A stretch of DNA of 64,000 nucleotides from Eledone cirrhosa (Eukaryota): contig OZ024742.1 in the NCBI GenBank assembly GCA_964016885.1, forward strand, positions 229,028,001 through 229,092,000. The letters are read 5' to 3'. The notes under the pieces were generated by a model, which did not search any database, was not told the DNA's origin, and saw only the letters and a list, made by a program, of their open reading frames with translations. This document shows positions 1 to 64,000 of this stretch, piece after piece. Positions within the stretch are counted from its first letter, which is position 1, and every line of letters begins with the position of its first letter. Both the position numbers and the translations under genes were made by a program.

Positions 1-49
<49 letters not shown>

Positions 50-58
<9 letters not shown>

Positions 59-492
59 TAGTTTTGCGAGGTTTTTGATATGAAATCGTGTGTCGAAACA
101 AATATTGTTATACTTGGGGAGGGTCATATTTGTGTAATATTGCCAGAATTAATAACAGAACACACTCACTGTTTGGTTGGTTTTCGCTTTTCGCTTCTGT
201 GCCTTTTATATCGGTAATCTAATTTATTCGGTCCTCAATGTTGCCATTGACTGACCAACGGTCACAAATAATACAGATACAATATAGACACAAACACATG
301 TGTTTGAGTCTATATTGTATCTGTATTATTTTTGATCGTCGGTCAGTCGATGGCAACATTGAGGACCGAGTAAGTTAGATTACCGATATAAAAGGCACAG
401 AAGCGAAAATCGAAAACCAACCAAACAGTGAGTGTGTTCTGTTATTAATTCTGGCAATATTACACAAATATGACCCTCGCCAAGTATAACAA
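50..492. mobile_element. TA-embedded non-coding element, family H1, inverted (palindromic) insertion
   Basis: Arms ~105-297 and ~299-492 are reverse complements (centre 'caaacacatgtgtttg'), flanked by (TA)n. Related sequence at 4013-4280, 21619-22260 and 62808-63100. Confidence 0.75.
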
Positions 493-525
493 TATATAAA
501 TATAAATATATATCTAAATATCTAA

Positions 526-652
<127 letters not shown>

Positions 653-661
653 TATATATAG

Positions 662-727
<66 letters not shown>

Positions 728-929
728 CCAGAAGGAGAGGTAGGAATAGAAGTATAGACGTTCAATAGTTCTGTCTATTCTTTGTTAAATGAAGTAACAA
801 AAGCTGAGTAGATGATGGTTTAACTATTGATGTAAGAATTAATATTCTTCTTTCTTCTCCTGTAACATCTATGTCTTTCATGGCATTGTTCAGAAAATCG
901 AAATTAATTGATCGTGATAAAGGTTCACT

Positions 930-1018
930 TTTATTTTGTATTCGTACCTAGATCACTAAACAAACACACAGAATTGCGTATGTGTGTATGTAGTGATCTA
1001 GGTACGAATAGAAAATAC
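930..1018. repeat. short imperfect palindrome
   Basis: 'tattcgtacctagatcacta' ... 'tagtgatctaggtacgaata' arms, adjacent to (ATGT)n. Confidence 0.7.
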
Positions 1019-1217
1019 AATGTATGTATGTATGTATGTATGTATGTATGTATGTATGTATGTATGTATGTATGTATGTATGTATGTATGTATGTATGTA
1101 TGTATGTATGTATGTATGTATGTATGCATATATATATATATTTATATATATATATATAGATATATATATATATATACATATATATACATATATATGTATA
1201 AACATATAACTGTATAC

Positions 1218-1260
<43 letters not shown>

Positions 1261-1269
1261 TAAATATAT

Positions 1270-1528
<259 letters not shown>

Positions 1529-1545
1529 ATCAAGGTTTATATATA

Positions 1546-1975
1546 TATATAATATAATCAAGGTTTAGCAAATAAGAAAAAGTTTTAAAATAAATTTCAA
1601 AGAATTCACTGTACTTACTATGGTTACGTTTACCGAATGGTTTCGAGTCTCAAAAATAAATGGATAGTCCTTGCGAGCCTCCATTGAAAAGATAAACCCT
1701 CGTCAGAAGGTTCATTTCACTCGGAGAAAATAAAATTCCCGAGTTCGAATTACAAACTGGCGCTATTCAAAATTGTTCCCGAGATGAGAATGAATGATGT
1801 GGAAGCAATTCTGTCCAGTGTCGTGTGCAAAGATAGAAGGCAGAGGCAGGGAGGTCAATCTACTACCACTATAAATAACAGCAGTCAAAACGACCAAATT
1901 TTATCTCGACCAGGGGGAGATTAATAATAATAAAGTATATAATGCTACACGCAAAAAACATATAGGGACACATGT
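1546..1975 (-). mobile_element. family H3 copy with type I HHR (1626-1711, slightly decayed)
   Basis: Reverse complement of the 62111-62785 element. Minus strand reads acctt-CTGACGA-gggttt...agactc-GAAA-ccattcgg-TA-aacgt. Confidence 0.8.
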
Positions 1976-1981
1976 ATATAA

Positions 1982-2021
<40 letters not shown>

Positions 2022-2224
2022 GACACATATTTTACCATATGTTATGTATATATGTATGTATATTTATATATTTGAATGTATATATACAACATATATATGT
2101 TTATATACGTAGATATATTCACAAAAATATATCTATAAATATCTATTGATTTGTGTGTAGGTACATATGCACGCATAAATACGTATATTGATATATATAT
2201 TTCCCACACCATACATATACACGA

Positions 2225-2299
<75 letters not shown>

Positions 2300-2398
2300 T
2301 ATTGAAGTTTCCGTTGAAAATTGAAAAAGTCATACGAGTGAAGAGTGCTCTATGTAAGTACCACAGCTAAATTTAATGTATAATAAACAATACAATAT

Positions 2399-2475
2399 AA
2401 TTACCTCCTTACCAGAGGTTTCCCGAATAAGGCGAATACAAGCAACGTCCCCATTCGTTCATCGGACAAGGCAAT
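2399..2475 (-). ncRNA. type I hammerhead ribozyme, decayed (CCGATGA core)
   Basis: aattgccttgt-CCGATGA-a-cgaatgggg...ccttattcg-g-GAAA-cctctgg-TA-aggaggtaatt. Stems I-III pair; U4->C change in core. Confidence 0.6.
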
Positions 2476-3134
2476 TTAAAACATAGTGAAATATTTGAAA
2501 AATTTCCTCAAGAAAGGCAAAAGTTTAACGGGCAAAAAATATATAAATAAAAGTAATGCAATGCAAGAGATATATACAAATAAAATAAGGAAATATAGTT
2601 AGGGCATGTGTATAAATGTGTGTATATTCACTCACAAATGTACATATTTGTCTATGTACAAATGCATGTGTATAGTGAAAGAATGCGTGCGTAAGTACAT
2701 ATATGAGGGCAAGCATCTCAGTGTATGTGTGACCACAAATGCGTATATAATATATGTTGAAAAAGAATTGTAAGATAATAGAGTTAACGTATATCCAGAG
2801 TCAGGTATAAGGATTGAAATATATACACATAGAAGTATGAAAGCACGCGTATAAACACACACGCGCGCGCAACCACATACATTGGAGTGATATATACAGG
2901 GAAGGGAGTGTAACAGTCAAAGCAGTGTCAGTCTGAAGGTCGATACATATATAAAAATGAAAAATGAAAAAATATATGAGAATAAAAAAATTATAAAGTA
3001 ACACTAGAAAAATAGAAAACAAACATAGGTTCGTACGTACACACATATATATATAAATATATATATAAATACGTACAGACAAAAGCACATACATGCGTAC
3101 ATACATACAAAGGCGCGCATACATACACACGAAG

Positions 3135-3244
<110 letters not shown>

Positions 3245-3735
3245 CATATACATATACATATACACACACACACGTATATATAAGTATGTAAAAAACATAG
3301 ATATAGAAAAACACACATACACACACACATATACACATACACGCGCACATACGAATGCATTCGAATACATATACAAACACCCATACACGCACATGCACGC
3401 TCACACGCATAGATACAATATAAAAACCACCCGTATGAATAAATGAGTACAAACTATACGCAAGTAAACATACATAAAAGCGGCTGAGAGACAACAGAAT
3501 ATATCTGGAGTTGAAAACTCAAGTGACCAGTGGTATCAGGTAGTGAAAGAAAATGGGGAAGTAAAATATGTGAAATTGTGAAGATATAAAGTATGTGAAT
3601 AAAAAAGCAGGGGATGGGTGGGGTGGATGTCACTGGTGGATGTGAAGTAAAAATAAAGTTAAAAATAAAAATAAAAGTAAATCAGAAAGAGAAGTCTGTA
3701 AAGAGGGTAATTTAAGGAAAGTGAAGAACAAGAGT

Positions 3736-3906
3736 TTATGGAGGATAAGTATCCGAAAGTGAGTTAAGTTTACATGAGCTGGAAAGCAAGTGTGATTTCA
3801 TGTGTGGGCAACTGGTGAAAATTTCTGTTTTTGCATTTAGGCAGGTTTTTGGTGATTTAAGTTTCTGTAAAATCCAATATTCTTTACTTATGCAGAGTGC
3901 GCATCT
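3736..3906 (-). pseudogene. PLE GIY-YIG endonuclease C-terminal fragment
   Basis: 56-codon open frame ending TAA, with the CxLC...LN...E...CxH motif. Confidence 0.75.
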
Positions 3907-4085
3907 TATATATATATATATATATATATATATTCTATGATCTTCACCAGGATATATATTCGTAAAATCTAATATAACCTTATATACATATATATATATA
4001 TATGTATATATATAGTTTTGCGAGGTTTTTGATATAAAATAAAAATGGCGTAGACATACAATACAACAGGGAGAAACATAATAGT

Positions 4086-4127
4086 ACCAATGATGATGTT
4101 GCAGATGTGCAACGAAAGAACTTTGTT
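4086..4127 (+). ncRNA. HHR motif of family H1, decayed
   Basis: ATGATGA-t-gttgca-gatg-tgcaac-GAAA-gaac-TT; homologous to 21983-22025 and 63012-63049. Confidence 0.5.
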
Positions 4128-4456
4128 AGACTAGATATATGAATTTATATCTGTATTTTTGACCGTTGGTCAGATAAACATTGATTGCCGAATGAATGGA
4201 GATATAAAAGATGCAGAAGCGAAAACCAACTGTTATTATTTCTGGCAATATTATTACAATAATATGAACCTCCCCATAACTCTACCTTTTACTTATATTT
4301 CGGCTCCCTTCCAAAGTGAGGTTATAAGTTGTGTGTGTTGGGCTATTATTTCTAGCCAAACCTACTCACGTCACTTTTGAATTACGGCGCACGAGGTGAA
4401 GTATTTATTCATTCGTGTGAATGTTAGCATTAAGTGTTTGTCGCATTTAATCTGAT

Positions 4457-4538
4457 TCTCTCGCTGATGATGCCCAAGGATTATCTGTTACAAACACACT
4501 CAGGGCGAAACAGATTAAACACTAATCTGTCCGGGAGA
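4457..4538 (+). ncRNA. type I hammerhead ribozyme
   Basis: tctctcg-CTGATGA-t-gccc...gggc-GAAA-cagatta-aacac-taatctg-TC-cgggaga. 7-bp stem I, 4-bp stem II, 8-bp stem III, GUC cleavage triplet (after 4531). Confidence 0.9.
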
Positions 4539-4715
4539 TATAATAGTTATTGAGGCGGTCTGTGTATTTATCTTATATATTTTCTTTCTGTTTCATGGTT
4601 AAATATTTCAAACAAATGTGGGTTACAAGCCTCGTAATTTTAAACACACGATTTACTGTGTTTATTAATACATATATTATTATATATATATATATATATA
4701 TATAAATATATACAC

Positions 4716-4836
<121 letters not shown>

Positions 4837-4844
4837 TATACATA

Positions 4845-4905
<61 letters not shown>

Positions 4906-5285
4906 GTGCTATACGAAAATAAATAAATATATATATATACATGTATATATTTATTTATATGTACATACATACATGTATGTATATATATGTATATATACAT
5001 ACATGCATACATATACATATATTTAGGTATTTGTAAAACTGTAGCGCTGTGTGATGTTTTAATGAATGACCTCCTTTCAGCCATTGTTTCTTTCCTTTTT
5101 AGTCTATACTGAAGGTGATTTAATTGATCTATCGGAAAACATAGTCTTTTAAACGAACATATTTTTTAGATAAAACAACTTTACATCCTCATCATTTCGT
5201 TGGCTGGGTTACATCAACCACACCAGCCATACTCATACACACACATACATTCTTACACACACGTGCACACACAAAACACAGGCAA

Positions 5286-5334
<49 letters not shown>

Positions 5335-5349
5335 ATATATATATATATA

Positions 5350-5560
5350 ACGAAGGAAATGTGGTACGGAACCAGGTGGACCATAATGCACCAAAGTACT
5401 CAATACTTAGTGTAGTAGAGTGGGTAATAGGAACGAGTAGGACCCCGACGGCTGAGCTCAAGCCGTTTCGACGGCTAATTCTGTACTAAATGAACATTTA
5501 GTCCAGAATTAGCCGTCGAAACGGCTTGAGCTCAGCCGTCGGGGTCCTACTCGTTCCTAT
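5350..5560. mobile_element. family H2 palindromic insertion
   Basis: Inverted arms centred ~5492, inside HHR stem II; flanked by (TA)n. Confidence 0.8.
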
Positions 5561-5569
5561 ATATATATA

Positions 5570-5965
5570 TTAATAAAAGGAATTCCAACTTTGTCTGATT
5601 TACTCGTTTTATTTACAATCCTTTAAAATTTATAATGGCATTAGAATGAAATAGTATGGTAGAATATTAAATGTTAAGTGTTAATTGAACAAGTACTTTC
5701 TTGCTTTCGCAATCTTCAGGTTCATATTCTGTGGTGACAGTCAAGTTTGCAATTTTCAACTGTAAAGAGATGGGTAAATTTTGTGCCTTATATACAGAGA
5801 AAAGTGGCTCCAGAATGCTAAATCTTGCAAACTGTATTTCGACCAATCGGTGTGTAGTTTCACTGGATTACTAAAGCTGATTGGTTTAGGCGTCAATAAA
5901 ACGGATTAAAGGATTGTAAATAAAACGAGTAAATCAGACAAAGTTGGAATTCTTTTTATTAATAT
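5570..5965 (-). mobile_element. TA-embedded element, family H4, with inverted terminal segment
   Basis: 5571-5626 is the reverse complement of ~5906-5962; contains the HHR at 5686-5724. Confidence 0.75.
5686..5724 (-). ncRNA. minimal type I hammerhead ribozyme (39 nt)
   Basis: tgaac-CTGAAGA-ttgc-gaaa-gcaa-GAAA-gtac-TT-gttca. Perfect stems I and II (GNRA loop); palindromic stem III AGTACT. Confidence 0.9.
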
Positions 5966-6019
5966 AATCTTCTATACACAATCATACACACCCGTGTATA
6001 TTTCTCTCTCTCTCTCTCT

Positions 6020-6105
<86 letters not shown>

Positions 6106-6231
6106 ACGTACACACATATATGTATGTACGTATACATACTTATATTTAAGTAACAGCCGTACTAAGAATGAGAAATGAAATTTCGTTTCATTTTTTCCGT
6201 TTATATATATATATATATATATGTATATATA

Positions 6232-6864
6232 ATGCAAATTTGGACGGGAACAAAACAGAGAGGCAAACAAATAAAGGTTTATTAGGTTCACGCTCTTGAG
6301 AGTGGGGGGGGGGGACGTTTCGGGAATAAGCACTTCTTCAGGAGAAAATAGGTTAGGAAGAGAGTTCCGAGGGTGTGTGGAGGAGGGGTGGAAATACATT
6401 TAGTAAAAAGGTGGAAGGGGAAAAAATAAAAATAAACGTAAAAATAAACATAAGAATAAACCATAAAATGAACACGTGGTGGATGGGTGTGAGGTATGTA
6501 AGGGTGGTGGTCGGTGTAGTTGAGAGAGGAAGGCGGGGGTCGAAGTGGGGAAGGCTGAAGGTGGTGTTTGTGTATGTGTGTAGGTGTATGTGTGTGTGCG
6601 TCCGTGTGTATGTGAATGTGAGAGTTGGAGGAAGAACGAGGTTCCATGTTCAGGAAAAGGTGTGTGCGTGGGGTGGGGTGTAACTCGGTGTGTGCGTGCG
6701 TGTGGAAAGAGAGGGGTCAGGGGTGGAGGAGGGGGCGTGTGGATTCCGGAGGTTGAGTGTGTATATGTGGAGGTACGGACGTGTGTGTTTTTGTTTATAC
6801 GTGGTGTGGATGTAGGTGGCGTGGTGCGAAAAAAAATGTCAATGTATGTTCGTGGGTAAGTTCC

Positions 6865-6865
<1 letters not shown>
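6232..6865 (-). mobile_element. probable PLE 3' UTR fragment with decayed minimal HHR (6314-6346) and AATAAA
   Basis: Minus strand: pyrimidine-rich tract, then CTGAAGA-agtgcttattccc-GAAACGTC, then aataaa, ending in (TA)n. Stem I partner is lost. Confidence 0.5.
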
Positions 6866-6897
<32 letters not shown>

Positions 6898-7119
6898 GTA
6901 AGTATGCATGTATGTACGTATACATACATATATGTATACAGACGTACAGTCGTATGCATATGTATACATACATGCACACATATATTTATGCACGTATCGG
7001 TTTCCCGAACATTTATTATAATGCTTGGTTTGTTTGTTTGTAAACAAACAAACAGCCCGAATTACGCCGTACAGTGTTTAGGCAACCACGTCACCTTTTT
7101 GTTCAACACTGACACAGGA

Positions 7120-7162
7120 ACGATGTACTAGTTTCAAGCTTATTAGCTATCGTCAGCATCGT
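7120..7162 (-). ncRNA. minimal type I hammerhead ribozyme (inverted copy)
   Basis: Reverse complement of 7387-7429. Confidence 0.88.
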
Positions 7163-7386
7163 ATACCTTCCTGTCAGATGGTTGAACCTTTGAAAGTATA
7201 TACTTTCCTTATGCATATTAACGGCTGAACAGCCTAATGAAATTTCGTTTCATTCTATTCCATTTATCGTTTTCGGTGCGCCCGGCCGACTGAACTCACT
7301 CGATATGCAAATTAAGCTGCTGAGCCGTTAATATGCATAAGGAAAGTATACACTTTCAGACGTTTAACCATCTAGCAAGAAGGTAT

Positions 7387-7429
7387 ACGATGCTGACGAT
7401 AGCTAATAAGCTTGAAACTAGTACATCGT
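7387..7429 (+). ncRNA. minimal type I hammerhead ribozyme
   Basis: acgatg-CTGACGA-t-agct-aata-agct-t-GAAA-ctag-TA-catcgt. Palindromic stem III ACTAGT, GUA triplet. Confidence 0.88.
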
Positions 7430-7725
7430 TCCTGTGTCAGTGTTGAACAAAAAGGTGACGTAGTTGCCTAAACACTGTACGGCGTAATTCGGGCTGTTTT
7501 TTTGTTTACAAACAAACCGAACATTATAATAAATGTTCGGTAAACCTATACGTGCATATATATATATGTGTGCATGTATGTATATATATACATACTACTG
7601 TACGTCTGTATTCATATATGTATGTACGTATACATACATACATACATACATTTAAGTAAGTGTCGTACTAAGAGTGAGAAATGAAATTTCGGTTCATTCT
7701 ATTCCATTGATATATATATATATAT

Positions 7726-8348
7726 AAAATGAGATTAATATCCCCATAGGTACTAAGTACCTACGGAAATATATAGGGTGTCTATAATACATTTGTTGTT
7801 CAATGTTACTAATCTGAGATACCAGAACTATAAAATTGAGATTTATGTTTGCTTGTTCCGCTCATCTCAATTTTATAATTCTAGTATCTCAAATTAGTAC
7901 CATTGAACAACAATTGTATTATAGACACCCTATATATTTCCGTAGGTATTTAGTACCTGTGGGGATATTAATCTCATTTTATGTGTATTCTCCCTCTGTG
8001 TAGAGAAAAAAATGCTGTATCTTGCTGCTATTTTTAGTGGCGTGGCAAACAAGTATATAATATTCCCGCTTTTACTAAAGGCCTGTTTGTGTCTACGTCA
8101 CTTCAACGGCTTGACCTCATACTTCGCGCCGTAGGCGATATATTTACTGACTGTGAGATTTTACGTCCTCTAGAATGGAAATAGCTGTCTGAAGAGCTGC
8201 TCTTTCCGTTGGGAAATTATCTGAATTTCCAATCTTTTGTTAAGCGAAACCGTCGGTAATAGCATTTTGGACAGGTGAATATTTAAATCGTATTTTAATT
8301 TATTTAAAAGATTGTTTAATGTTTGCTTGTTCCGCTCATCTCAATTAT
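7726..8348 (+). mobile_element. family H6: ~474-nt terminally redundant monomer with inverted 5' segment
   Basis: 'atgtttgcttgttccgctcatctcaatt' at 7845 and 8319. 7726-7842 is inverted relative to 7864-7981. HHR at 8184-8263; diverged relative at 53670-53910 (-). Confidence 0.85.
8184..8263 (+). ncRNA. type I hammerhead ribozyme
   Basis: gctgt-CTGAAGA-gct...agc-GAAA-ccgtcgg-TA-atagc. Confidence 0.82.
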
Positions 8349-8387
8349 ACATACATACACACACATATATATATAGATATATATATA

Positions 8388-8782
<395 letters not shown>

Positions 8783-9041
8783 GTATATGTATATATATAT
8801 ACATATATATATACGTATATATATGTATATACATATGTAGGTACATGGACATATTACACGTATGACTTCAACCATACATATGTAAATATGTTGTCAATAA
8901 CATACATACACACATATACATAATTAATTATAAAATCATACACATATATGTTGACGAAGAAATACTAATATATCCCAAAATCTGTATACACACTTCAACA
9001 GCATTCTATACAAATTGTGTATACATTTTTCTGGTACACTA

Positions 9042-9116
<75 letters not shown>

Positions 9117-9118
<2 letters not shown>

Positions 9119-9306
9119 CAACGAGTAGGACCCCGACGGCTGAGCTCAAGCTGTCTTGACGGCTAATTCTGGACAGAATTAGCCGTCGAAACGGCTTGAG
9201 CTCAGCCGTCGGGGTCTTACTCGTTCCTATTACCCACTCTACTACCCTAAGTATTGAGTACTTTGGTGCGTTATGGTCCACCTGGTTCCTTACCACATTT
9301 CCTTCG

Positions 9307-9308
<2 letters not shown>
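9117..9308. mobile_element. family H2 insertion with short inverted 5' segment
   Basis: Inversion junction ~9173 in HHR stem II; 3' end 'cacatttccttcgt' runs into (TA)n. Confidence 0.8.
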
Positions 9309-9352
<44 letters not shown>

Positions 9353-9799
9353 GTGTATTATTAAAAATGCCTTTATTCACAAAGCACTTAATATATTAAG
9401 ATCAACACTAAATTAATATATAATACATAATACTACCTTTCGTACAAATAAACACTTTGCAATGGAACGCATGTAAGTTCCATCTATATTCATGTTGAAA
9501 CACTAACATCCACACATCGAGGTCCTCATACACTAATACATGTACTATAACCCCCTGCATACATACATTCAAACATAAATAGATAGATAAATATATACAT
9601 ACATACACATATATATATATATGCACAAGCCGAAACCGCTTGGTGTCGCAGTTGGTATTTTACATCTCTCTCTCTCTTTCTAAACGCGTATATATATATA
9701 CGTTTTGATATGTAACTAATCGATGAAATGTAGATGTAACATTAAATATAGATTGTTCCTGTTTTTTTCATCTGCAATTGTATATTTGTGGTTGTCTAA

Positions 9800-9888
<89 letters not shown>

Positions 9889-10033
9889 TATATATATACA
9901 CATATATATATATACACATATATACACATATATATATATATACACACATATATATACACATATATATATACACACACATATATATATATATATAACATTA
10001 AATATAGATTGTTTTTGTTTTTTTTCATCTGCA

Positions 10034-10152
<119 letters not shown>

Positions 10153-10945
10153 TGCAGATGAAAAAAAACAAAAACAATCTATATTTAATGTTACATCTAC
10201 ATTTCATCGATTAGTTACATATCAAAACAATGTGTTTAACTAATCTAAAGCACCCAGTTGTTCGAAACTGTGAATCTATACGAAGCTGAATTGTATATCA
10301 TTTCTTTAACATATGGTGCTATTCGACTGAACCCTTCGATTTTCTCATTTGAAAAATCTATTTCAATATTCACTTTTCTATTCAACTAAACGAAAGGACA
10401 GAATTAACTTTTTTGAAAAATTTGATTCTAATGTTTGGTTGAAATGGATACGTAGGATCTCCGTCGTTTCCGACGACGCGTGTTTTAGTTGTTCAATACA
10501 TTAGAAGTCTGGTAGCACGCGAGTTTGTATTTAATTATTTATTAATTTCGTGTTAATTTCCTGTTGTTAACAAAACAATCCTTTCAACACAAAACCGCCG
10601 GAAATCGCGACTGATTCTATGATAGGAAGTTGTTTATTTATGCAGTGTTTGTATTTATAAAAAAAAACAAAAACAAAAACAAAAACAAAAACGCACCTTA
10701 GTTTAATGTAAGAACCTTTGTTATGTGCCAAACACCAGCCTAACAATAAGAAAGTTAGTTATATCACCAAATCCATCCAAATTCTTGATTATTTTCGAAA
10801 TTACTTGAAAATCATAGGACAGTGTATTTAATCAGATAAATGATAAAATTGTTATTTAAGGTGTCACGAAAAAAGTTACTTATAAAAGTGTGTCACTCAC
10901 TAATGTGAAATGCTCAGAAAACACTGCATTATAGGGTAATAAATA

Positions 10946-11120
10946 TTATTGTTTCTACTTTTTGGCACAAGGCCAGTAATTATACCAGTGCATTACTGGT
11001 ACTTTATTTTATGAACCCGGTAAGGATGAAAGGCAAAGTTAACCTCGGCACGATTTGAACTCAGACCGCAAAGGGACGTAACTACATGCTGCAAAGCATG
11101 GCGTCCGACCTTCTACCGAT
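10946..11120 (-). mobile_element. tRNA-derived SINE (Nin/Deu-like core)
   Basis: B-box-like GAGTTCAAATC followed by 'gccgaggttaactttgcctttcatccttac' core; many copies in this window. Confidence 0.8.
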
Positions 11121-11354
11121 ACAAATATAATATTAGTTTTTTGTGTGGAGGCAGGGTGGTTAAGCGGTTCACTTTGCAATCATGAGGTCTTGGTAAGTGT
11201 CATTACCATACTCTTGGGTTAACCCAGGTTTTATCAGTGAGATTATGGAGATGTCGATCCTGACGGCTCTGCCAATTCTGCTCTTCAAGAAACTATAATA
11301 TTAATAACTAGGGGAATAAAGTATGGTTTTAAATTCATCATGTAAATGATGTTA

Positions 11355-11560
11355 GTTTGGCAGATTTGGTAGACTGTCGGATAAAATGTCATTGTGATAT
11401 TTAATCTGGCACTTTAGGTTTTGAGTTGCAATCCCGCCAAGGTCAATTTTACCTTTCATGCTTCCAGGCTCGATAAATAACGTACTAGTACTGGGATTGA
11501 TTTAATCAAATTTGCCCTTCCTCCACAATATGGTGGCCTTATGTCTAAATTAGAAATCGA
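11355..11560 (+). mobile_element. older SINE copy, same superfamily
   Basis: 'gagttgcaatcccgccaaggtcaattttacctttcatg...tcgataaa'. Confidence 0.65.
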
Positions 11561-11905
11561 TATACACAAGGGAAAACTAGTTAAAATATGTTCAAGGGTT
11601 CGTAATTCCTAATTAGAAATAAGAATCTAATTAAAAGTTCTCTTAACTTCGTGCTTTATCGAGGAAAATGACATTAAATCGCTCGTTGTTGTGTGTTGTG
11701 TTCTATATATCTTTACGTTCTTTACAATTTAGAACAGCCAAGATTGAACAGTGATATGACGAAAAACTATTAATATTGCTTAGATGAGTGAATTGTCATC
11801 AGTGTACGATTAATCATTGTCTGATTAAACACGGCCATTGTCTGTTTGAGCAAGATATATTATTCTTCGCAAGATATATTATTGGCATTATATAGCTCTA
11901 CCAAA

Positions 11906-12100
11906 GGGCGGTTGATTGGCAGAGTCGTTAGAGCATTGGAAAAATACTTAGCAGTATTTGTCCCTACCCTATACTTCCAAGTCTAGACGAGATAAAATTT
12001 ACCTTTCATTTTTCTGTGGTCGGTAAAATAAAATACCAGTCAAGTAATGTGGTCGATATAATTGACTTCCACTTCTTACCAAATTGCTGACCTTGGGCCG
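11906..12100 (+). mobile_element. older SINE copy, same superfamily
   Basis: 'gggcggttgattggcagagtcgttagagc' head and decayed core. Confidence 0.6.
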
Positions 12101-12240
12101 AGTCTGCAAGATATCCACCACGAATAAGGCTTAGTGAATGTCACTTCGTCTGAAAAAGGGAAAGGTTTTCTTTTTTTCTTTTTAGAAGACAAAAGAATAA
12201 CCATGACGCGCCACATTTCTTTTCTTCTCATGGAATACAC

Positions 12241-12531
12241 CAGTCATGGGCAACCTGCGGCCCGCGAAGCTTTCTGAATGGCTCACCTAAGTCACCTAAG
12301 TAAAATCTTTCTGATTTTTATACCCCATCATTTCAGTCGTAATTTATCTTTCTATCATTTTTACGATCGAGGAAAACAACATATCCGAATTCTGAAGAAA
12401 CAAATCAAAACAACCCGAGTTACCGCCCCTTTTTTTAATGTGGGCGCAAATGTAAATTAGTGCTTGCGGCCCGCCTGGTGATGAGCCATATTTCATGCGA
12501 CCCGCTTCTCGAAAAAGGTTGCCCATGCCTG
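12241..12531. mobile_element. MITE, hAT(Charlie)-like TIRs
   Basis: cagtcatgggcaacct / aggttgcccatgcctg terminal inverted repeats with internal 'gcggcccgc' motifs; TSD not recognisable. Confidence 0.7.
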
Positions 12532-12966
12532 GTTTCCAATGTCATTTAAAACAATAAATCCCTTTGTCGAACCAGAATCCTTACAGTTTCTTTAGATTCT
12601 GGTATTTATTGCATTTAATGTTAACTGTTACCTATTTTATTAACATTCAATGTGTTTCTATACGCTAGTTTGATGTGCAAGAAATGGCAGCCAAATTCTA
12701 TTCAAATGTCATAGACTATATAAAGGAATTCTTAAAAAGATAAACTAGCCGTAGATCCCCTTTATTTGAATGAAATATTTGGATCATAACCCCGCTCTCT
12801 GAAGTGAAGACAAAGCAAAATAAGCACTACCACCACTATCAACAGCATCATTTGTACCACCAACATAGTTAGTGCGATCATCATCAACCTCACCACCACC
12901 ACCACGACCACCACTACCACCATCATCACTATCATGTAGTATTTCAGTGTAATGTGCCATGTTACT

Positions 12967-13067
<101 letters not shown>

Positions 13068-13604
13068 AGAGAGGTTTCCCAAATGTGTACCGCTGCACTT
13101 TAATGTACCGCTTATAAAATAATCTCCAAGTGTCAAGGAAAATTAGGTGATAAGCTATTTACGAATACTTGGCTGCGAAGATGTGATAATGTCAAGTACA
13201 ATTTCATACGTGATTAGTGACACGCGATATGATATTTAATTGTTTATTCATTAATTTCATTAAATTCGTGTCGCTAAATAATACTTAATTAAATTGTCAC
13301 GAAAAAACTTTACTTTTAAAGTGTGTCACTCACCAACCGGAAATATTTGGAAAGTTCTGGTATAGAGTAATAAATAAAATATTAAGAAACATCGTGTATA
13401 CAAAGTCTAACTCTAGGACTTTTACGAAGCGCTGAGATGATAGAATTAATATAAAGAATGGTGTGCACATGCGCAGAGATGCTATAAAATAGCTTATAAA
13501 ATACGGTAAAGACACTTAAAGATGGAAGAACGATATACCATCGACCGATACAAGGAATAGCTGACGACACCCTTTCTGCTATTTTATAGCATCTCCGCAC
13601 TTTA

Positions 13605-14808
<1,204 letters not shown>

Positions 14809-14959
14809 TATTAAATAACATAATAGTTCTTGTTGTGGAAATAGGCACTAATGAGGGGTTAAGAAATTTTGCAATCACAAAGTTTGGGGTTCTATCTTAT
14901 TGTTTGACATCTCGGACCAATGTCTTTACCACAGCCTCGTCTGGTTTTCTCATCAATAA

Positions 14960-15175
14960 TGGTTTCTGATAAAGTACAAGGCCAGCAATTTGGGGGGAGG
15001 GGAAAGTCGATTAAATCGACCCCAGTGCGTGACTGATACTTTATTTTATCGACCCCGTAAGGATGTAAGACAAAGTTAACTTCAGCGGGATTTGAACTCA
15101 GATCATAAAGGGCCGTAACTCTGTGCTGCAATGCATGGTGTCCGATCCTTTAGTTATACTGTCAATCCACCACCC
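14960..15175 (-). mobile_element. tRNA-derived SINE (Nin/Deu-like core)
   Basis: Matches family consensus. Confidence 0.8.
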
Positions 15176-16388
15176 TTGGTTTTCTCATAAATAATAAGAG
15201 GAGAAACTGGGCAACCTCTAAATATTACTCGATTGAACAATAATTTGGCAGACTTCGTTATTTCTTCAATTTAAATACGGGTATAATCAACATGAGATGA
15301 TTGGTGAATAGTTTGCAAAATGCAACACACCCTAATCTACACCCTTTGTTGGACATATTATCATAGTTACTAGATGGGCATCTTGGTATCTTTATCATAC
15401 TCTCGGGTAGATGCAAGCCTTGTGAGCGATATTGGAGAAAACGCAGGAATTGTAATTGTAAATTCAAAGGCTCAACATTTTCTCATATTACTGTCATGCT
15501 GATTCAGCTGGTGAATTATATTAAGGGTACATATGTCTGTGGATTAATCAACTATTTACATGCCACCCCATGATTTGGACGTCCAGTGGATTAAACAATT
15601 GAATGCGCACGCATCGTCGGAAACGACAGAGGATCCATTACAATTTCATGTTTAAAAATCTAATGTTATCATAGCCACTCTAGTCGTCCTCATATATTCA
15701 CAAGACTGGTTTAAATAAAACGTTCTTACGAATAGAGCTTTCTGAATCGTAAGGGCTACTTCGGTCATAGTTGACCATGGGTTTGCTCCTGGAAAGTTCC
15801 TCTCCAAAGCACAACCCTGGGTAATGGGTTTTGAAGAAGACCAGCAGTCAGGACTTTCCAGTATGATGCTGGGTGTTACAAGACTGTTCGTTAGTGTTTC
15901 AGTGTGACACAATGTGTGACAATGAATTACAACTAGAAATCATTTTTGCCGAATAGACAAGAGCAGCGTGGAATGAATTATTTTGCTCAAAGATTTAAAG
16001 AGCCGCCAGTAATTGGACCCACGAATTCAAGACTCCACGACGAAACAGCTCATTCATAATAGAAATATATAATACCAATATCAATGTTGATACCATTTAA
16101 GACAGCTAATTTAATCAGTCCGAGAAGGCTAGAAACAACTGTCTTTGCCTTTATTCATGTTACTTAATCACCCTGGAACCAGGAGATCATTAGCATAGTT
16201 TCCTGTGTTCATTAACCTAATTCTCCAGTCGGCGTAGGTTTTCAAGTTTTCTCTTTGCATGAATATTGCTTAAAGTTAACTCGAAATATGTCAACGGGCA
16301 TAAAGTAGAATTCCACACAGATCCACAAATACATGCAGGTACATACACATACACACGCATGCATAATACATACATACATACATACACA

Positions 16389-16667
16389 GGAATTTAGCTG
16401 CCCAGCACATGCAAATATAATAGCGAAAAGGAGAATATCTAAGTAGAACTAATGAGAAATCTGTAGATACTCTCCATTGACTATACCTTCACATTTATGT
16501 CTCTGATTACAGGGGCACTGGGATATGTTAGTAACTGCCTCAATACAAATCTTGAGAAGCTAGGTTTCACAGAAACAGGAAGAAAACGACTAGTTAGGAA
16601 ATTACAAGTACAACCCATTAATGGAACAGTGAAAATATGTAAAACATTCCAGAAATTCTGCATCTAA
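16389..16667 (+). pseudogene. C-terminal restriction-like endonuclease fragment of an R4/Dong/NeSL-type non-LTR retrotransposon
   Basis: Translates EFSCP..AN..EKENI*.EL.RNL..L...YTF.FMSLITGALG...L..LGF...LVRKLQ...I.GTVKICKTF. Typical RLE tail, embedded in (CATA)n-like repeats. Confidence 0.65.
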
Positions 16668-16994
16668 TAACTGCATAAACACTTGTACTGATAAAAGCAT
16701 ATACACATGCACACATACAACTCAAAACATCCACATCCACACATACAAAAACATCTATACCTGCGCACACATGCATGCACGCCGCATGCAGACATGCATA
16801 CATATCTACCTAGTTGATGTGTAAATTCAAATGATAGAGTCTTGTAATGATGTTAGAAACCTACTCTCCCTCTATTGGCAAACATTTGTGAAATTATAAA
16901 ACCAGAAGAACATACTTACATATATGATGGCTGTCCCCTCGTTATCGAGTATGGCCATTGCACGAAAAAAATAATAACGACAATAATAATAATA

Positions 16995-17145
16995 ATTGTT
17001 TCTACTTTTGGCACAAGGCCAGCATATGCCCAGTGTATTACTGGTACTTTATTTTATCGACCCCGTAAGGATGAAAGGCAAAGTTAACCTCGGCGGGATT
17101 TGAACTCAGAATGGCAAGGGCCGTAACTCTATACGTCAAAGCATG

Positions 17146-17146
<1 letters not shown>
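16995..17146 (-). mobile_element. tRNA-derived SINE
   Basis: Matches family consensus. Confidence 0.8.
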
Positions 17147-17529
<383 letters not shown>

Positions 17530-17609
17530 CTATATATATATATATATATGTGTGTGTCTATATATATATATATCTATATATATATATATATATATGTATA
17601 TGTATATAC

Positions 17610-17710
<101 letters not shown>

Positions 17711-19640
17711 GTAATTAGAAACAACATTTTCCTAAATGTGTGGGGGAATACGGAGGAAGTAATCAAATGGTTCTCCACCATTAGTAACCATGGTGCCCTC
17801 AGGTTTGTCCAGTTCGATATAGATTCTTACTACACATCTATATCTCCTATCCTTATGAATAAGGCCCTCATCATGGCCATGCAGAATAGTGATCTAACCA
17901 GATCCCAAGTTGATATAGTTTTAACCGCACGTAAAACCTTAATCTTATTTTAGGAACAATTGTGGACTAGGAAAAACACTAACAACAACTTTGATATCAC
18001 AATGGGATCTGCAGACTCTGCCCAGGTAACTGATTTGTTCGGACTTTACCTAATCCATGAGCTTCATAAGACACTTCCTTACCTTTTCGGTGGGTTATAC
18101 CGCGACGATGCCCTCCTTACCCTTGAGCATAAAAAATTAGTATTTAATGGTACACAGAAGGACCTACGCAAATTCTTTAAAAGTTATAACCTTAATATTA
18201 CTATTGATAAGAATAATAAAACTAAATTTCTTGGATGCAACACTAGATCTGGTAAATAAGACTTACACACCATATCATAAACCTAATGAGAGACTAACTT
18301 ATGTACATACTGGATTTAACCACCCTAAATCAGTACTGAATGTTATTGTTAAGGGAGTATCTAATAGGATCAGCCGTTTATCATGCGGTGAAGATATTTT
18401 CAATTCTAATGCGGATAACGAAGCATTAGCTAAGTCTAGATATAAGAATAAACTATTTTACGTATCTGCTAGCTTCCAATCTAACGTAGCTGGGCATAAT
18501 AATGTTATTACACACAGTATGTCTTTAAATTATAATTATAATGATAACAGTAATAGAACTCTAGATAGGACCCATGTAGTGATTAGCTCAGCCCAGCTTA
18601 GACTGAACGGCCCTAATATGCATCCTCCAAATACTTCTAATGGAACTAATCCATTACACTAATGGAAGTGCGGCGAAATTTGGAAAACACACTCATAGTA
18701 GAGTATTAGATAGGCATATTGACCAATATAATGCGAGAATTTCACGACCAGTATATGGTGAACTTGGTTCCGTATGCCTAGGGGAGAGTAATAACTCTGG
18801 TGGTAACCGGACTCTAGTGGGGAAAAATAGAAAAAGTAGAAGAAGAATGAACACCTTTTTCAACCCACCATACAACTCTGAGGTCTTAACTAATATTCCC
18901 CAAACATTCTTCTTAATCCTAGAAAAGAACTTGCCGCCGGCCAACAGATACCATAGTATATTCAATAAAAACACAATTAAATTATCGTACTCCACTACAC
19001 CTAACCTAGCTTACCACCTGGCACGTACTAATAATCAGAAAATTAGTGTAGGTTTTGAAGATATTAAATCTGTGAATAACTAACAGCAACCTAACACATT
19101 GGCTAATGCGGCACCGCCGATTGCTGACATCACATCTGATGAACACATTACAGGTCAAACGGGTTTGAACAATAGTCCATCCCAAGGTATGAATAACGAC
19201 ACATATCGTAATTGTAATTGTAGAAGGAGTAGAAATTGCCCTTTAAAAGGCAATTGTCTCACGAGGAATATTGTTTATGCATGTGATGTTGTAATAACAA
19301 CCTCCACTAAGACATATGTGGGTTCTACTTCTACAGCTTTTAAAACTAGATTTAACTCCGACAATTATACTTTTAGATATGATAGGCTTAAAAATGCTAC
19401 CTCCCTAGCTAAATATATTCACTCTTTAAAATATGATGGTATAGATTATACACTCAATTGGAGGTTGGTAACTAAATCTCCACCCTACCGCCCCCGAACA
19501 AAACTTGTAACCTCTGCCAGCTTGAGTCTCATACCATAGTTTACTCTAACTGTGAATTACTGAATAGGAAATCGGAGATTTTCTCATCTTGTATTCACAT
19601 GAAACTTAATTCATTTTACCACTATAAACCTATTACATAG
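17711..19640 (+). pseudogene. PLE reverse transcriptase / Zn-finger / GIY-YIG endonuclease, disrupted
   Basis: RT motifs [35 protein letters not shown] and NFLDATLDL...Y.PY.KP....YVH..NHP; linker FNPPYN...IFNKNTIKLSYS; CNCRRSRNCPLKGNC; IVY...YVGST...FK.R; TCNLC..E...LLNRKSEIFSSCIH. Several stops and frameshifts. Confidence 0.92.
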
Positions 19641-21505
19641 TTCTGCTGATGTATCACTCCCCCTTGTGCAGTACCGCTGCTTGACCCTATTGAATTCATA
19701 GGGTATATATTGGTGTAGTCTACTGTGGTGTGGGATTGAATGTTTGGGGTGGTGTAATGCAGTGTGCCTCTGGTGTATTGTAGTGTGGTGTGGTGGGAGG
19801 TGGGGTAGTGCGGTGTTTGGTGGGGTAGGTTTATGGGGTGGGATTGGGTGAGGTTACTGAACTTATAATTTTTCTCTTTATATTCTTTTCTCTTTATTTT
19901 GGTCATAGTCTGATTTAATTACCTATTAGGTGAATAATCAGAGTTATCCCCCTTTCGTTTACAACATGTGTACACGTCATTTCTTTGACAACTAAAACGT
20001 CACCAAAGGATGTGCACAGAGTTTAGTGGCGCTAATTAAAATAAAATGTTCTGAGCCAGTATTAATTTATTTTAATCTTAGTGGTATGTAGACTGTATTT
20101 GTATTTTTATCTTTATTTTTGTATCTATTCCATTTAATCTCTGATTATATACTTGAATTTGACCATATTTAGCAAACATGCTAAGGTATTTAGCGTATTT
20201 AACAACTTGTGCACGAATGTTGATTTCCTTTTGTTTTGTTTAGACTTGTTCGCTATGCTGATCGCAGTTGCTGTGGCCAGAAATTCTATTCACATGTTCG
20301 TGACAGGATGGTGTGTGCAGACTTGGCTTGAAATAATTCTTGAACAATTTTTAATGTTGACCTCTGATTTGTTACATGGAGTGGTTGTTTATTGTAGTAA
20401 TCCAGCATGCATTTTCTTGGGTTATAATGTAATTGTTACGCTTAATATACTACTACGTATATTTAACCCGTGAGGATATGTAAAATATGTAAACAATTAG
20501 TCCTGCTTGTATTGTTTATTATGCATGAATAATAACTGCCAATTACTTTATAACAACTTTTATAACAACTAATATAATGAGACTGCGTCAACTCTTTCGC
20601 ACACTAGCCTAAATCTGCTTGTGCATAGCTGCTTTTTATGCCTTGAATCTATTTACTTGTTTCACTCAGCAAAACCATATAATAACTATATTTACTTGTG
20701 AGGCATGTGCCTTTGTGATACCTTTCTATATACTTGTGAACACCAATTGGCTACCTAGTCTGTGTACCTTCTGATATACTTTGTGTATATATATTATGGT
20801 AGTCATTCGAATTACTGTGGTCTTTTGGGTTGTACCAAAAAGATCTCTTCACGCCTGTATATAGACTACTGAGATCCTACTCCTTCGTGTTGCTAGGAAC
20901 TGTGCTTTCTCTAAGTGCTCATAACATATAACTTTTTCTCAATTTATTAAATATTTCTAATCTTTTTTAATTTAGTTTTATCATATTATTATATTATTTT
21001 ATTATCATTTATTATTATTTTAATATACTTTTATATTACTTTATTGTATTTAATTTATTTTTAGTATTTTTTATTTAATTATTTTACTTTATTTTATTTT
21101 ATTTTATTTTATTTTACTTTATTTCATTTCATTTTATTATCTTTATTATTATTTTTATCTTTATTTTTATATTTTTTATTACTTTAATATAATTTATATT
21201 ATGTTTTAACATTTGCCTGTATTTCTTTATGTATGTTTTATATATTTTTTAATGTATTTTTTATGTATTTTATGTATTTATTATGTACTTTTTAATGCTT
21301 TCACACTTTTTCATTTTACTTTCTGCATTTTTGAATGCCATCTACTGTGTCTTTATCTTGTTGAATCCAATTGTGTTTTGGTATTTTGCAGTTATGCTTA
21401 GTAACGCCAATATGAACCTCTTTCTTAGCGATCTCCAATTCCCCTATTATTTTTTCTGATTGTTTGTGTGACTAATTTTTGTGGAGCTTATACTCTACAC
21501 TGTAT

Positions 21506-21563
21506 TTATTAAGCTCTGATGATTCCTGCCAAAAGGTTAGGATGAAGCATTGTTAGTGAATAA
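21506..21563 (+). ncRNA. type I HHR at PLE 3' end (A15.1->G decayed)
   Basis: ttattaagct-CTGATGA-t-tcct...agga-t-GAAG-cattg-TT-agtgaataa. Confidence 0.7.
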
Positions 21564-21618
21564 AGACTGTTTCAGTATGTAAGCGTTCTTTGGTTTCTGT
21601 TGCATATATATATATATA

Positions 21619-22260
21619 TTGTTATACTTTGGGAGGGTCATGTTACCAATAAGAAACACACGCACCAGTTGCCTTCACCCCAATTTATTATAAATTAAAA
21701 AATATTTTTAAAAAATTAAAAAAATCTTTTTTTAATAAAAAAAAAAAATTTACAAATTTCCATTTGGTTGGTTCGTTCCACAACCGCACGGTTGTTCATA
21801 TATTGTCAAAGTTCTTTCGTCACACATTCTGTGACCTCTTCAGTGACTGGGGATTCTTTTCTTTGTTTTGTGCCTCTCCTTTGTTCTGTCCTACGCCATC
21901 TTATTTTTGTTTTGTTTTGACAAAAACAAGATGGCGTAGGACAGAACAAAGGAGAGGCACAAAACAAAGAAAAGAATCCCCAGTCACTGAAGAGGTCACA
22001 TAATGTGTGACGAAAGAACTTTGACAATATATGAACAACGGTCCGGTTGTGGAACCAACCAACCGGAATTTTATACATTTTTTTTTTCATAACATTTTTT
22101 TTTTAAATTTTTTAAAAGATTTTTTAATTGATAATAAATTGGAGTGAAAGCAACTGGTGCGTGTGTTTCTTATTACCAACATGGCCCTCCAAAAGTATAA
22201 CAATAACGGTTTCAACACACGTTTTCAGATAAAGAATCTTGCTAAACAAATTCAGAAACG
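21619..22260. mobile_element. family H1-related long palindromic insertion carrying two HHRs
   Basis: ~290-bp arms centred ~21915. HHRs at 21805-21847 (-) and 21983-22025 (+). Confidence 0.85.
21983..22025 (+). ncRNA. minimal type I hammerhead ribozyme
   Basis: gtca-CTGAAGA-g-gtcaca-taatg-tgtgac-GAAA-gaac-TT-tgac; mirrored at 21805-21847 (-). Confidence 0.75.
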
Positions 22261-22495
22261 AAATATATATATATATATACAGTATTTACGTATCGAGAAA
22301 GAGAAAAAAAGGGGAGGATAGGTGATACATATAGTTATTTGCCAAGTAGCGTATGCCAAAGGTGCTCGATACTAGTGCCGGCAGTATTAAATATTCGATG
22401 TGTTAATATTTAGTGGGATAAAGAGTTAGCAGAGCGTAAGCACGTGGGAAAGTAAAAAATCGGAGTATAGACCGTTAAAACATGTTTTATATACC

Positions 22496-22531
<36 letters not shown>

Positions 22532-22639
22532 GGTATATGTTCCTACATGTAATTAATACAGATAGCGACATAAGTATAGTCTGGCCGTATATCAGTGTGG
22601 TTCAATGGCAAGTTAATAAATTAAAAAGCCAGAACATAT

Positions 22640-22874
22640 AAAATCAGGGAGTGTCAACACAGAAAATATCATACAAAATATATAAAAATTATAGATTCCA
22701 AAAAATTCACTGTACTTACTATATGTGCCCTTACAGCGGTTTCAGATCCCAAACAAATAGATTTGTTTGGGATCTGAAACCGCGGTAAGGGCACATATAG
22801 TAAGTACAGTCAATTTTTTGGAATCTATATTTTTAATATATTTTCTAGGATATTTTCTGTGTTTACACTCCCTG

Positions 22875-22880
<6 letters not shown>
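22640..22880. mobile_element. palindromic insertion with HHR 3' half
   Basis: Arms centred ~22760; gatct-GAAA-ccgcgg-TA-agggc (palindromic stem III ACCGCGGT). Confidence 0.7.
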
Positions 22881-22937
<57 letters not shown>

Positions 22938-23012
22938 GTCTGATGGTAGCTAAGATGCTTACATAGGCGGTATGCCGGTTGAGCACTCTATGCTCTTACA
23001 GAGCAGAGTATG

Positions 23013-23313
23013 ATAGAATAGAAACGAAAAATCAGTGATGCATCTGAACTCAATTTATTGTGTTACAATTGTTTCGCCAGTGGACAGCTCAAGACGCGAT
23101 CATTGTGTGAATCTGTCTGATTCTGGACCCGCAGGTTCGACAGACACGTCTAATGAGAGAATATGCTCCGAAATCATTAGACCTGTCCGTCGAACCTGCG
23201 GGTCCAGAATCAGACAGATCCACACATTGATCGAGTTTCGAGTTGTCCGCTGGCGAAACAATTGTAACACACAATAAATTGAGTTCAGATGCATCACTGA
23301 TTTTTCGTTTTCT

Positions 23314-23320
<7 letters not shown>
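23013..23320. mobile_element. palindromic insertion with HHR 3' half and AATAAA
   Basis: Arms centred ~23165; ggc-GAAA-caattg-TA-acac-acAATAAA at 23252-23278. Confidence 0.7.
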
Positions 23321-23357
<37 letters not shown>

Positions 23358-23432
23358 TATCTCCACACACACACACATATACATATCTCCACACACACAC
23401 ACACACACACATATACATATCTCCACACACAC

Positions 23433-23557
<125 letters not shown>

Positions 23558-23580
23558 CTCTCTCTCTCTCGCAATAACAA

Positions 23581-23990
23581 TTAACGGTGCTGCAATAGAA
23601 TGTGGGTTTTTAGCCCAGCCAATGATCTAAAATGTCTTGGACAGAGTTGGCAATCTAAATATTCACTGGTAATAGCCGGCTGTGGTTGGAGTTCATGTAC
23701 TTTTGCATGTTGTTTGAGCCCTCCTACTGATTTACATTCTCTACCACATGTTTGGCAGGCATGATGAGTAGCATCCAACAGCAACCTGGTAGTCAACCAC
23801 AGGTTATGACTGCGAAGATGACTTTCGAGTGCAGCTTTGCTTAGGCAGAGTCTCGCACAGACGCTGCATGTCAGCACCATAGGAGGACCCTCGCCGTCTG
23901 GAAATGCAACAGCAATGCCCTTTCTCACATCCCTTTTTACTTTCTCGTATGCGATTCGAGATGCCTCAAAGGCAACTTTCCCCTCCTATA
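23581..23990 (-). pseudogene. RTE-type LINE ORF C-terminus with three C2H2 zinc fingers
   Basis: CSVCARLCLSKAALESHLRSH, CQTCGRECKSVGGLKQHAKVH, CQLCPRHFRSLAGLKTH. Similar finger and shared tail/UTR motifs at 32010-32620. Confidence 0.65.
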
Positions 23991-24040
23991 CAGTCTTTCT
24001 ACATTTACTTACATACATACATACATACTTACATACATAC

Positions 24041-24071
<31 letters not shown>

Positions 24072-24674
24072 CATACATACATACATACATACATACATAC
24101 ATACATACATGATGGATGCCCCCTCGTTATCGAGTATGGCCATTGCACGATATACCATTATTAATTAATTCTATCGTGCAATGCCTGTGCGTGAAGATAT
24201 TTTTTAAAGTGAGGAAAGACTGTGCACTGAGCGAATCCCACTCTCTGAGCGACAGTAGTTATAACCCCAAAATAAGAAAAGATCAACATCATCGGTTACT
24301 ACTGAGCTGCAGGTTTTATATCGGAGTTATCCCAGTTTCCTGAGTTGCCTTCTCTTAGAAGAATGCCCTGACAAAGGCTAGGGGTCCTTCACTCCCAGTG
24401 GTTTAACTGCGCGATCGGGTGTACAGCCCGACTATTTCTAACATACATACATACATACATACATACATACATACATACATACATACATACATGTATATGT
24501 ATATAGCTCATGAGTTGAAAATTATAATAAATTTGAACTAGTCAAGCAGTTCAGTGTTTAAAGAGATATGTGAAGAAAATGTAGACCCACAGATATATAA
24601 AACGGTCACTAGGGAACCTTCCTCCATTCTATACCCTCCATAGGGATCTCTAGCAATCCAGATATATATTTTAT

Positions 24675-25259
24675 ACAGTAGGCTTATAAAGTCCGTATGT
24701 AAACGTAAATGTTAATAAATTCAGATGTCTATATGATAGAAATGCAGTTTAATTTTAATATAAAAGGGCGGTGGATTGGCAGTATCGGTAGAGGGTCGGA
24801 CACGATGCTTTGCAACACACAGTTACGGCCCTTTATGATCTGAGTACAAATCTCGCCGCGGTTAACTTTGCCTTTCATCTTTACGGGGTCGATAAAATAA
24901 AGGAGCAGTAATACACTGGGATAATTGCTGGTCTTGTGCCAAAAGTAGAATCAATTTTAATATAAAACGTTATTTATACGACATTCATCCAATGCAGCCC
25001 AATTTTCTAGCAATCTATCTGATACGTGACACATCGTGCTAGTTGGTTTTATAACTCGTCGAATAACTCGTTGAAAACATTTCCCAGCGGCTAATTCTTT
25101 ATAATAAAATATAATTAATTCGTAAGATTTTAAATATCACCATGTCTCGCAACTATATAAAGACAGCTTTTTATGAAGTTTACGTTGAATTTTTATCATT
25201 TGTACAACTAAAGTTATTAACATTTAAATTTGCACATGGACTTTATAAAATCTCAGTAT
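24675..25259. mobile_element. decayed Tc1/mariner-like MITE containing a SINE (24766-24955, +)
   Basis: Imperfect TIR 'ttataaagtcc...aaatgttaataa' at both ends, bounded by TA. Confidence 0.55.
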
Positions 25260-25347
25260 AAATCTATATTATAATTCTGCTTGTTCGAGCGTTACGCTTT
25301 AGTTAGAGAGATAGGAGAAGGTAGTGTAAGTGAGAGAGAGGGGGAGG

Positions 25348-25417
<70 letters not shown>

Positions 25418-25956
25418 GAAGAAGAGTGAGTGAGATGCATTCGATAAAATTGAGAGAAGGAAAAAGAGATGTAAAAGTAACCACCGTACAGCAAAAAATT
25501 GGGAATGGGAGGGTAAACGAGTGAAGACGGGCAAATGTCTTCTGTATGAGGACATTTTTATTTTTTTATTATTTTCACTCTTTAACCCTTCCCTTTCTTC
25601 ATAATCGTATATTTTTTGTGGAGCGATAGACTCCTAGTCTTCATTAAGACATCTCTCTAGGAGAAGGTTACTCTGATATAAAACCTGCGACTTCGTTTGC
25701 ATGCAATGAGGTAGACCACTTCTTTTGGGGCAAATGCATTGGGATTGGTTCTGTGCAAAGCCTTTCCTCACTTAAAAATGCTTCAAGCACAGGTATCGGT
25801 TGATATGTGACATTTTTACGATGCATGGTAATGCTGGCTATGGGAAAGTCCCTAGCAGGACTAAAAAGCCAGGTCTGTGATGCTCATGCTTAAGTATCAA
25901 ACTATGGCATTCCGCGAAATTGAATTGCGGCCATCATATATATATATGAATGTGTG

Positions 25957-26073
<117 letters not shown>

Positions 26074-26479
26074 CGTGTGTGCGCCCCCGCGTGCACATAT
26101 GTGTTTGTGTCTGTGTGTGTGTCTGCGTTCTTTAACCCCTTCTTCCTCTCTTCTCAATTAAATACTGCAGGCGACACATATTTTATTACAGTCAAATTTG
26201 TTAGAAACACCGATAGTCTATAATTTAAACCATTGGAAAAATGACACACACACACACACACACACACAGACACATATATATATATATAATCTATATCATA
26301 ATTCTGCTTTTTGTGAATATTTATTATGTGTTTAGATTAATATTTTTTACATGCATACGGTGTTTCCAGGCATCTTAAACCTGGTTGACGCCATCTCTTC
26401 TCCAGGTCTGAATACAGCAGATGTCTTCCAGAGAAGGATGGAGGATGAGAGAAATAAAGTGAGAAATATAAATATAGTA

Positions 26480-26685
26480 AGAATCGACACCAATACTTGA
26501 CTGGTACTTTTTATCGGCCTCAAATTAATGAAAGGCAACATTGACCTGGGCAGGGTTTGAACTCAGAGAGCAGTGTGTCGCAACGAATATTATCAGATAT
26601 CGCATTATCAGATATGCTAATAACGAATATTATCAGATATCGTATTCTATCAGATATGCTAATAACTCTGCCAGTTCGTCGCCTA
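26480..26685 (-). mobile_element. old SINE with internal tandem duplication (26582-26665)
   Basis: SINE core plus two ~40-bp 'aacgaatattatcagatatcg..tatcagatatgctaat' units. Confidence 0.6.
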
Positions 26686-26762
26686 ATTTTAAATAATACT
26701 GAGTGAATATCCATTATATGTTCTGCAGTGTTTAGAATAATATTTCCTTCCATATATATATT

Positions 26763-29275
26763 ATGTCTTTATAACAGTAATACAGATAGATAGACTTATA
26801 ACTATAAAAAAAATAAAACAATAGATCCACAAGAAAGACGGCTGCAAGCTGCTCGAGAAAGGGTGTGCAGTTATAGAGCTCGAATGAGACAGAAACAGCG
26901 AGAAGTAATAGAAAGAGAAAAAAGACGACACCAACAGAGACATGTCGAATTGAATGATGAACAGAGGAATATTGGTTTAGAGCAAGCTAGACTAAGTCAA
27001 CAGGAGAGAAGAAATAATATCCAATTAGAAGAACGTCAAGAATATTTAAAGTAAACTAAACTAAGGCAGCAGGAGAGAAGAGAGAATATGCTTCAAGATG
27101 AACGTCAATAATATTTAGAGAAACAAAGTATCAGATAACAAAAAAAGAAGAGATAATATGCAATAAGATGAGTGTGAAGAATATTTGGAGCATGATAGAC
27201 TAAGACAAGAAAAAAGGAGAGATCCTATTCATAAGAATGAACGAGCATATTTTCTCGGGTAGCAGAGAAAGGCACTTAGACGTAGAATAGAAAACATGAA
27301 TGCTGAACAACTGCATAATTTCAGATATAGTAGAATGTATAATGAGCGTCTAAGGAGAAATGGCCCAGCAATTAATATTAACGGTGACGTAGAAGTTAGT
27401 ATTGGTTATATGAATGTGTTGTGCAATCATTGTGGAGCGTTGAAAGTTAGAAATGAAAGTTACAACTGCTGTAATAAAGGAAACGTTGTGCTGCCTCCAT
27501 TCTAAATACCCACTGAGAGACTGAAAACTATCTTTGGAGGAGAAGGCCGAGAAACAGTTGCATTTCGCAGGAACATCTGCAATTACAACTGTGCATTTTC
27601 TTTCGTTTCGTTTGGTGTTAAACTTACATTGCTACCTGACAGAGGCATGTATTGCTTTCGCACTCAGTGCCAAATATATCACACCTCTGTACCCTGCAGA
27701 AAATACACCATAATATGGCCAGTTATATATTATTGACACAAATGAAGCAGTGCAACACAGATTGGAAGCACCGCCAAATATTGCATGCTCACCGCAAACA
27801 ATGATAAATGAGGTGTTGAATGAATGTAATCCATATATTTTGAAGTGTATAATAAAATGCATGCCCCCAAATAAGAAGAACAGCAAAGAGCACAAAGAGA
27901 AAATAGTCTCGTACAGAACTGTGAATTAAGATTTAGAAGATGATCAGATTTATCAACTATCAATGAAATATCTGCTGTTTTTGAGGGGGATAGATTGTGC
28001 ACCACCTGTACACAAAGATATTGTCATCTACCCTAAATACAATCCTCCTGAGATAACACCATATACTTAATGCCACTTGGCTCCTATGACCTATCCTTTA
28101 TTGTTTCCAATTTGGGTGGCATAGTGACATGTAACATGCAGAGGAATGCAGAACCCGCGCCCACAATAAACTGATAATGCAGGAGTATTACAGAGGAGGA
28201 TTTAGTGTGATACATAAGGCACGAAAAATATTTCAGCAGTATTTAGTGGATATCCATGAGAAAGCAGTGGGATGCAGGCTTCAAGCTTTGAGGGAAAATC
28301 AACCTCAATTACTAGTAGTTAAGAATAATGGTTTAATGGATTATCTAATCAGAGACGCAGAAGATAACATACATGTGCCAGTAACGTTGCCATCGTCCTT
28401 CACTGGCATTCCAAGAAACACGAATCAGTACTTTCAGGATGCTATGACAAATGTTGCAAAATATGGCAAGCCAGATCGTTTTATATCTTATACATAAAAC
28501 CCTAAATGCTCTGATATTCAAAATAGTCTAAATCAAAATGAGGCAGTGGAAATAGACCAGATTTAGTTGCCCAATATTTAAAGCTCAGCTTTCTGAAATT
28601 ATGAAAGAAAGTAAAAAATGACAAATTCTTGGCATGTCAGTGGCTCATGTTCACATCATTGAGTTTCAAAGAAGATGGCTTCTTCACTGCCATATGTTGG
28701 TCATTTTAAGGGACACTTCGAAACAGAGAAGACATTGACAGAATCGTGTTAGCAGAAATACCTACACTGGAAGACGAAAAGTTTATGATCCATGGGTCAT
28801 TTGGTTCTGAAAATCCTTTTCCATACATGCGAAATGTATATTAAAGTGCTTGGACCGGTTAGCGTCTACACTGCTGCCGAGAGGTAGAACTATGCACAAT
28901 TTATTTAAATGATATCTTCCACTAACAGAGACCAGTGTATATAATGTATCTGGCTCATCTGGCCATGCTAATTACTTACTGAACCTGGATCTCATAATAC
29001 TGAACGAGGCGTCTATGATTCCTTCCTATGCAATTCATGTCATTTACCTTCAAGTCGTCACTGGTGCCATTGAAATGTTTGGAAGAAAGGTTTCGCTTCT
29101 GGGAGGTGGCGTGAGGCAAGTGCTGGCAATATTAACAAGGGGTACCCATGAAGCCACATTAGAAATATTCCTTAAAAGCTCACATCTGTGGCACTTCTTT
29201 CAACGTATCAGAATGAGAGAAGATCTGAGAGGAGAGAGTGAGAGAGAGAGAGGGGGGGAGAGAGGGGGAGAGAGA

Positions 29276-29341
<66 letters not shown>

Positions 29342-30168
29342 GAAGTGACTAGTACATCTTGGCAATGGAACAAACACTTCGAATTGAAAACTGAATATGA
29401 ATGATGTTGAATTGATTCTATTCTCATGTGTAAATGACTTTTAGTGAAAGAAACTGTCAGCGTAACAGAGGAATAAAAGAAAATAACGGGTGTAAGTTTA
29501 TCTCCCTAGAATGCTGATTGCCTATTGATTAACGAAGATGTTCCCAGACAACTACCCGGTAACAGTCATACTTATTATAGTACAGATACAGTGATCGCTG
29601 ATGAACCTTCAGAGGCTGACAGATTTTCTACTGAATTTCTGAACTCGCTCAAAACTTCCGGGATGCCGCCTCAGAAACTCAATAATAATTCTTCTACGGA
29701 ATATTTCAATTCAGAACGGATTATGCATTGACATAAGATTAGCAAGAGTAGGGTTTCATCAACATTCCATCGATGCTTTTCATATCAATGGTCCTTTGAT
29801 GGGCAGGCGTGTTTTGATCTCAAGACTGCAATTAGACCCAAGTGATCCTAACATCCTATTTGTCTTTGGAAAGAGCCCAGTTTCCAGTAAGACTGTCCTT
29901 TGCTATAACAATCAACAAGAGCTAGGCTCATACATACAATAAAGTAGGTCGGTTTCTTCCTAAGCCAGTATATAGCCATGGACAATTGTTTATTGCTTTT
30001 TCAAGAGTACGCGGAGAGTCTGATGTAAAAATTAAAGTATTGAATGCTGATAAACAAGGGAGGCAATGTAATAAAACCGTGACAAAGAACATCGATATTA
30101 AGATAAATCTGAGCCCAGTTAAAGAGTTGCAAGTTGCAATGGTATTGAAACTAATCACGTACACATAA
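26763..30168 (+). pseudogene. Helitron RepHel (coiled coil, Zn finger, HUH Rep, Pif1 helicase), decayed and internally deleted
   Basis: IGYMNVLCNHCGA...CCNKG.V.LP; FQQYLVD; LPSSFTG.PR...Q.FQDAM..V.KYGKPD.F; HIIEFQRRWLLHCH (Rep motif 2, ~28652-28693); FG.KV.LLGG..RQ.L; EFLNSL..SGMPP; QFPVRLSFAITINKS; HGQLFIAFSRV. Confidence 0.9.
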
Positions 30169-31596
30169 ACATACTGTATATTCTCTATATAGTTTTGTGT
30201 AATTTAATTGTATATAATGTAAAGTAATAATGAAAAACTACTGCGTAATAAGGAATATGCAATTATATATTGATCTTGCAGCCTCAATAGAATACTAACG
30301 AATGACATGTGTCTTAAGTATTGTATAGATTGTTATTGTATATTTTTGCATCATTTATTGCCCTTGGAACAATAAGATTTATATGTAAATCATCGTTTCT
30401 TTCTTAAATAGTTCCTCTTAATTTTATTCTTTCCGTAGAATTTCCACAGGTCCTGTTAATAATTGTCTTAATAAAATTCATTCCTATTCACTTTCAGCCT
30501 CCGAAATCGGTCCCTAAACTAGAAATTATTTTAACTTGCGGTTGACACTGTGCCTCTGTGCTTCTAAATCTAACTGTATGCATAGAATGTACGTTTTGTG
30601 TCAAATGCGAGGGTCGGCTGAAACAATTGTAGGTGGACAAAGATACTCGCATGGTATGACCAAATTAGGTTTATTTTTCAACATAGACCGTGGAAAAAAA
30701 CAATCAACCCTTCGTAGAGAGCCTATGAAATTTGCAGCCGGCCCTCATACAATATGCACCTACAAATTTAAAACACTGTTAAAACATTGAAAATAGCCAT
30801 CATTACAAATATTTCTCAGTCTTACAGCACAGTCATGACATTTGTCTCTAGCCTTCTAAAATTTCCTAAAAATAAAATCTGTCTCAAACTTCAAAACGTT
30901 CATATCTCCCGGATTAAGGTAATATATAAAAATAAATATTCCGTGTGACATATTTTATATTCGTTCTTCCTGTCCTATTTTCTACATATAGAAGTTGCTA
31001 CCAGAGTAACAAGCAATTTAAAATTATTTATTGACTGGAAAATTCCTCGTATTTGGACGCGTTCTGAATATGTGCAGCTATACATATGTGCAACTATTAT
31101 CAACATATCGTGATACATACACACATACAAATACATACATACATAAACATGCATACTCACATACATACGTACTACATATATAAATGAATATATACATATA
31201 TAAGTATATATATGCATATATATATGCATATGTGTGTGTGTGTGTGTGTGCGTGTATGTGTATGCGCGTTTGTGTGTATGGGGTGGCGTATGCGTTTGTA
31301 TGCATCGACGTTAATGAAACTATTAATTCCACCAGTGTTAATAGTATTTCTAGTTTATAAGGCAAAAATGTCAAGTAGTTATGACGATATTTTTTTTTCG
31401 TTTTAAATGCATCAGTAAAATTAATTAAACGTCCGTTTATGAAGTCATGCATTACACATACACATATATGTGCCACCACACATACACACACACATATATA
31501 AACACACACACACACACACACACACCCACACCCACACCCACACACGTAAACATACACACATGCACACACACATATATATACACACACACGCACACG

Positions 31597-31678
<82 letters not shown>

Positions 31679-32009
31679 GCAGAGTTTTGATTGAATATTG
31701 CTGTAATGTCCTTTTTGATTAAACGTATTTTGTATTTTTTTCACGTATTGATGTTTTTTACCTACTTTTCTAAAACTTTTCATATTTGTGTTGTAACGTG
31801 ATGAATACGTATGTATGTATGTATGTATGTATGTATGTATGTATGTATGTATGTACATGTATGTATGTATGTATGTATGTATGTATGTATGTATGTATGT
31901 ATGTACATGTATGTATGTATGTATACATGTATGTATGTATGTATGTATGTATGTATGTATGTATGTATGTACATGTATGTATGTATGTATGTATGTATGT
32001 ATGTATGTT

Positions 32010-32620
32010 TATGTCAGGTCACCAGTTGGTGCTACTGGTAACATGTATTCCAGTACAACCTGTCCCATGGTCGGGTCGTTGGCGACTAAACTGGCAACCC
32101 CACCAAGGTTTCTTGGTGAGGAGGGTGACTTTGGACATCCTGCAGGACTAAAAACAAAACCTGTCAAAAGGCAAAGGAGCTCTTAAGAGTCAATGGCCAT
32201 CCAAAATCACCGGGAGAGATGACCCCTTAGCCTTTGTCAAGGCAGAATTCTAGGAGAAGGAAAACTCTGATATAACACCTGCAACCCTGATGGTATCCAA
32301 TGATGTTGACTTGTTCTTCTTTTTGGTAAATATCATCTTGGTTAAGAGAGTGGGACTGGCTTTGTGCAGTGCCTTTGCTCACTATAAAAGCTTCACGGCA
32401 CAGGCATTGCTTTATATCTGGAGATCTCTCTGCATTTGTCGTCACATGGTACCATGGGCCCAGCACTCTGTGTCAATAATTGTCACAAGTGTAGTGTTTG
32501 TACCAGAGCTTTCAAGTCGCTGGCTGGACTAAAAAGTCACACTCGTTCAGTGCATCAGTAGGGGTTCTCCTACATGGATATAAAGTAGTGGCCGTACTCG
32601 AAAACGAGTTGGCAGCCACC
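32010..32620 (+). mobile_element. internally deleted RTE-like element (5' UTR joined to Zn-finger C-terminus and 3' tail) in (ATGT)n
   Basis: 'taggagaaggaaaactctgatataacacctgc' also at 25658 and ~24305 (-). HKCSVCTRAFKSLAGLKSHTR finger. Tail 'ggccgtactcgaaaacgag..gcagccacc' resembles 16925-16964 (-) and 24110-24150 (-). Confidence 0.6.
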
Positions 32621-33768
32621 ATGTATGTATGTATGTATGTATGTATGTATGTATGTACATGTATGTATGTGTGTGTATTGACCAATCGGAGCTACAAAAT
32701 ATCGATTGAATTCCAACTTCAACATCAAGTCACTAATTTAGGGAGGAAAAATAATGAGTTTTCCTCTGGGTGTTTAGCCACATATTTGCTGCAGCCAATA
32801 ATTGACAGAGTTTTCAGCCAACCGTTCGTCTGTTCATGTAACCCTTTTTCTACACTGCGTATTTTGTTGCAAACACAGTACATATAGCTGTCTAAAACTG
32901 GATAAAAAACCACACATATTGCAGAGTGAGGGTGTAGACTGTTTGATCAAACGCAGTACATCACTGTTAGTTTAATTTCACAAAGTCAGTTGGATGAAAA
33001 TTAAAATCAGCTTCCTCTGCATTTGAACTTACATCGAAACAGACATAAGCCGTTTTTATGGTTTAGTCTGTGAAGGAAAAGCAGTATCCATAATGCTATT
33101 TTTGTTATTCTGGCTACCGTACCGGGTGGTAGGAACGGAGAAATTTGTCCTCAAACCTGAAACCCGAGCCGAATGCTTTCAATAAAGTAACCTCAACTAA
33201 AGGCACCCAAGGATCCTTTCATCAGGTGACAGATTAAATCAATAACTCCAAAACTGAAAATGCAATGACTGACACAAATAGTGTATTTGTGATCTAAACA
33301 GTCCCACCAGTCCACTATCTTTCTTTGGTATTTTATTTTATCAAATTTCAAGACGGGAGGGAACTTGAACTCGGAGTGCAGAAAGTCAGTTGAAGTTTTG
33401 TGTCGTCCAACTCTCTAGCAATGTCATTAATTCACCATCTTGTGTTGGTACATCATTTTATTGAAACCGAAAGGACGAGAGGTAAAATAAATAGGCTGTT
33501 CTATGCAGTCATAGTGCTGTTTTGTACAGTTTGTTTAAGGAATGTCTTGCTAATGAGGTTTGATGTGGTACAGGACGTTAAGAGTTAATCTACATCTTTC
33601 AATTACTGCTGAATCAATAAAAAATCAATATACATTAGAGAATATTAACTGCAACATTGCTTTACTGAGCTGCTCCAACTATAGATTACACTAAAATTAA
33701 AATCGTTTATTATTATCTGAGACATATCTCTATCGAACTGCTCTAAATATAGTTTACAGTGTAATTTA

Positions 33769-34087
33769 CAGGGGTGTGTAACATATTCCATTGGCGGGTT
33801 ACTTTTGCACATTAGAACAACTATTAGGACCATTAATATTTATTAAGCACTATTCCAAAGATTCACCACAACTTCTTTCCCTAATATGGAACTGGGAAAT
33901 TATAATACACACAACTCTAGTAGTGAAACACTTTAGTATAGATCAACTAACAGAACATTGTATTATGGTTACCCAAAAAATTCTAGATAAGCCTACAAGG
34001 TAAAAATTAAAAACGGTCATCGCGGACCACTCTGATTGGTCTGGCGGACCGGATTGTGGCCCGCAGGCCCACTGTTACACGCCCCTG
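33769..34087. mobile_element. MITE, hAT-like TIRs
   Basis: caggggtgtgtaaca / tgttacacgcccctg, with subterminal 'ggcccgcaggcc'. Confidence 0.65.
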
Positions 34088-34385
34088 ATTGACACTAAAA
34101 TCAAAGCCATTTATTATTATTATTAACCTGAGATATAATCTACTAAACGTAGTTTTATTATGTAGTGAGCAGCAGGAAGAAAGTATCAACAGAGCGTCAG
34201 GCAGCATGCTTTGCCGCATATAATTACGGCCCTTTATGTTTCATTTTTACGGAGTCAATAAAATAAAGTACCAGTAACGCACTGGTGTTGATTTAATTGA
34301 CATTCCCATTTCCTTCAAATTTCTGCCCTTGTGCCAAAAGTTGAATCCGTTATTTAGCAAGAAGTAAGAAATTCATTTTACTTAT

Positions 34386-34445
34386 CACTAAAGCTGATAA
34401 TAAACCCAGAGCATATATGGTCTGGGTTTATTATCAGCTTTGGTG
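34386..34445. repeat. near-perfect hairpin
   Basis: aaagctgataataaacccaga-gcatatatgg-tctgggtttattatcagcttt. Confidence 0.8.
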
Positions 34446-35734
34446 GGCTATATTTCCTAATATGGCTTAGCATGAAAACAGATCTCACTGAATTTCAGAG
34501 AAAGGATATGTCAGAATGTCCGAAATTTCCCCGATTTACAACAGAACAGTGTCTCTTGTTATACTTCAGTTTTATGGCTGTCTCCACTCTCTCCGCTGGG
34601 ACTATGACACCGTTCCCCCACATTATCCTGACACATCCCACTTGGTATAGCGATAATATAGGTAGCTGATATGTATGCTTACACAGATATTTTACACTCT
34701 TTAATTCTAGATATAAAACATTTATCAATAACAAGAATAATGATTTATTTTACAAAACCTCCTTACAGAATACAATTAGTTCGAAGACTAACAATGTCCA
34801 ATAGGGCTAAAATCATGCTGAATATAAACAACTTAAAAGCTGGGAACTTCTGTATTGTGAATGAAAACCGTTGTTTAATCGATATACAAATGTTTCTTGA
34901 TACTAGCGATGCTCGTAATGTTTCTCTTTGAAGTATTTTCTAGTCAAATATGACAATTAGTTTTATGTCATTAAAATTGTTTTGTTTCTTTTTTTTTATT
35001 TGTCATTTTTATTTCATTTTTACTTTTACTTTTTCAATTTCTGTTTTAATTTCTTCCGTGTGTGTTTTATTTTATTCAATTAAACAGAAATACTGTAGTC
35101 TCTCTCTGTTTTTCACTCTCTCACAATCCCTCTCATCCCACATCTCTCTCTATATATGAATCTCACTCTCCTATCTCTCTAACTCTGTATCCCTATATAT
35201 ATATATATATATTTCTCCCTCATTATCTCTTCAACTCTAATTATTTCTCTCTATCTCTCACTCTTTCTACCTTCCTCTCCCTATCTCTCTCTTCCTAACA
35301 TGGTCTCCATTTCTTCCCTCCGTCTCTCACTTTTATCCTGATTTTCTCTCTCTACCTCCCGCTTCCTATCTCTCTTCCCCGTCTTCATCCACCACATTTT
35401 AAATTTTGGTGATTACTAATTAATGAATATCTCAATGAATTCGTTTCACTTCCATATGGAATGATTAAGAAGAAAACCTAATTAGAGAGAAAGTCACTTA
35501 AAAGACAAAAAGACAAGAAAAACAAAGAAAATAACATAAAAGTTATATTCTTATTTAATATTAAAACTTTATTTTTAATTTATTGATAGAGAAATAAAAT
35601 AAAATATTAAAGTAGCTTTGTTATATTTTGAACTTGAATTTTGTTGACACGGGAAATGTACTTGAAAGACAAGAGAACATTCGTATTGTGTACTTAGAAG
35701 CAATAGCCTTGAACCTTCATTCTATTGTATGCCA

Positions 35735-36120
35735 TTCTGAGTTCAAATCCCGCCGAGGTTAACTTTGCCTTTCATCCTTACGGGGTCGATAAAATAAAGT
35801 ACCAGCAATACACTGGGCAATTGCTGGCCTTGTGCCAAAAGTAGAAACAATTATATTATCACGAAGGTGCGTGGCGTAGTGGTAAGCGTTGTGTCCTTTA
35901 GCTAGGCAATATATTCCACGTTGCTCCAGTTCATTCAGCTGGAAATGATTAGTTGCACTTGTAATTCAAATAACCAGCCTCGTAACATCCCATATCACAC
36001 TGAGTCTCCCTGAGAACTACGTTAACGGCGCTTGTGTCTGTGGAAGGCTCAGCCCCTTGCACGTTAATTTCACGAATGAGTGAAACACTCGTCGTCGGAT
36101 ACGACAGAGGTCCAACAATA
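35735..36120 (+). mobile_element. SINE 3' half (35735-35851) followed by a second-family SINE (35863-36120)
   Basis: Nin-like core, then 'gaaggtgcgtggcgtagtggta...gttgtgtcctt...cacgttgctccagttcattcagctg'. Confidence 0.7.
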
Positions 36121-36685
36121 TTTTACTATGGAAAAGGAACTAGACGTCAGAGGAGACTAAGGAAACTGTTTCCATTGGTAATTTCATTGCTGATAATATC
36201 TGCCGGTCTTAACCTCTGATAAAAACAGGCGAAATTTAACTCAGAGCCAGAGCAGATACTGCAAATCCACCCATTCTAGCTTTTACAGATTCTGCTAATC
36301 CCCTAAGTCTAGGTCTGGTGTTTTATCTGTCGACTCTGAATCGACGAGAGGCAAAGTTGACTTCAGCGGAATTTGAATTCAGAGCGCAGAGAACCAGAAC
36401 AAATATTGTGGCATTTGATCCGACACTTAACTACTCTGCCAATTCGTCGCCTATCATCAAGGACCAACATGCATAGGGTTACGTTTAAGTGTCGAAGTAG
36501 TGGGTCGTCAAGTATGAAGTTAGTAGACATTTCTTTTTCTTAAAATGTCTACAAATTTCATACTTGACGACCCAATACATGAGAAATGGGATTGTTTCTG
36601 AAATACAAGTTTTATTTTAAATAAATATGGTAACTAAGGACAACATGTAGTTGACTGTGGCCTCAATCAATATTTATATTCGAAT

Positions 36686-37715
36686 GACTAGAAATATTTC
36701 AGTATACTAGTGCCGGACTAGAAATATTTCAGTATACTAATGCCAGGCTAGAAATCTTTCAGTATACTAGTGCCGTACTAAAAACTTCCAGTATACTAGT
36801 GCTGGACTAGAAATATTTCAGTATAATAATGCCAGGCTAGAAATCTTTCAGTATAATAATGCCAGGCTAGAAATCTTTCAGTACAATAATGCTAGGCTAG
36901 AAATCTTTCAGTATAATAATGCCAGACTAGAAATCTTTCAGTATAATAATGCCAGGCTAGAAATCTTCCAGTATAATAATGCCAGACTAGAAATCTTTCA
37001 GTATAATAATGCCAGGCTAGAAATCTTTCAGTATACTAATGCCAGGCTAGAAATCTTTCAGTATACTATTTCAGTATATTAATGCCAGGCTAAAAATCTT
37101 TCAGTATACTATTTCAGTATACTAATGACAGGCTAGAAATCTTTCAGTATACTAATGCCAGGCTAGAAATCTTTCAGTATACTATCTCAGTATACTAATG
37201 CCAGGCTAGAAATCTTTCAGTATACTAATGCCAGACAAGAAATCTTTCAGTATACTAATGCCGGCTAGAAATCTTTCAGTATACTAATGCCAGGCTAGAA
37301 ATCTTTCAGTATACTAATGCCAGACAAGAAATCTTTCAGTATACTAATGCCAGGCTAGAAATCTTTCAGTATAATAATGCCAGGCTAGAAATCTTTCAGT
37401 ATACTAATGCCAGGCTAGAAATCTTTCAGTATACTATTTCAGTATACTAATGCCAGGCTAGAAATCTTTCATTATAATAATGCCAGGCTAGAAATCTTTC
37501 AGTATACTAATCCCAGGCTAGAAATCTTTCAGTATACTTGTGCCGTACTAAAAACTTCCAGTATACTAGTGCTGGGCTAGAAACTTTCAGATTACTTGTG
37601 CTGGACTAGAAATCTTTCAGTAAACTAGTGTCAGATTAAAAGTATTTCAGTATACTTGTGCCAGACTAGAAATATTTCAGTATATTAGCGCCGGATTAGA
37701 AACATTTCAGTATGT
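36686..37715. repeat. 30-bp minisatellite (~33 units)
   Basis: Unit 'ctagaaatctttcagtatactaatgccagg'; edge units more diverged; occasional 12-nt 'tttcagtatacta' duplications. Confidence 0.95.
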
Positions 37716-37879
37716 TATTCTTGTATCTTTAGAAAGTCCAAATTTCTTGAAAGTAGCGTTTGTTTTTCATTCCTACAATATTGAAAAACCAATTACGACC
37801 TAAATCGATTTGATCGATCAAATGTTATTCCTCTACAAATCATTTGCCGATGTTTATTTCAGTGGACTAAAGTAGTCAC

Positions 37880-37899
37880 TCTAGTAGTAGTAGTAGTAA

Positions 37900-37942
<43 letters not shown>

Positions 37943-38035
37943 ACTGGTGGTAGTTGTTGTAGTAGTAGTGCTGGTGGTAGTAGTAGTAGTAGTATTAGTA
38001 GTAGTAGTAGTAGTAGTAGTAGTAGCAGTAGCAGT

Positions 38036-38067
<32 letters not shown>

Positions 38068-38138
38068 TAGCAGTAGCAACAGTAGCAGCTGCAGTAGTAG
38101 CAGCAGTAGTAGTAGTAGTAGTAGTAGTAGTCGTAGTA
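37880..38138. repeat. (TAG)n/(CAG)n microsatellite
   Basis: Direct observation. Confidence 0.95.
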
Positions 38139-38355
38139 ATTTCTATTTTAGGTTCACGGGGAGGATATTTCGATTAAATCGACCTCAACAGTTAACTGGC
38201 AATATATTTTTACGAATCCCGGAAAGATGAAAGGCAAAATTGACCTCAACATGATATGAACTAAGAATGTAAAGAATTGGAATAAATTCAGCAAACTATT
38301 TTTATATAGAAAAAAGTGTGTGTATGGATGAAGAAGACAAATTATATAAACATAT

Positions 38356-38541
38356 AATTGTTTCTACTATTGGCACAAGGCCAGAAATTATCCAGTGTAT
38401 TACTTGTACTTTATTTTATCGACCCCGTAAGGATGAAAGCAAAGTTAACCTCGGCGGGATTTGAACTCAGAATGGCAAGGGCCGTGACTCTATGCGTCAA
38501 AGCATGGCATCCGACCCTCTATCAATTCTGCCAATCCACCG
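38356..38541 (-). mobile_element. tRNA-derived SINE, full length
   Basis: Matches family consensus. Confidence 0.85.
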
Positions 38542-38869
38542 CATATAATGAAGAGAGAAATGGGGACGTTACACAAAGAAGATATTTTAAAAGTTTCTGT
38601 TTAAATGTTTCCTCGTTCTTCCACGCTCTCTGTTTTCTTGTGTTCGTCTCGTAATTTCTCATAAAGTATACTCACAGATGAATGCCAGCAAAATAGACAA
38701 CACTAAGACCGGGATAAAGGAAAACAATGCATACTAGATTCAAAGAAACTGGCAGGATGGAGATTTGAAGAATAAGCTACGAGCATAGCATTTGGGTGAG
38801 GGGATACCCTCGAACAACCTGAAGAGAATATGGTTTGCTCAGAACCATGGCACAAATAGAATGTAAAAA

Positions 38870-41000
38870 GTATTTATTTATTAGCACCTATACGTTCATG
38901 AAGCCGCACAAGAGGATACTGAGTAGTATCCTCAAGGATGAGGAAACGAAAGAAAAGAATACCAGTAACAAAGGACTCATACGTTCCACAGAATCACAGA
39001 AGAGTCAGATTGTTCCGGCGAGCGAAGACGCTGGCAAGGCAGACAATGTCACCACCACAAGCAATCATGTCATCATCGCAGCCAAACCAAGTGAAACAAG
39101 AAACTACACTAAGCAGATGATGGCCAGAGCTCAGAAGTAAGAACAAAGAAAACAGAACTATGAGAAACTGAGACCCTGTGAACAAGACAGCCCAAGTAAT
39201 TTCCAAACTCTTCAACGTGAACAAAACCTACTCGCATGGGAAAACAGGGATAGGCTGCCGATTCGCTAATCCTGGACCCCGAGCAAGTTGTGCCCAATTG
39301 GTTCATCCGAAACAATCCGATCGAAGCCAACAAGGGCAAACGATCAAAAAACAATATTGCACGAACTTCTACGAGAAGTTAGTATGTAGATGAAATACAG
39401 ACTACAGCAGCCGAGCAACAATCTTTTGTACACACGACACAAAAGATTGTAAAATAGTGGACTTGGCTGTGTCAGCTAGAGAACCATAATCTACACACCA
39501 GCGCTCAGGACCACCACAAGCAAAAGATTCAGGGTGGCAATCACTGACAACGTCCCATGTGTGACACCAGTGTTACTGCTAAATGTCAGCGGCCTGGTAA
39601 AATTTAGCAACAGGAGTAAAAGCCCTGAACCGAGAGAAGTAGTCCCCTGTAATCAAGTAATATTTATGAAACTTACTGAAACACATTTAACAGCTCACAT
39701 AACAGCTGCAGAAATACACATATGAAAGTATGTTGCATTTCGTATTGATAGGAGAAAACGGACTCATAAAGGAATTAAAATGTACATCCATGAAGATGAC
39801 ACACCTCCTAGTATTGCTGTTCCACTCTATTAGTTTTATGTACCTCATATTAGCCAACAAACACTCTAAATCATAAAAAAGATAGAAGAAATGCTATCCA
39901 AACTACATCAAAGTCTAAACATATTTCTTCCGGGACACCTCAATCTCCCCAATGTCAAATGAACCGAAGGCCGCTTTCTCAAAGGAATTACATTGCATGA
40001 TCAAAAAGAGATAGAATCCCTGTTTTACATTAAATATAGGTTATTCATCGAGTAATTAGCAGTACACCCGGCAAAGGGGTTAGAGTACCCTGGATTTGCT
40101 GTTTGTAGTGGTTCTCTAGGACACATCCTCCGTAGTACAGGAACACATATTTGCGCGTTATGTTGAAGGCACGAGAGTAGCGCAGGCACTCAAGAATCTT
40201 ACAACAAGATTTACATATCATACACAAATGGATGGAGCACAACAAATATGCTGTTAAATTCCGGGGAATTTCTAGCCTTTCTGATCTCAACTCACTAACA
40301 AAATTAAACTACAGTAAAATCCGGGTCAGGAGGGATTGCCTGAGTAAAAAAAAAGTGTCATCTGGTAAGTGATATGAAACACAATGCGTGGTTTCATATT
40401 CATATCACTAAGATGACGGTAATATGCAGTCGACTGGCTTGATGGATTCCGATGTCATTCAGGATAAGAGACCGAGAAAACGTGCTGGTCTTCAGGAGGA
40501 CATCTTTCCTCCGACGCCAGGCCTATTGCTCGCAGACAGAATTATACAAGTGTGTTAAATTAACGGCGGGAGAAAACACTCCAACGAAGTTATGCCAAGA
40601 AGTCAGTGAAAGAAATGAGCTACCGAGAGAGGCTGAAATAATTAAAACTCTACACCATAGGGCAAAGACAGGAACGATACATATGGAAGAACATGGAAGG
40701 GTTAGCACGAAACTTTAAGATTGAGAGCAGAACTAGTATATTGCCAAAGGTCGCAACTTCACATTAGAGTAAAGGGCGAACATTGAAATAGTTTATGGTT
40801 CAAGGGCTTCCAGCTCTTTAAAATGCTGCTAAAAATACCCGAGAGATCAAAATGGGACGTACAAATGTTCAGGAAACACTTCGTTTTTCTGTTATCTAAG
40901 ACCGCAAATGAGTCAGTACTCCCTCATGCGTCAAAAGCGAATCCAGGAAGAAGATTTGCAGAAAATGCAGCAATAATGGCTCTACCACAACATGGCCTTA
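38870..41000 (+). pseudogene. decayed CR1/L2-like LINE: Cys/His-rich ORF1 remnant, APE endonuclease remnant and ORF2 C-terminus
   Basis: LLLNVSGL...LTETHL...FRIDR...KG..MYI and IFLPGHLNLPNVK (GDxN motif) at 39570-39960. SYRERLK*LKLY...R.ERY at ~40617-40680. RT core not recognisable. Confidence 0.7.
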
Positions 41001-41275
41001 TACTACAGGCAGCTACAGACAAAAGTTAAAAGTTAAAAGAGAAGATATGAATATATGTATATGATTGTTTGAGGCAGTCACAAAGCACTCAATAATACGA
41101 AAATGTAATACATTTTCATCCAGAGTGAATTCAAAGTTAAGAAAGTGTGACACCAAGAAACGCGACGAAATACATATGGCCATACGTATATCACAACCAC
41201 GATAAATATACATGAATGTATCTATCTATCTATCTATCTATATATCTATCTATATATCTATCTATCTATATATGC

Positions 41276-41306
<31 letters not shown>

Positions 41307-41398
41307 CCCTCTCTCCCTATATATATATATATATAACTTTGAAAACTTTGATAGTATTGGCTCAGGCCATGTCTAACTTAATAGCACACATACACCAC

Positions 41399-41436
<38 letters not shown>

Positions 41437-41602
41437 ACACACACACAGACACACATACGCACACACACACGCGCACACACGCACACACACACACGCGCGC
41501 ACCCCCCACCCCCCACACATATATATATATAAATAAAATTATGCTTTCCGACTTACCATTCGATAAAAATGCTTCCAACACTCTTTCTGAGACATTGACA
41601 AA

Positions 41603-41798
41603 TAATTGTTTCTACTTTTGGCACAAGACCAGCAATTACCCAGTGCATTACTGGTACTGGTACTTTATTTTATCGACCTCGTAAGGATGAAAGGCAAAGT
41701 TAACCTCGGCGGGGTTTGAACTCAGAATGGCAAGGGCCGTAAATCTATACGTCAAAGCATGACATCCAACCATCTACCGATACTGCCAATCCACCGCC
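41603..41798 (-). mobile_element. tRNA-derived SINE, full length, probable TSD 'ttgacaaataat'
   Basis: Family consensus; 'ttgacaaataat' at 41595 and 41801. Confidence 0.85.
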
Positions 41799-42324
41799 AA
41801 TTGACAAATAATAGTGCTTATTATATGTAGCGCCCATAATTCCTCATAATCCCTTGCTTTAAATCATTTAACATCTTATTGGCTCTGTGTTAAAGGGCCG
41901 TATGTTTTATTACATTATATCATATTCTTTTTTATTTATACTACTTCGTATATATATATACAATATCTCGGCTTCCTTTGAACAGATAACAAAATATCGT
42001 AACTCTTGATATAAATAAGTTTACTCTTCTGATTTCTACCAATGAGAAATAAATCAAAATTTACTGTCTTATGGCAATAAGATATCAACTCCGGTTTTTG
42101 TAATATTTACTTGAGAGAAAGCTTCTAGATTTAGTTTCTCAGATAGGCTGATAGACACACAGATATAGAGGTAAAAAGAAAGATGAAGAGAGAAAGAAAT
42201 AGTGAGAGAGTAACATAAAGACAGATACAGAAAAGTAAAGAGAGATATAAGAGATATAAAAGGAGATAGATAGATAGATAGAGATAGATAGAGAGAGAGA
42301 GAGAGAGAGGGGGGGGGGGGGGAG

Positions 42325-42393
<69 letters not shown>

Positions 42394-43184
42394 GTGAGTG
42401 AGAGAGAGAGAGAAAAGAAAGGCTGGTAGAGATAGAGATAGACATGGTAAGGATAGAGTGATAGGGAGAGAGATAAACATAGATTGAGAGAAAGCTTCCA
42501 AGTTTGAGAGATAGAGAGGGAGAAGGGAGATGGAGAAAGAGGGAGAGAGAAGAAGGAAAGAGAGATTGAGGGAGAGGGAGAGAGAGAGGAGGAGAGAAAA
42601 GAGAGAGAGATTGAGAGAGAGGGAGAGGGAGTGGGGGAGAGAAAAGAGAGAGGTGGTGTGAAGCTTTCAGAAATTTTCCTATTTTCTTGTCAGTTATCAA
42701 TCAATTAAGCACGATTGTTTTCCCCTGAAAGAATGTCAAAAGATAGCGACATCTAAAGTGTCCTTACATTAAGTATAAGAAAGTCTTTTTAGAAAGATGA
42801 GTCGTAAATCAACGTACAACTGAAAGAATGATTCTCAGCACAACAATTCTCTTTCCTGTATACATAATTATTTTCAGAATCAATTTGAAGCTTTCGTTCA
42901 AATCCATTGAATAATAGATTTATGAAGAAATAGTGCTGAAAACTTGATAAGTTGAAGGAAAAGTTGATGGTGAAATAAAAACAAACAACAATGCAATGAA
43001 ACCTACCATGGACTTGTTTCTGGTAAAAGATTTTTTACTCGGTTTTACGTTGGCACAAGTTGAACGAAGCATAAACTTGTTCTGGTCAAACGAATGAGAA
43101 TAAACAAAGCAGTTAATTTAGGAAGAATTGGGAAAAATTTAAATTTTGGACGTGTGCCTATCAACGAAAGTGACGATAATAATA

Positions 43185-43701
43185 GATCCCGTCGAGGTTG
43201 ACTTTGCCTTTCATCCTTACGGGGTCGATAAAATAAAGTACCAGTAATGCACTAGATATTTGCTGGCCTTGTGCCTAAAGTAGAAACAATTATAAATAAT
43301 AGGTGCGATATAATAAGGGGGTGCCTTGGCAGTATCGGTAGAGGGTCGGACGCCATGCTTTGCAACATAGAGTTACGCTCGTTTACGGTCTGAGTTCAAA
43401 TCCCGCCGAGGTAAACATTGCCTTTCATCCTCACGGGGTCGATAAAATAAAGTACCAGTAATGTACTGAGGTAATTGCAGTCCTTGTACCTATAGTAGAA
43501 ACAATTATAAAGGCGGTGGATTACCTGTATCAGTAGAGGGTCGGACGCCATGCATTGCAGCATGGAGCTACGGCCCTTTCCGGTCTGAGTTCAAATCCCG
43601 CCGAGATTAACTTTGCCTTTCATCCTCACGGGGTCGATAAAATAAAGTACCAGTAATGTACTGAAATAATTGCTCGCCTTGTGACAAAAGTACAAACAAT
43701 T
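43185..43701 (+). mobile_element. three tandem SINE copies (43185-43291, 43317-43506, 43511-43701)
   Basis: Head-to-tail repeats of family consensus. Confidence 0.85.
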
Positions 43702-43941
43702 ATAAATAATAGTTGAGAAAACCGACGGAAACGGAAACATTGTGGACAGAGGCATTCTCGGCGACTTGAACACCGCATATCTCCGATACAGGGCGAGTGC
43801 GTTAAGATCTATACTAAGGAGCCGCTAGCTCTTAGAAGATTTTTAGCCTGTAGCCAAAATTGTCAACAACGCCGTTGACTTAGGAATCTTTGGGAAAATT
43901 TTAAATTTGAAGTGTGTGCGTCTCAACCCAAATGTCCATAA

Positions 43942-44130
43942 TAATTGTTTCTACTTTAGGGACAAGGCCAGCAATTACGCAGTGCATTACTGGTACTTTA
44001 TTTTATCGACCCCATAAGGATGAAAGGCAAAGTCAACCTCGACGGGATTTGATCTCAGATCGTAAAGGGACGTAACTATGCTGGAAAGCATGGCGTCCGA
44101 CCCTCTACCGATACTGCCAATCCACCGCCC
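43942..44130 (-). mobile_element. tRNA-derived SINE, full length
   Basis: Matches family consensus. Confidence 0.85.
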
Positions 44131-44502
44131 TGCGTAGTAGTTCACTATAGAAGATAGTTGAGAAAATCGGATAAATTCCACTCGAAGAGTACAACAAGGG
44201 ATAGCAGTCTGTTACATAGTTAACCCACAATTTCAGTTGGTATTTATTTTCAGCTAAATGAAGTGAAACTATGTGAAATGAAGTCTCTCTTGCTCAAGAA
44301 AACAATGCGCTGTCAAATCCGTATACTGACAATCATGAGGCCTGAAATCCGAATGCCGTATGCATTCATTTTTAAACAGTTTAATAAATATAAAGTAAGC
44401 TTGGCCTGTGTATTGTGAGAAAAGAATAGTTCTGAGGAATATAAGATTTTATAATCTAAAATGTTAAAACTTCGTTGAGAGCCATCTAACATACATAAAA
44501 TT

Positions 44503-44845
44503 GTAAAGACCCTCCCTCTTCGGTCACGAATTCCCATGGGATTTGCATCAAGAAAGTTTCCCTCCGAGGCACAAGTCCGGGTAGGGTTGTTTGTCGAAGG
44601 TCCAACAGTTGCCCATGCATACCAGTCTCCCCTCTCCATGCCACCGATGTTATCGAAGGGAAAGGCAAAGGCTGATACAGCTTGGCACCAGTGACGTCGC
44701 GACTGATTTCTACAGATGAGTGAACTGTAGCAACGTGAAATAAAGTGTCTTGTTCAAGGACACAACGCAAAGCCCGCCCCGTGAATCGAACTCGAAACCT
44801 CACAATTGTAATCCCGATGCTCTAACGACTAAGCCATGCGCCTTC
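44503..44845 (-). mobile_element. tRNA-derived SINE, second family (V/CORE-like domain)
   Basis: Head 'gaaggcgcatggcttagtcgttagagc...gagttcgattc', then 'gtgtccttgaacaagacacttt'. Older relatives near 15700-16050, 48300-48600 and 61600-61970. Confidence 0.75.
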
Positions 44846-45841
44846 ATAACATGCATATAAAACAACAAAAACGATACCAGGATGTACTTTGCACTACTGC
44901 CCAGTTTTATATTATTTACCAAACTGGATAATGTGATATTAGAAATGATTAGAAATCATTAAAGCGTCAAACAAATGCCTTAAAGTATTTCTTCCGACTC
45001 TTTACAGTATCAGTTCAAATCCCATTGCGGGCACCTTTGTCTTTCGTTCTTCCGCGGTCGATAAAGTAAAGTACCAGTACTGGTGTCAATTTAATCGACC
45101 CCATCTTCCAAATAGTTGGGCTAATTAAAAACAAAATGGACCAATAACTCCCCACCGTAAGTGACAAGCGGCGATGCTTGGGCATTTTTTAAAGTTGCAG
45201 AACCCATTCTTCTCCAGGTCTGCATCCAGCCAACTTCTTCTAAGAGAGAGCTAGATAGATAGATAGAGAGATGGAGAAGGGAGAGAGATGGGGGAAATAG
45301 AGAAAGATAGAGAACCGACCTTAAAAGACTGAACTGCAAAGTGGACTTCGGTGAGATTTAAACTCAGACTGCTCAGATCCTTCTATCCTACATTATAATA
45401 ACTTTATAAATTCGCTGACTTCTCCCAACTATATAGATTGATAAACTTTCTTTATAATATACTCAACCCATTGACATGGGTAAGTGAGATTTAATTTGTG
45501 GTTATAATGTAATAATAATGACTGGAAAAGAACATTTAACACTCTGCTTAATAGACTATCAATTATTATCTTTGCCAGTTAATCAGTTAATAAAATTTAA
45601 ACTATTATCATTAGAAGCTACTGGGTGGTTGATTTGCTGAATCGATACATTACCGAGTGTAATGCCTCAGGGTATAGGTTTCAGAGTTCAAAGTCAGCCG
45701 AAGTCAACTTTTCTTTCCATCCTTTTGAGATCAATAAAGTAAAGTATCAGACAAGTACTGAACTCGATATAATCGACTTTATTCTCTCTAGAAGATTGCT
45801 GGCTTTGTGCCTAAATTAGTAAATATTATTTGAAGTAACTA

Positions 45842-46031
45842 GGGCGGTGGATTGGCAGTATTGGTAGAGGGTTGGATGCCATGCTTTGCAGCGTAGAGTT
45901 ATGACCCTTTATGGTCTGAGTTCAAATCGCGCCGAGGTTAACTTTGCCTTTCATCGTTACGGGGTCGATAAAATAAAGTACCAGTAATGCACTGGGATAA
46001 TTGCTGGCCTTGTGCCTAAAGTAGAAACAAT
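45842..46031 (+). mobile_element. tRNA-derived SINE, full length, TSD 'attatttgaagtaactag'
   Basis: Family consensus flanked by the direct repeat at ~45825-45842 and ~46030-46047. Confidence 0.88.
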
Positions 46032-46677
46032 TATTTGAAGTAACTAGAAGTTGGTGGATTGGAGGTCAGACAAAATATCGTGTTCTTAAGGTTTCTGAGT
46101 TTGATACATTAAATACCATTCAAGTAGTGGATCGATTTAATCTAAACCTACCCTGCGCTCCAGCAAATTGTTGACCCACATGCCTAAATTTGAAACTAAT
46201 ATATATCACGGCGATTTATTTTATCGATGCCAGAAAAAGCAAATTCTATCCCGGCGATATTTTAACTCGAGCCAGATATAGCAAGAACGCACACTCTGCG
46301 AAATATTCATTCTAAATATGCTTTACATTCACACACGATTTCCAAAGTAAATTCATGTCTGTTCTCAAGTATTGTAGCAACCTACGATAATAATACTTAT
46401 TCTAAATATACAACACGCCATTCTTGAGTCATCAGAAACCACCTGACACAGAAGGAAGTATAATTATATAATATTATTTCAATTCTTAACCATTTTACTC
46501 TCCATTAACCTGTGATCTTTCCTGGAATATTTAATATTATATCAGCTGCCCTTTATACAACATCTTATAGTTATATTAACGGAGTTCAAAATATTCTCTA
46601 ATAAATATAATATAATATAATATAATATAATATATATAATATATAACACACACACGCATATATATATATATATATAA

Positions 46678-46755
<78 letters not shown>

Positions 46756-46853
46756 GCGTGTGTGTGTATGTGTGTGTGAGTGTATACACATGCACACACA
46801 TATCATGCATATATATATGCATATATGTATATATATATTTGCATACACATACG

Positions 46854-46923
<70 letters not shown>

Positions 46924-48869
46924 CGCGTGTGTCTATGTACATATGTATGTATATATATACATATGTACATACACTCGCATATATACATATATTTATATAG
47001 TCATACAAACATATATGAAATAGAATAGAATTATAATACGTTTGCGCAACTGTTGTAGGTTATAATATTTTTTTAATTCACTTTTAAAACAAGCGTGTAT
47101 ATAATCGGAATGAAACCGCTCTTAGAACTCTGTTAATTCTATAAAAAATACACAGATGATATATATATATATACATATATGTTAGTAGGATATAGATTTT
47201 TTTTTGCCTTGTATGAATTTGTTTTTATCTCCTTTTTTATTTTAGTTTTACTATTTCCTTGTTTTGTTGTATTTTTTTCGGCAACCTGTTCACTATTTGA
47301 AATTTTACTTGGAGTAACTTTGTGATTTAATTTCCCAACGAAAAAGAGAATGGTAATTTCAATAGACAAGATCTTCAGCTTTATATTACGTCAATGAATC
47401 GTGAAACAGTCGCGACAGAGGGTCTGCTCTTGTCTTTGCTTCTAATAAAAATTAGTTTCAGAAATTAGAATAATCTAGTTTCGTTTCGGTTTCGTTCCGT
47501 TTTATTATTTTTTGTTGTTTCTGTTTTTAACGGTGCTAGAAATGATTGCCAACAATTCAAGATAAGAATACATTGGAGAGCCTATAATTGAAGTTTAACT
47601 TTAACAGGAGTCTTTTAGTCTTGGAATGTAGAAAAACAAAACATAACAAAATGAAAATATATGAAAAAAATACGAAAAAAACTAATTACTCTCTTTCATA
47701 TAATGCACCTGAATATGGTTCTTTATTGGACAGATGTACGTGTGTTATTATCTATGTTTGTATGCAGGAATGTGTGTATGTACTTTAATGTATATTTGTA
47801 TATATATGTATCTGTATTAAGGGATAGATGTATATGTGTATATGTATATGTTTGTAACATGTATGTGCATATGTATGTACCAATGTTTGTCATCCATTAG
47901 CTAAAACAGAAACAATAAACATTTTTTGCGTTTTACTTTCATATTTCCTGACAGAGCAGAAAGCTACAGAAACACATATTTCACTAAACAGTGTGTGTGT
48001 GTGTGTGTGTATATATATATGTATGTATGTAAATACATATGTATATATTTATATAAATATATACAATATATATAGACAAGCAACAATAATACAAGAGAAC
48101 TATACAATATATTAATGGTATATTAATTTAATGCTTGAAAAAGTCTTAGCGTTGCAGATGCTTGGCCTTTATCGTGAAATAGAAATAGCTGGAAGAGAGA
48201 ATGATTGAGAGAGACATAATAAAATGTAAGACAAACAAGAGTAAAAAAGAAGAGAGAACACAGATCTTGTTAGCCTTCGATATATGAATAGATGGAACTC
48301 CTTCGATTTCGACGATGATTATTCCAGTTGTTCCATCAACGGAGCAGCCTACTAATGAAGCTAACGTAATTCTCGGTAGGAGTTAGCGTGACATTGTGGG
48401 ACATGACCAGAACTATGAAGTACGGATACACTCATTTCAACGAGCTTCCAAACAGTTTTCGTCTATCCAATATCACTCACAAAGCATGGGTCAAACAGAG
48501 GCTATGGTAAATGACATTTACTCAAAATGCCACTTGAGATCTAATTTAGAACCTAGTGATTGAGAAACAAACCTCTTAACCAATGGGCCATGCTGTGCCC
48601 ACATAGTAGCACCAAAGGAGATATGGATTGAATCTGTTTATATTTACAATCAATGCCTTTTTTATATATCTAAGTAGACTGTCAAACACATCAACCTAGA
48701 CTGCTTATACTTGCGTACATTATTGTAGAAGTACTTCGTTGTACAGAAAATGCAATCTAAAAGAAATGCATTGCAAGTCACCTAATTTTCAAACGTGGGC
48801 GATGAATGTCTTTGGAAAAGATGAGGAGAGAGGTTACTTAAAATACTCTCTAGCGAAAATACTAATGGC

Positions 48870-48934
<65 letters not shown>

Positions 48935-49198
48935 ATACACACACACATACGCGCACACACACACACACACATATATACACACATACACACAAACACACAC
49001 ACACTTATAAGATGATTCCAGATTCACTATCGAGTTTGACCACGTTTTGAACCACTTCCTACCTTCATTCAAAGATGCATGCATCCATACACACTTAGAC
49101 ACACAAATACACACACACACACACATACACACATACACACACACACATACACAAACATATATATACACCGTGTTTGTTGTGTATTATATGCTATATAA

Positions 49199-49384
49199 GG
49201 GCGGTGAATTGGCAGTATCGGTAGAGGCTCGGGCATGCTTTCCAGCATAGTTACGTCCCTTTACGATCTGAGTTCAAATCCCGCCGAGGTTAACTTTGCC
49301 TTTCATCCTTACCGGGTCGATAACATAAAGTACCAGTAATATACTGGAATAATTGCTGGCCTTGTGCCAAAAGTAGAAACAATT
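49199..49384 (+). mobile_element. tRNA-derived SINE, probable TSD 'attatatgctat'
   Basis: Matches family consensus. Confidence 0.85.
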
Positions 49385-50167
49385 ATATGCTATTTTCGTC
49401 TCTTCATATATTTAAATGTTGGTGTAGAGTTGGTAACTAATGGGAATCTTGTTATAATCGACTAAATTTCGCTGAAGGTCCGCTTTCTCACGGCCACTCT
49501 CCAGTGGTTGAAAAATATTAAAAAGAAGAATGAAATAAAATTATTGAACTCACGAACGTACGAAGAATTGGCATGTTGGATTTTTGAACAAATATTTTAT
49601 TTTCCGTTACTCCAATCTATTCGGTTGCCAAGCAATATGATGTACCCGTAATTCAAAGGGCCAACCATGTTACACAGTGTCATGCAGAATATATTCGAGA
49701 ACTCTGTTATAGGTACAAATGTGCATGGATTTCTTAGTGACGTTGACGTTAATTTCACGAGCAGTCTGTTCCTTTGATCAATCAACTGGAACGTTCGTTA
49801 TCGAAACTAATGGCCAACACATCCCTGATTAGAAATATCCAATATGCAATACATCGATTAATACATTGAGATTTTCGCCACATTTTGCAAGCTACACTAT
49901 TTCATGTAGGATATTAGTTATTTAAATGAGACAGTTGAGTGATAAATTTCACCTCCAAAAACAAGTATTTATTCGTATAAGGCCATTAATTCGGACATCG
50001 TCAATTTGTCATTAATGTTATATTTACGAGATTATAAATACTTTGCTGGACTTCTACTAATTTGTTAACATCTACACACACATACATACACACAGATACA
50101 CACACACACATACATACACACACATACACACACACAAACAAACAAACACACTCACACGCACACACAC

Positions 50168-50214
<47 letters not shown>

Positions 50215-50596
50215 GTTGTGGGATTGTAATGTCAAGTTACTGAAGGTTCACCTAAATATTAGTATTATTATTATCATTATCATTATATATATATATGTGT
50301 GTGTGTGTATGTGCGTATGTGTGTGTGTGTGTGTGTGTGTGTACCATTACACGAACACACCACCCGTCTCCACACTATTCTTTGCTTAAACTTTAATCTG
50401 TTATTATAATAAATATTTGCTCTATGGGTTTATATATATAATCCTTATTGAGTCCTCTTCGGATTTTAGTCTTCACATTTATTATTACTATATATATATA
50501 TATATATATATAAGTTTATGCCGGGTTAAATCGGGGTTAACCACAGTAAATAAGGTACTCAATACATAGCAGAGTATAGATATTTGATATAGAAAT

Positions 50597-50692
50597 GGCT
50601 TCTACAGGACTAGGACTGTTTCATTCGGGAGAAATCACCAGGAAGCCCTGATGATTTCTCCCGAATAAAACCGTTCTAGTTCTGTAGAAGCC
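50597..50692. ncRNA. back-to-back HHR pair: 50597-50647 (-) and 50648-50692 (+), each with a core mutation
   Basis: (-): ggcttc-CTGGTGA-t-ttc-tccc-gaa-t-GAAA-cag..ctg-TA-gaagcc. (+): CTGATGA-tttctcccgaat-AAAA-ccg..ctg-TA-gaagcc. The consensus of the two is a canonical HHR. Confidence 0.75.
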
Positions 50693-50702
50693 ATTTCTAT
50701 AT

Positions 50703-50735
<33 letters not shown>

Positions 50736-51117
50736 TTAGCCCGATAGTGGGTTTTAGAACGTTCTTAGAACCTTGCAAAGATGAGTTGACGTACATGGAA
50801 GTTTGGTTAACCAGACCACTGTGTACTATTACACGAACACACCACCCGTCTCTTTCCATTCAAATTAGAAGTTTCATTCTTAGCAAGTATGATGACAAGT
50901 AAGTATGTTTTGAAACAGCCCGTGAGTTGAAAATAGAAGTAGAAGCTTTCGCCGTATTTCTTAGAGGGTTCTGAACACCACTATCAGGCAAAAGATTATT
51001 TAGTAAAAAATACGGCGAAAACTTCTATTTCTATTTTCAAACTCGCTCGCTGTTTCAAAACATACTTACACCCCCCCCCCCATATATATATATATATACA
51101 TATATATATACAAATAT

Positions 51118-51886
51118 AAAATCAGCGATTCTCGGATTTCGGCAGTGGTCGAAAACAAAGCGAAACGCAATATCGGAATTATGCTGGCAAGCGCTCCATG
51201 GACCAAATACAGACCAGAACAATAATCATAGGTTATAAAGGCCATACAAACTGAGATGGCGGTCAAGAAGCCATCAACCACCTAAGCCAAAAAGATGAGG
51301 CAGGCCAAACAGGCCAAATAAAATAATTGAAATATTTACCCGGACCCTCGGAAAAGATGGTTTCTGCGACACCTAAATCAATTATACTGCTTGCTTAAAA
51401 TAATAAGCTTTTGATATAATGATCGAACAAGGCTGTCACTTCGCCAACAGGTATTTTGTTCTACGCCAGGGTGCGGAATCACGCAGTGGTATGTAGTAGT
51501 AAAACCACGTATGTACTAGTAAAACCCCAGATTTTGGCAGATGAATTCAATAAGTGTGAAATTAATGCAATAATTGCAAAAACTGCACAAATCAAATTAA
51601 GCTCTTGACAGGGTAGTTTTTAAATAAACTTAAGAAATAGAATTATCTAAAAAATTAACTGGTTAATTGCTAGACCCGGGAGATTAATACTAATATAATT
51701 TCAGTGAGATTCTTCGAATTTCGGCAGTGGTCGAAAACAAAGCGAAACGCAATATCCGTGTTATGCTGGCAAGCGATCCATAGACCAAATAAAGACCAGA
51801 GCAATAAACATAGGGTATAAAGGCCAAACAAACTGAGATGGCGGTCAAGAAGCCATCAACCACCTAAGCCAAAAAGACGCGGCAGT
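51118..51886 (+). mobile_element. ~582-nt terminally redundant element with decayed HHR-like motif (51532-51581)
   Basis: ~180-bp direct repeat ('tcggcagtggtcgaaaac' at 51139 and 51721). ttttgg-CAGATGA...GAAA-tta..taa-TT-gcaaaa. Confidence 0.6.
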
Positions 51887-51889
51887 AGT

Positions 51890-52660
51890 ATGTATATATA
51901 TACATACATGCACACATATATATATGTACTCATGGACGGTGCTGCTCGATAGCTAGTAAGCTTGAAACTAGTGCATCGTTCCTTTGTCAGTGTTGAACAA
52001 ATGGGCAACGATGGTTGCTAAACACTGTACGGCTTGGTTCGGGATGTTTGTTTACAAACACACCGAGCATTGTGATAAATGTTCGATGAGTCCATGCGTA
52101 CATATATATATATATATGTGTGCATGTATGTATATATATACATACTACTGTACGTCTGTATACATATATGTATGTACGTATACATACTTATATTTAAGTA
52201 ACAACCGTACTAAGAGTGAGAAATGAAATTCGTTTCATTTTTACCGTTTATCGTTTTCGGTGCGCCCGGCCGATTAACTCACTCAATATGCAAATTAGGC
52301 TGCTCAGCCGTTAATATGCATAAGGAAAATATATACTTTCAGACGTTCAATCATCTGGCAGGAAGGTATACGGTGCTGACGATAGCTAATAAGCTTGAAA
52401 CTAGTACATCGTTCCTTTGTCAGTGTTGAACAAAAGGGCAACGATGGTGTTAAACACTGTACGGCTTGGTTCGGGATGTTTGTTTACAAACACACCGAGC
52501 ATTGTGATAAATGTTCGGTGAATCCATGCGTACATATATATATGTGTGCATGTATGTATATATATACATACTACTGTACGTTTGTATACATATATATATG
52601 TACGTAAACATTCTTATATTTAAGTAACAGCCGTACTAAGATTCGTTTCATGTTTCCGTT
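51890..52660 (+). mobile_element. family H5 tandem copy (~433-nt period) with HHR at 52370-52412
   Basis: Two head-to-tail units; acggtg-CTGACGA-tagctaataagctt-GAAA-ctag-TA-catcgt. Confidence 0.85.
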
Positions 52661-52714
<54 letters not shown>

Positions 52715-52724
52715 AAAATGTATG

Positions 52725-52823
52725 ACCCCGACGGCAGAGCTCAAGCCGTTTCGACGGCTATTTCTGGACTAAAGTAAGAGATTTTCTAGTCTGGTAAATA
52801 AATAGCCGAACTTTTCAAGGGGT
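52725..52823 (-). ncRNA. type I HHR with U3-A8 variant core (family H2)
   Basis: acccc-TTGAAAA-g-tt-cggctattt...aaatagccg-t-c-GAAA-cggc-ttgagctct-gccg-TC-ggggt. Confidence 0.75.
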
Positions 52824-52932
52824 ACTTCCTTATATCGGAAGATTGAAGTTGTCAAGATGATTGCTCAAAATTTGTCTGCTACGAATTTTGACCAATCCTC
52901 TTGACAACTACAATCTTCCCATATAAGGAAGT

Positions 52933-53032
52933 ACCCCTTGAAAAATTCGGCTATTTATTTACCAGACTAAAAAAAACTCTTACTTTAGTCCAGAAATAGC
53001 CGTTGAAACGGCTTGGACTCTGCCGTCGGGGT
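52933..53032 (+). ncRNA. type I HHR with U3-A8 variant core (inverted copy)
   Basis: acccc-TTGAAAA-a-ttcggctattt...aaatagccg-tt-GAAA-cggc...gccg-TC-ggggt. Confidence 0.72.
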
Positions 53033-53164
53033 CATACTTTCTCATATATATATATATATATATATATAACGAAGGAAATGTGGTAAGGAACCAGGTGGAC
53101 CATAACGCACCAAAGTACTCAATACTTAGGGTAGTAGAGTGGGTATATATATATAAACATATAT

Positions 53165-53237
<73 letters not shown>

Positions 53238-53334
53238 AAGGTTAAACAAGGTTCAATGAATAAGTCAATGAATAAAGTTTTACAATAAATTAGAAGCACT
53301 CCAGAGAAATGGTTTTCCGGAGTTATTAATATTA

Positions 53335-53657
53335 ATTCAAAATATTAACAAATATAGACATTCGTGTCATCAAGTATATTTTATTATACATATTTCAGAG
53401 GTACTGAGCTATTTACAACAGTACGTCCTCATCAGATAAAATAAGATGATGCTTGACATACCTTGACTATGTTGATGGTTAAAATTCAGTCATGCCATGA
53501 CTGAATTTTAACCATCAACATAGTCAAGGTATGTCAAGCATCATCTTATTTTATCTGATGAGGACGTACTGTTGTAAATAGCTCAGTACCTCTGAAATAT
53601 GTATAATAAAATATACTTGATGACACGAATGTCTATATTTGTTAATATTTTGAATTT
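53335..53657. mobile_element. near-perfect ~160-bp-arm palindrome carrying two HHRs
   Basis: Centre ~53495. HHR at 53548-53612 (+): attttat-CTGATGA-gga-c-gtactg...cagtac-c-tct-GAAA-tatgta-TA-ataaaat; mirror at 53378-53442 (-). Confidence 0.85.
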
Positions 53658-53814
53658 ATATATATATATAAATGAGATCAATTGTACAGTTGTTGTTCTA
53701 TGGTATCAATTTGACATACCAGAACTATAAAATTGAGATAAGCGGAGCAGGTAAGATTCAAACAATTTTTTAAAATAAATTAAAAAAATAATTTAAATAT
53801 TTACCTATTCCATT

Positions 53815-53896
53815 TGCTTTTACCGACGGTTTCGCCTCACAAAAGATTGGAAGTCCGATGGACCTCCAATAGAAATGTTCGGTTCTTCAGAAAGCA
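53815..53896 (-). ncRNA. type I HHR (family H6 relative)
   Basis: tgcttt-CTGAAGA-acc...ggc-GAAA-ccgtcgg-TA-aaagca. Stem I differs from the 8184 copy but still pairs. Confidence 0.75.
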
Positions 53897-53924
53897 TTTA
53901 TCTCAATGTTATATATATATATAC

Positions 53925-54503
53925 GTGTAAATGAAGTAATTCCGCGGAAAGGTACAGGGAAAAAGAGTGCTCCATGTAGTCTACAGAGCTTATTAGTTAT
54001 GTAATAAACAAAATAAGATAATTATTTCATTTACCAGTGGTTTCTTGAAAGGCAGATACTATATCTGTTTTCAGTCGTCAGAATGAATAAAAAAACATTT
54101 GTCATTGGTATCAGCACAGAATTGTCCATCTCATTCTTTTAATGACTTGTTCAATTTTATCAATAAGCATTTTAGTGTATGTTGTGTAGGAGTAAGTTTA
54201 TTTTTGATAGAATAATCCAATTCATAAACGTCCATGATGTATGTTGGTTAATTTCCTGAAACTGTAAAGTGCTCAACTCATCGGGCTGGAAAGTGCCAAT
54301 CATATATGTAATATAGAATATGCTTCGATCATTCCCGGTTGGAGCTGTATAAATGAAGTAATTCCGTCGGAAAGGTACAGGAAAAAAGAGTGCTCTATGT
54401 AGGCTACAGAGCTTATTCTGACAACTGAAAAGAGATATAATATCTGCTTTTCAAGAAACCACTGTTAAATGAAATAATTACCTTATGTTGGTTATTACAT
54501 AAT
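53925..54503 (-). mobile_element. family H7: ~422-nt terminally redundant monomer plus inverted segment
   Basis: 'atgaagtaattccg..ggaaaggtacagg...gagtgctc..tgtag.ctacagagcttatt' at 53931 and 54353. HHR at 54026-54087 (-); decayed inverted HHR at 54416-54473 (+). Confidence 0.8.
54026..54087 (-). ncRNA. type I hammerhead ribozyme
   Basis: ttcatt-CTGACGA-c-tgaaa-a-cagata-tag-tatctg-cc-tttca-a-GAAA-ccactgg-TA-aatgaa. Confidence 0.8.
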
Positions 54504-54538
54504 TATATATATATATATTAATCTGTTATTTTAATAAA

Positions 54539-54602
<64 letters not shown>

Positions 54603-54628
54603 TGTGTGTGTGTATACATCATATATAC

Positions 54629-54677
<49 letters not shown>

Positions 54678-57600
54678 TGAGTGTATATATATATATATAT
54701 GTATATATATATGTGAATATACAGATTTGCTTATCAGCAGACTGGCCAGTCAATTTCGTGTATACGAGCGATAAGCGGTCGGCTGGTAAATTCTATATAT
54801 CGTAAATCTTTCTTTACCATATTTCTAATGATCGACAGTGTCTACGATTTTGAAATAATACTGAATGAATTTGGAAGTATTTAGTAATATTACTAACATT
54901 TCTATTATTAAGTTGGTGTTTCGAGCATAACGAAACAAACGTTACTTAAAATTATGATGGATGATTACTAGATGGATATAAGCAGTTTAAAGCAAATATT
55001 CCTGTATTGTAGAACCAGGGGTGGTTTCAGGTGATTTGCTTTCATCCGGTCAAAATTGTTAAGATATATAATGTTTTTAGCACATATAGGAAAAGTAATA
55101 TTTCATCTATTAATTTCAAGTCAAGTTAATCAGCCGACATGACAGTTACTACAGATACGGTAGCAAAGTTGAAAGCAGTAATATGTCACTTCATTATTAC
55201 CAAACACATACTAATGGCTGATGAATTAAGAGAGGCGGTAAAGCGTATCAAAAAATACTCTGCTGTATTTGTTCTGCTTTTTTGCGCTTTCAGTTCAAAG
55301 TCAGCCGAGGTCAACTTTGCTTTCCATCTTTTTGTTTTTGATAAAGGAAGTAACAGTCTAGAGGAATTGGCGGAATTGCTGAACCTTCGACTGAGATTCT
55401 TTGCGGTATCTGTTTTGTCTTTGTGCATTCTGAGTGATGATCTTCCGCCTAAAGATTCAAAGCTCACTGCTAACCAGGGCTATTTACTCGATCACAAATC
55501 GTTGTGAAAGCTACAATTGGTAAAGGTGGATGGTGATAGTTTGTTACCGCTGCTTAACAATATTACTGGGAAGTTTTACTGATAGAAGAGTATCACAAAG
55601 AATGCCATAGCCAAATTCTTCGAAAATGAAAACAAAAGATTGAAAGATAATTATTGAAATGAAATCAAATTGTTTCTTATTTTGGTATCATATCTCTCTA
55701 TAATCTCCTTACATTCTTCTTTTCTCTCTCTCTTTATCTGTATAAAGAAACACACCTTTTTCTACATCGTTCTCTTTCTACTACGCTCTCACCCTCCCTA
55801 TGTTTTCATTATGCTCTCTCCTCTCACTCTCTTTCTCTTTCCAACATTCACACACGCTTGTCTTCATTACTCTTTCTCAAACACTTTATATTTTCATTTC
55901 ATTTCCTCCCTCTCTCAAACACACTCACACACATATACACTCACACAGACAAACTTTCTTTCTCTACCACTCCCTCTATTTTCCCCGTTATTCTCTGTCT
56001 TCTATTCTTAATCATTTACAGTATATATCATTCTATCTAGAGGTATCAATCTGTTCATCAATATATTTGATTTCATTGTTGTCAACTATCCAGCTTTTTT
56101 TTTTTTTTTCAATTTTCCAGATTGAAAATATAGTAATGTTTCAGTAAATTGTATTTTTTAAAAAGATTCAGTGTTGTTTGTACACATTTCTTAAATGATG
56201 TCAGTTAAAAGTACTTGTCACCTATATTTCAACACTGAACAAACCCTATTTCGCCAACACAATGCTACACTAATTTTACTAAGAATTTCCAATAATTATA
56301 AAACGTGGCGCCAAGAGAAATATGTATAGAAATTGAATACATTGAAACAATCCTCTTGTAGTAAGAACAAAATATCTAATGGCAATTGTTAGTAGCTCTC
56401 AAAGAAATGGTGACACAACTTAGTTATTAATTCAAAATGGCGAAATGCTTCTAATGGCGATCAAATGTTAAAATTATTCAAATATTAATCATTTATTTAT
56501 AACGAGTTTTTATGAGAAGGTGCGTGGCTTAGTGGTGGGTGTTGGACAAACGGTTGGTGCTTTGTTTTTTCGATGAAAATACTTTATTTTATGTTGTCTC
56601 TTCTGCTCACAATGAAGACTGAAGTTTCAGCAATGGAAACATTGTTTTCTTGGTTTAAATTTCTTTCCTAATGGTAATAATTTAATATAACTTAATTTAA
56701 AACATGGGATGCTTTCATCTTCTTGTTTAATGTTAAATCCACATACATGTTTTCAGATAGACGTGTTTTCGAAGTTACCGAGCGGATAGTGGAAATACTT
56801 TATGGGAAATTTCCAAATTTTATAAACCTCAAATTTAAATATATATATATAAATTATTGGTAGAAATAAATTAAGTTAAATTATTTTAAGGCAAGGCTAT
56901 TAATGGGTCATCCTGTAGAAATGCCGTCGGTAATTATATTAGTGTTGATTCAAAATAATTTAATGGATAAGAAAAGTTAATTTAATCAGATAAATAAGTC
57001 TTAAGTATTAACTTTCTATTCATTTTTCGCGATTAGATACAGTATTATTAACGTGTCTTTTTAACGGTGCGACAACTGCTTAACTTGCATTTATCAAAAG
57101 CATCATGTCATCCCCGATGCTATGGACTTCCAGTTAGTCGAACAATTGAATGTTCATCGTCGAAAACAATGGAGGATCTTTCATCAATAGGAAACTTACT
57201 TCTGACGATTTCAGAACTTGAAATTGGTTCAGTCCTCAGCTAAGTAATGTTTCCTTTCTTCCCCAATAATTCCTTTGAGTGAAATGTGTGAATATCACAG
57301 AATTCTCCGTCCCTGGGGAATTTTTAGATTGGAAATGCCTCCAATATTTTCCAGTGCAATTATGAATTTGTAATGTGGACTCATATGTGTTAATAGGATT
57401 GAAACAAGCATTGAACGCAATTCACCTTACAACAATAGTAATATTTAGTAGTTGTTGGTAAATGATGAAGATGATGATAATGATAATGGTGATGATGATG
57501 ATGATGATATTGATAATGATGATGATGATAATGATGGGAGATCATCTGTCGGTTTCAATGGCGAGCGTTCAGTTGTTCAGTTATCTGAACATTCGATTCA

Positions 57601-57963
57601 TTAATTAACGTGTAAGTGGTTAAGTATTCTACAAACAGATGTGCCCTTAAACCTTATGATAATAATTCAATTGAAACTGCCCCTAGTTCTATGAAAATAA
57701 AAACATTTTTTAGTGTAAAATGTTTCTATTTATCCTTTAACCATAATTTTATGTATGAATCTCGAAGTTATGCTCCAAGTACAAAATAAATAATGAGAAA
57801 TTTATTTCCAAAATTATTTGAAAATCATAGACAGTCTTTCATTGGTAACAAAACTGTAACAATGTTTCTCTTTATCTAAAACTTGCAATCATGACTTTTG
57901 TTAAATTATGCTCCAAACACTAGATAAAATTCGAGCGAGTGACTTATAATATCAATTCAATTA

Positions 57964-58130
57964 CCGTATTTCCCGGCGCCGAAGACGCTTCGTCCTCGAG
58001 GACGCACCTTAATTTTGACAACCAAAAATTTGAAAAAAAAACCAATCAACCTTTGGCCGCCAGGACACATGGTAGATTTTTGAGACTTATTTTGGGAAAA
58101 ACGTAGCTTCTTCGACGCCGGGAAATACGG
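57964..58130. mobile_element. Tc1/mariner(pogo)-type MITE with TA TSD
   Basis: TA|ccgtatttcccggcgccgaaga ... tcttcgacgccgggaaatacgg|TA. Confidence 0.85.
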
Positions 58131-58214
58131 TATTTAATTTCAAAATTATTTTGAAATCACAGGCAGAGTCTTCCAATAAATTTGATGACAATGAAAGGGA
58201 CATTGATGACAATG

Positions 58215-59062
58215 AATCATATTATAAGGTATCTATTTTTGAAGTTCTAGTCAACTTTATTTAGTTACCTACCTAGCTATGTGTGCTTACACACTTGTAA
58301 AAATTATCCCCTGTGATTGTTTCATATGTTTATTTATATGCTAATCAATTTCTAGTTGTTATAAAATGCTCGGACCTATTCATTAGAATCTTGGAGCTTA
58401 TTTTACGGGTGATATGGCGCATGCCTTTCTGGCATGACACCCATAATTTTGATTTCGATTAAATTCACTTTGATTTATCTTAATTTTGGATATATATATA
58501 TAAATACGGCTCCTTAATTGTAGAGCTAACTCTCTTGAAAGGACTTGACTGCTGTTTCTAGTTGTCGAGAACCCTATTCACGCCACTGGGACGAAGCTGG
58601 TATGATGTGTGTATTTTTAGTAGATACAGCACGTGTTACTGGCCAGTCGCTGATTTGAACTTAATGCGTAAACACAGATGGCTGGACTTCTTCCTTGTTG
58701 AAAATCCAAGTATCGGCCTCCGTGGTTTACCATTCGATTAATTGGTGAAATATATTTCTTTAATGGAATATATACAGGGAAGATTAATCATATTATAAGG
58801 TATCTATTTTTGAAGTTCTAGTTAACTTTATTTAGTTACCTACCTAGCTATGTGTGCTTACACACTTGTAAAAATTATCCCCTATGATTGTTTCATATGT
58901 TTATTTATATGCTAATCAATTTCTAGTTGTTATAAAATGCTCGGACCTATTCATTAGAAACTTGGAGCTTATTTTACGGGTGATATGGCATATGCCTTTC
59001 TGGCATGACACCCATAATTTTGATTTAGATTAACTTCACTTTGATTTGTCTTAATTTTGGAT
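58215..59062 (+). mobile_element. family H8 tandem element (~571-nt period)
   Basis: ~275-bp direct repeat at 58215 and 58786, each ending 'cttaattttgga(TA)n'. HHR at 58689-58783; third copy at 63570-63903. Confidence 0.85.
58689..58783 (+). ncRNA. type I HHR with U3-A8 variant core (family H8)
   Basis: tcttccttg-TTGAAAA-t-ccaa..atcg...cgat..ttgg-t-GAAA-tatattt...gaatata-TA-cagggaaga. 9-bp stem I, 8-bp stem III. Confidence 0.8.
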
Positions 59063-59082
59063 ATATATATATATAGTAATAA

Positions 59083-59270
59083 TAATTGTTTCTACTTTAG
59101 GCACAAGGCCAGCAATTACTCAGTACATTACTGGTACTTTATTTTATCGACCCCGTAAGGATGAAAGGCAAAATTAACCTCAGCGGGATTTGAACTCAAA
59201 CCGTAAAGGGACGTAACTATGCCAGAAAGCATGGCGTCCAACCCTCTACCGATACTGCCAATTCACCGCC
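59083..59270 (-). mobile_element. tRNA-derived SINE, full length
   Basis: Family consensus; flanking 'atatatagtaataataat' direct repeat. Confidence 0.85.
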
Positions 59271-59637
59271 TCCATATATAGTAATAATAATAAATTGGAG
59301 ACTAAATTCCAAAGAGGGCTCGATAAGGATAAATATATATCAAATATATAAGAACCGTAGAGCAAATATTTATTAAAATAACAGATTAAAGTTTAAGCAA
59401 AGAATCGTTGCTTTCACCCTTAGCGGGATCTTCTGAAACTAACAAAGTCAATCTGTAAACGCAGAAGTGAATATTTCAAAAAACGTTGCAGCCGGAGGAA
59501 GACAGGAAGACGATACTTTGGTTCGTGGAAACGTTCCCTGGCATATATATATGTAGGAGGTGAGTTTTATTGTAGCACAATAAAGCAATGCAAATATCGG
59601 ATAAGTAGCACTCTACAGTTTGTAGGACTGGAGTATA

Positions 59638-59772
59638 AATAATATAAGATCAAAAGATAGTTAAAAGAGTTCCAAGTATTTTATTATGCGGATTTCAAAA
59701 ATGATGTTGTTATTGAAATGCGCATAATAAAATACTTGGAACTCTTTTAACCATCTTTTGATTTTATATTAT
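59638..59772. mobile_element. palindromic insertion with HHR 3' half
   Basis: Centre ~59705; tt-GAAA-tgcgca-TA-ataaaat (palindromic stem III ATGCGCAT). Confidence 0.65.
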
Positions 59773-59933
59773 ATATATATATATAATTTTTAGTATGTGT
59801 TGATTGTTTACCGATATGCTTTCAGTTCCTTAGAGGACAAAAAAGACACCCTGGAGCTGGGCATATCAATGAATTAAGAAGGTAAAATGTATTACAACAT
59901 CATATTTTCCTGTTTTTACTGTTCAAGTTCTTA

Positions 59934-59990
59934 CTGCCTGATGAGGTCATAGCTGTTGAATAATGGGTATAACTGAAATATATATAACAG
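59934..59990 (+). ncRNA. type I HHR, decayed stems
   Basis: ctgc-CTGATGA-ggtcata...tataact-GAAA-tatata-TA-acag. Confidence 0.6.
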
Positions 59991-60059
59991 CGAATATGTA
60001 TAAACGAAGCTAATTTTACCATGTTGACTTACACTTCTTGTTTTATATATATATATATA

Positions 60060-60602
60060 TGTATGTATGTATACTTACATACATATATGTATAGAGACGC
60101 ACAGTAGTATGTATATACATACATACATGCACACATACATATATGCACGTATCGGTTTACCGAACATTTATTATAATGCTCGGTTTGTTTGTTTGTAAAC
60201 AAACAAACAGCCCGAATTACCCGTACAGTGTTTAGGCAACCACGTCACCTTTTTGTTCAACACTGACACAGGAACGGTGTACTAGTTTCAAGCTTATAAG
60301 CTATGGTCAGCATCGTATACCTTACTGCCAGATGGCTGAACGTCTGAAAGTATATACTTTCCCTACGCACACCAACGGCTGAGCAGCCCAATTTGCATAT
60401 CGAGTGAGTTCAGTCGGCTGTTTGTTTGGGCTGTTTGTTTGTTTACAAACAAACAAACTGAGCATTATAATAAATGTTCGGTAAACCGTACGTGCATATA
60501 TGTATGTGTGCATTATGTATTTACATACTACTGTGCGTCTGTATACATATATGTATGTACGTATACATACTTACATTTATAAATATATATATATATTCAT
60601 AA

Positions 60603-60633
<31 letters not shown>

Positions 60634-60710
60634 AATATATATATATATATAAATGGAATAGAATGAAACGAAATTTCATTTCTCACTCTTAGTACGGCAC
60701 TTACTATTCC

Positions 60711-60712
<2 letters not shown>
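60060..60712 (-). mobile_element. family H5 copy with inversion; HHR at 60274-60316 mutated (CTGACCA)
   Basis: Homologous to 6895-7708. Confidence 0.8.
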
Positions 60713-60758
<46 letters not shown>

Positions 60759-62110
60759 GTGTGTGTGTGCGTGTGCGTGTGTGTGTGTTTGCCTTTCATC
60801 TTTTAGGGGTTGATAAAGAAAGTACCACCACATTGCTGGTGCAGACTTTTCTTCCTCTAGCTGTCACATCTTAGAAATTTCAATTATTAGATCGAGTATC
60901 GAGAGGGTGTATGCGATTGCATAGGCACGTATAACACTAATCGAAACATGATATATACTACCATATATATAGACGGCTGTCTTTATATATATATAAGCAC
61001 TAGCAATACAATAGCTTGGATTCAATCAAATATGGCTTTCTTCGAAAATATTGGACTTTTGTTAAGAAATCAATAGATTTGAGAATAAGGTTTGCAGGTG
61101 TATTGTTCACAATACGTTATAATATTGATCATTATTTCAACTAAATGTCAGTTATTGTAATTTAAAGAACAGCTGAGATATAAACGTTTATGTGTCAATA
61201 ATAACGTAACTTCTATGAAAATTTATTGACTGTTCAATTGTTAATAGATAATAAAAATAGAAAAAATCTTGTAACGAAAGTTTCATAATCCAAACTTCGT
61301 CGCACTCCAGTACGTGGGCGAGGCAGCAAATTGGCAGAATCGTTTGAACACCGGATGTAATACTTTGCGTTATTCGTTCCCTCTCTCTGAGTTCAATTCC
61401 CGCCGAGGACACCTTTGTCTTTTATCGTTTCGCGGTTGATAAAAAACGTCCCAATCCAGTACTGGGTAGATTCTTCCCCTATATCTCTTTCTCTCCATCT
61501 TTCTCGCGTTCTCTGGAAAAGATGGTTTTGACCTGTGTTCCACCAGGTTTAAATAATGTTTTGCATTTACGGATCCATACATGCATACAAGATAGATCTA
61601 TGTTCGGGATCCGAGGTTTCGACGACGAATGTTCAAGTTGTTTGATTAGTGGAATAGCCTGCTCGGGAAATTTACTAGACACATCTAGTTCCCGGTCATA
61701 TTCAGTTGAGGCAACTTGCTTTTGAAATAAACCAGCAAGTGGCTCAACATTCCACGGACACGTGCTCATTTAAGCTAATTCTCAGGGTGATTCAGCGTGA
61801 CATAATATGTGTCAACACAGGAGATTTGAATGACAAGTAAAACTCATTTTTTCTTCAGCTGAGTGGACCAGATTAACGCGTACGGCTCAAGGTCACAACG
61901 TTCCACCGGTTTGAGAATCGAACTCATGATCGTGCGACCATGACCCAAACAATCCTAACAATGAAGCCTTCAATGACATTCTAATATGTGCCAGATACAA
62001 AACGAATCAAAAACTTAGGAAAGAAATTGTTTATTTTATATATATTTTCAAGAAACCAGAAAAAAGAGTAAGCGAATATAAAATGTATATTACAATATAT
62101 ATATATATAT

Positions 62111-62785
62111 CGGGAATTTTATATTCTCCAAGTGAAAAGAACCTTCTGACGAGAGTTTATATTTTCAATGGACGCCCGCAAGGACTATCTATTTATTTTT
62201 GAGACTCGAAGCCGTTTCGGTAAAGGTAACCATAGTAAGTACAATGAATTTTTTGAAATTTATTTTGAAACTTTTTCTTATTTGCTAAACCTTGATTATA
62301 TATGTTCTGGCTCGTTAATTTATTAACCTGCCATTGAACCACATTGGCATATGGTTGGATAATACATGTGTCCCTATACGTTTTTTGCGTGTAGGAATAT
62401 ATATTTTATTATTATTAATCTCCCCCTTGTCGAGATAAAACTTGATCGTTTTGACTACTGCTATTTTTAGTGATAGTAGATTGACCTCCCTGCCTCTGCT
62501 TCTATCTTTGCACACGGCACTGGACAGAATTGCTTTCACATCATTCATTCTCATCTCGGGAACAATTTTGAATAGAGCCAGTTCGTAATTCGAACTCGGG
62601 AATTTTATATTCTCCGAGTGAAAAGAACCTTCTGACGAGAGTTTATATTTTCAATGGACGCCCGCAAGGACTATCCATTTATTTTTGAGACTCGAAACCG
62701 TTTCGGTAAAGGTAACCATAGTAAGTACAGGGAATTTTTTGAAATTTATTTTGAAACTTTTTCTTATTTGCTAAACCTTGATTAT
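62111..62785 (+). mobile_element. family H3: ~1.4 tandem monomers, 486-nt period, HHR in each repeat
   Basis: ~190-bp direct repeat (62111 and 62597); predicted cleavage after 62222 and 62708; flanked by (TA)n. Confidence 0.9.
62627..62713 (+). ncRNA. type I hammerhead ribozyme
   Basis: acctt-CTGACGA-gagttt...agactc-GAAA-ccgtttcgg-TA-aaggt. The upstream copy at 62141-62227 has GAAG instead of GAAA. Confidence 0.9.
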
Positions 62786-62807
62786 ATATATATAAATATA
62801 TATATAT

Positions 62808-63100
62808 GGTTATACTTGGGGAGGGTCCTATTTCTGTAATATTGCCAGAATTAATAACAGAACACACTCACTGTTTGGTTGGTTTTCGCTTTTCGCTTCT
62901 GTGTCTTTTATATCGGTAATCTAATTTATTCGGTCCTCAATGTTGCCATTGACTGACCAACGGTCAAAAATACAGATAAAATATAGACACAAACACATAT
63001 ATATATTCTCTCAAAGTTCTTTCGTTGCACATCTGCAACATCGTCAGTGGTGCTATTGTTTCCTTCCGTTGCATTGTATTTTCTACGCCATCTTTATTTA
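62808..63100 (-). mobile_element. family H1 copy with HHR core (63012-63049)
   Basis: Nearly identical to 107-298. Minus strand reads ca-CTGACGA-t-gttgca-gatg-tgcaac-GAAA-gaac-TT-tg. Confidence 0.75.
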
Positions 63101-63569
63101 GTCTGTTTATATATTTATTTATTTGTTTATATTTTTTTTGTCTTCTTTGCGCATGCGTTTGCGTGTGTGTATAGTGTTTTGTTTGATGTGTGTTCGTGAT
63201 TGGGTGACTGTGTATTGGTTAATGTATTCTATCCTTACTAGTGTGTGTTTATATGTGTTTGTTGTTATTGTGCTTGTGTATGTATTTATTTATTTATCTA
63301 TCTATTTATTTATTTATACTTCTCTTAGGTCAGTGTTGTTTGTTTGGGTGTTGTTGTTATTCCATTCAATTTTTCTGTTTAGCCTTGGCCTTCTAAGTTC
63401 TATTTCACTGGCCTCTCTGATTTGCCTATCTACTGGATCATTTCTATGTTTAGATATTATTCTAATTTCTATGTTGTCTATGTTACCATCGTCTTGTGTC
63501 TGGTTCAGTACTATACGAACATGCCAGACAACAACACGACGGTAACATAGACAACATAGAAATTAGAAT

Positions 63570-63900
63570 AATCGATTAATTGGTGAAATATATTTCTTTA
63601 ATGGAATATATACGAGGGAGATTAATCAAATTATAAGGTATCTATTTTTGAAGTTCTAGTTAAACTTTATTTAGTTACCTACCTAGCTATGTGTGCTTAC
63701 ACACTTTTACAAATTATCCCCTGCGATTGTTTCATATGTTTAATTATATGTCAATTAATTTCTAGTTGATATAAAATGCTCGGATCTGCTCATTAGAATC
63801 TTGGAGCATATTTTACGGGTGATATGGCGCATGTCTATCTGGCATGACACTCGTAATTTAATTTGATTTAATTTAATTTAATTCAAATTATCTTAATTTT

Positions 63901-63903
<3 letters not shown>
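63570..63903 (+). mobile_element. family H8 copy, 5'-truncated within HHR stem II
   Basis: Begins at 'tcgattaattggtGAAA' and matches 58734-59062. Confidence 0.85.
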
Positions 63904-63950
<47 letters not shown>

Positions 63951-64000
63951 CTCCTCATGGTTAACTATACGGAACGACCAATTCTCTCCAGAGTAGTAAA

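Follow-up and report, generated by a model that had tools for sequence, protein, structure and literature searches.

A candidate PLE-mobilised retrozyme in the genome of Eledone cirrhosa

The 64,000-nt stretch of Eledone cirrhosa DNA analysed here (the window) carries, at four loci, a short non-coding repeat with a predicted hammerhead ribozyme, which we call H5. We conclude that H5 is probably a non-LTR retrozyme, non-autonomous and mobilised by Penelope-like elements (PLEs). The protein that copies it in trans would combine RT and GIY-YIG domains, target (TA)n and most likely belong to the Hydra clade. That PLEs mobilise retrozymes has been proposed in print on the grounds of co-occurrence and pLTR homology (bioRxiv 10.64898/2026.07.22.740005; PMC7229834). 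PLE insertions are described as having 5' truncations, partial tandems, an inverted 5'-truncated copy and a 30-40-bp tail, often at a single end, and PLEs of the Hydra and Naiad clades target (TA)n (PMC8557442). All of these features (5' truncation, partial tandem, inverted head-to-head copy, optional one-end tail and (TA)n target) are present among the H5 insertions.

The repeat unit and its four loci

H5 is a repeat unit of 433-444 nt, for which 7265-7708 serves as the reference (p1-444). Its last 54 nt (p391-444; 7655..7708, forward strand) contain a hairpin, are followed by (TA)n and form a tail bracketed by two 3' end positions, E1 (p384-390) and E2 (p444). Probes comprising the non-microsatellite body and the tail match four sites alone, at 6100-6202 (locus D), 6898-7708 (locus A), 51883-52660 (locus B) and 60061-60714 (locus C), in agreement with an earlier reading made from the sequence only, and with these probes we found no fifth locus in the 64-kb window. 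Weaker nhmmer hits, which cover the microsatellite-rich part of the profile alone, were not counted. Eight segments were mapped across the four loci.

Locus A holds a full 444-nt unit (p1-444; 7265..7708, forward strand) that is non-coding, with ~37% GC and a longest ATG ORF of 40 aa. The final 29 nt of an upstream unit (p416-444; 7236..7264, forward strand) are joined straight to its p1, forming a wrap-around junction; the terminal ~28-mer previously noticed at 7238 and 7681 is accordingly a 29-mer repeated at 7236-7264 and 7680-7708, 28/29 identical and with a period of 444. That reading had overlooked an inverted arm without tail (p47-390; 6898..7238, reverse strand), although its 344 nt of unit amount to nearly half of the interval flagged (6895..7708). 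The outer end of this arm, at E1, adjoins (TA)n, the inversion joint shows 3 nt of microhomology (AAT), and the two arms differ at 25 of 324 columns.

Locus B is a partial tandem (51936..52660, forward strand) of p123-444 followed by a full unit with a 14-nt tail deletion, and its E2 end runs into (TA)n. The tandem reported at 51890-52660 is borne out, with a 433-nt period between two GAAACTAGT words (51964 and 52397). An inverted 54-nt piece ending near p336 (51883..51936, reverse strand) overlaps by 3 nt (CAG) with an unrelated partial-tandem repeat at 51119-51885, to which it is fused and which itself adjoins (TA)n, has a period of ~580 (199 aligned columns) and contains no hammerhead that we could find. 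The fusion is suggestive of a single insertion in which the template switched from one RNA family to another. Locus C consists of an inverted arm without tail (p21-387; 60061..60418, reverse strand), whose outer end adjoins (TA)n, and a forward arm, also without tail (p224-~390; 60425..60582, forward strand), whose E1 end runs into (TA)n; these arms have three private variants in common and differ at 5 of 143 columns. Next to them, with (TA)n on both sides, lies a piece made up of the tail alone (p391-444), in the orientation opposite to that of the adjacent arm and followed by a 9-nt forward 3'-end stub (60652..60714, reverse strand). Locus D, within (TA)n, is a 5'-truncated 3'-terminal fragment with an E2 end (6100..6202, forward strand) that represents the final ~105-128 nt of the unit.

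The copies fall into two subfamilies, A/C and B/D (beta), which are 12-16% divergent in long segments as against 8-11% between A and C segments. The wrap-around junction (..CCRTT|TATCG..) is identical at two of the four loci, in two subfamilies and without a TA spacer, and was therefore already present in the template. The partial tandems at loci A and B reach 1.7 units at most.

Two hammerhead-like cores recognised by eye lie close to these loci. One, at 6314-6341 (reverse strand), is in a segment nested between loci D and A (6228-6864) and presumably resembles the hammerheads of Penelope/Poseidon repeats; the other, at ~59938-59990 (forward strand), just precedes the TA run that holds locus C.

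The 3' ends of the eight segments are mostly fixed, four lying at E2, three at E1 and one, that of the inverted piece at locus B, near p336, while the 5' ends all differ (8/8) through variable truncation. This combination of fixed 3' ends with variably truncated or inverted 5' ends is as expected from PLE target-primed reverse transcription. Each of the eight ends scored at E1 or E2 (those of seven segments and of the 9-nt stub) touches (TA)n or is 1 nt away from it, against a background of 4% of positions within 10 nt of a downstream run; with (TA)n as the flanks, target-site duplications are unreadable at the H5 loci. Placing 3' ends uniformly on a 440-nt unit (4 nt short of the 444 nt used for segment mapping), and with the stub left out of the counts, 7/8 ends fell within two 10-nt windows in 7 of 200,000 simulations, and the reduced case of five ends was reached in 215 of 200,000. 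Under a null restricted to TAT words the corresponding counts were 4355 (7/8 ends) and 6252 (5/5 ends) of 100,000, a p of ~0.04-0.06 that makes the clustering marginal. None of the observed 3' ends falls in the part of the unit that is richest in TA.

The sequence-only reading had taken the copies for permutations of one another. Instead of being circularly permuted, they have fixed 3' and varying 5' ends: D is a 3'-terminal fragment, C is two arms plus a flipped tail, and B ends where A and D end. Mapping copy ends onto the unit, as that reading had proposed, nevertheless places a wrap-around junction at two of the four loci, so the copies are not all colinear fragments of one longer linear element.

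It is highly improbable that H5 is a DNA-level repeat (a fold-back MITE, a Helitron or Helentron derivative or a satellite) carrying its motif by chance, or an assembly chimera. Helitrons, Helentrons and MITEs are recognised by fixed 5' and 3' termini or by terminal inverted repeats in all copies, whereas H5 copies start at no fixed 5' position, have two alternative 3' ends and lack a terminal inverted repeat common to all. The hairpin near its 3' end and its internal microsatellites do, we presume, resemble those of Helentron-derived repeats, and Helitron protein fragments are present in the window at 28135-29939 (forward strand; Helitron_like_N, E 1e-14, and PIF1 helicase, E 1.3e-09). The differences between the two arms of locus A (25/324 columns) are too many for a read chimera, and a strict scan of both strands of the 64 kb found the complete hammerhead motif at H5 and one other site only, which speaks against chance.

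We also consider it quite unlikely that H5 is no more than a pseudo-LTR, the ORF of its autonomous PLE having been lost to 5' truncation in four copies. The pLTRs of PLEs do bear type I hammerheads (PMC4209133), PLE copies are mostly truncated (PMC8557442) and retrozymes derive from pLTRs (bioRxiv 10.64898/2026.07.22.740005), but upstream of p1 stands the unit's own tail, with the same junction in two subfamilies and no ORF sequence, and the doubled unit contains no ORF >40 aa. H5 as an autonomous PLE, encoding RT and GIY-YIG, was rejected because H5 has no such ORF, and no pLTR of an autonomous partner matching H5 was found in the 64-kb window.

H5 has sequence-level features by which retrozymes are recognised, namely a head-to-tail unit of 150-450 bp, a type I hammerhead motif, no coding capacity and GC <50% (37-38%). 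Two consecutive units with complete ribozymes, which define an 'active' retrozyme according to Li et al., occur at none of the four loci; at locus B this is because the first ribozyme is altered in its core and cleavage triplet. All four copies have the appearance of dead-on-arrival progeny; an array that served as their source may be present beyond the window. No Pol III A or B boxes were found on the H5 sense strand.

The window as a whole has 34% GC, an N count of 0 and many (TA)n, (CA)n and (ATAC)n runs. Its other contents include a ~190-nt dispersed repeat that we take to be an octopus SINE (10930-11122, 24750-24960, 38350-38542, 43186-44131 and 45841-46037, with further copies at 49182-49389, 59074-59290 and elsewhere), a C2H2 zinc-finger ORF fragment, possibly a LINE end (23584-23985, reverse strand), and a minisatellite with a 30-bp unit and phase shifts of 13 nt (36688-37713). 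No tRNA genes were found in the window.

The predicted ribozyme and the RNA template

The forward arm of locus A contains a predicted type I hammerhead (7387..7429, forward strand; stem I ACGAUG/CAUCGU, core CUGACGA, GAAA) with the motif CUGACGA...GAAA-CUAG-UA. Stem I has 6 bp, with helix I extendable via two internal loops, and stem II has 4 bp upon a U-U mismatch, a pair found at the same place, the base of helix II, in the axolotl ribozyme HHR_Amex2 (PMC7229834). Stem III is the palindrome ACUAGU, as the sequence-only reading had recognised (ACTAGT), and the predicted cut follows 7423 (GUA), equivalent to p159. The hammerhead is intact in three of five copies, the one just described (7393+), that of the locus A inverted arm (7156-; 7120..7162, reverse strand) and the second at locus B (52376+; 52370-52412, forward strand). 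In the other two (51936+ and ~60310-) the core is altered, reading CUGACCA at locus C.

Several results count against this ribozyme. Rfam gave no match at the gathering threshold in the whole window; at E<=10 it returned 85 matches for 6800-7800, none of them a hammerhead, all below the gathering score and mostly microRNA models on the TA-rich part. With five related sequences, too few for such an analysis, none of 20 pairs of the hammerhead fold had changed on both sides and RNAalifold found covariation at 0 of 49 pairs. Between subfamilies the hammerhead differs at 1 of 43 positions as against 24 of 265 elsewhere, which is not significant (p=0.22).

Hammerhead-like sequences also occur outside H5. 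A further compact hammerhead, its stem III again a palindrome, lies at 5719 (reverse strand), within the head-to-head insertion 5571-5966. A near-perfect palindrome at 53329-53656, with arms 100% identical over 159 nt, has a hammerhead-like motif in each arm (53555+ and 53435-) and is probably a very young insertion.

Folding energies fit a dimer-type ribozyme. A double hammerhead formed by two copies is predicted at -20.2 kcal/mol, close to the cofold minimum of -20.4, and a monomer with a single stem III pair at -1.7 kcal/mol, as against -7.1 without stem III and -8.5 for the non-catalytic minimum. Since formation of stem III would require two copies, we propose that the ribozyme can cut multimers only. 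By the definitions of Cervera 2014 it is, as read from its sequence, a canonical metazoan type I hammerhead, a kind that functions in dimeric form when its loop 3 is palindromic (PMC4209133). Of the earlier description as a 'dimer-type minimal HHR', then, the first half agrees with the energies and the second does not hold. A min-HHR in the sense of Cervera 2014 lacks the helix III insert and has a helix II of 7-8 bp, an extra base after position 9 and G10.1-C11.1, and is ruled out by the 4-bp helix II on U-U, the 6-bp helix I and the palindromic loop 3 of H5. The further statement that such ribozymes cleave efficiently as dimers is true of axolotl retrozymes (PMC7229834) but not of PLE minimal hammerheads, which are poor even as dimers (PMC4209133), or of Xenopus retrozymes, in which only 1/9 dimers showed cleavage (bioRxiv 10.64898/2026.07.22.740005).

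Four of the eight segments cross the ribozyme cleavage site, that at locus B crossing two over 726 nt, and none of the eight has its 5' end at p159. Therefore a cleaved linear monomer was not the template, and cDNA that passes through intact ribozyme sites points to either a circle or an uncut multimer. The proposal of reverse transcription from a circular or multimeric RNA, made in the sequence-only reading, stands to the extent that the junction and the read-through call for a circular or more than unit-length template; permutation, its evidence for a circle, does not.

If the template was circular, which we hold to be slightly less than an even bet, dimer cleavage would generate p160-p159 monomers, a host ligase would close them, and a PLE RT would start at E1 or E2 and roll past the junction. 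Mussel, coral and axolotl retrozymes accumulate as RtcB-ligated circles (PMC7229834). All 24 informative columns either split alpha from beta or mark out the two C arms, and no informative site pairs a B unit or a C arm with another locus; a homogeneous tandem, however, would yield an identical pattern, and without a conflicting site this test of template heterogeneity does not separate circle from multimer. A stable circular fold is predicted, with z of -4.3 and -6.1 against 40 shuffles (the A fold covering 440 of 444 nt, the unit length also used for the informative sites), but the opposite strand is equally stable (z -4.9) and the pairing owes much to a self-complementary microsatellite hairpin. 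Also against a circle, uncut RNA was the main substrate of the Poseidon PLE enzyme in vitro, where ribozyme cleavage was dispensable and ribozyme mutants inserted normally (PMC11167929).

The same experiments favour an uncut linear multimer, for which we would put the chances at a little under one half. Read-through transcripts of a tandem locus would here be the template, and the ribozyme would be slow, protein-dependent or vestigial, in keeping with the weak activity of PLE hammerheads (PMC4209133), with the single cleaving dimer among the nine from Xenopus and with cut sites traversed in 4/8 segments, none of which ends at p159. Against it, the H5 ribozyme is built like those of retrozymes that cleave and circularise, and 3/5 copies are intact.

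Inverted arms and tails

The arrangement seen at the H5 loci is not confined to H5. The window contains 28 local inverted pairs, 17 of which are insertions arranged head-to-head that have (TA)n at an outer end; the other 11 were excluded, ten for having no end <=1 nt from (TA)n and one (9702-10228) for a TA run mid-way. In 15 of the 17 insertions there is a one-sided extension of 46-108 nt, on the opposite side. In the remaining two the tail is on neither arm, and an exact tail-only piece lies flipped just beyond the TA run, at 60652-60705 in H5 locus C and at 53069-53145 in the insertion 52713-53145 of a family we call F2. No insertion has two tails (0/17), and asymmetry in at least 15 of 17 would be rare if each end were chosen independently (p=0.0012). 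The extension is confirmed as a repeated tail for H5, for F2 and for the families at 8389 and 22528, and by a 78% match at 56-101; in single-copy insertions it is assumed to be the tail. Family F2 comprises five head-to-head (TA)n insertions (1271-1427, 5350-5557, 9118-9307, 17203-17420 and 52713-53145) with a tail of exactly 77 nt, which is on one arm in four of them and flipped in the fifth. PLE-like anatomy thus recurs in unrelated families of the window. A further family (1557-1974 and 62110-62782) forms a partial tandem, 62110-62303 being repeated at 62596-62789, that ends in (TA)n.

The inverted arms could have arisen by fold-back self-priming of one cDNA (or from an antisense template), resolved by an endonuclease cut at E1, a serious rival explanation but, in our view, the less probable one. 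Self-priming has been proposed for head-to-head palindromes of PLEs, which carry an optional tail on one inverted pLTR (PMC3846280), and it would also yield one tail per insertion. Many palindromes in the window have a 0-10-nt centre and arms that are 91-100% identical, and the tail-less arm of locus A is contained entirely in the tailed arm. However, the F2 insertion at 1271-1427 has a tailed arm of ~18 nt and a tail-less arm of 63 nt, which is impossible from fold-back of the tailed arm; the second arm of locus A continues beyond the longer TA runs around p290-325 to terminate at E1; and the left arm of locus B includes a different repeat family.

Priming from both target ends is the origin of the inverted arms that we prefer. 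Purified PLE protein cuts and extends both target strands, and PLE RT has two adjacent RNA start sites that bound the tail (PMC11167929). The anatomy of the junctions can be read off the DNA, and from it we infer transcription, the identity of the helper and dual priming. A tandem source locus would be transcribed into multimeric RNA, which a (TA)n-targeting PLE protein would capture, and its endonuclease would nick both strands within a (TA)n run. Reverse transcription would be primed by one target end at E2 and by the other at E1, in each case aided by a short TA(T) match, and the two truncated cDNAs would be joined at their inner ends via microhomology, of which the inversion joints show 3-5 nt. 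The template would be, with about equal probability, a re-ligated circle or an uncut multimer. Against this scheme stand the marginal clustering under the TAT null, the one 3' end near p336 that fits neither E1 nor E2 and the absence of detectable similarity between H5 and the PLE described below. In addition, the 54-nt tail of H5 exceeds the published 30-40 bp, and the TAT match we suppose for H5 contrasts with the Poseidon enzyme, which starts without target homology (PMC11167929).

An extended reading, which we think unlikely, makes H5 a retrozyme with circular RNA and takes its insertions to reflect a rule followed by PLEs that target (TA)n: both strands would be primed on one RNP, flanking the tail, so that each two-armed insertion receives exactly one tail, as in 17/17 here. 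Where the primed ends remained linked by a short (TA)n duplex, the tail would come to lie flipped beside a tail-less palindrome, the arrangement found in H5 and in the unrelated family F2.

A possible helper and known systems

The window also contains a decayed, 5'-truncated PLE of autonomous type in a (TA)n run (17711..21600, forward strand), with RT fragments followed by a C-terminal GIY-YIG endonuclease. A CxCx5C motif precedes the GIY-YIG domain, as in the Hydra type, and the RT motifs align by eye with those of Hydra-1_Obim. Pfam recognised none of its five protein fragments; the endonuclease fragment had one unnamed relative among 385 candidates, and for the RT fragment there were 864, likewise unnamed, at E<=0.001. 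Because these relatives are unnamed and Atlas gave no result, the Hydra assignment rests on by-eye comparison of motifs with PMC8557442. A Neptune assignment was dropped, the CxCx5C motif agreeing with the description of Hydra. The element (17711-~21600) also has a long Asn-rich linker and, near 21515, a degenerate hammerhead-like motif seen by eye. No similarity was detected between H5 and this PLE, which therefore shows the kind of helper and not the actual helper.

H5 resembles the Hydra-clade EN+ PLEs in its (TA)n targets, 5' truncation, partial tandems, inverted upstream copy and one-sided tail, and in having a hammerhead within the terminal repeat (PMC8557442). It differs from them in its lack of an ORF, in its 54-nt tail and in having no match to the Hydra-type copy of the window. 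For Hydra-1_Obim, the listing gives a preference for (TA)n and a 3' hammerhead with a 7-bp helix II and a 4-bp helix III, unlike the ribozyme of H5 (PMC8557442 and its supplement), and two H5-specific motifs are absent from the text of that supplement, which is line-wrapped and incomplete. With Poseidon PAc of Anolis, H5 shares AT-rich targets and, on our reading, two adjacent RT starts bounding a stem-loop tail and the extension of both strands (PMC11167929). PAc, however, is autonomous, has a different ribozyme and starts without target homology (PMC11167929), whereas the E2 end of H5 and both ends of F2 have a short TAT match to (TA)n.

Among metazoan non-LTR retrozymes, those of mussel measure 350-390 bp and those of coral 220-245 bp, and axolotl has Rtz_331 and Rtz_353 (PMC7229834). 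H5 is like them in being a non-coding head-to-tail unit in the 150-450 bp range with GC <50% and a type I hammerhead whose palindromic helix III is very short (PMC7229834). Their self-paired fold may also have a counterpart in H5, whose predicted fold is not specific to one strand. It is unlike them in forming partial tandems only and in its PLE tails, inverted arms and (TA)n targets, features that the available text of PMC7229834 does not mention. Animal retrozymes have been argued to be non-autonomous PLE derivatives, and for the pLTR-derived retrozymes of vertebrates the conclusion on origin and mobilisation is the same as ours for H5 (bioRxiv 10.64898/2026.07.22.740005). That study, mainly of vertebrates, builds on co-occurrence and pLTR homology, to which H5 adds the anatomy of junctions.

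Neither the class of element nor its dimer-type ribozyme nor a one-sided tail is new, and the H5 family may already be catalogued in repeat databases. In the literature searched, which covers few subscription journals, we found neither the H5 family nor any cephalopod retrozyme reported, nor did we find flipped tails or a strict one-tail rule described. As a retrozyme-type unit with the full insertion signature of PLEs, H5 provides more direct structural support for PLE mobilisation of retrozymes, and, being small and well defined as an RNA, with its start sites mapped to E1 and E2, it lends itself to testing whether the template is circular or a multimer left uncut. What deserves following up is the one-tail regularity together with the flipped tails: if the circular-RNA and one-tail reading were true, junction evidence would tie retrozyme circles to PLE enzymes, and insertions of this kind would offer a genome-scale readout of the second-strand step of PLEs.

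Follow-up and report, generated by a model that had tools for sequence, protein, structure and literature searches.

Within the window, by which we mean the whole 64,000-nucleotide stretch of DNA analysed here, both arms of a palindrome carry a hammerhead motif with a U3-A8 pair in the core. The preliminary description attributed this to a successful repeat family that uses a variant core. The locus raises the questions of what kind of element left the palindrome, which feature of the core is fixed among its relatives, and whether the element needs the ribozyme to cut each time it is copied.

The palindrome and the element that left it

The two inverted-repeat arms are ~91-92% alike and join at 52873-52876, with TA runs on both sides and a 3-nt microhomology between the arms at 52873-52875 (Table 1). 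As previously reported, both arms read ACCCC-TTGAAAA-stem II-GAAA-stem III-TC-GGGGT; in the plus-strand arm, stem II is followed by GAAA, by CGGC and GCCG separated by 9 nt, by TC (C17 at 53027), and by GGGGT (53028-53032). The conserved bases U4 G5 A6 N7, A9, and G12 A13 A14, the A15.1-U16.1 pair, and the NUH site were all present. The minimum-energy fold of both arms was the hammerhead three-way junction with stem I open, with z-scores of -3.94 for the plus arm (0 of 200 shuffles as stable), -1.80 for the minus arm (10 of 200 shuffles), and -3.35 for a typical genomic copy. By sequence and predicted fold, both arms are type I hammerheads, for which self-cleavage after the GUC is predicted. 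The fold also predicted a bulged extension of stem I, for which inspection by eye revealed no conserved partner sequence. No match in the window reached the Rfam gathering score; those of the palindrome may have been missed because of the long stem II and the variant core.

Table 1. Features of the palindrome locus and of sister-subfamily remnants in the window.
Feature	Positions	Strand	Details or basis
(TA)n target, left	52661..52712		sequence
Left arm	52713..52875	-	5'-truncated 3' end (pLTR part) of Hydra-clade element; stops 17 nt past cut site in (TA)n
Type I hammerhead, minus arm	52725..52823	-	core TTGAAAA at 52818-52812; G10.1-C11.1; predicted cut after C at 52730
Right arm	52876..53044	+	5'-truncated subfamily A 3' end; stops 17 nt past cut site in (TA)n
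Type I hammerhead, plus arm, decayed copy	52933..53032	+	A10.1-U11.1; GAGCTC palindrome of loop III lost; predicted cut after C at 53027
ACCCC	52933-52937	+	directly before core
Core U3 U4 G5 A6 A7 A8 A9 (TTGAAAA)	52938..52944	+	sequence
Long stem II region, 60 nt	52945..53004	+	closing pair, small asymmetric loop, 9-bp helix, internal loop, 7-bp hairpin
Stem III, 5 bp, 9-nt loop	53008..53026	+	loop is a GAGCTC palindrome in intact copies
(TA)n target, right	53045..53068		sequence
Inverted B-type sister-subfamily tail fragment (~+23 to +97)	53069..53143	-	separate insertion; 100% identical to 9233-9332
B1-type two-armed remnant, hammerhead 3' half only	1270..1428 (region 1270-1450)		sequence comparison
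B2-type two-armed remnant, 3' half only	5340..5560 (region 5320-5570)		full B2 copies have C3·A8
B-type two-armed remnant, 3' half only	9118..9310 (region 9090-9330)
B1-type two-armed remnant, 3' half only	17203..17422 (region 17180-17445)

The caution that the two arms are not independent evidence was borne out. The best genome match of the left arm was 95%, with no closer subfamily among 40 scored, and derivation of this arm from a separate, closer subfamily was rejected on that ground. The pair closing stem II is G-C in the minus arm and A-T in the plus arm, as had been read, but it is not evidence of covariation: A-T was found in 1 of 63 A-type copies, against 0.19 expected from single changes, and in the plus arm it is best read as decay. 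Two further details of the earlier account changed. The adjoining stretch 53069-53143, proposed as part of the query for the palindrome, is an inverted B-type tail inserted separately, and the copies near 1270, 5350, 9117, and 17202, which do keep only the 3' half of the hammerhead (plus the tail), belong to the sister subfamilies B1 and B2 and not to subfamily A.

A chimeric structure was observed in the left arm at 52713-52729 (minus strand), where an A-type body is joined to an exact 12-nt tail of subfamily F, and similarly in another copy (L382), where a B1b body carries an F tail. Both may reflect a template switch, conversion, or two convergent changes.

The family encodes its own mobility protein. 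From the cut site, the element runs through a 97-nt tail, which in the partial tandem L378 leads on to a 5' UTR with the start codon at +194, into a single ORF, followed by a 3' UTR of 0.75-1.15 kb and the hammerhead. The unit length estimated from several partial copies was 3.1-3.5 kb. The ORF contains a reverse transcriptase (RT) with the core motif YRDDG and then a C-terminal GIY-YIG endonuclease (EN). The Pfam RVT_1 match to the RT was weak (E 0.061), and a PDB sequence search with the RT piece gave no match under E 0.8. The linker CNCPDRSTC (CxCX5C), with CNLC (CxxC) and CKH (CxH) beside the conserved E and N, was found in P0001, together with a DKT motif. Insertion was into (TA)n: 143 of 170 distinct long tails enter a TA run directly, and most of the other 27 enter degenerate TA. 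Judged by these motifs, which were compared by eye with reference Hydra proteins, the palindrome is the 3' end of a Hydra-clade Penelope-like element (PLE) inserted in (TA)n. This Penelope-type element is very common, and the locus preserves a decayed remnant of it with two arms.

As far as the available text of the Hydra clade description goes (PMC8557442), the palindrome lineage shares with that clade the RT with C-terminal GIY-YIG, the CxCX5C linker, the CxxC/CxH pair around the E/N motif, DKT, (TA)n targets, a hammerhead near the 3' end, and inverted 5'-truncated copies. The two differ in the hammerhead: all 26 hammerhead rows in File S2 of that source are C3-G8 with short stems II and III, whereas the palindrome lineage has A8, a stem II region of 54-60 nt, and a 5-bp stem III. 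They also differ in unit length (3.1-3.5 kb versus < ~3 kb) and in having RWR instead of RWK; a canonical hammerhead near the 3' end and a length below ~3 kb are given there as general traits of the clade and not as its definition. Two other identities were rejected. Naiad PLEs have an N-terminal GIY-YIG, whereas the EN domain here lies after the RT and before the stop codon. Non-LTR retrozymes of animals, in the parts of the reports available (bioRxiv 10.64898/2026.07.22.740005; PMC7229834), likewise place a type I hammerhead in a Penelope-mobilised repeat, but they are short tandem non-coding units, whereas the palindrome family encodes its own RT-EN.

Core variants and their order of descent

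Cores were tallied in 180 distinct full copies. Subfamily A, the type of the palindrome, had TTGAAAA in 50 of 64 copies, B1 had TTGAGAA in 9 of 10, and C had TTGATAA in 26 of 30, while CTGAGAA prevailed in D (21/27) and B2 (34/39), whose tallies represent the best 30 of 40 scored hits; the 180 copies also include 10 that are unassigned or A2, and two B2 rows are mis-anchored. Subfamily F had TTGAAAA in 15 of 25 copies, and B1b had TTGATAA in 19 of 20. Thus a Watson-Crick pair between positions 3 and 8 (U3-A8) occurs at the palindrome and in A, F, B1, B1b, and C, and is missing from D and B2. The queries that retrieved most of D and B2 and part of A lay wholly upstream of the core, and that for C covered positions 5-9 but not position 3.

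A genome-wide pattern with positions 3, 7, and 8 left free gave 5,836 exact matches, against 0 for the reversed control, in agreement with the earlier view of a successful family with a non-canonical core and, like the fold scores, against a chance motif; since the flanks of the pattern were fixed, a C3-G8 subfamily with other flanks would escape it. Among the first 100 matches listed, which were counted by hand, include paired arms, and favour young copies, 75 were U3-A8, 25 were C3·A8, and none was C3-G8. The canonical pair was likewise absent from all 180 distinct copies (0/180), so the prevalence of CTGANGA among full copies, which the preliminary description named as the outcome that would speak against it, was not observed. 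Position 7 in the listed matches was G in 72, T in 13, A in 10, and C in 5; the most frequent core was TTGAGAA (50), the core of the palindrome itself (TTGAAAA) accounted for 8, and 8 of the 100 were B2-like copies with U3. As for the proposal that U3-A8 is common in this lineage, about a quarter of the full copies have C3·A8 instead. By these counts, position 8 is always A, any base is accepted at N7, and position 3 alternates between U and C. The fixed trait of the palindrome lineage is A8, not the 3-8 pair, and subfamilies D and B2 were amplified with a mismatched C3·A8 core pair. An alternative register of CTGAGAA, with a C3-G7 pair, N7 deleted, and an extra A, was given low weight; CTGAAAA and CTGATAA were only sporadic (3 of the 100 listed).

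The U3-A8 core alone is already known. According to the available portions of the reports, covariation to U3-A8 was described in several natural hammerheads in 2011 (Perreault et al., PMC3088659), and U3-A8 was found in Penelope elements of Schistosoma mansoni, with ~1,300 hits, in 2014 (Cervera and de la Pena, PMC4209133). The latter elements, Cercyon, resemble the palindrome lineage in carrying U3-A8 in a Penelope pLTR, in having many single and inverted copies, and in the G10.1-C11.1 pair. Their hammerheads lack helix III and act as dimers, whereas the monomer of the palindrome lineage folds completely. The new part is the two amplified sister subfamilies with a mismatched pair: the available text on Cercyon mentions no C3·A8 subfamilies (PMC4209133), that on natural core variants shares U3-A8 with our lineage and describes no amplified C3·A8 form (PMC3088659), and no report of amplified C3·A8 hammerheads was found in the literature searched, in which coverage of subscription papers and supplements was limited.

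Two lines of sequence evidence bear on selection. In stem II, subfamily C differs from the rest by two clean double changes (G-C to A-U and U-A to G-C); this covariation comes from one lineage and few events, and stems I and III barely vary. The 5' half of the hammerhead was also conserved. Over 17 positions (3 and 7 left out), none differed among A, D, B2, and B1 (0/17) and one differed in C (1/17), whose EN is ~59% identical to that of A, against differences of 17-50% between subfamilies in the upstream UTR. The contrast between the 5' half and the UTR was significant for A versus C (Fisher p 0.0003) and A versus B2 (p 0.003). Across the mismatched step itself, D versus B2, it was marginal (0/17 against 35/208 in the UTR, p 0.05).

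In the EN trees the subfamilies form a ladder, C/A - F - D - B2 - B1, and B1 (U3) branches from within B2 (C3) at support values of 92/96 and 98/97. The three trees, one of which had an unsettled bootstrap, placed the root of the ladder differently, and subfamily C formed one long branch. Under any rooting, position 3 changed at least two times and two subfamilies were amplified with the C·A mismatch. A root within D would make the mismatch the original state and would require two origins of U3. Subfamily C showed a decay of 8%, compared with 3-4% in the other subfamilies, and its being older and more distant argues for U3 first.

Copy shape and the need for cleavage

Copies were also counted in a random 1 Mb, made up of 100 evenly spaced 10-kb stretches (L126-L225), with C arms counted under other labels. 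Of the 75 arms that reach the tail, 62 end at two sites, 27 at +17-20 and 35 at +97-99. The 5' ends of 52 of these arms fall at -45 to -25, within the 3' strand of stem II, and 5 of the 75 keep the core. This heaping of 5' truncations in a 20-nt stretch leaves most copies without the catalytic core; RT pausing or self-complementary AT microhomology may be its cause. In a second count of the same megabase, which gave 62 arms in 41 insertions, B2 was the most frequent named type (13/62 arms). Scaled to the 3.0 Gb genome, this corresponds to ~120,000 insertions and ~15,000 core-bearing copies (5,000-35,000). A strict descriptor gave 8 hits in the random megabase, too few for a core census.

A peak of breakpoints at the cut site, considered as a possible footprint of cleavage in vivo, was not found: across all loci examined there were 3 true breakpoints from +1 to +3, compared with ~1 per nt nearby, and none of the 75 arms of the random megabase starts between -12 and +7. 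Copies run through the cut site, so this site was intact in their template, which was either uncut or re-ligated.

We assign a probability of roughly 0.55 to the following overall reading. The palindrome in its TA run is the two-armed remnant of the 3' end of a Hydra-clade PLE, with a type I hammerhead in both arms; position 8 is A throughout the lineage and position 3 moves between U and C; and the hammerhead probably cuts itself slowly and need not do so in every copying round. The last point is suggested by D and B2: both spread while their core pair was mismatched, so that fast self-cutting is probably dispensable in any one round. In this model, the element's protein would nick (TA)n and the RT would start at two internal sites (+17-20 and +97-99) on an RNA that keeps an intact cut site, either an uncut tandem transcript or a re-ligated circle. 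Two cDNAs, one per DNA strand, would in most cases terminate in stem II before being joined, so that most of the resulting palindromes would lack the core. Occasional cutting, possibly assisted by protein, would set the 5' end of the unit RNA and keep the core under long-term selection, although the weakness of the U3-A8 pair and, during two generations of subfamilies, the C3·A8 mismatch would be tolerated.

A precedent for internal starts is PAc, a Poseidon element of Anolis, in which internal initiation likewise gives two fixed ends past the hammerhead. In the available text on PAc (PMC11167929), the RT begins at two internal sites, which gives an optional tail past the hammerhead as in the palindrome lineage, the targets are AT-rich, uncut RNA serves as template (a feature to which we liken the palindrome lineage), and the hammerhead cuts only with protein. 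PAc belongs to another clade, its tail is 30-40 nt, compared with ~80 nt between the two ends here, and its core is the canonical C3-G8.

A second reading, which we regard as rather unlikely, holds that cleavage and circularisation are essential, that C3·A8 is tolerated through a C·A wobble or with the help of protein, and that read-through copies come from re-ligated circles. All other core bases stayed fixed through D and B2, which speaks for it, and a circle model was proposed for PLE hammerheads in the available text of PMC4209133. Partial tandems in which the tail runs into the 5' UTR and ORF (L378, L144) also fit a circular template, and in a single case (L305, minus strand, near 1100) a long D copy starts ~8 nt past the predicted cut site. 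The lack of a breakpoint excess at +1 speaks against it, as do the effects of mutations reported in the accessible parts of two studies. Full pairwise mutagenesis of another hammerhead found that only the C3G/G8C swap rescued the 3-8 pair, the other single and double mutants of that pair having low activity (PMC9901934), and in PAc C3G or G8C abolished cleavage and left insertion in vitro unaffected (PMC11167929). Against the slow cutting assumed in the overall reading, U3-A8 was reported to be active in vitro in some contexts (PMC3088659, available portion, citing its ref. 32), so the U3-A8 forms may be fast.

The mismatched subfamilies might instead carry dead ribozymes and owe their copies to machinery acting in trans or to the luck of a few source elements, with U3 regained later by selection or by recombination with a U3 subfamily. 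The chimeric copies (the left arm and L382) suggest that subfamilies do recombine, and the B2-like copies with U3 among the matches listed also fit. We nevertheless consider this improbable, because the UTRs of D and B2 are 17% different with the 5' half unchanged, each keeps its own RT-EN reading frame, and no other named type in the random sample is as frequent as B2. Least probable of all, and in our view very unlikely, is that the motif is no longer a ribozyme here and persists as a structure at which the element's protein binds or pauses beside the RT starts: the heap of 5' ends in stem II, the 3' half and tail being the best conserved parts, and the suggestion that hammerheads may merely ride along in PLEs (Craig et al. 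2021, PMC8557442, available text) would suit it, but fixed unpaired U4, G5, A6, A9, G12-A14, and GUC with any base at N7 are the pattern expected of a catalytic core.

A further proposal, tentative and rather doubtful, is that the C3·A8 hammerheads of D and B2 remain capable of cutting, whether unaided or helped by the element's protein, position 3 opposite A8 being a free pyrimidine. If they do, the lineage would be a natural record of a mismatched 3-8 intermediate that survived thousands of transpositions and was later re-paired, and would mark a passable route from one core type to another through states that scored low in mutagenesis. The role of hammerheads in PLEs is debated, with processing, circle formation, and mere passenger status all under discussion. 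In the palindrome lineage a single scaffold carries a natural allelic series, in which U3-A8 is combined with each of the four bases at N7 and C3·A8 occurs in two amplified subfamilies. This makes the role of the hammerhead, and in particular whether fast cleavage is needed, directly testable, as well as the passage of a compensatory core change through a mismatch. The entire family, with no fewer than 5,836 copies that include the 5' half, escapes descriptors that require C3-G8.

Other hammerhead families in the window and in sampled DNA

Relaxed scans, filtered by repetition and by eye without a shuffle control, yielded ~17 credible repeated hammerhead families, of which 13 have C3-G8 (one with U4A) and four have U3-A8; clusters such as TTGAGCA, TTGATGA, and GAGAACA were judged to be chance and left out of the 17. 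The U3-A8 families are the palindrome lineage, a tandem family represented in the window at 58689-58783 (+), and two further tandem families. U3-A8 is thus found in three repeat families besides the palindrome lineage, a point in support of the preliminary description.

The family at 58689 is a young, retrozyme-like tandem non-coding unit of ~0.6 kb, with TTGAAAA in 28 of 30 copies, many of them 100% identical over 121 nt. The palindrome hammerhead had been called independent of this family. We found no alignable sequence outside the core between the palindrome lineage and the other U3-A8 families, and no ORF in the 58689 family, so a separate origin and shared descent are both possible. One of the further tandem families (family Y; L199 (-), L124, L063, L095, L209) has TTGATAA in 5 of 5 copies and a long stem II, the opening of which resembles that of the palindrome lineage over 18 nt at a non-significant E of 0.27. 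The other (family Z; L182:761 (+), L155:6329 (+), L115, L330, L331) has a unit of ~320 bp and a compact U3-A8 hammerhead with variable stems.

A related Hydra family (L061:2-1096 plus 3' UTR; L166, L215, and others), with an EN 50% identical to that of the palindrome family, occurred in 10 of the 100 random stretches. In 27 of 30 distinct copies of this family the hammerhead core was CAGAAGA, which retains C3-G8 but has A in place of U4, and this U4A form extends the natural allelic series. Canonical C3-G8 hammerheads of other repeat families lie in the window at 4457-4538 (+), 62627-62713 (+), 14277-14355 (-), and 53324-53666, the last being a palindrome with 171-nt arms that belongs to one such family. 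Another Hydra-type element has left decayed pieces of its RT and GIY-YIG domains at 17714-18205 and 19189-19533 (+), which are 41% and 34% identical, respectively, to the protein of the palindrome family.

What the first reader, a model, noticed from the sequence alone, without database searches (positions are those of the whole stretch)
53925..54503. H7 (422-nt monomer) shares its 3' end with the coding PLE at 2.3-3.9 kb
Seen: on the minus strand both have GAAAcc.ctggTA followed by a similar downstream segment (plus strand 'aagagtgctc.atgta...taataaacaa.a.a.ataatta' at 2341-2403 and 53963-54024). The 2.3-kb copy continues into a GIY-YIG ORF, whereas this copy wraps round to its own end after 422 nt. 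Inference: a direct link between an autonomous PLE 3' end and a short non-coding derivative, suggesting how these elements originate.
Basis: partly seen in the sequence, partly recalled or inferred. Interest (0 to 1): 0.7.

Follow-up and report, generated by a model that had tools for sequence, protein, structure and literature searches.

The report
Internally deleted Hydra retrotransposon, shared hairpin
This short ribozyme-bearing repeat is a Penelope-like retrotransposon that has lost the middle of its gene, and what it shares with the longer copy nearby is mainly a small RNA hairpin that sits next to the point where these elements appear to start copying themselves.

Summary
The shared 3' end is real: 72% over 100 nt, and outside the hammerhead 0 of 20,000 shuffles score as well. 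Both labels need correcting. The 2.3-3.9 kb copy is not autonomous: it keeps only the last 56 codons of a Hydra-clade GIY-YIG domain. H7 is not non-coding by origin: its unique part holds a 111-nt leader and the first ~41 codons of a Hydra ORF (E 1e-7, best of 2043 frames), joined almost directly to the hammerhead. With an inverted arm and (TA)n flanks, H7 is an internally deleted Hydra PLE. The two copies are sister families, not parent and child: compensatory ribozyme changes separate them. The similarity centres on a bulged hairpin that recurs, with covariation, in other hammerhead families of the window and, by eye, in 4 of 6 published Hydra consensi. Tail-less element ends stop just 5' of it. 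A PLE origin for retrozymes is already in print; I found no description of this hairpin. Whether H7 is a mobile family or a one-off deletion could not be tested.

The parts
54415..54505 (+). Inverted, 5'-truncated pLTR arm of H7 (hammerhead plus spacer, no tail); core reads CTGACAA and stem III is mutated; outer end joins (TA)n; 3-nt AAT microhomology at the inner junction
   Evidence: (82 of 91 identical to 54084-53994)
54347..54417 (-). Upstream copy of the ~70-nt tail, with bulged hairpin at 54412-54392
54236..54346 (-). 111-nt 5' leader; opens with a candidate second GCUC...GAGC-ACU closing stem (54345-54268) 1-2 nt after the point where the tail ends
   Evidence: (z -1.4, not significant); not found by the covariance model
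54111..54235 (-). Remnant of the first ~41 codons of a Hydra-clade ORF, ATG at 54235, one frameshift near 54180, RMRW motif ending at 54126, stop at 54113-54111
54092..54125 (-). Interval holding the internal-deletion junction (ORF start joined to the 3' end); exact breakpoint not determinable without the parent
   Evidence: inference
54022..54091 (-). Type I hammerhead: intact CUGACGA core (54081), one unpaired base each side of stem II, palindromic stem III with 1-nt loop, predicted cut after 54032
   Evidence: geometry as in Hydra hammerheads of PMC8557442 File S2; no Rfam hit
53925..54021 (-). Spacer, bulged hairpin (53989-53969, 42 nt after the cut site) and tail; 3' end joins (TA)n
3736..3906 (-). 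Last 56 codons of a Hydra-type GIY-YIG domain (CxxC..E..N..CxH); 5'-truncated at (TA)n
2480..3735 (-). 1,256-nt T-rich, microsatellite-laden 3' UTR with no other hammerhead motif; an internal (TA)n run near 3140-3240 leaves some doubt that it is one insertion
2297..2479 (-). Decayed hammerhead (core CCGAUGA at 2465, mismatches in stems I and III), spacer, hairpin at 2367-2347 (42 nt after the cut site, one G-G mismatch) and tail ending in (TA)n
17711..19637 (+). Context: separate decayed, 5'-truncated Hydra-clade RT-EN copy, used to fetch homologues

Best explanation
H7 is an internally deleted Hydra-clade Penelope-like element. It keeps the tail, leader, first ~41 codons, hammerhead and 3' end of an autonomous element, has lost nearly the whole RT-EN gene, and sits in (TA)n with the usual inverted, tail-less 5' arm (shown). 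The 2.3-3.9 kb copy is a 5'-truncated coding member of a sister family (fragment shown; sister status inferred from divergence and covariation). They look alike because Hydra 3' ends conserve the hammerhead plus a bulged hairpin, RYUC-helix-UW-GARY (recurrence shown). Most likely mechanism (inferred): the RT-EN protein, supplied in trans for H7, nicks (TA)n and primes at two sites on a more-than-unit RNA, one at the AU-rich stretch just 5' of the hairpin (giving tail-less ends and the inverted arm, as in twin priming) and one ~70 nt further 3' (giving the tailed end); the hairpin is the docking or boundary signal for the first site. I put 0.6 on H7 belonging to an amplified non-autonomous family and about 0.5 on the hairpin's role in positioning initiation.
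For: ORF start: profile of 6 full-length homologues ranks the two H7 frames first and second of 2,043 (E 1e-7, 0.004); read through with X, 39.4 bits against at most 12.1 in 5,000 shuffles. RWK, CxCX5C and CxxC/CxH motifs, (TA)n targeting and canonical hammerheads define Hydra (PMC8557442 section 11). EN remnant: iE 2e-4, third of 2,043 frames. Inverted arm and one-sided tail match the published PLE layout. Compensatory changes between H7 and the 2.3-kb copy: stem II pairs 1 and 5 (U-A/C-G, A-U/U-A) and A-U/C-G in stem I. Hairpin: 17 pattern hits against 3.3 +/- 2.0 in 60 shuffles; on a sequence-only alignment of 12 copies RNAalifold returns the same 7 pairs, 5 with double changes, 96% of cells paired; 16 of 16 chosen tail-less arms end -14 to +1 nt from the hairpin start, 15 within -5 to +1; chosen by architecture alone, 7 of 18 asymmetric foldbacks begin their tail with the strict hairpin, against 64 of 20,000 random positions; two hits not used to write the pattern (50575, 59634) lie in the same architecture; seen by eye in Hydra-2_Amil, Hydra-1_Ajap, Hydra-2_Ajap and, with one mismatch, Hydra-1_Crog. 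Two internal start sites bounding the tail are shown in vitro for a Poseidon PLE (PMC11167929).
Against: H7 is single-copy in the window. The pattern was written after seeing examples, and the 12 aligned copies and 16 arm pairs were hand-picked, so those figures are inflated; the 7 of 18 are 5 families, mostly the same ones, and 11 of 18 foldbacks lack the strict hairpin. The strict pattern misses the 2.3-kb copy itself and family E. Single-sequence folds are not significant, and for H7 and the 2.3-kb copy the minimum-energy fold is not the bulged hairpin. No hairpin was seen in window family C or in 2 of 6 published consensi (Hydra-1_Amil, Hydra-1_Obim). Junction positions blur by several bases because of TA microhomology. 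The second stem is only suggestive. In Poseidon_Ac initiation is inside an AC-rich stem-loop, not beside one.
Confidence: 0.75

Rival explanations
1. H7 is a one-off: a single full-length Hydra insertion (inverted arm, tail, ORF, pLTR) that lost its interior during or after integration and never moved again. It then says nothing about how retrozyme families arise. This rival keeps the anatomy of the best explanation and differs only on mobility.
For: One copy in 64 kb. Its layout is that of a full-length insertion. Internally deleted Penelope copies flanked by inverted pLTRs are described in Adineta vaga (PMC3846280 passages). About 4% decay per copy can account for the frameshift.
Against: The deletion is close to the largest that spares all terminal signals (at most ~35 nt left between RMRW and stem I). 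Other short hammerhead elements in the window are multi-copy families.
Confidence: 0.35
2. One reading: H7 derives directly from the family of the 2.3-3.9 kb element, the difference being decay.
For: Among 10 window tails compared, the 2.3-kb copy is H7's closest (z 7.8; next 3.1), with the same 42-nt cut-to-hairpin spacing. The 2.3-kb copy is visibly decayed, which inflates the distance.
Against: About three compensatory double changes and a 6-nt longer stem II region cannot come from neutral decay. No similarity upstream of the ribozyme. The shared 14-mer also occurs in a sea-cucumber element. The two copies share no coding sequence that could be compared.
Confidence: 0.12
3. The hairpin is conserved for another reason (endonuclease recognition at the DNA level, promoter or RNA-processing signal), and tail-less ends sit beside it only because an AU-rich patch there anneals to the (TA)n primer.
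For: The tail was reported as needed for endonuclease recognition in Drosophila Penelope (cited in PMC11167929). TA-like sequence directly precedes the hairpin in most families. pLTRs hold promoters.
Against: G-U-tolerant, covarying pairs with a fixed 2-nt bulge point to an RNA structure. Ends cluster within ~6 nt although AU-rich patches are common along the spacer.
Confidence: 0.3
4. The similarity is chance between AT-rich sequences plus hammerhead core constraints.
For: Sub-segments are individually weak.
Against: 0 of 20,000 shuffles and top rank among 6,392 tiles; colinear to the 3' end; independent Hydra protein remnants in both copies.
Confidence: 0.02

Closest known systems
Hydra clade of Penelope-like elements (PMC8557442)
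   Same: RWK-type N-terminal motif, CxxC/CxH around the EN E and N residues, canonical hammerhead near the 3' end with unpaired bases flanking stem II, (TA)n targeting, inverted 5' copy and one-sided tail
   Different: H7 lacks RT and EN; tail ~70 nt rather than 30-40; the paper's main text has no hit for 'hairpin' or 'stem-loop'
Non-LTR retrozymes of animals (PMC7229834; bioRxiv 10.64898/2026.07.22.740005)
   Same: Short unit, type I hammerhead, similarity to PLE pLTRs, presumed PLE mobilisation
   Different: H7 is not a tandem array, has one intact hammerhead, is slightly above the 170-400 nt range of the first paper and keeps an ORF start. The preprint proposes birth from a terminal repeat and has no hit for 'deletion', 'deleted' or 'ORF'
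Internally deleted Penelope derivatives in Adineta vaga (PMC3846280)
   Same: Inverted pLTR flanks, internal deletion, optional tail
   Different: Other PLE clade; treated as disabled copies; no hit for 'hairpin'
R2 SIDEs, short internally deleted elements (review passage, PMC6765202)
   Same: Works like it: ribozyme-bearing retroelement that lost its ORF but kept both ends for trans-mobilisation
   Different: R2 is an rDNA-specific non-LTR element with an HDV-like 5' ribozyme; mobility of H7 is not shown
Non-autonomous Chlamys elements such as MRC1 (PMC8557442 passage)
   Same: Non-autonomous PLEs sharing 3'-end similarity with autonomous families
   Different: N-terminal-EN clade in algae, mostly without canonical hammerheads
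Poseidon_Ac internal initiation (PMC11167929)
   Same: Tail equals the distance between two RT start sites; AT-rich targets; a stem-loop is involved
   Different: [quoted passage not shown]

Membership tests
Hydra-clade PLE | RWK motif near the N-terminus | tested here: met
   H7 reads RMRW then T, not K; whole segment E 1e-7 against a profile of 6 homologues
Hydra-clade PLE | C-terminal GIY-YIG EN with CxxC and CxH flanking conserved E and N | tested here: met
   Met for the 2.3-3.9 kb copy; deleted in H7
Hydra-clade PLE | CxCX5C linker and absence of CCHH | tested here: inconclusive
   Region missing from both copies; CxCX5C is present in the 17.7-19.6 kb copy
Hydra-clade PLE | RT phylogeny placing it in the clade (DKT motif, divergent RT4) | not testable with these tools
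   Neither H7 nor the 2.3-3.9 kb copy retains RT
Hydra-clade PLE | Canonical hammerhead in the 3' pLTR | tested here: met
   Intact core and geometry in H7, mutated core in the 2.3-kb copy; no Rfam hit; cleavage not assayed
Hydra-clade PLE | Insertion into (TA)n; inverted 5' copy; tail at one end | tested here: met
Non-LTR retrozyme | Tandem repeat with at least two consecutive units each holding a complete hammerhead (criterion of the 2026 preprint) | tested here: not met
   One sense hammerhead; the second is inverted and mutated
Non-LTR retrozyme | Short unit with type I hammerhead and no protein product | tested here: met
   422-nt unit; only a broken 41-codon remnant
Non-LTR retrozyme | Multi-copy family | tested here: inconclusive
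   One copy in the window; no genome was available
Non-LTR retrozyme | Expressed as self-cleaving circular RNA | not testable with these tools
   No transcript data
SIDE-like non-autonomous element | Both ends of the parent kept, ORF interior lost | tested here: met
SIDE-like non-autonomous element | Mobilised in trans after the deletion | not testable with these tools
   Needs other copies with the same junction

The most novel reading that the evidence does not exclude
Hydra-clade PLEs and their non-autonomous passengers share an undescribed bulged RNA hairpin, conserved from coral and sea cucumber to this genome, that docks the telomerase-like RT and sets initiation immediately 5' of itself. 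Two such stems ~70 nt apart define the two start sites, hence the PLE tail and the tail-less inverted arm. H7 is an amplified, SIDE-like intermediate that shows retrozymes can arise by internal deletion of a PLE rather than from a lone terminal repeat.
Probability: 0.3. Interest if true: 0.7.

Novelty: new variant of a known kind. Interest (0 to 1): 0.48.

Why it matters
Two details add to it. First, an element that still carries the start of the PLE gene next to its hammerhead is direct anatomical evidence for an internal-deletion route to non-autonomous hammerhead elements. Second, the origin of the PLE tail and of inverted 5' arms is named as an open mechanistic problem (PMC8557442 section 15), and a short covarying hairpin at the tail boundary gives a specific cis-element to mutate in the existing in vitro assay. 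It could also serve as a search handle for assigning anonymous hammerhead repeats to their driver clade.

Tried and rejected
Rfam: no hammerhead family at either site; the whole-window list showed 150 of 244 weak matches, nearly all microRNA models on microsatellites or foldbacks. Word-seeded protein searches with the 56-aa remnant and the 101-aa EN piece found nothing; the full HMMER scan did. Pfam gave no informative family for the window fragments or the full-length homologues; the Atlas placed P0127 among unnamed ~700-aa clusters, some carrying GIY-YIG or RVT_1 on a minority of members (a lead only). Source names for the homologues could not be looked up, so their labels rest on motif match to PMC8557442. 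No ORF-start remnant in any other hammerhead family of the window. A 23-nt match between the 2.3-kb copy and 20507-20529 has no convincing hammerhead or hairpin around it; treated as chance or heavy decay. Searching the Craig supplement for 7-nt motifs returned mostly coding-sequence noise. In one search the core coordinate of the 2.3-kb copy was off by one; one search corrects it. Rejected: H7 as a tandem retrozyme array; the 2.3-3.9 kb copy as autonomous; H7 as a pure pLTR monomer. The host was not determined; 'octopus' in literature searches was a guess from recall. Genome-wide consensi were not built: no eukaryotic genome was available, and the metagenome and viral contig collections stayed unchecked.

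Full report
Observation. The similarity is there. BLAST within the window aligns 53963-54059 to 2341-2439 at 72% over 100 columns, E 1.4e-6. Leaving out the hammerhead, the downstream segments score 49; 0 of 20,000 dinucleotide shuffles reach that, and H7 is the best non-self tile of 6,392. From GAAA to the 3' end 85 of 114 aligned columns match. The 422-nt figure is the spacing of a 71-nt direct repeat. The match is weak piece by piece: spacer, hairpin and post-hairpin segments are reached by 164, 44 and 77 of 2,000 shuffles, spacer plus post-hairpin without the hairpin by 180 of 2,000, and only the colinear whole by 0 of 2,000. Upstream of the ribozyme nothing aligns (239 of 500).

The 2.3-3.9 kb copy. 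It is not an autonomous element. The frame at 3906-3739 holds 56 codons and starts at a (TA)n run. I fetched 150 homologues of the EN domain of a second decayed element at 17.7-19.6 kb and built a profile from the 113 that passed a length and motif filter; the remnant scores iE 2e-4, third of 2,043 stop-to-stop frames behind the two pieces of the seed element. Its CxxC..E..N..CxH pattern is listed for the Hydra clade (PMC8557442 section 11). A 1,256-nt T-rich stretch without another hammerhead motif links it to the ribozyme, so one 5'-truncated insertion is the simplest reading, though an internal (TA)n run leaves some doubt. Its hammerhead core is mutated.

H7. On the minus strand the order is: (TA)n, inverted hammerhead-plus-spacer arm (54505-54415; 82 of 91 identical to the sense copy), tail copy, 111-nt leader, ORF start, hammerhead, spacer, tail, (TA)n. 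An ATG at 54235 opens a frame that, across one frameshift near 54180, runs to RMRW and a stop at 54111. A profile of the N-termini of 6 full-length homologues ranks the two H7 frames first and second of 2,043 (E 1e-7 and 0.004; next 1.3); read through with X the segment scores 39.4 bits against at most 12.1 in 5,000 shuffles. Only 44 nt separate the W codon from the ribozyme core. H7 is therefore an internally deleted Hydra element. The inverted arm ends where the direct part begins in the sense sequence and joins it through a 3-nt microhomology; I infer twin priming, a mechanism I recall from L1 work (one search listed 3 papers holding both terms; none was read).

Relation between the two. 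H7's duplicated parts differ by about 8% (13 of 161 sites), whereas H7 and the 2.3-kb copy differ by about 25%. Stem II pairs 1 and 5 and at least one stem I pair differ on both sides and still pair, which means both ribozymes were under selection after the split. The 2.3-kb copy is still the closest of 10 window tails (z 7.8, next 3.1). Sister families fits; direct derivation does not.

What is shared. A pattern written after seeing examples finds 17 sites against 3.3 +/- 2.0 in 60 shuffles; it misses the 2.3-kb copy and family E, which each have a mismatch. Twelve hand-picked copies from about nine families align by sequence alone, RNAalifold returns the same 7 pairs, and 5 show double changes; selection inflates this. 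Two less circular checks: two hits I had not used (50575, 59634) lie in the same one-sided-tail foldback layout; and of 25 foldbacks found by BLAST, 18 are asymmetric and 7 of those 18 (5 families) begin their tail with the strict hairpin, against 64 of 20,000 random positions. For 16 chosen tail-less arms the match ends -14 to +1 nt from the hairpin start, 15 of them within -5 to +1. By eye, 4 of the 6 Hydra consensi in File S7 of PMC8557442 carry the hairpin: coral Hydra-2_Amil and sea-cucumber Hydra-2_Ajap about 43 and 38 nt after the cut, Hydra-1_Ajap at its very 5' start, and copepod Hydra-1_Crog with one mismatch; Hydra-1_Amil and Hydra-1_Obim do not show it. Against: single-sequence folds are not significant and for H7 prefer another structure, 11 of 18 foldbacks lack it, and I saw none in family C. 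In H7 the tailed end falls 1-2 nt before a second GCUC...GAGC closing stem, and Hydra-1_Ajap shows a second hairpin about 60 nt after the first by eye, but the H7 stem is not significant (z -1.4) and the covariance model does not find it.

Mechanism. Shown: anatomy, homology, recurrence and position of the hairpin. Inferred: priming from nicked (TA)n at two sites of a more-than-unit RNA, with the hairpin setting the upstream site. [quoted passage not shown] Whether H7 moved after the deletion is open: it is single in the window.

Prior knowledge. A PLE origin for animal retrozymes, with homology at pLTRs, is the thesis of bioRxiv 10.64898/2026.07.22.740005 (parts 1-3 of 5 read, abstract through discussion) and was proposed in PMC7229834 (passages). 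Non-autonomous PLEs sharing 3' ends and the inverted-arm-plus-tail layout are in PMC8557442 (abstract, passages, sections 11 and 15, supplement parts 2, 52, 53 and search hits). Internally deleted Penelope copies are in PMC3846280 (passages), SIDEs in PMC6765202 (passages), palindromic dimer-type hammerheads in PMC4209133 (passages). PMC11167929 was read in parts 1-2 of 4. I found no description of a conserved tail hairpin in Hydra elements in four searches or in term look-ups within four of these papers. The library lacks most subscription papers and Repbase notes. The preprint's supplements (its Table 6 lists retrozyme-PLE homologies) and the supplementary figures of PMC11167929 were not seen and could bear on both novelty claims.

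Verdict. H7 is a deleted Hydra PLE, which fits a known kind; the conserved tail hairpin at the inferred initiation boundary is the part that may be new and is directly testable. Interest 0.48.

Noticed in passing
window 52090-54505: At least six hammerhead-type or tail insertions lie back to back, several separated only by (TA)n: family C, a G-type foldback, a lone G tail, D, A and H7.
   Followed up: partly
window 53069-53145 (-): A tail-only insertion (hairpin plus ~50 nt of family G) flanked by (TA)n on both sides, as expected from a cDNA started at the downstream site and stopped at the hairpin.
   Followed up: partly
window 62110-62790 (+) and 1557-1974 (-): Family B: partial tandem with a ~470-nt unit, two hammerheads and the tail hairpin at 62304; closer to a textbook retrozyme than H7. 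An antisense 111-codon frame at 62650-62315 is broken in the other copy and gave no reliable Atlas match.
   Followed up: partly
window 17711-19637 (+): Decayed, 5'-truncated Hydra RT-EN copy with CxCX5C linker and an Asn-rich spacer between RT and EN; no clear hammerhead or hairpin found downstream.
   Followed up: partly
window 6987-7558, 51930-52540, 60095-60540: Family C: hammerhead elements with intact cores, several as foldbacks, in which I saw no tail hairpin of this type; possibly driven by another PLE clade.
   Followed up: no
window 58212-58489, 58783-59060, 63572-63902 (+): Three copies of a repeat ending in (TA)n with a weak GCUC...GAGC stem ~95 nt from the end and no hammerhead.
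   Followed up: no
window 102-495, 4145-4276, 62804-62998: Foldback repeat family flanked by (TA)n with no hammerhead or hairpin found.
   Followed up: no
window 10944-11112, 14976-15174, 43186-44131, 45680-46060, 59079-59289 and others: A dispersed family with about 20 copies of an ~80-200 nt core, SINE-like in behaviour; not examined.
   Followed up: no
window 36686-37719: Tandem minisatellite with a 30-nt unit in part.
   Followed up: no
window 23581-23985 (-) and 28135-29404 (+): Open frames with C2H2 zinc-finger-like text and Helitron helicase-like text (labels from recall, not tested).
   Followed up: no

Follow-up and report, generated by a model that had tools for sequence, protein, structure and literature searches.

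The plus-strand segment 58689-58783 of the window (the whole 64-kb stretch of DNA that was analyzed) is a genuine and probably active hammerhead ribozyme of the known U3-A8 variant that belongs to a new retrozyme family. We consider it quite probable that, as a whole explanation, a U3-A8 hammerhead that likely cuts sits in a 571-base retrozyme that is copied by Penelope-type machinery and has a core existing in three states. Under this proposal, cleavage after position 58774 would divide the repeat RNA into unit-length pieces, which would be copied back into (TA)n sites by a Penelope-like retrotransposon enzyme. The ancestral core would have been C3-G8. A single switch would have produced G3-C8, and either one or two switches U3-A8 (or one, followed by a reversion to C3-G8), the mismatched steps presumably having been too short-lived for amplification. 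Beyond what an earlier note on this DNA had described, the analysis brought out sister subfamilies with G3-C8 and C3-G8 cores, a U10.1-U11.1 mismatch, a possible U3:A17 mispair, alternative pairings among three segments (X, Y, and Z) and the retrozyme context.

Architecture of the Hammerhead Motif

Structural scans of the window placed a type I hammerhead with the core TTGAAAA at this position. Stem I (58689-58697 paired with 58775-58783) has 9 bp including one G-U; in 62 picked copies, five of its nine pairs have changed on both sides and 95.7% of the cells are paired, and its 3' strand forms the 5' end of the predicted cleaved unit. The core box U3 U4 G5 A6 A7 A8 A9 occupies 58698-58704, with U3 at 58698 and A8 at 58703. 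It is followed at 58705-58746 by a U10.1-U11.1 mismatch (58705/58746), a stem II of CCAA/TTGG (58706-58709/58742-58745) of up to 4 bp in which CC/GG is nearly invariant, and a long loop II of 32 nt. The remainder, 58747-58774, comprises G12 A13 A14 (within GAAA at 58747-58750), stem III (A15.1-U16.1 plus 8 bp) and A17, with an AUA triplet at the predicted cut. All the parts listed by the earlier note, namely the 9-bp stem I, stem II, GAAA, the 8-bp stem III, the AUA triplet, and the TTGAAAA core, were recovered, and no motif of equal quality arose in 60 dinucleotide shuffles of the window searched on both strands.

The bases required of a hammerhead, U4 G5 A6 A9, G12 A13 A14, A15.1-U16.1, and H17, are all found in the window copy, as are three helices around the core with helix I open, the type I arrangement. 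The literal C3 and G8 are absent, U3 and A8 taking their places, and a Watson-Crick 3-8 pair is present. The 10.1-11.1 base pair is absent too, all 139 aligned copies having U-U there, although most search patterns fixed these two positions. A17 occurs in 205 of 215 U3-A8 copies of the 571-bp-unit family, and a small U3-A8 group (six copies from four regions) has U17. Rfam returned no matches at gathering thresholds over the whole 64-kb window, a result that is weakly informative because several canonical-core motifs of the window are likewise unmatched.

Perreault et al. (2011, PMC3088659) report several natural hammerheads with U3-A8, describe U10.1-U11.1 as tolerated, and cite evidence that U3-A8 is active in vitro. 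In the Cercyon Penelope-like elements of Schistosoma, approximately 1,300 U3-A8 motifs are described by Cervera and de la Pena (2014, PMC4209133). On these reports, the earlier note overstated the rarity of natural U3-A8 cases. The hammerheads in both sources resemble the window motif in having a compensated core and in being invisible to CUGANGA descriptors. The Schistosoma motifs are minimal and of the dimer type (PMC4209133), whereas the window motif has a full stem III and a dimer would therefore be unnecessary.

The Repeat Unit and Its Insertions

The hammerhead lies in a plus-strand insertion at 58212-59075 that comprises approximately 1.5 units of a non-coding tandem repeat, is 5'-truncated, and contains one complete motif. 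One 571-bp unit spans 58212-58782 (+), and 58212-58502 recurs at 58783-59073 with 96.9% identity; no open reading frame (ORF) of at least 110 aa was found in 58212-59075. A second fragment of the family (63572-63919, +), 89% identical to 58734-59075, is truncated inside loop II and is missing the core box. The 3.0-Gb genome was searched for the family, giving 1,581 candidates at first look, 40 of which were scored. Among the matches listed, at least 15 genomic places, the window copy included, are identical over 141 bp, and in 25 of the 28 fetched loci with two or more same-strand hammerheads these lie 530-574 nt apart.

Like the animal retrozymes without LTRs that are described by Cervera and de la Pena (2020, PMC7229834) and by Li, Clavereau and Pollet (2026, bioRxiv 10.64898/2026.07.22.740005), the family has one type I hammerhead per tandem unit, a non-coding unit, low GC content, and dispersed monomers alongside short multimers. 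For an axolotl retrozyme family, U-U is likewise reported where helix II begins. The 571-nt unit exceeds the 150-450 bp given in PMC7229834 and falls within the 51-972 bp given by Li et al. (2026), whose two-unit rule leaves out the window copy with its single complete motif. The family differs from known retrozymes in its three 3-8 states and in a long loop II with two alternative pairings.

Insertions of the family have no LTRs, and copies stop at internal sites in TA runs. Downstream tracing of 183 copies gave two fixed 3' ends. The first, at 58925-58940 (+; position 58934), is used by 86 copies and is unused by the window copy; the second, at 59060-59075, is used by 60, and there the window insertion terminates in (TA)n. 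The remaining traced copies run on as tandems (14) or stop elsewhere (23). TA runs follow the fixed end in 82 of 86 copies at end 1 and in 44 of 60 at end 2, and the two ends lie 160 and 301 nt away from the predicted cut site. Two-armed inverted insertions with the motif in both arms pair end 1 with end 2 in 24 of 30 cases, and none pairs like with like.

With copies that are truncated, partly tandem, inverted, and fixed-ended in (TA)n, the insertions look Penelope-made. Craig et al. (2021, PMC8557442) give truncated copies, partial tandems, inverted arms, and insertion into (TA)n as features of Penelope elements, and Frangieh et al. (2024, PMC11167929) report that one Penelope protein started reverse transcription in vitro at two internal sites. 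The family shares 5' truncation, partial tandems, inverted arms, (TA)n, and two internal starts with Penelope-like elements, but differs in having no reverse transcriptase (RT) or endonuclease ORF and in having two ends separated by 141 nt where those elements have a 30-40 bp tail. Retrozymes have themselves been tied to Penelope elements (bioRxiv 10.64898/2026.07.22.740005). Penelope-like ORF pieces occur in some of the 329 fetched loci (approximately 20), none of them linked to the 571-bp element, and no autonomous element sharing the unit sequence was found among the 329.

Similar pieces of broken ORFs are found in the window at 17700-19539 (+). Three of these were tested and had no Pfam match; the pieces resemble parts of an RT of the Penelope type and a GIY-YIG endonuclease, with a linker rich in Cys. 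Two pairs of fetched loci (L176/L177 and L257/L258) lie at different places and are identical in their aligned sequence, and the ORFs flanking L176 and L177 match too; both pairs are probably recent segmental duplications.

Three States of the 3-8 Pair

The C3-G8 pair of the hammerhead is established by a crystal structure and by laboratory double mutants. Covariation at these positions had been proposed for the window motif, and U-A, G-C, and C-G states were all found in its family. Counts with a shared anchor (N3-TGA-N7-N8-ATCC, 25-45 nt, GGTGAAATATATTT), which are lower bounds owing to the exact matching, gave at least 1,671 U3-A8 copies (1,130 + 541), at least 458 G3-C8 copies, and at least 188 C3-G8 copies. 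CUGANGA descriptors would see just these 188 of approximately 2,300 paired copies, and searches based on them would miss the motif, as had been anticipated. Identity over the aligned part of the unit averages 78-83% between groups and is 94-96% to the nearest copy. The mismatched copies counted, with U3 opposite U8 or C8 left out, number 126 (40 having G8 without C3, from 228 less 188, and 86 from 544 less 458), and this share of approximately 5% is as expected from decay after insertion at such a nearest-copy identity.

A stem-I-anchored pattern returned 748 copies with T3 and three with C3, one of the latter having C3-G8 and a diverged background. When the core was left free at its seven positions, U3-A8 accounted for 97 of the matches listed (first 100 of 170) and the exact string TTGAAAA for 92 (hand count), bearing out TTGAAAA as the consensus core of genome-wide family copies. 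The idea that the core arose by two chance mutations in a CTGANGA family, or that the whole is a chance fold, was rejected with near certainty on the T3 and C3 counts, the places identical over 141 bp, and the shuffles, and no point spoke in its favor.

Next to an identical 19-nt flank with the core left free, the matches listed (first 100 of 259, hand count) comprised 57 U3-A8, 32 C3-G8, four C3-A8, no U3-G8, and seven other copies. No A3-U8 subfamily was found among the matches listed (first 100 of 544). Because subfamily labels based on exact patterns are rough (class I mixes C3-G8 and G3-C8), the 3-8 states were judged on trees.

A natural G3-C8 pair like that of this family was not found in the literature searched; the U3-A8 swap by itself is already known. 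For G3-C8, that literature yielded laboratory mutants only, and the text of 11 supplements to PMC3088659 (structure figures lying outside the text search) held no match. Natural G3-C8 and three states in one family, both present here, were not found reported in the available parts of PMC3088659 and PMC4209133. A C3G/G8C double change is reported to restore cleavage in part (PMC11167929). Three Watson-Crick versions in close natural backgrounds (with an identical 19-nt flank for two of them) and in hundreds of copies each would offer a ready-made natural test of the 3-8 pair, and the family lets one ask how far the in vitro rate matters for the success of an element and how a two-step change of the core is crossed.

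Probable History of the Core Swaps

The trees drew on 386 candidate copies from 278 regions (a few of them false matches), with one copy per region that had complete flanks. The youngest subfamily was thinned, reducing 172 rows to 135, four divergent C3-G8 copies were then added as the outgroup, and 10 of 20 loci from a shared-flank search were added to a later tree; trees were run after exclusion of either the two positions 3 and 8 or the entire ribozyme. The G3-C8 copies form one clade of 28 rows (support 99-100/87-98), with 100/87 to 100/90 on the trees that exclude the ribozyme columns, and the main U3-A8 clade has support of 100/100. C3-G8 is paraphyletic at the base given the most divergent copies as root, a root that depends on the four divergent copies and on C3-G8 being the general hammerhead consensus.

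A single U3-A8 origin looked clean in a tree with one early copy outside the groups. Once 10 early copies had been added, early U3-A8 copies stood at the base of the CTGAAGA group as well, and the best trees needed three to four changes overall. The extra changes may represent a second origin of U3-A8, a return to C3-G8, or recombination. One U3-A8 origin was neither shown nor rejected (p-AU 0.051 and 0.154, 58 thinned rows), and a shared origin of U3-A8 and G3-C8 was rejected on all columns (p 0.004) but not on flanks alone (p 0.125). Although the copies number in the thousands, two or three switch events underlie the counts. Position N7 has eight changes on internal branches compared with 1.14 per background column; the zero changes at other core positions are partly circular, those positions having been fixed by the search patterns, and the 100% 3-8 pairing of a 62-copy alignment results from hand-picked rows.

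The first tree hinted at a lineage with a wobble intermediate (C3-G8 to U3-G8 to U3-A8), which found no support later. The putative wobble subfamily comprised 91 U3-A8, four U3-G8, one G3-G8, and four other copies among the matches listed (first 100 of 169, hand count), and the sampled U3-G8 copies are scattered on the tree, six changes being needed for six rows, so that they do not demonstrate a wobble lineage. Two loci have unusual combinations. The two-armed locus L236 (G000:C1:98345300-98347900), with a C3-G8-like background, has A8 in both arms, C3 in one and U3 in the other, possibly a record of a switch or else a later point change. A single G3-A8 copy (L155) branches just outside the G3-C8 clade with weak support.

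Alternative Pairings of Loop II

Segment X (58666-58687, +), the 5' flank of stem I, pairs on the basis of duplex energies and covariation with either segment Y within loop II (58710-58730, +) or segment Z, which lies at 58274-58292 (+) in the first unit and at 58845-58863 (+) in the second. Within copies, the X:Y duplex has median energies of -14.7 to -19.9 kcal/mol in all subfamilies, compared with -6.3 to -10.6 for shuffled sequences and -7 to -12 kcal/mol between distant groups (A-C vs. E, F, G, and I); the X:Z duplex has -12.5 to -24.2 kcal/mol. Changes on both sides affect seven of 16 X:Y pairs (62 hand-picked copies) and three of 17 X:Z pairs, the latter with 93.6% of cells paired, the shuffle controls for both covariations being ones that ignore the relatedness of copies. 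RNAalifold picked X:Z. The X:Z helix also has two mismatches at fixed places (columns 17/239 and 22/234 of alignment A1) though the letters vary (A-C, A-G, G-G, A-A, and U-U at the first), and these may mark a protein-binding or anti-dsRNA feature.

Nested folding of window-copy transcripts that contain X and Y and no Z gave mostly X:Y with stem I lost (0.0-0.6 over six start/end choices), and in transcripts that include Z as well as the complete motif the values were 0.98 for stems I and III and 0.3 for stem II. Among 11 real circular units folded in the same nested manner, X:Z was dominant in seven, X:Y in two, and neither in two; compared with 12 shuffles per unit, all 11 gave the better fold (z -2.1 to -5.2). 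By prediction, full X:Y pairing would keep stems I and II from forming, Z of the first unit is the predicted partner of X in unit-length RNA or a circle, and Z of the second is predicted to draw X off loop II. X may thus pair with loop II and hold the ribozyme off until Z, in the same or the next unit, takes X, a model whose chances we regard as evenly balanced. A real switch of this kind would account for the control of a monomer-competent hammerhead within retrozyme RNA; no description of such a strand-exchange switch was found for animal retrozymes.

The same X:Y pairing might instead be a pseudoknot that ties loop II to the stem I flank and activates the ribozyme, like those known from many hammerheads of bacteria and some of vertebrates. 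It would buffer the core swaps and would make X:Z the off state in the circle, a reading that we find somewhat doubtful. The folding programs used cannot model pseudoknots, so the nested folds carry no weight against it, and X:Y begins beside both stems and covaries. Approximately 40% of the hammerheads in PMC3088659 join stems I and II by a pseudoknot, and pseudoknot-stabilized hammerheads (PMC3088659; crystal structure of Zhan et al. 2024, PMC11300833) share with the window motif a short stem II and the pairing of loop II to sequence attached to helix I. The known pseudoknots have approximately 4-6 bp, in contrast to approximately 20 bp with a competing partner for X:Y, and the helix IV hairpin of the PMC11300833 crystal structure is absent from the window motif. 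There is also an overlap of 1-2 nt between X:Y and stems I and II. A pseudoknot could involve the near part of X:Y only, and it is the far end that is kept best, with four pairs present there in 55-61 of 62 rows. In loop II, the X:Y strand takes up 23-24 nt, and 13 nt remain in U3-A8 copies or 8-9 nt in C3-G8 and G3-C8 copies. By helix geometry, 8-9 nt is too short for the return to stem II, and full X:Y together with stem II is therefore hard to accommodate, which favors the X/Y/Z switch over a plain pseudoknot.

Activity and Alternative Explanations

U3 can pair with A17 and extend stem I in folding predictions (probability 0.81), a mispair resembling the inhibitory C3-G17 pair of PMC3884650, and stem II is predicted to be weak (0.3 in the window copy and 0.0 to 0.44 in 11 real units). 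Both predictions may count against full activity, and they would agree with a hammerhead that keeps its fold but cuts poorly or only when protein-bound, the element spreading from uncut RNA and the motif acting mainly as a folding or protein-binding signal. We think this unlikely. It gains from reports that catalytic mutants of a Penelope element were inserted without loss in vitro and that cleavage there was protein-dependent (PMC11167929), that metazoan Penelope hammerheads are weak in vitro (PMC4209133), and from insertion ends that lie at a distance from the cut site and not at it. The complete stem III speaks against it, and so does the apparent amplification here of paired states only, the 3-8 pair being reported to form in no fold but the active one (PMC3884650). 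Upkeep of such a pair points to selection for cleavage.

A further reading, to our mind a very improbable one, is that the U3-A8 and G3-C8 lineages are dead cores fixed by chance in master copies and passively mobilized. The small number of switch events means that the counts alone leave room for chance pairing. Two separate double changes each restored a Watson-Crick pair, however, and U3-A8 outlasted changes of N7 and loop II across several successive subfamilies; the scatter of the sampled U3-G8 copies and the presence of the same U3-A8 core in an unrelated family of the window also argue against dead cores. That paired states amplify and mismatched ones do not appear to would lend indirect support to function, and with three paired 3-8 states in amplified copies it is likely, as a prediction, that the motif still cuts. 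More tentative is the joint proposition that at least two replacements of the 3-8 pair took place (C-G by U-A and C-G by G-C, with a possible reversion to C-G) while the element was mobile, that G3-C8 is active in vivo in hundreds of copies, and that a conserved strand-exchange switch (X with loop II off, X:Z on) times cleavage.

Other Hammerheads and Repeats in the Window

The earlier note's observation that an unrelated family in the window carries the same core also held: an inverted pair at approximately 52724-52823 (-) and 52933-53032 (+) contains a type I hammerhead with the TTGAAAA core twice (cores at -52818 and +52938), with a best BLAST E value of 0.57 to the unit of the present family (H8 in that note). 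In this inverted-pair family, probably the H2 of the earlier note, stem II is long, the residue at the cut site is C17, and a hairpin immediately precedes stem I. Unpaired bases come before stem II, which placed the family outside the structural scans, and it was found in a motif listing. Core-less pieces of the repeat occur near 5350-5490, 9110-9310, and 17250-17420.

At least 13 hammerhead-like motifs with canonical cores are present in the window (at 4457, 5686, 7120, 7387, 8184, 14277, 21805, 21983, 52370, 53377, 53547, 54026, and 62627), in about nine families and several as inverted pairs, all below the Rfam gathering score. A motif at approximately 60275-60317 (-) with the core CTGACCA (C3-C8) is probably a decayed copy of the 7120/7387/52370 family, and another hammerhead-like motif at approximately 59375-59435 (-) has the core CAGAAGA, a U10.1-U11.1 mismatch, and a UU site.

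Helitron fragments lie at 28135-29404 (+), with matches to Helitron_like_N (E 1e-14) and PIF1 helicase (E 1.8e-10), and an ORF piece with three C2H2 zinc fingers at 23581-23985 (-) is possibly the tail of a LINE. Directly after the end of the element, at 59077-59264, is a very abundant SINE-like repeat with a contig depth in the millions, which may be cephalopod-like.
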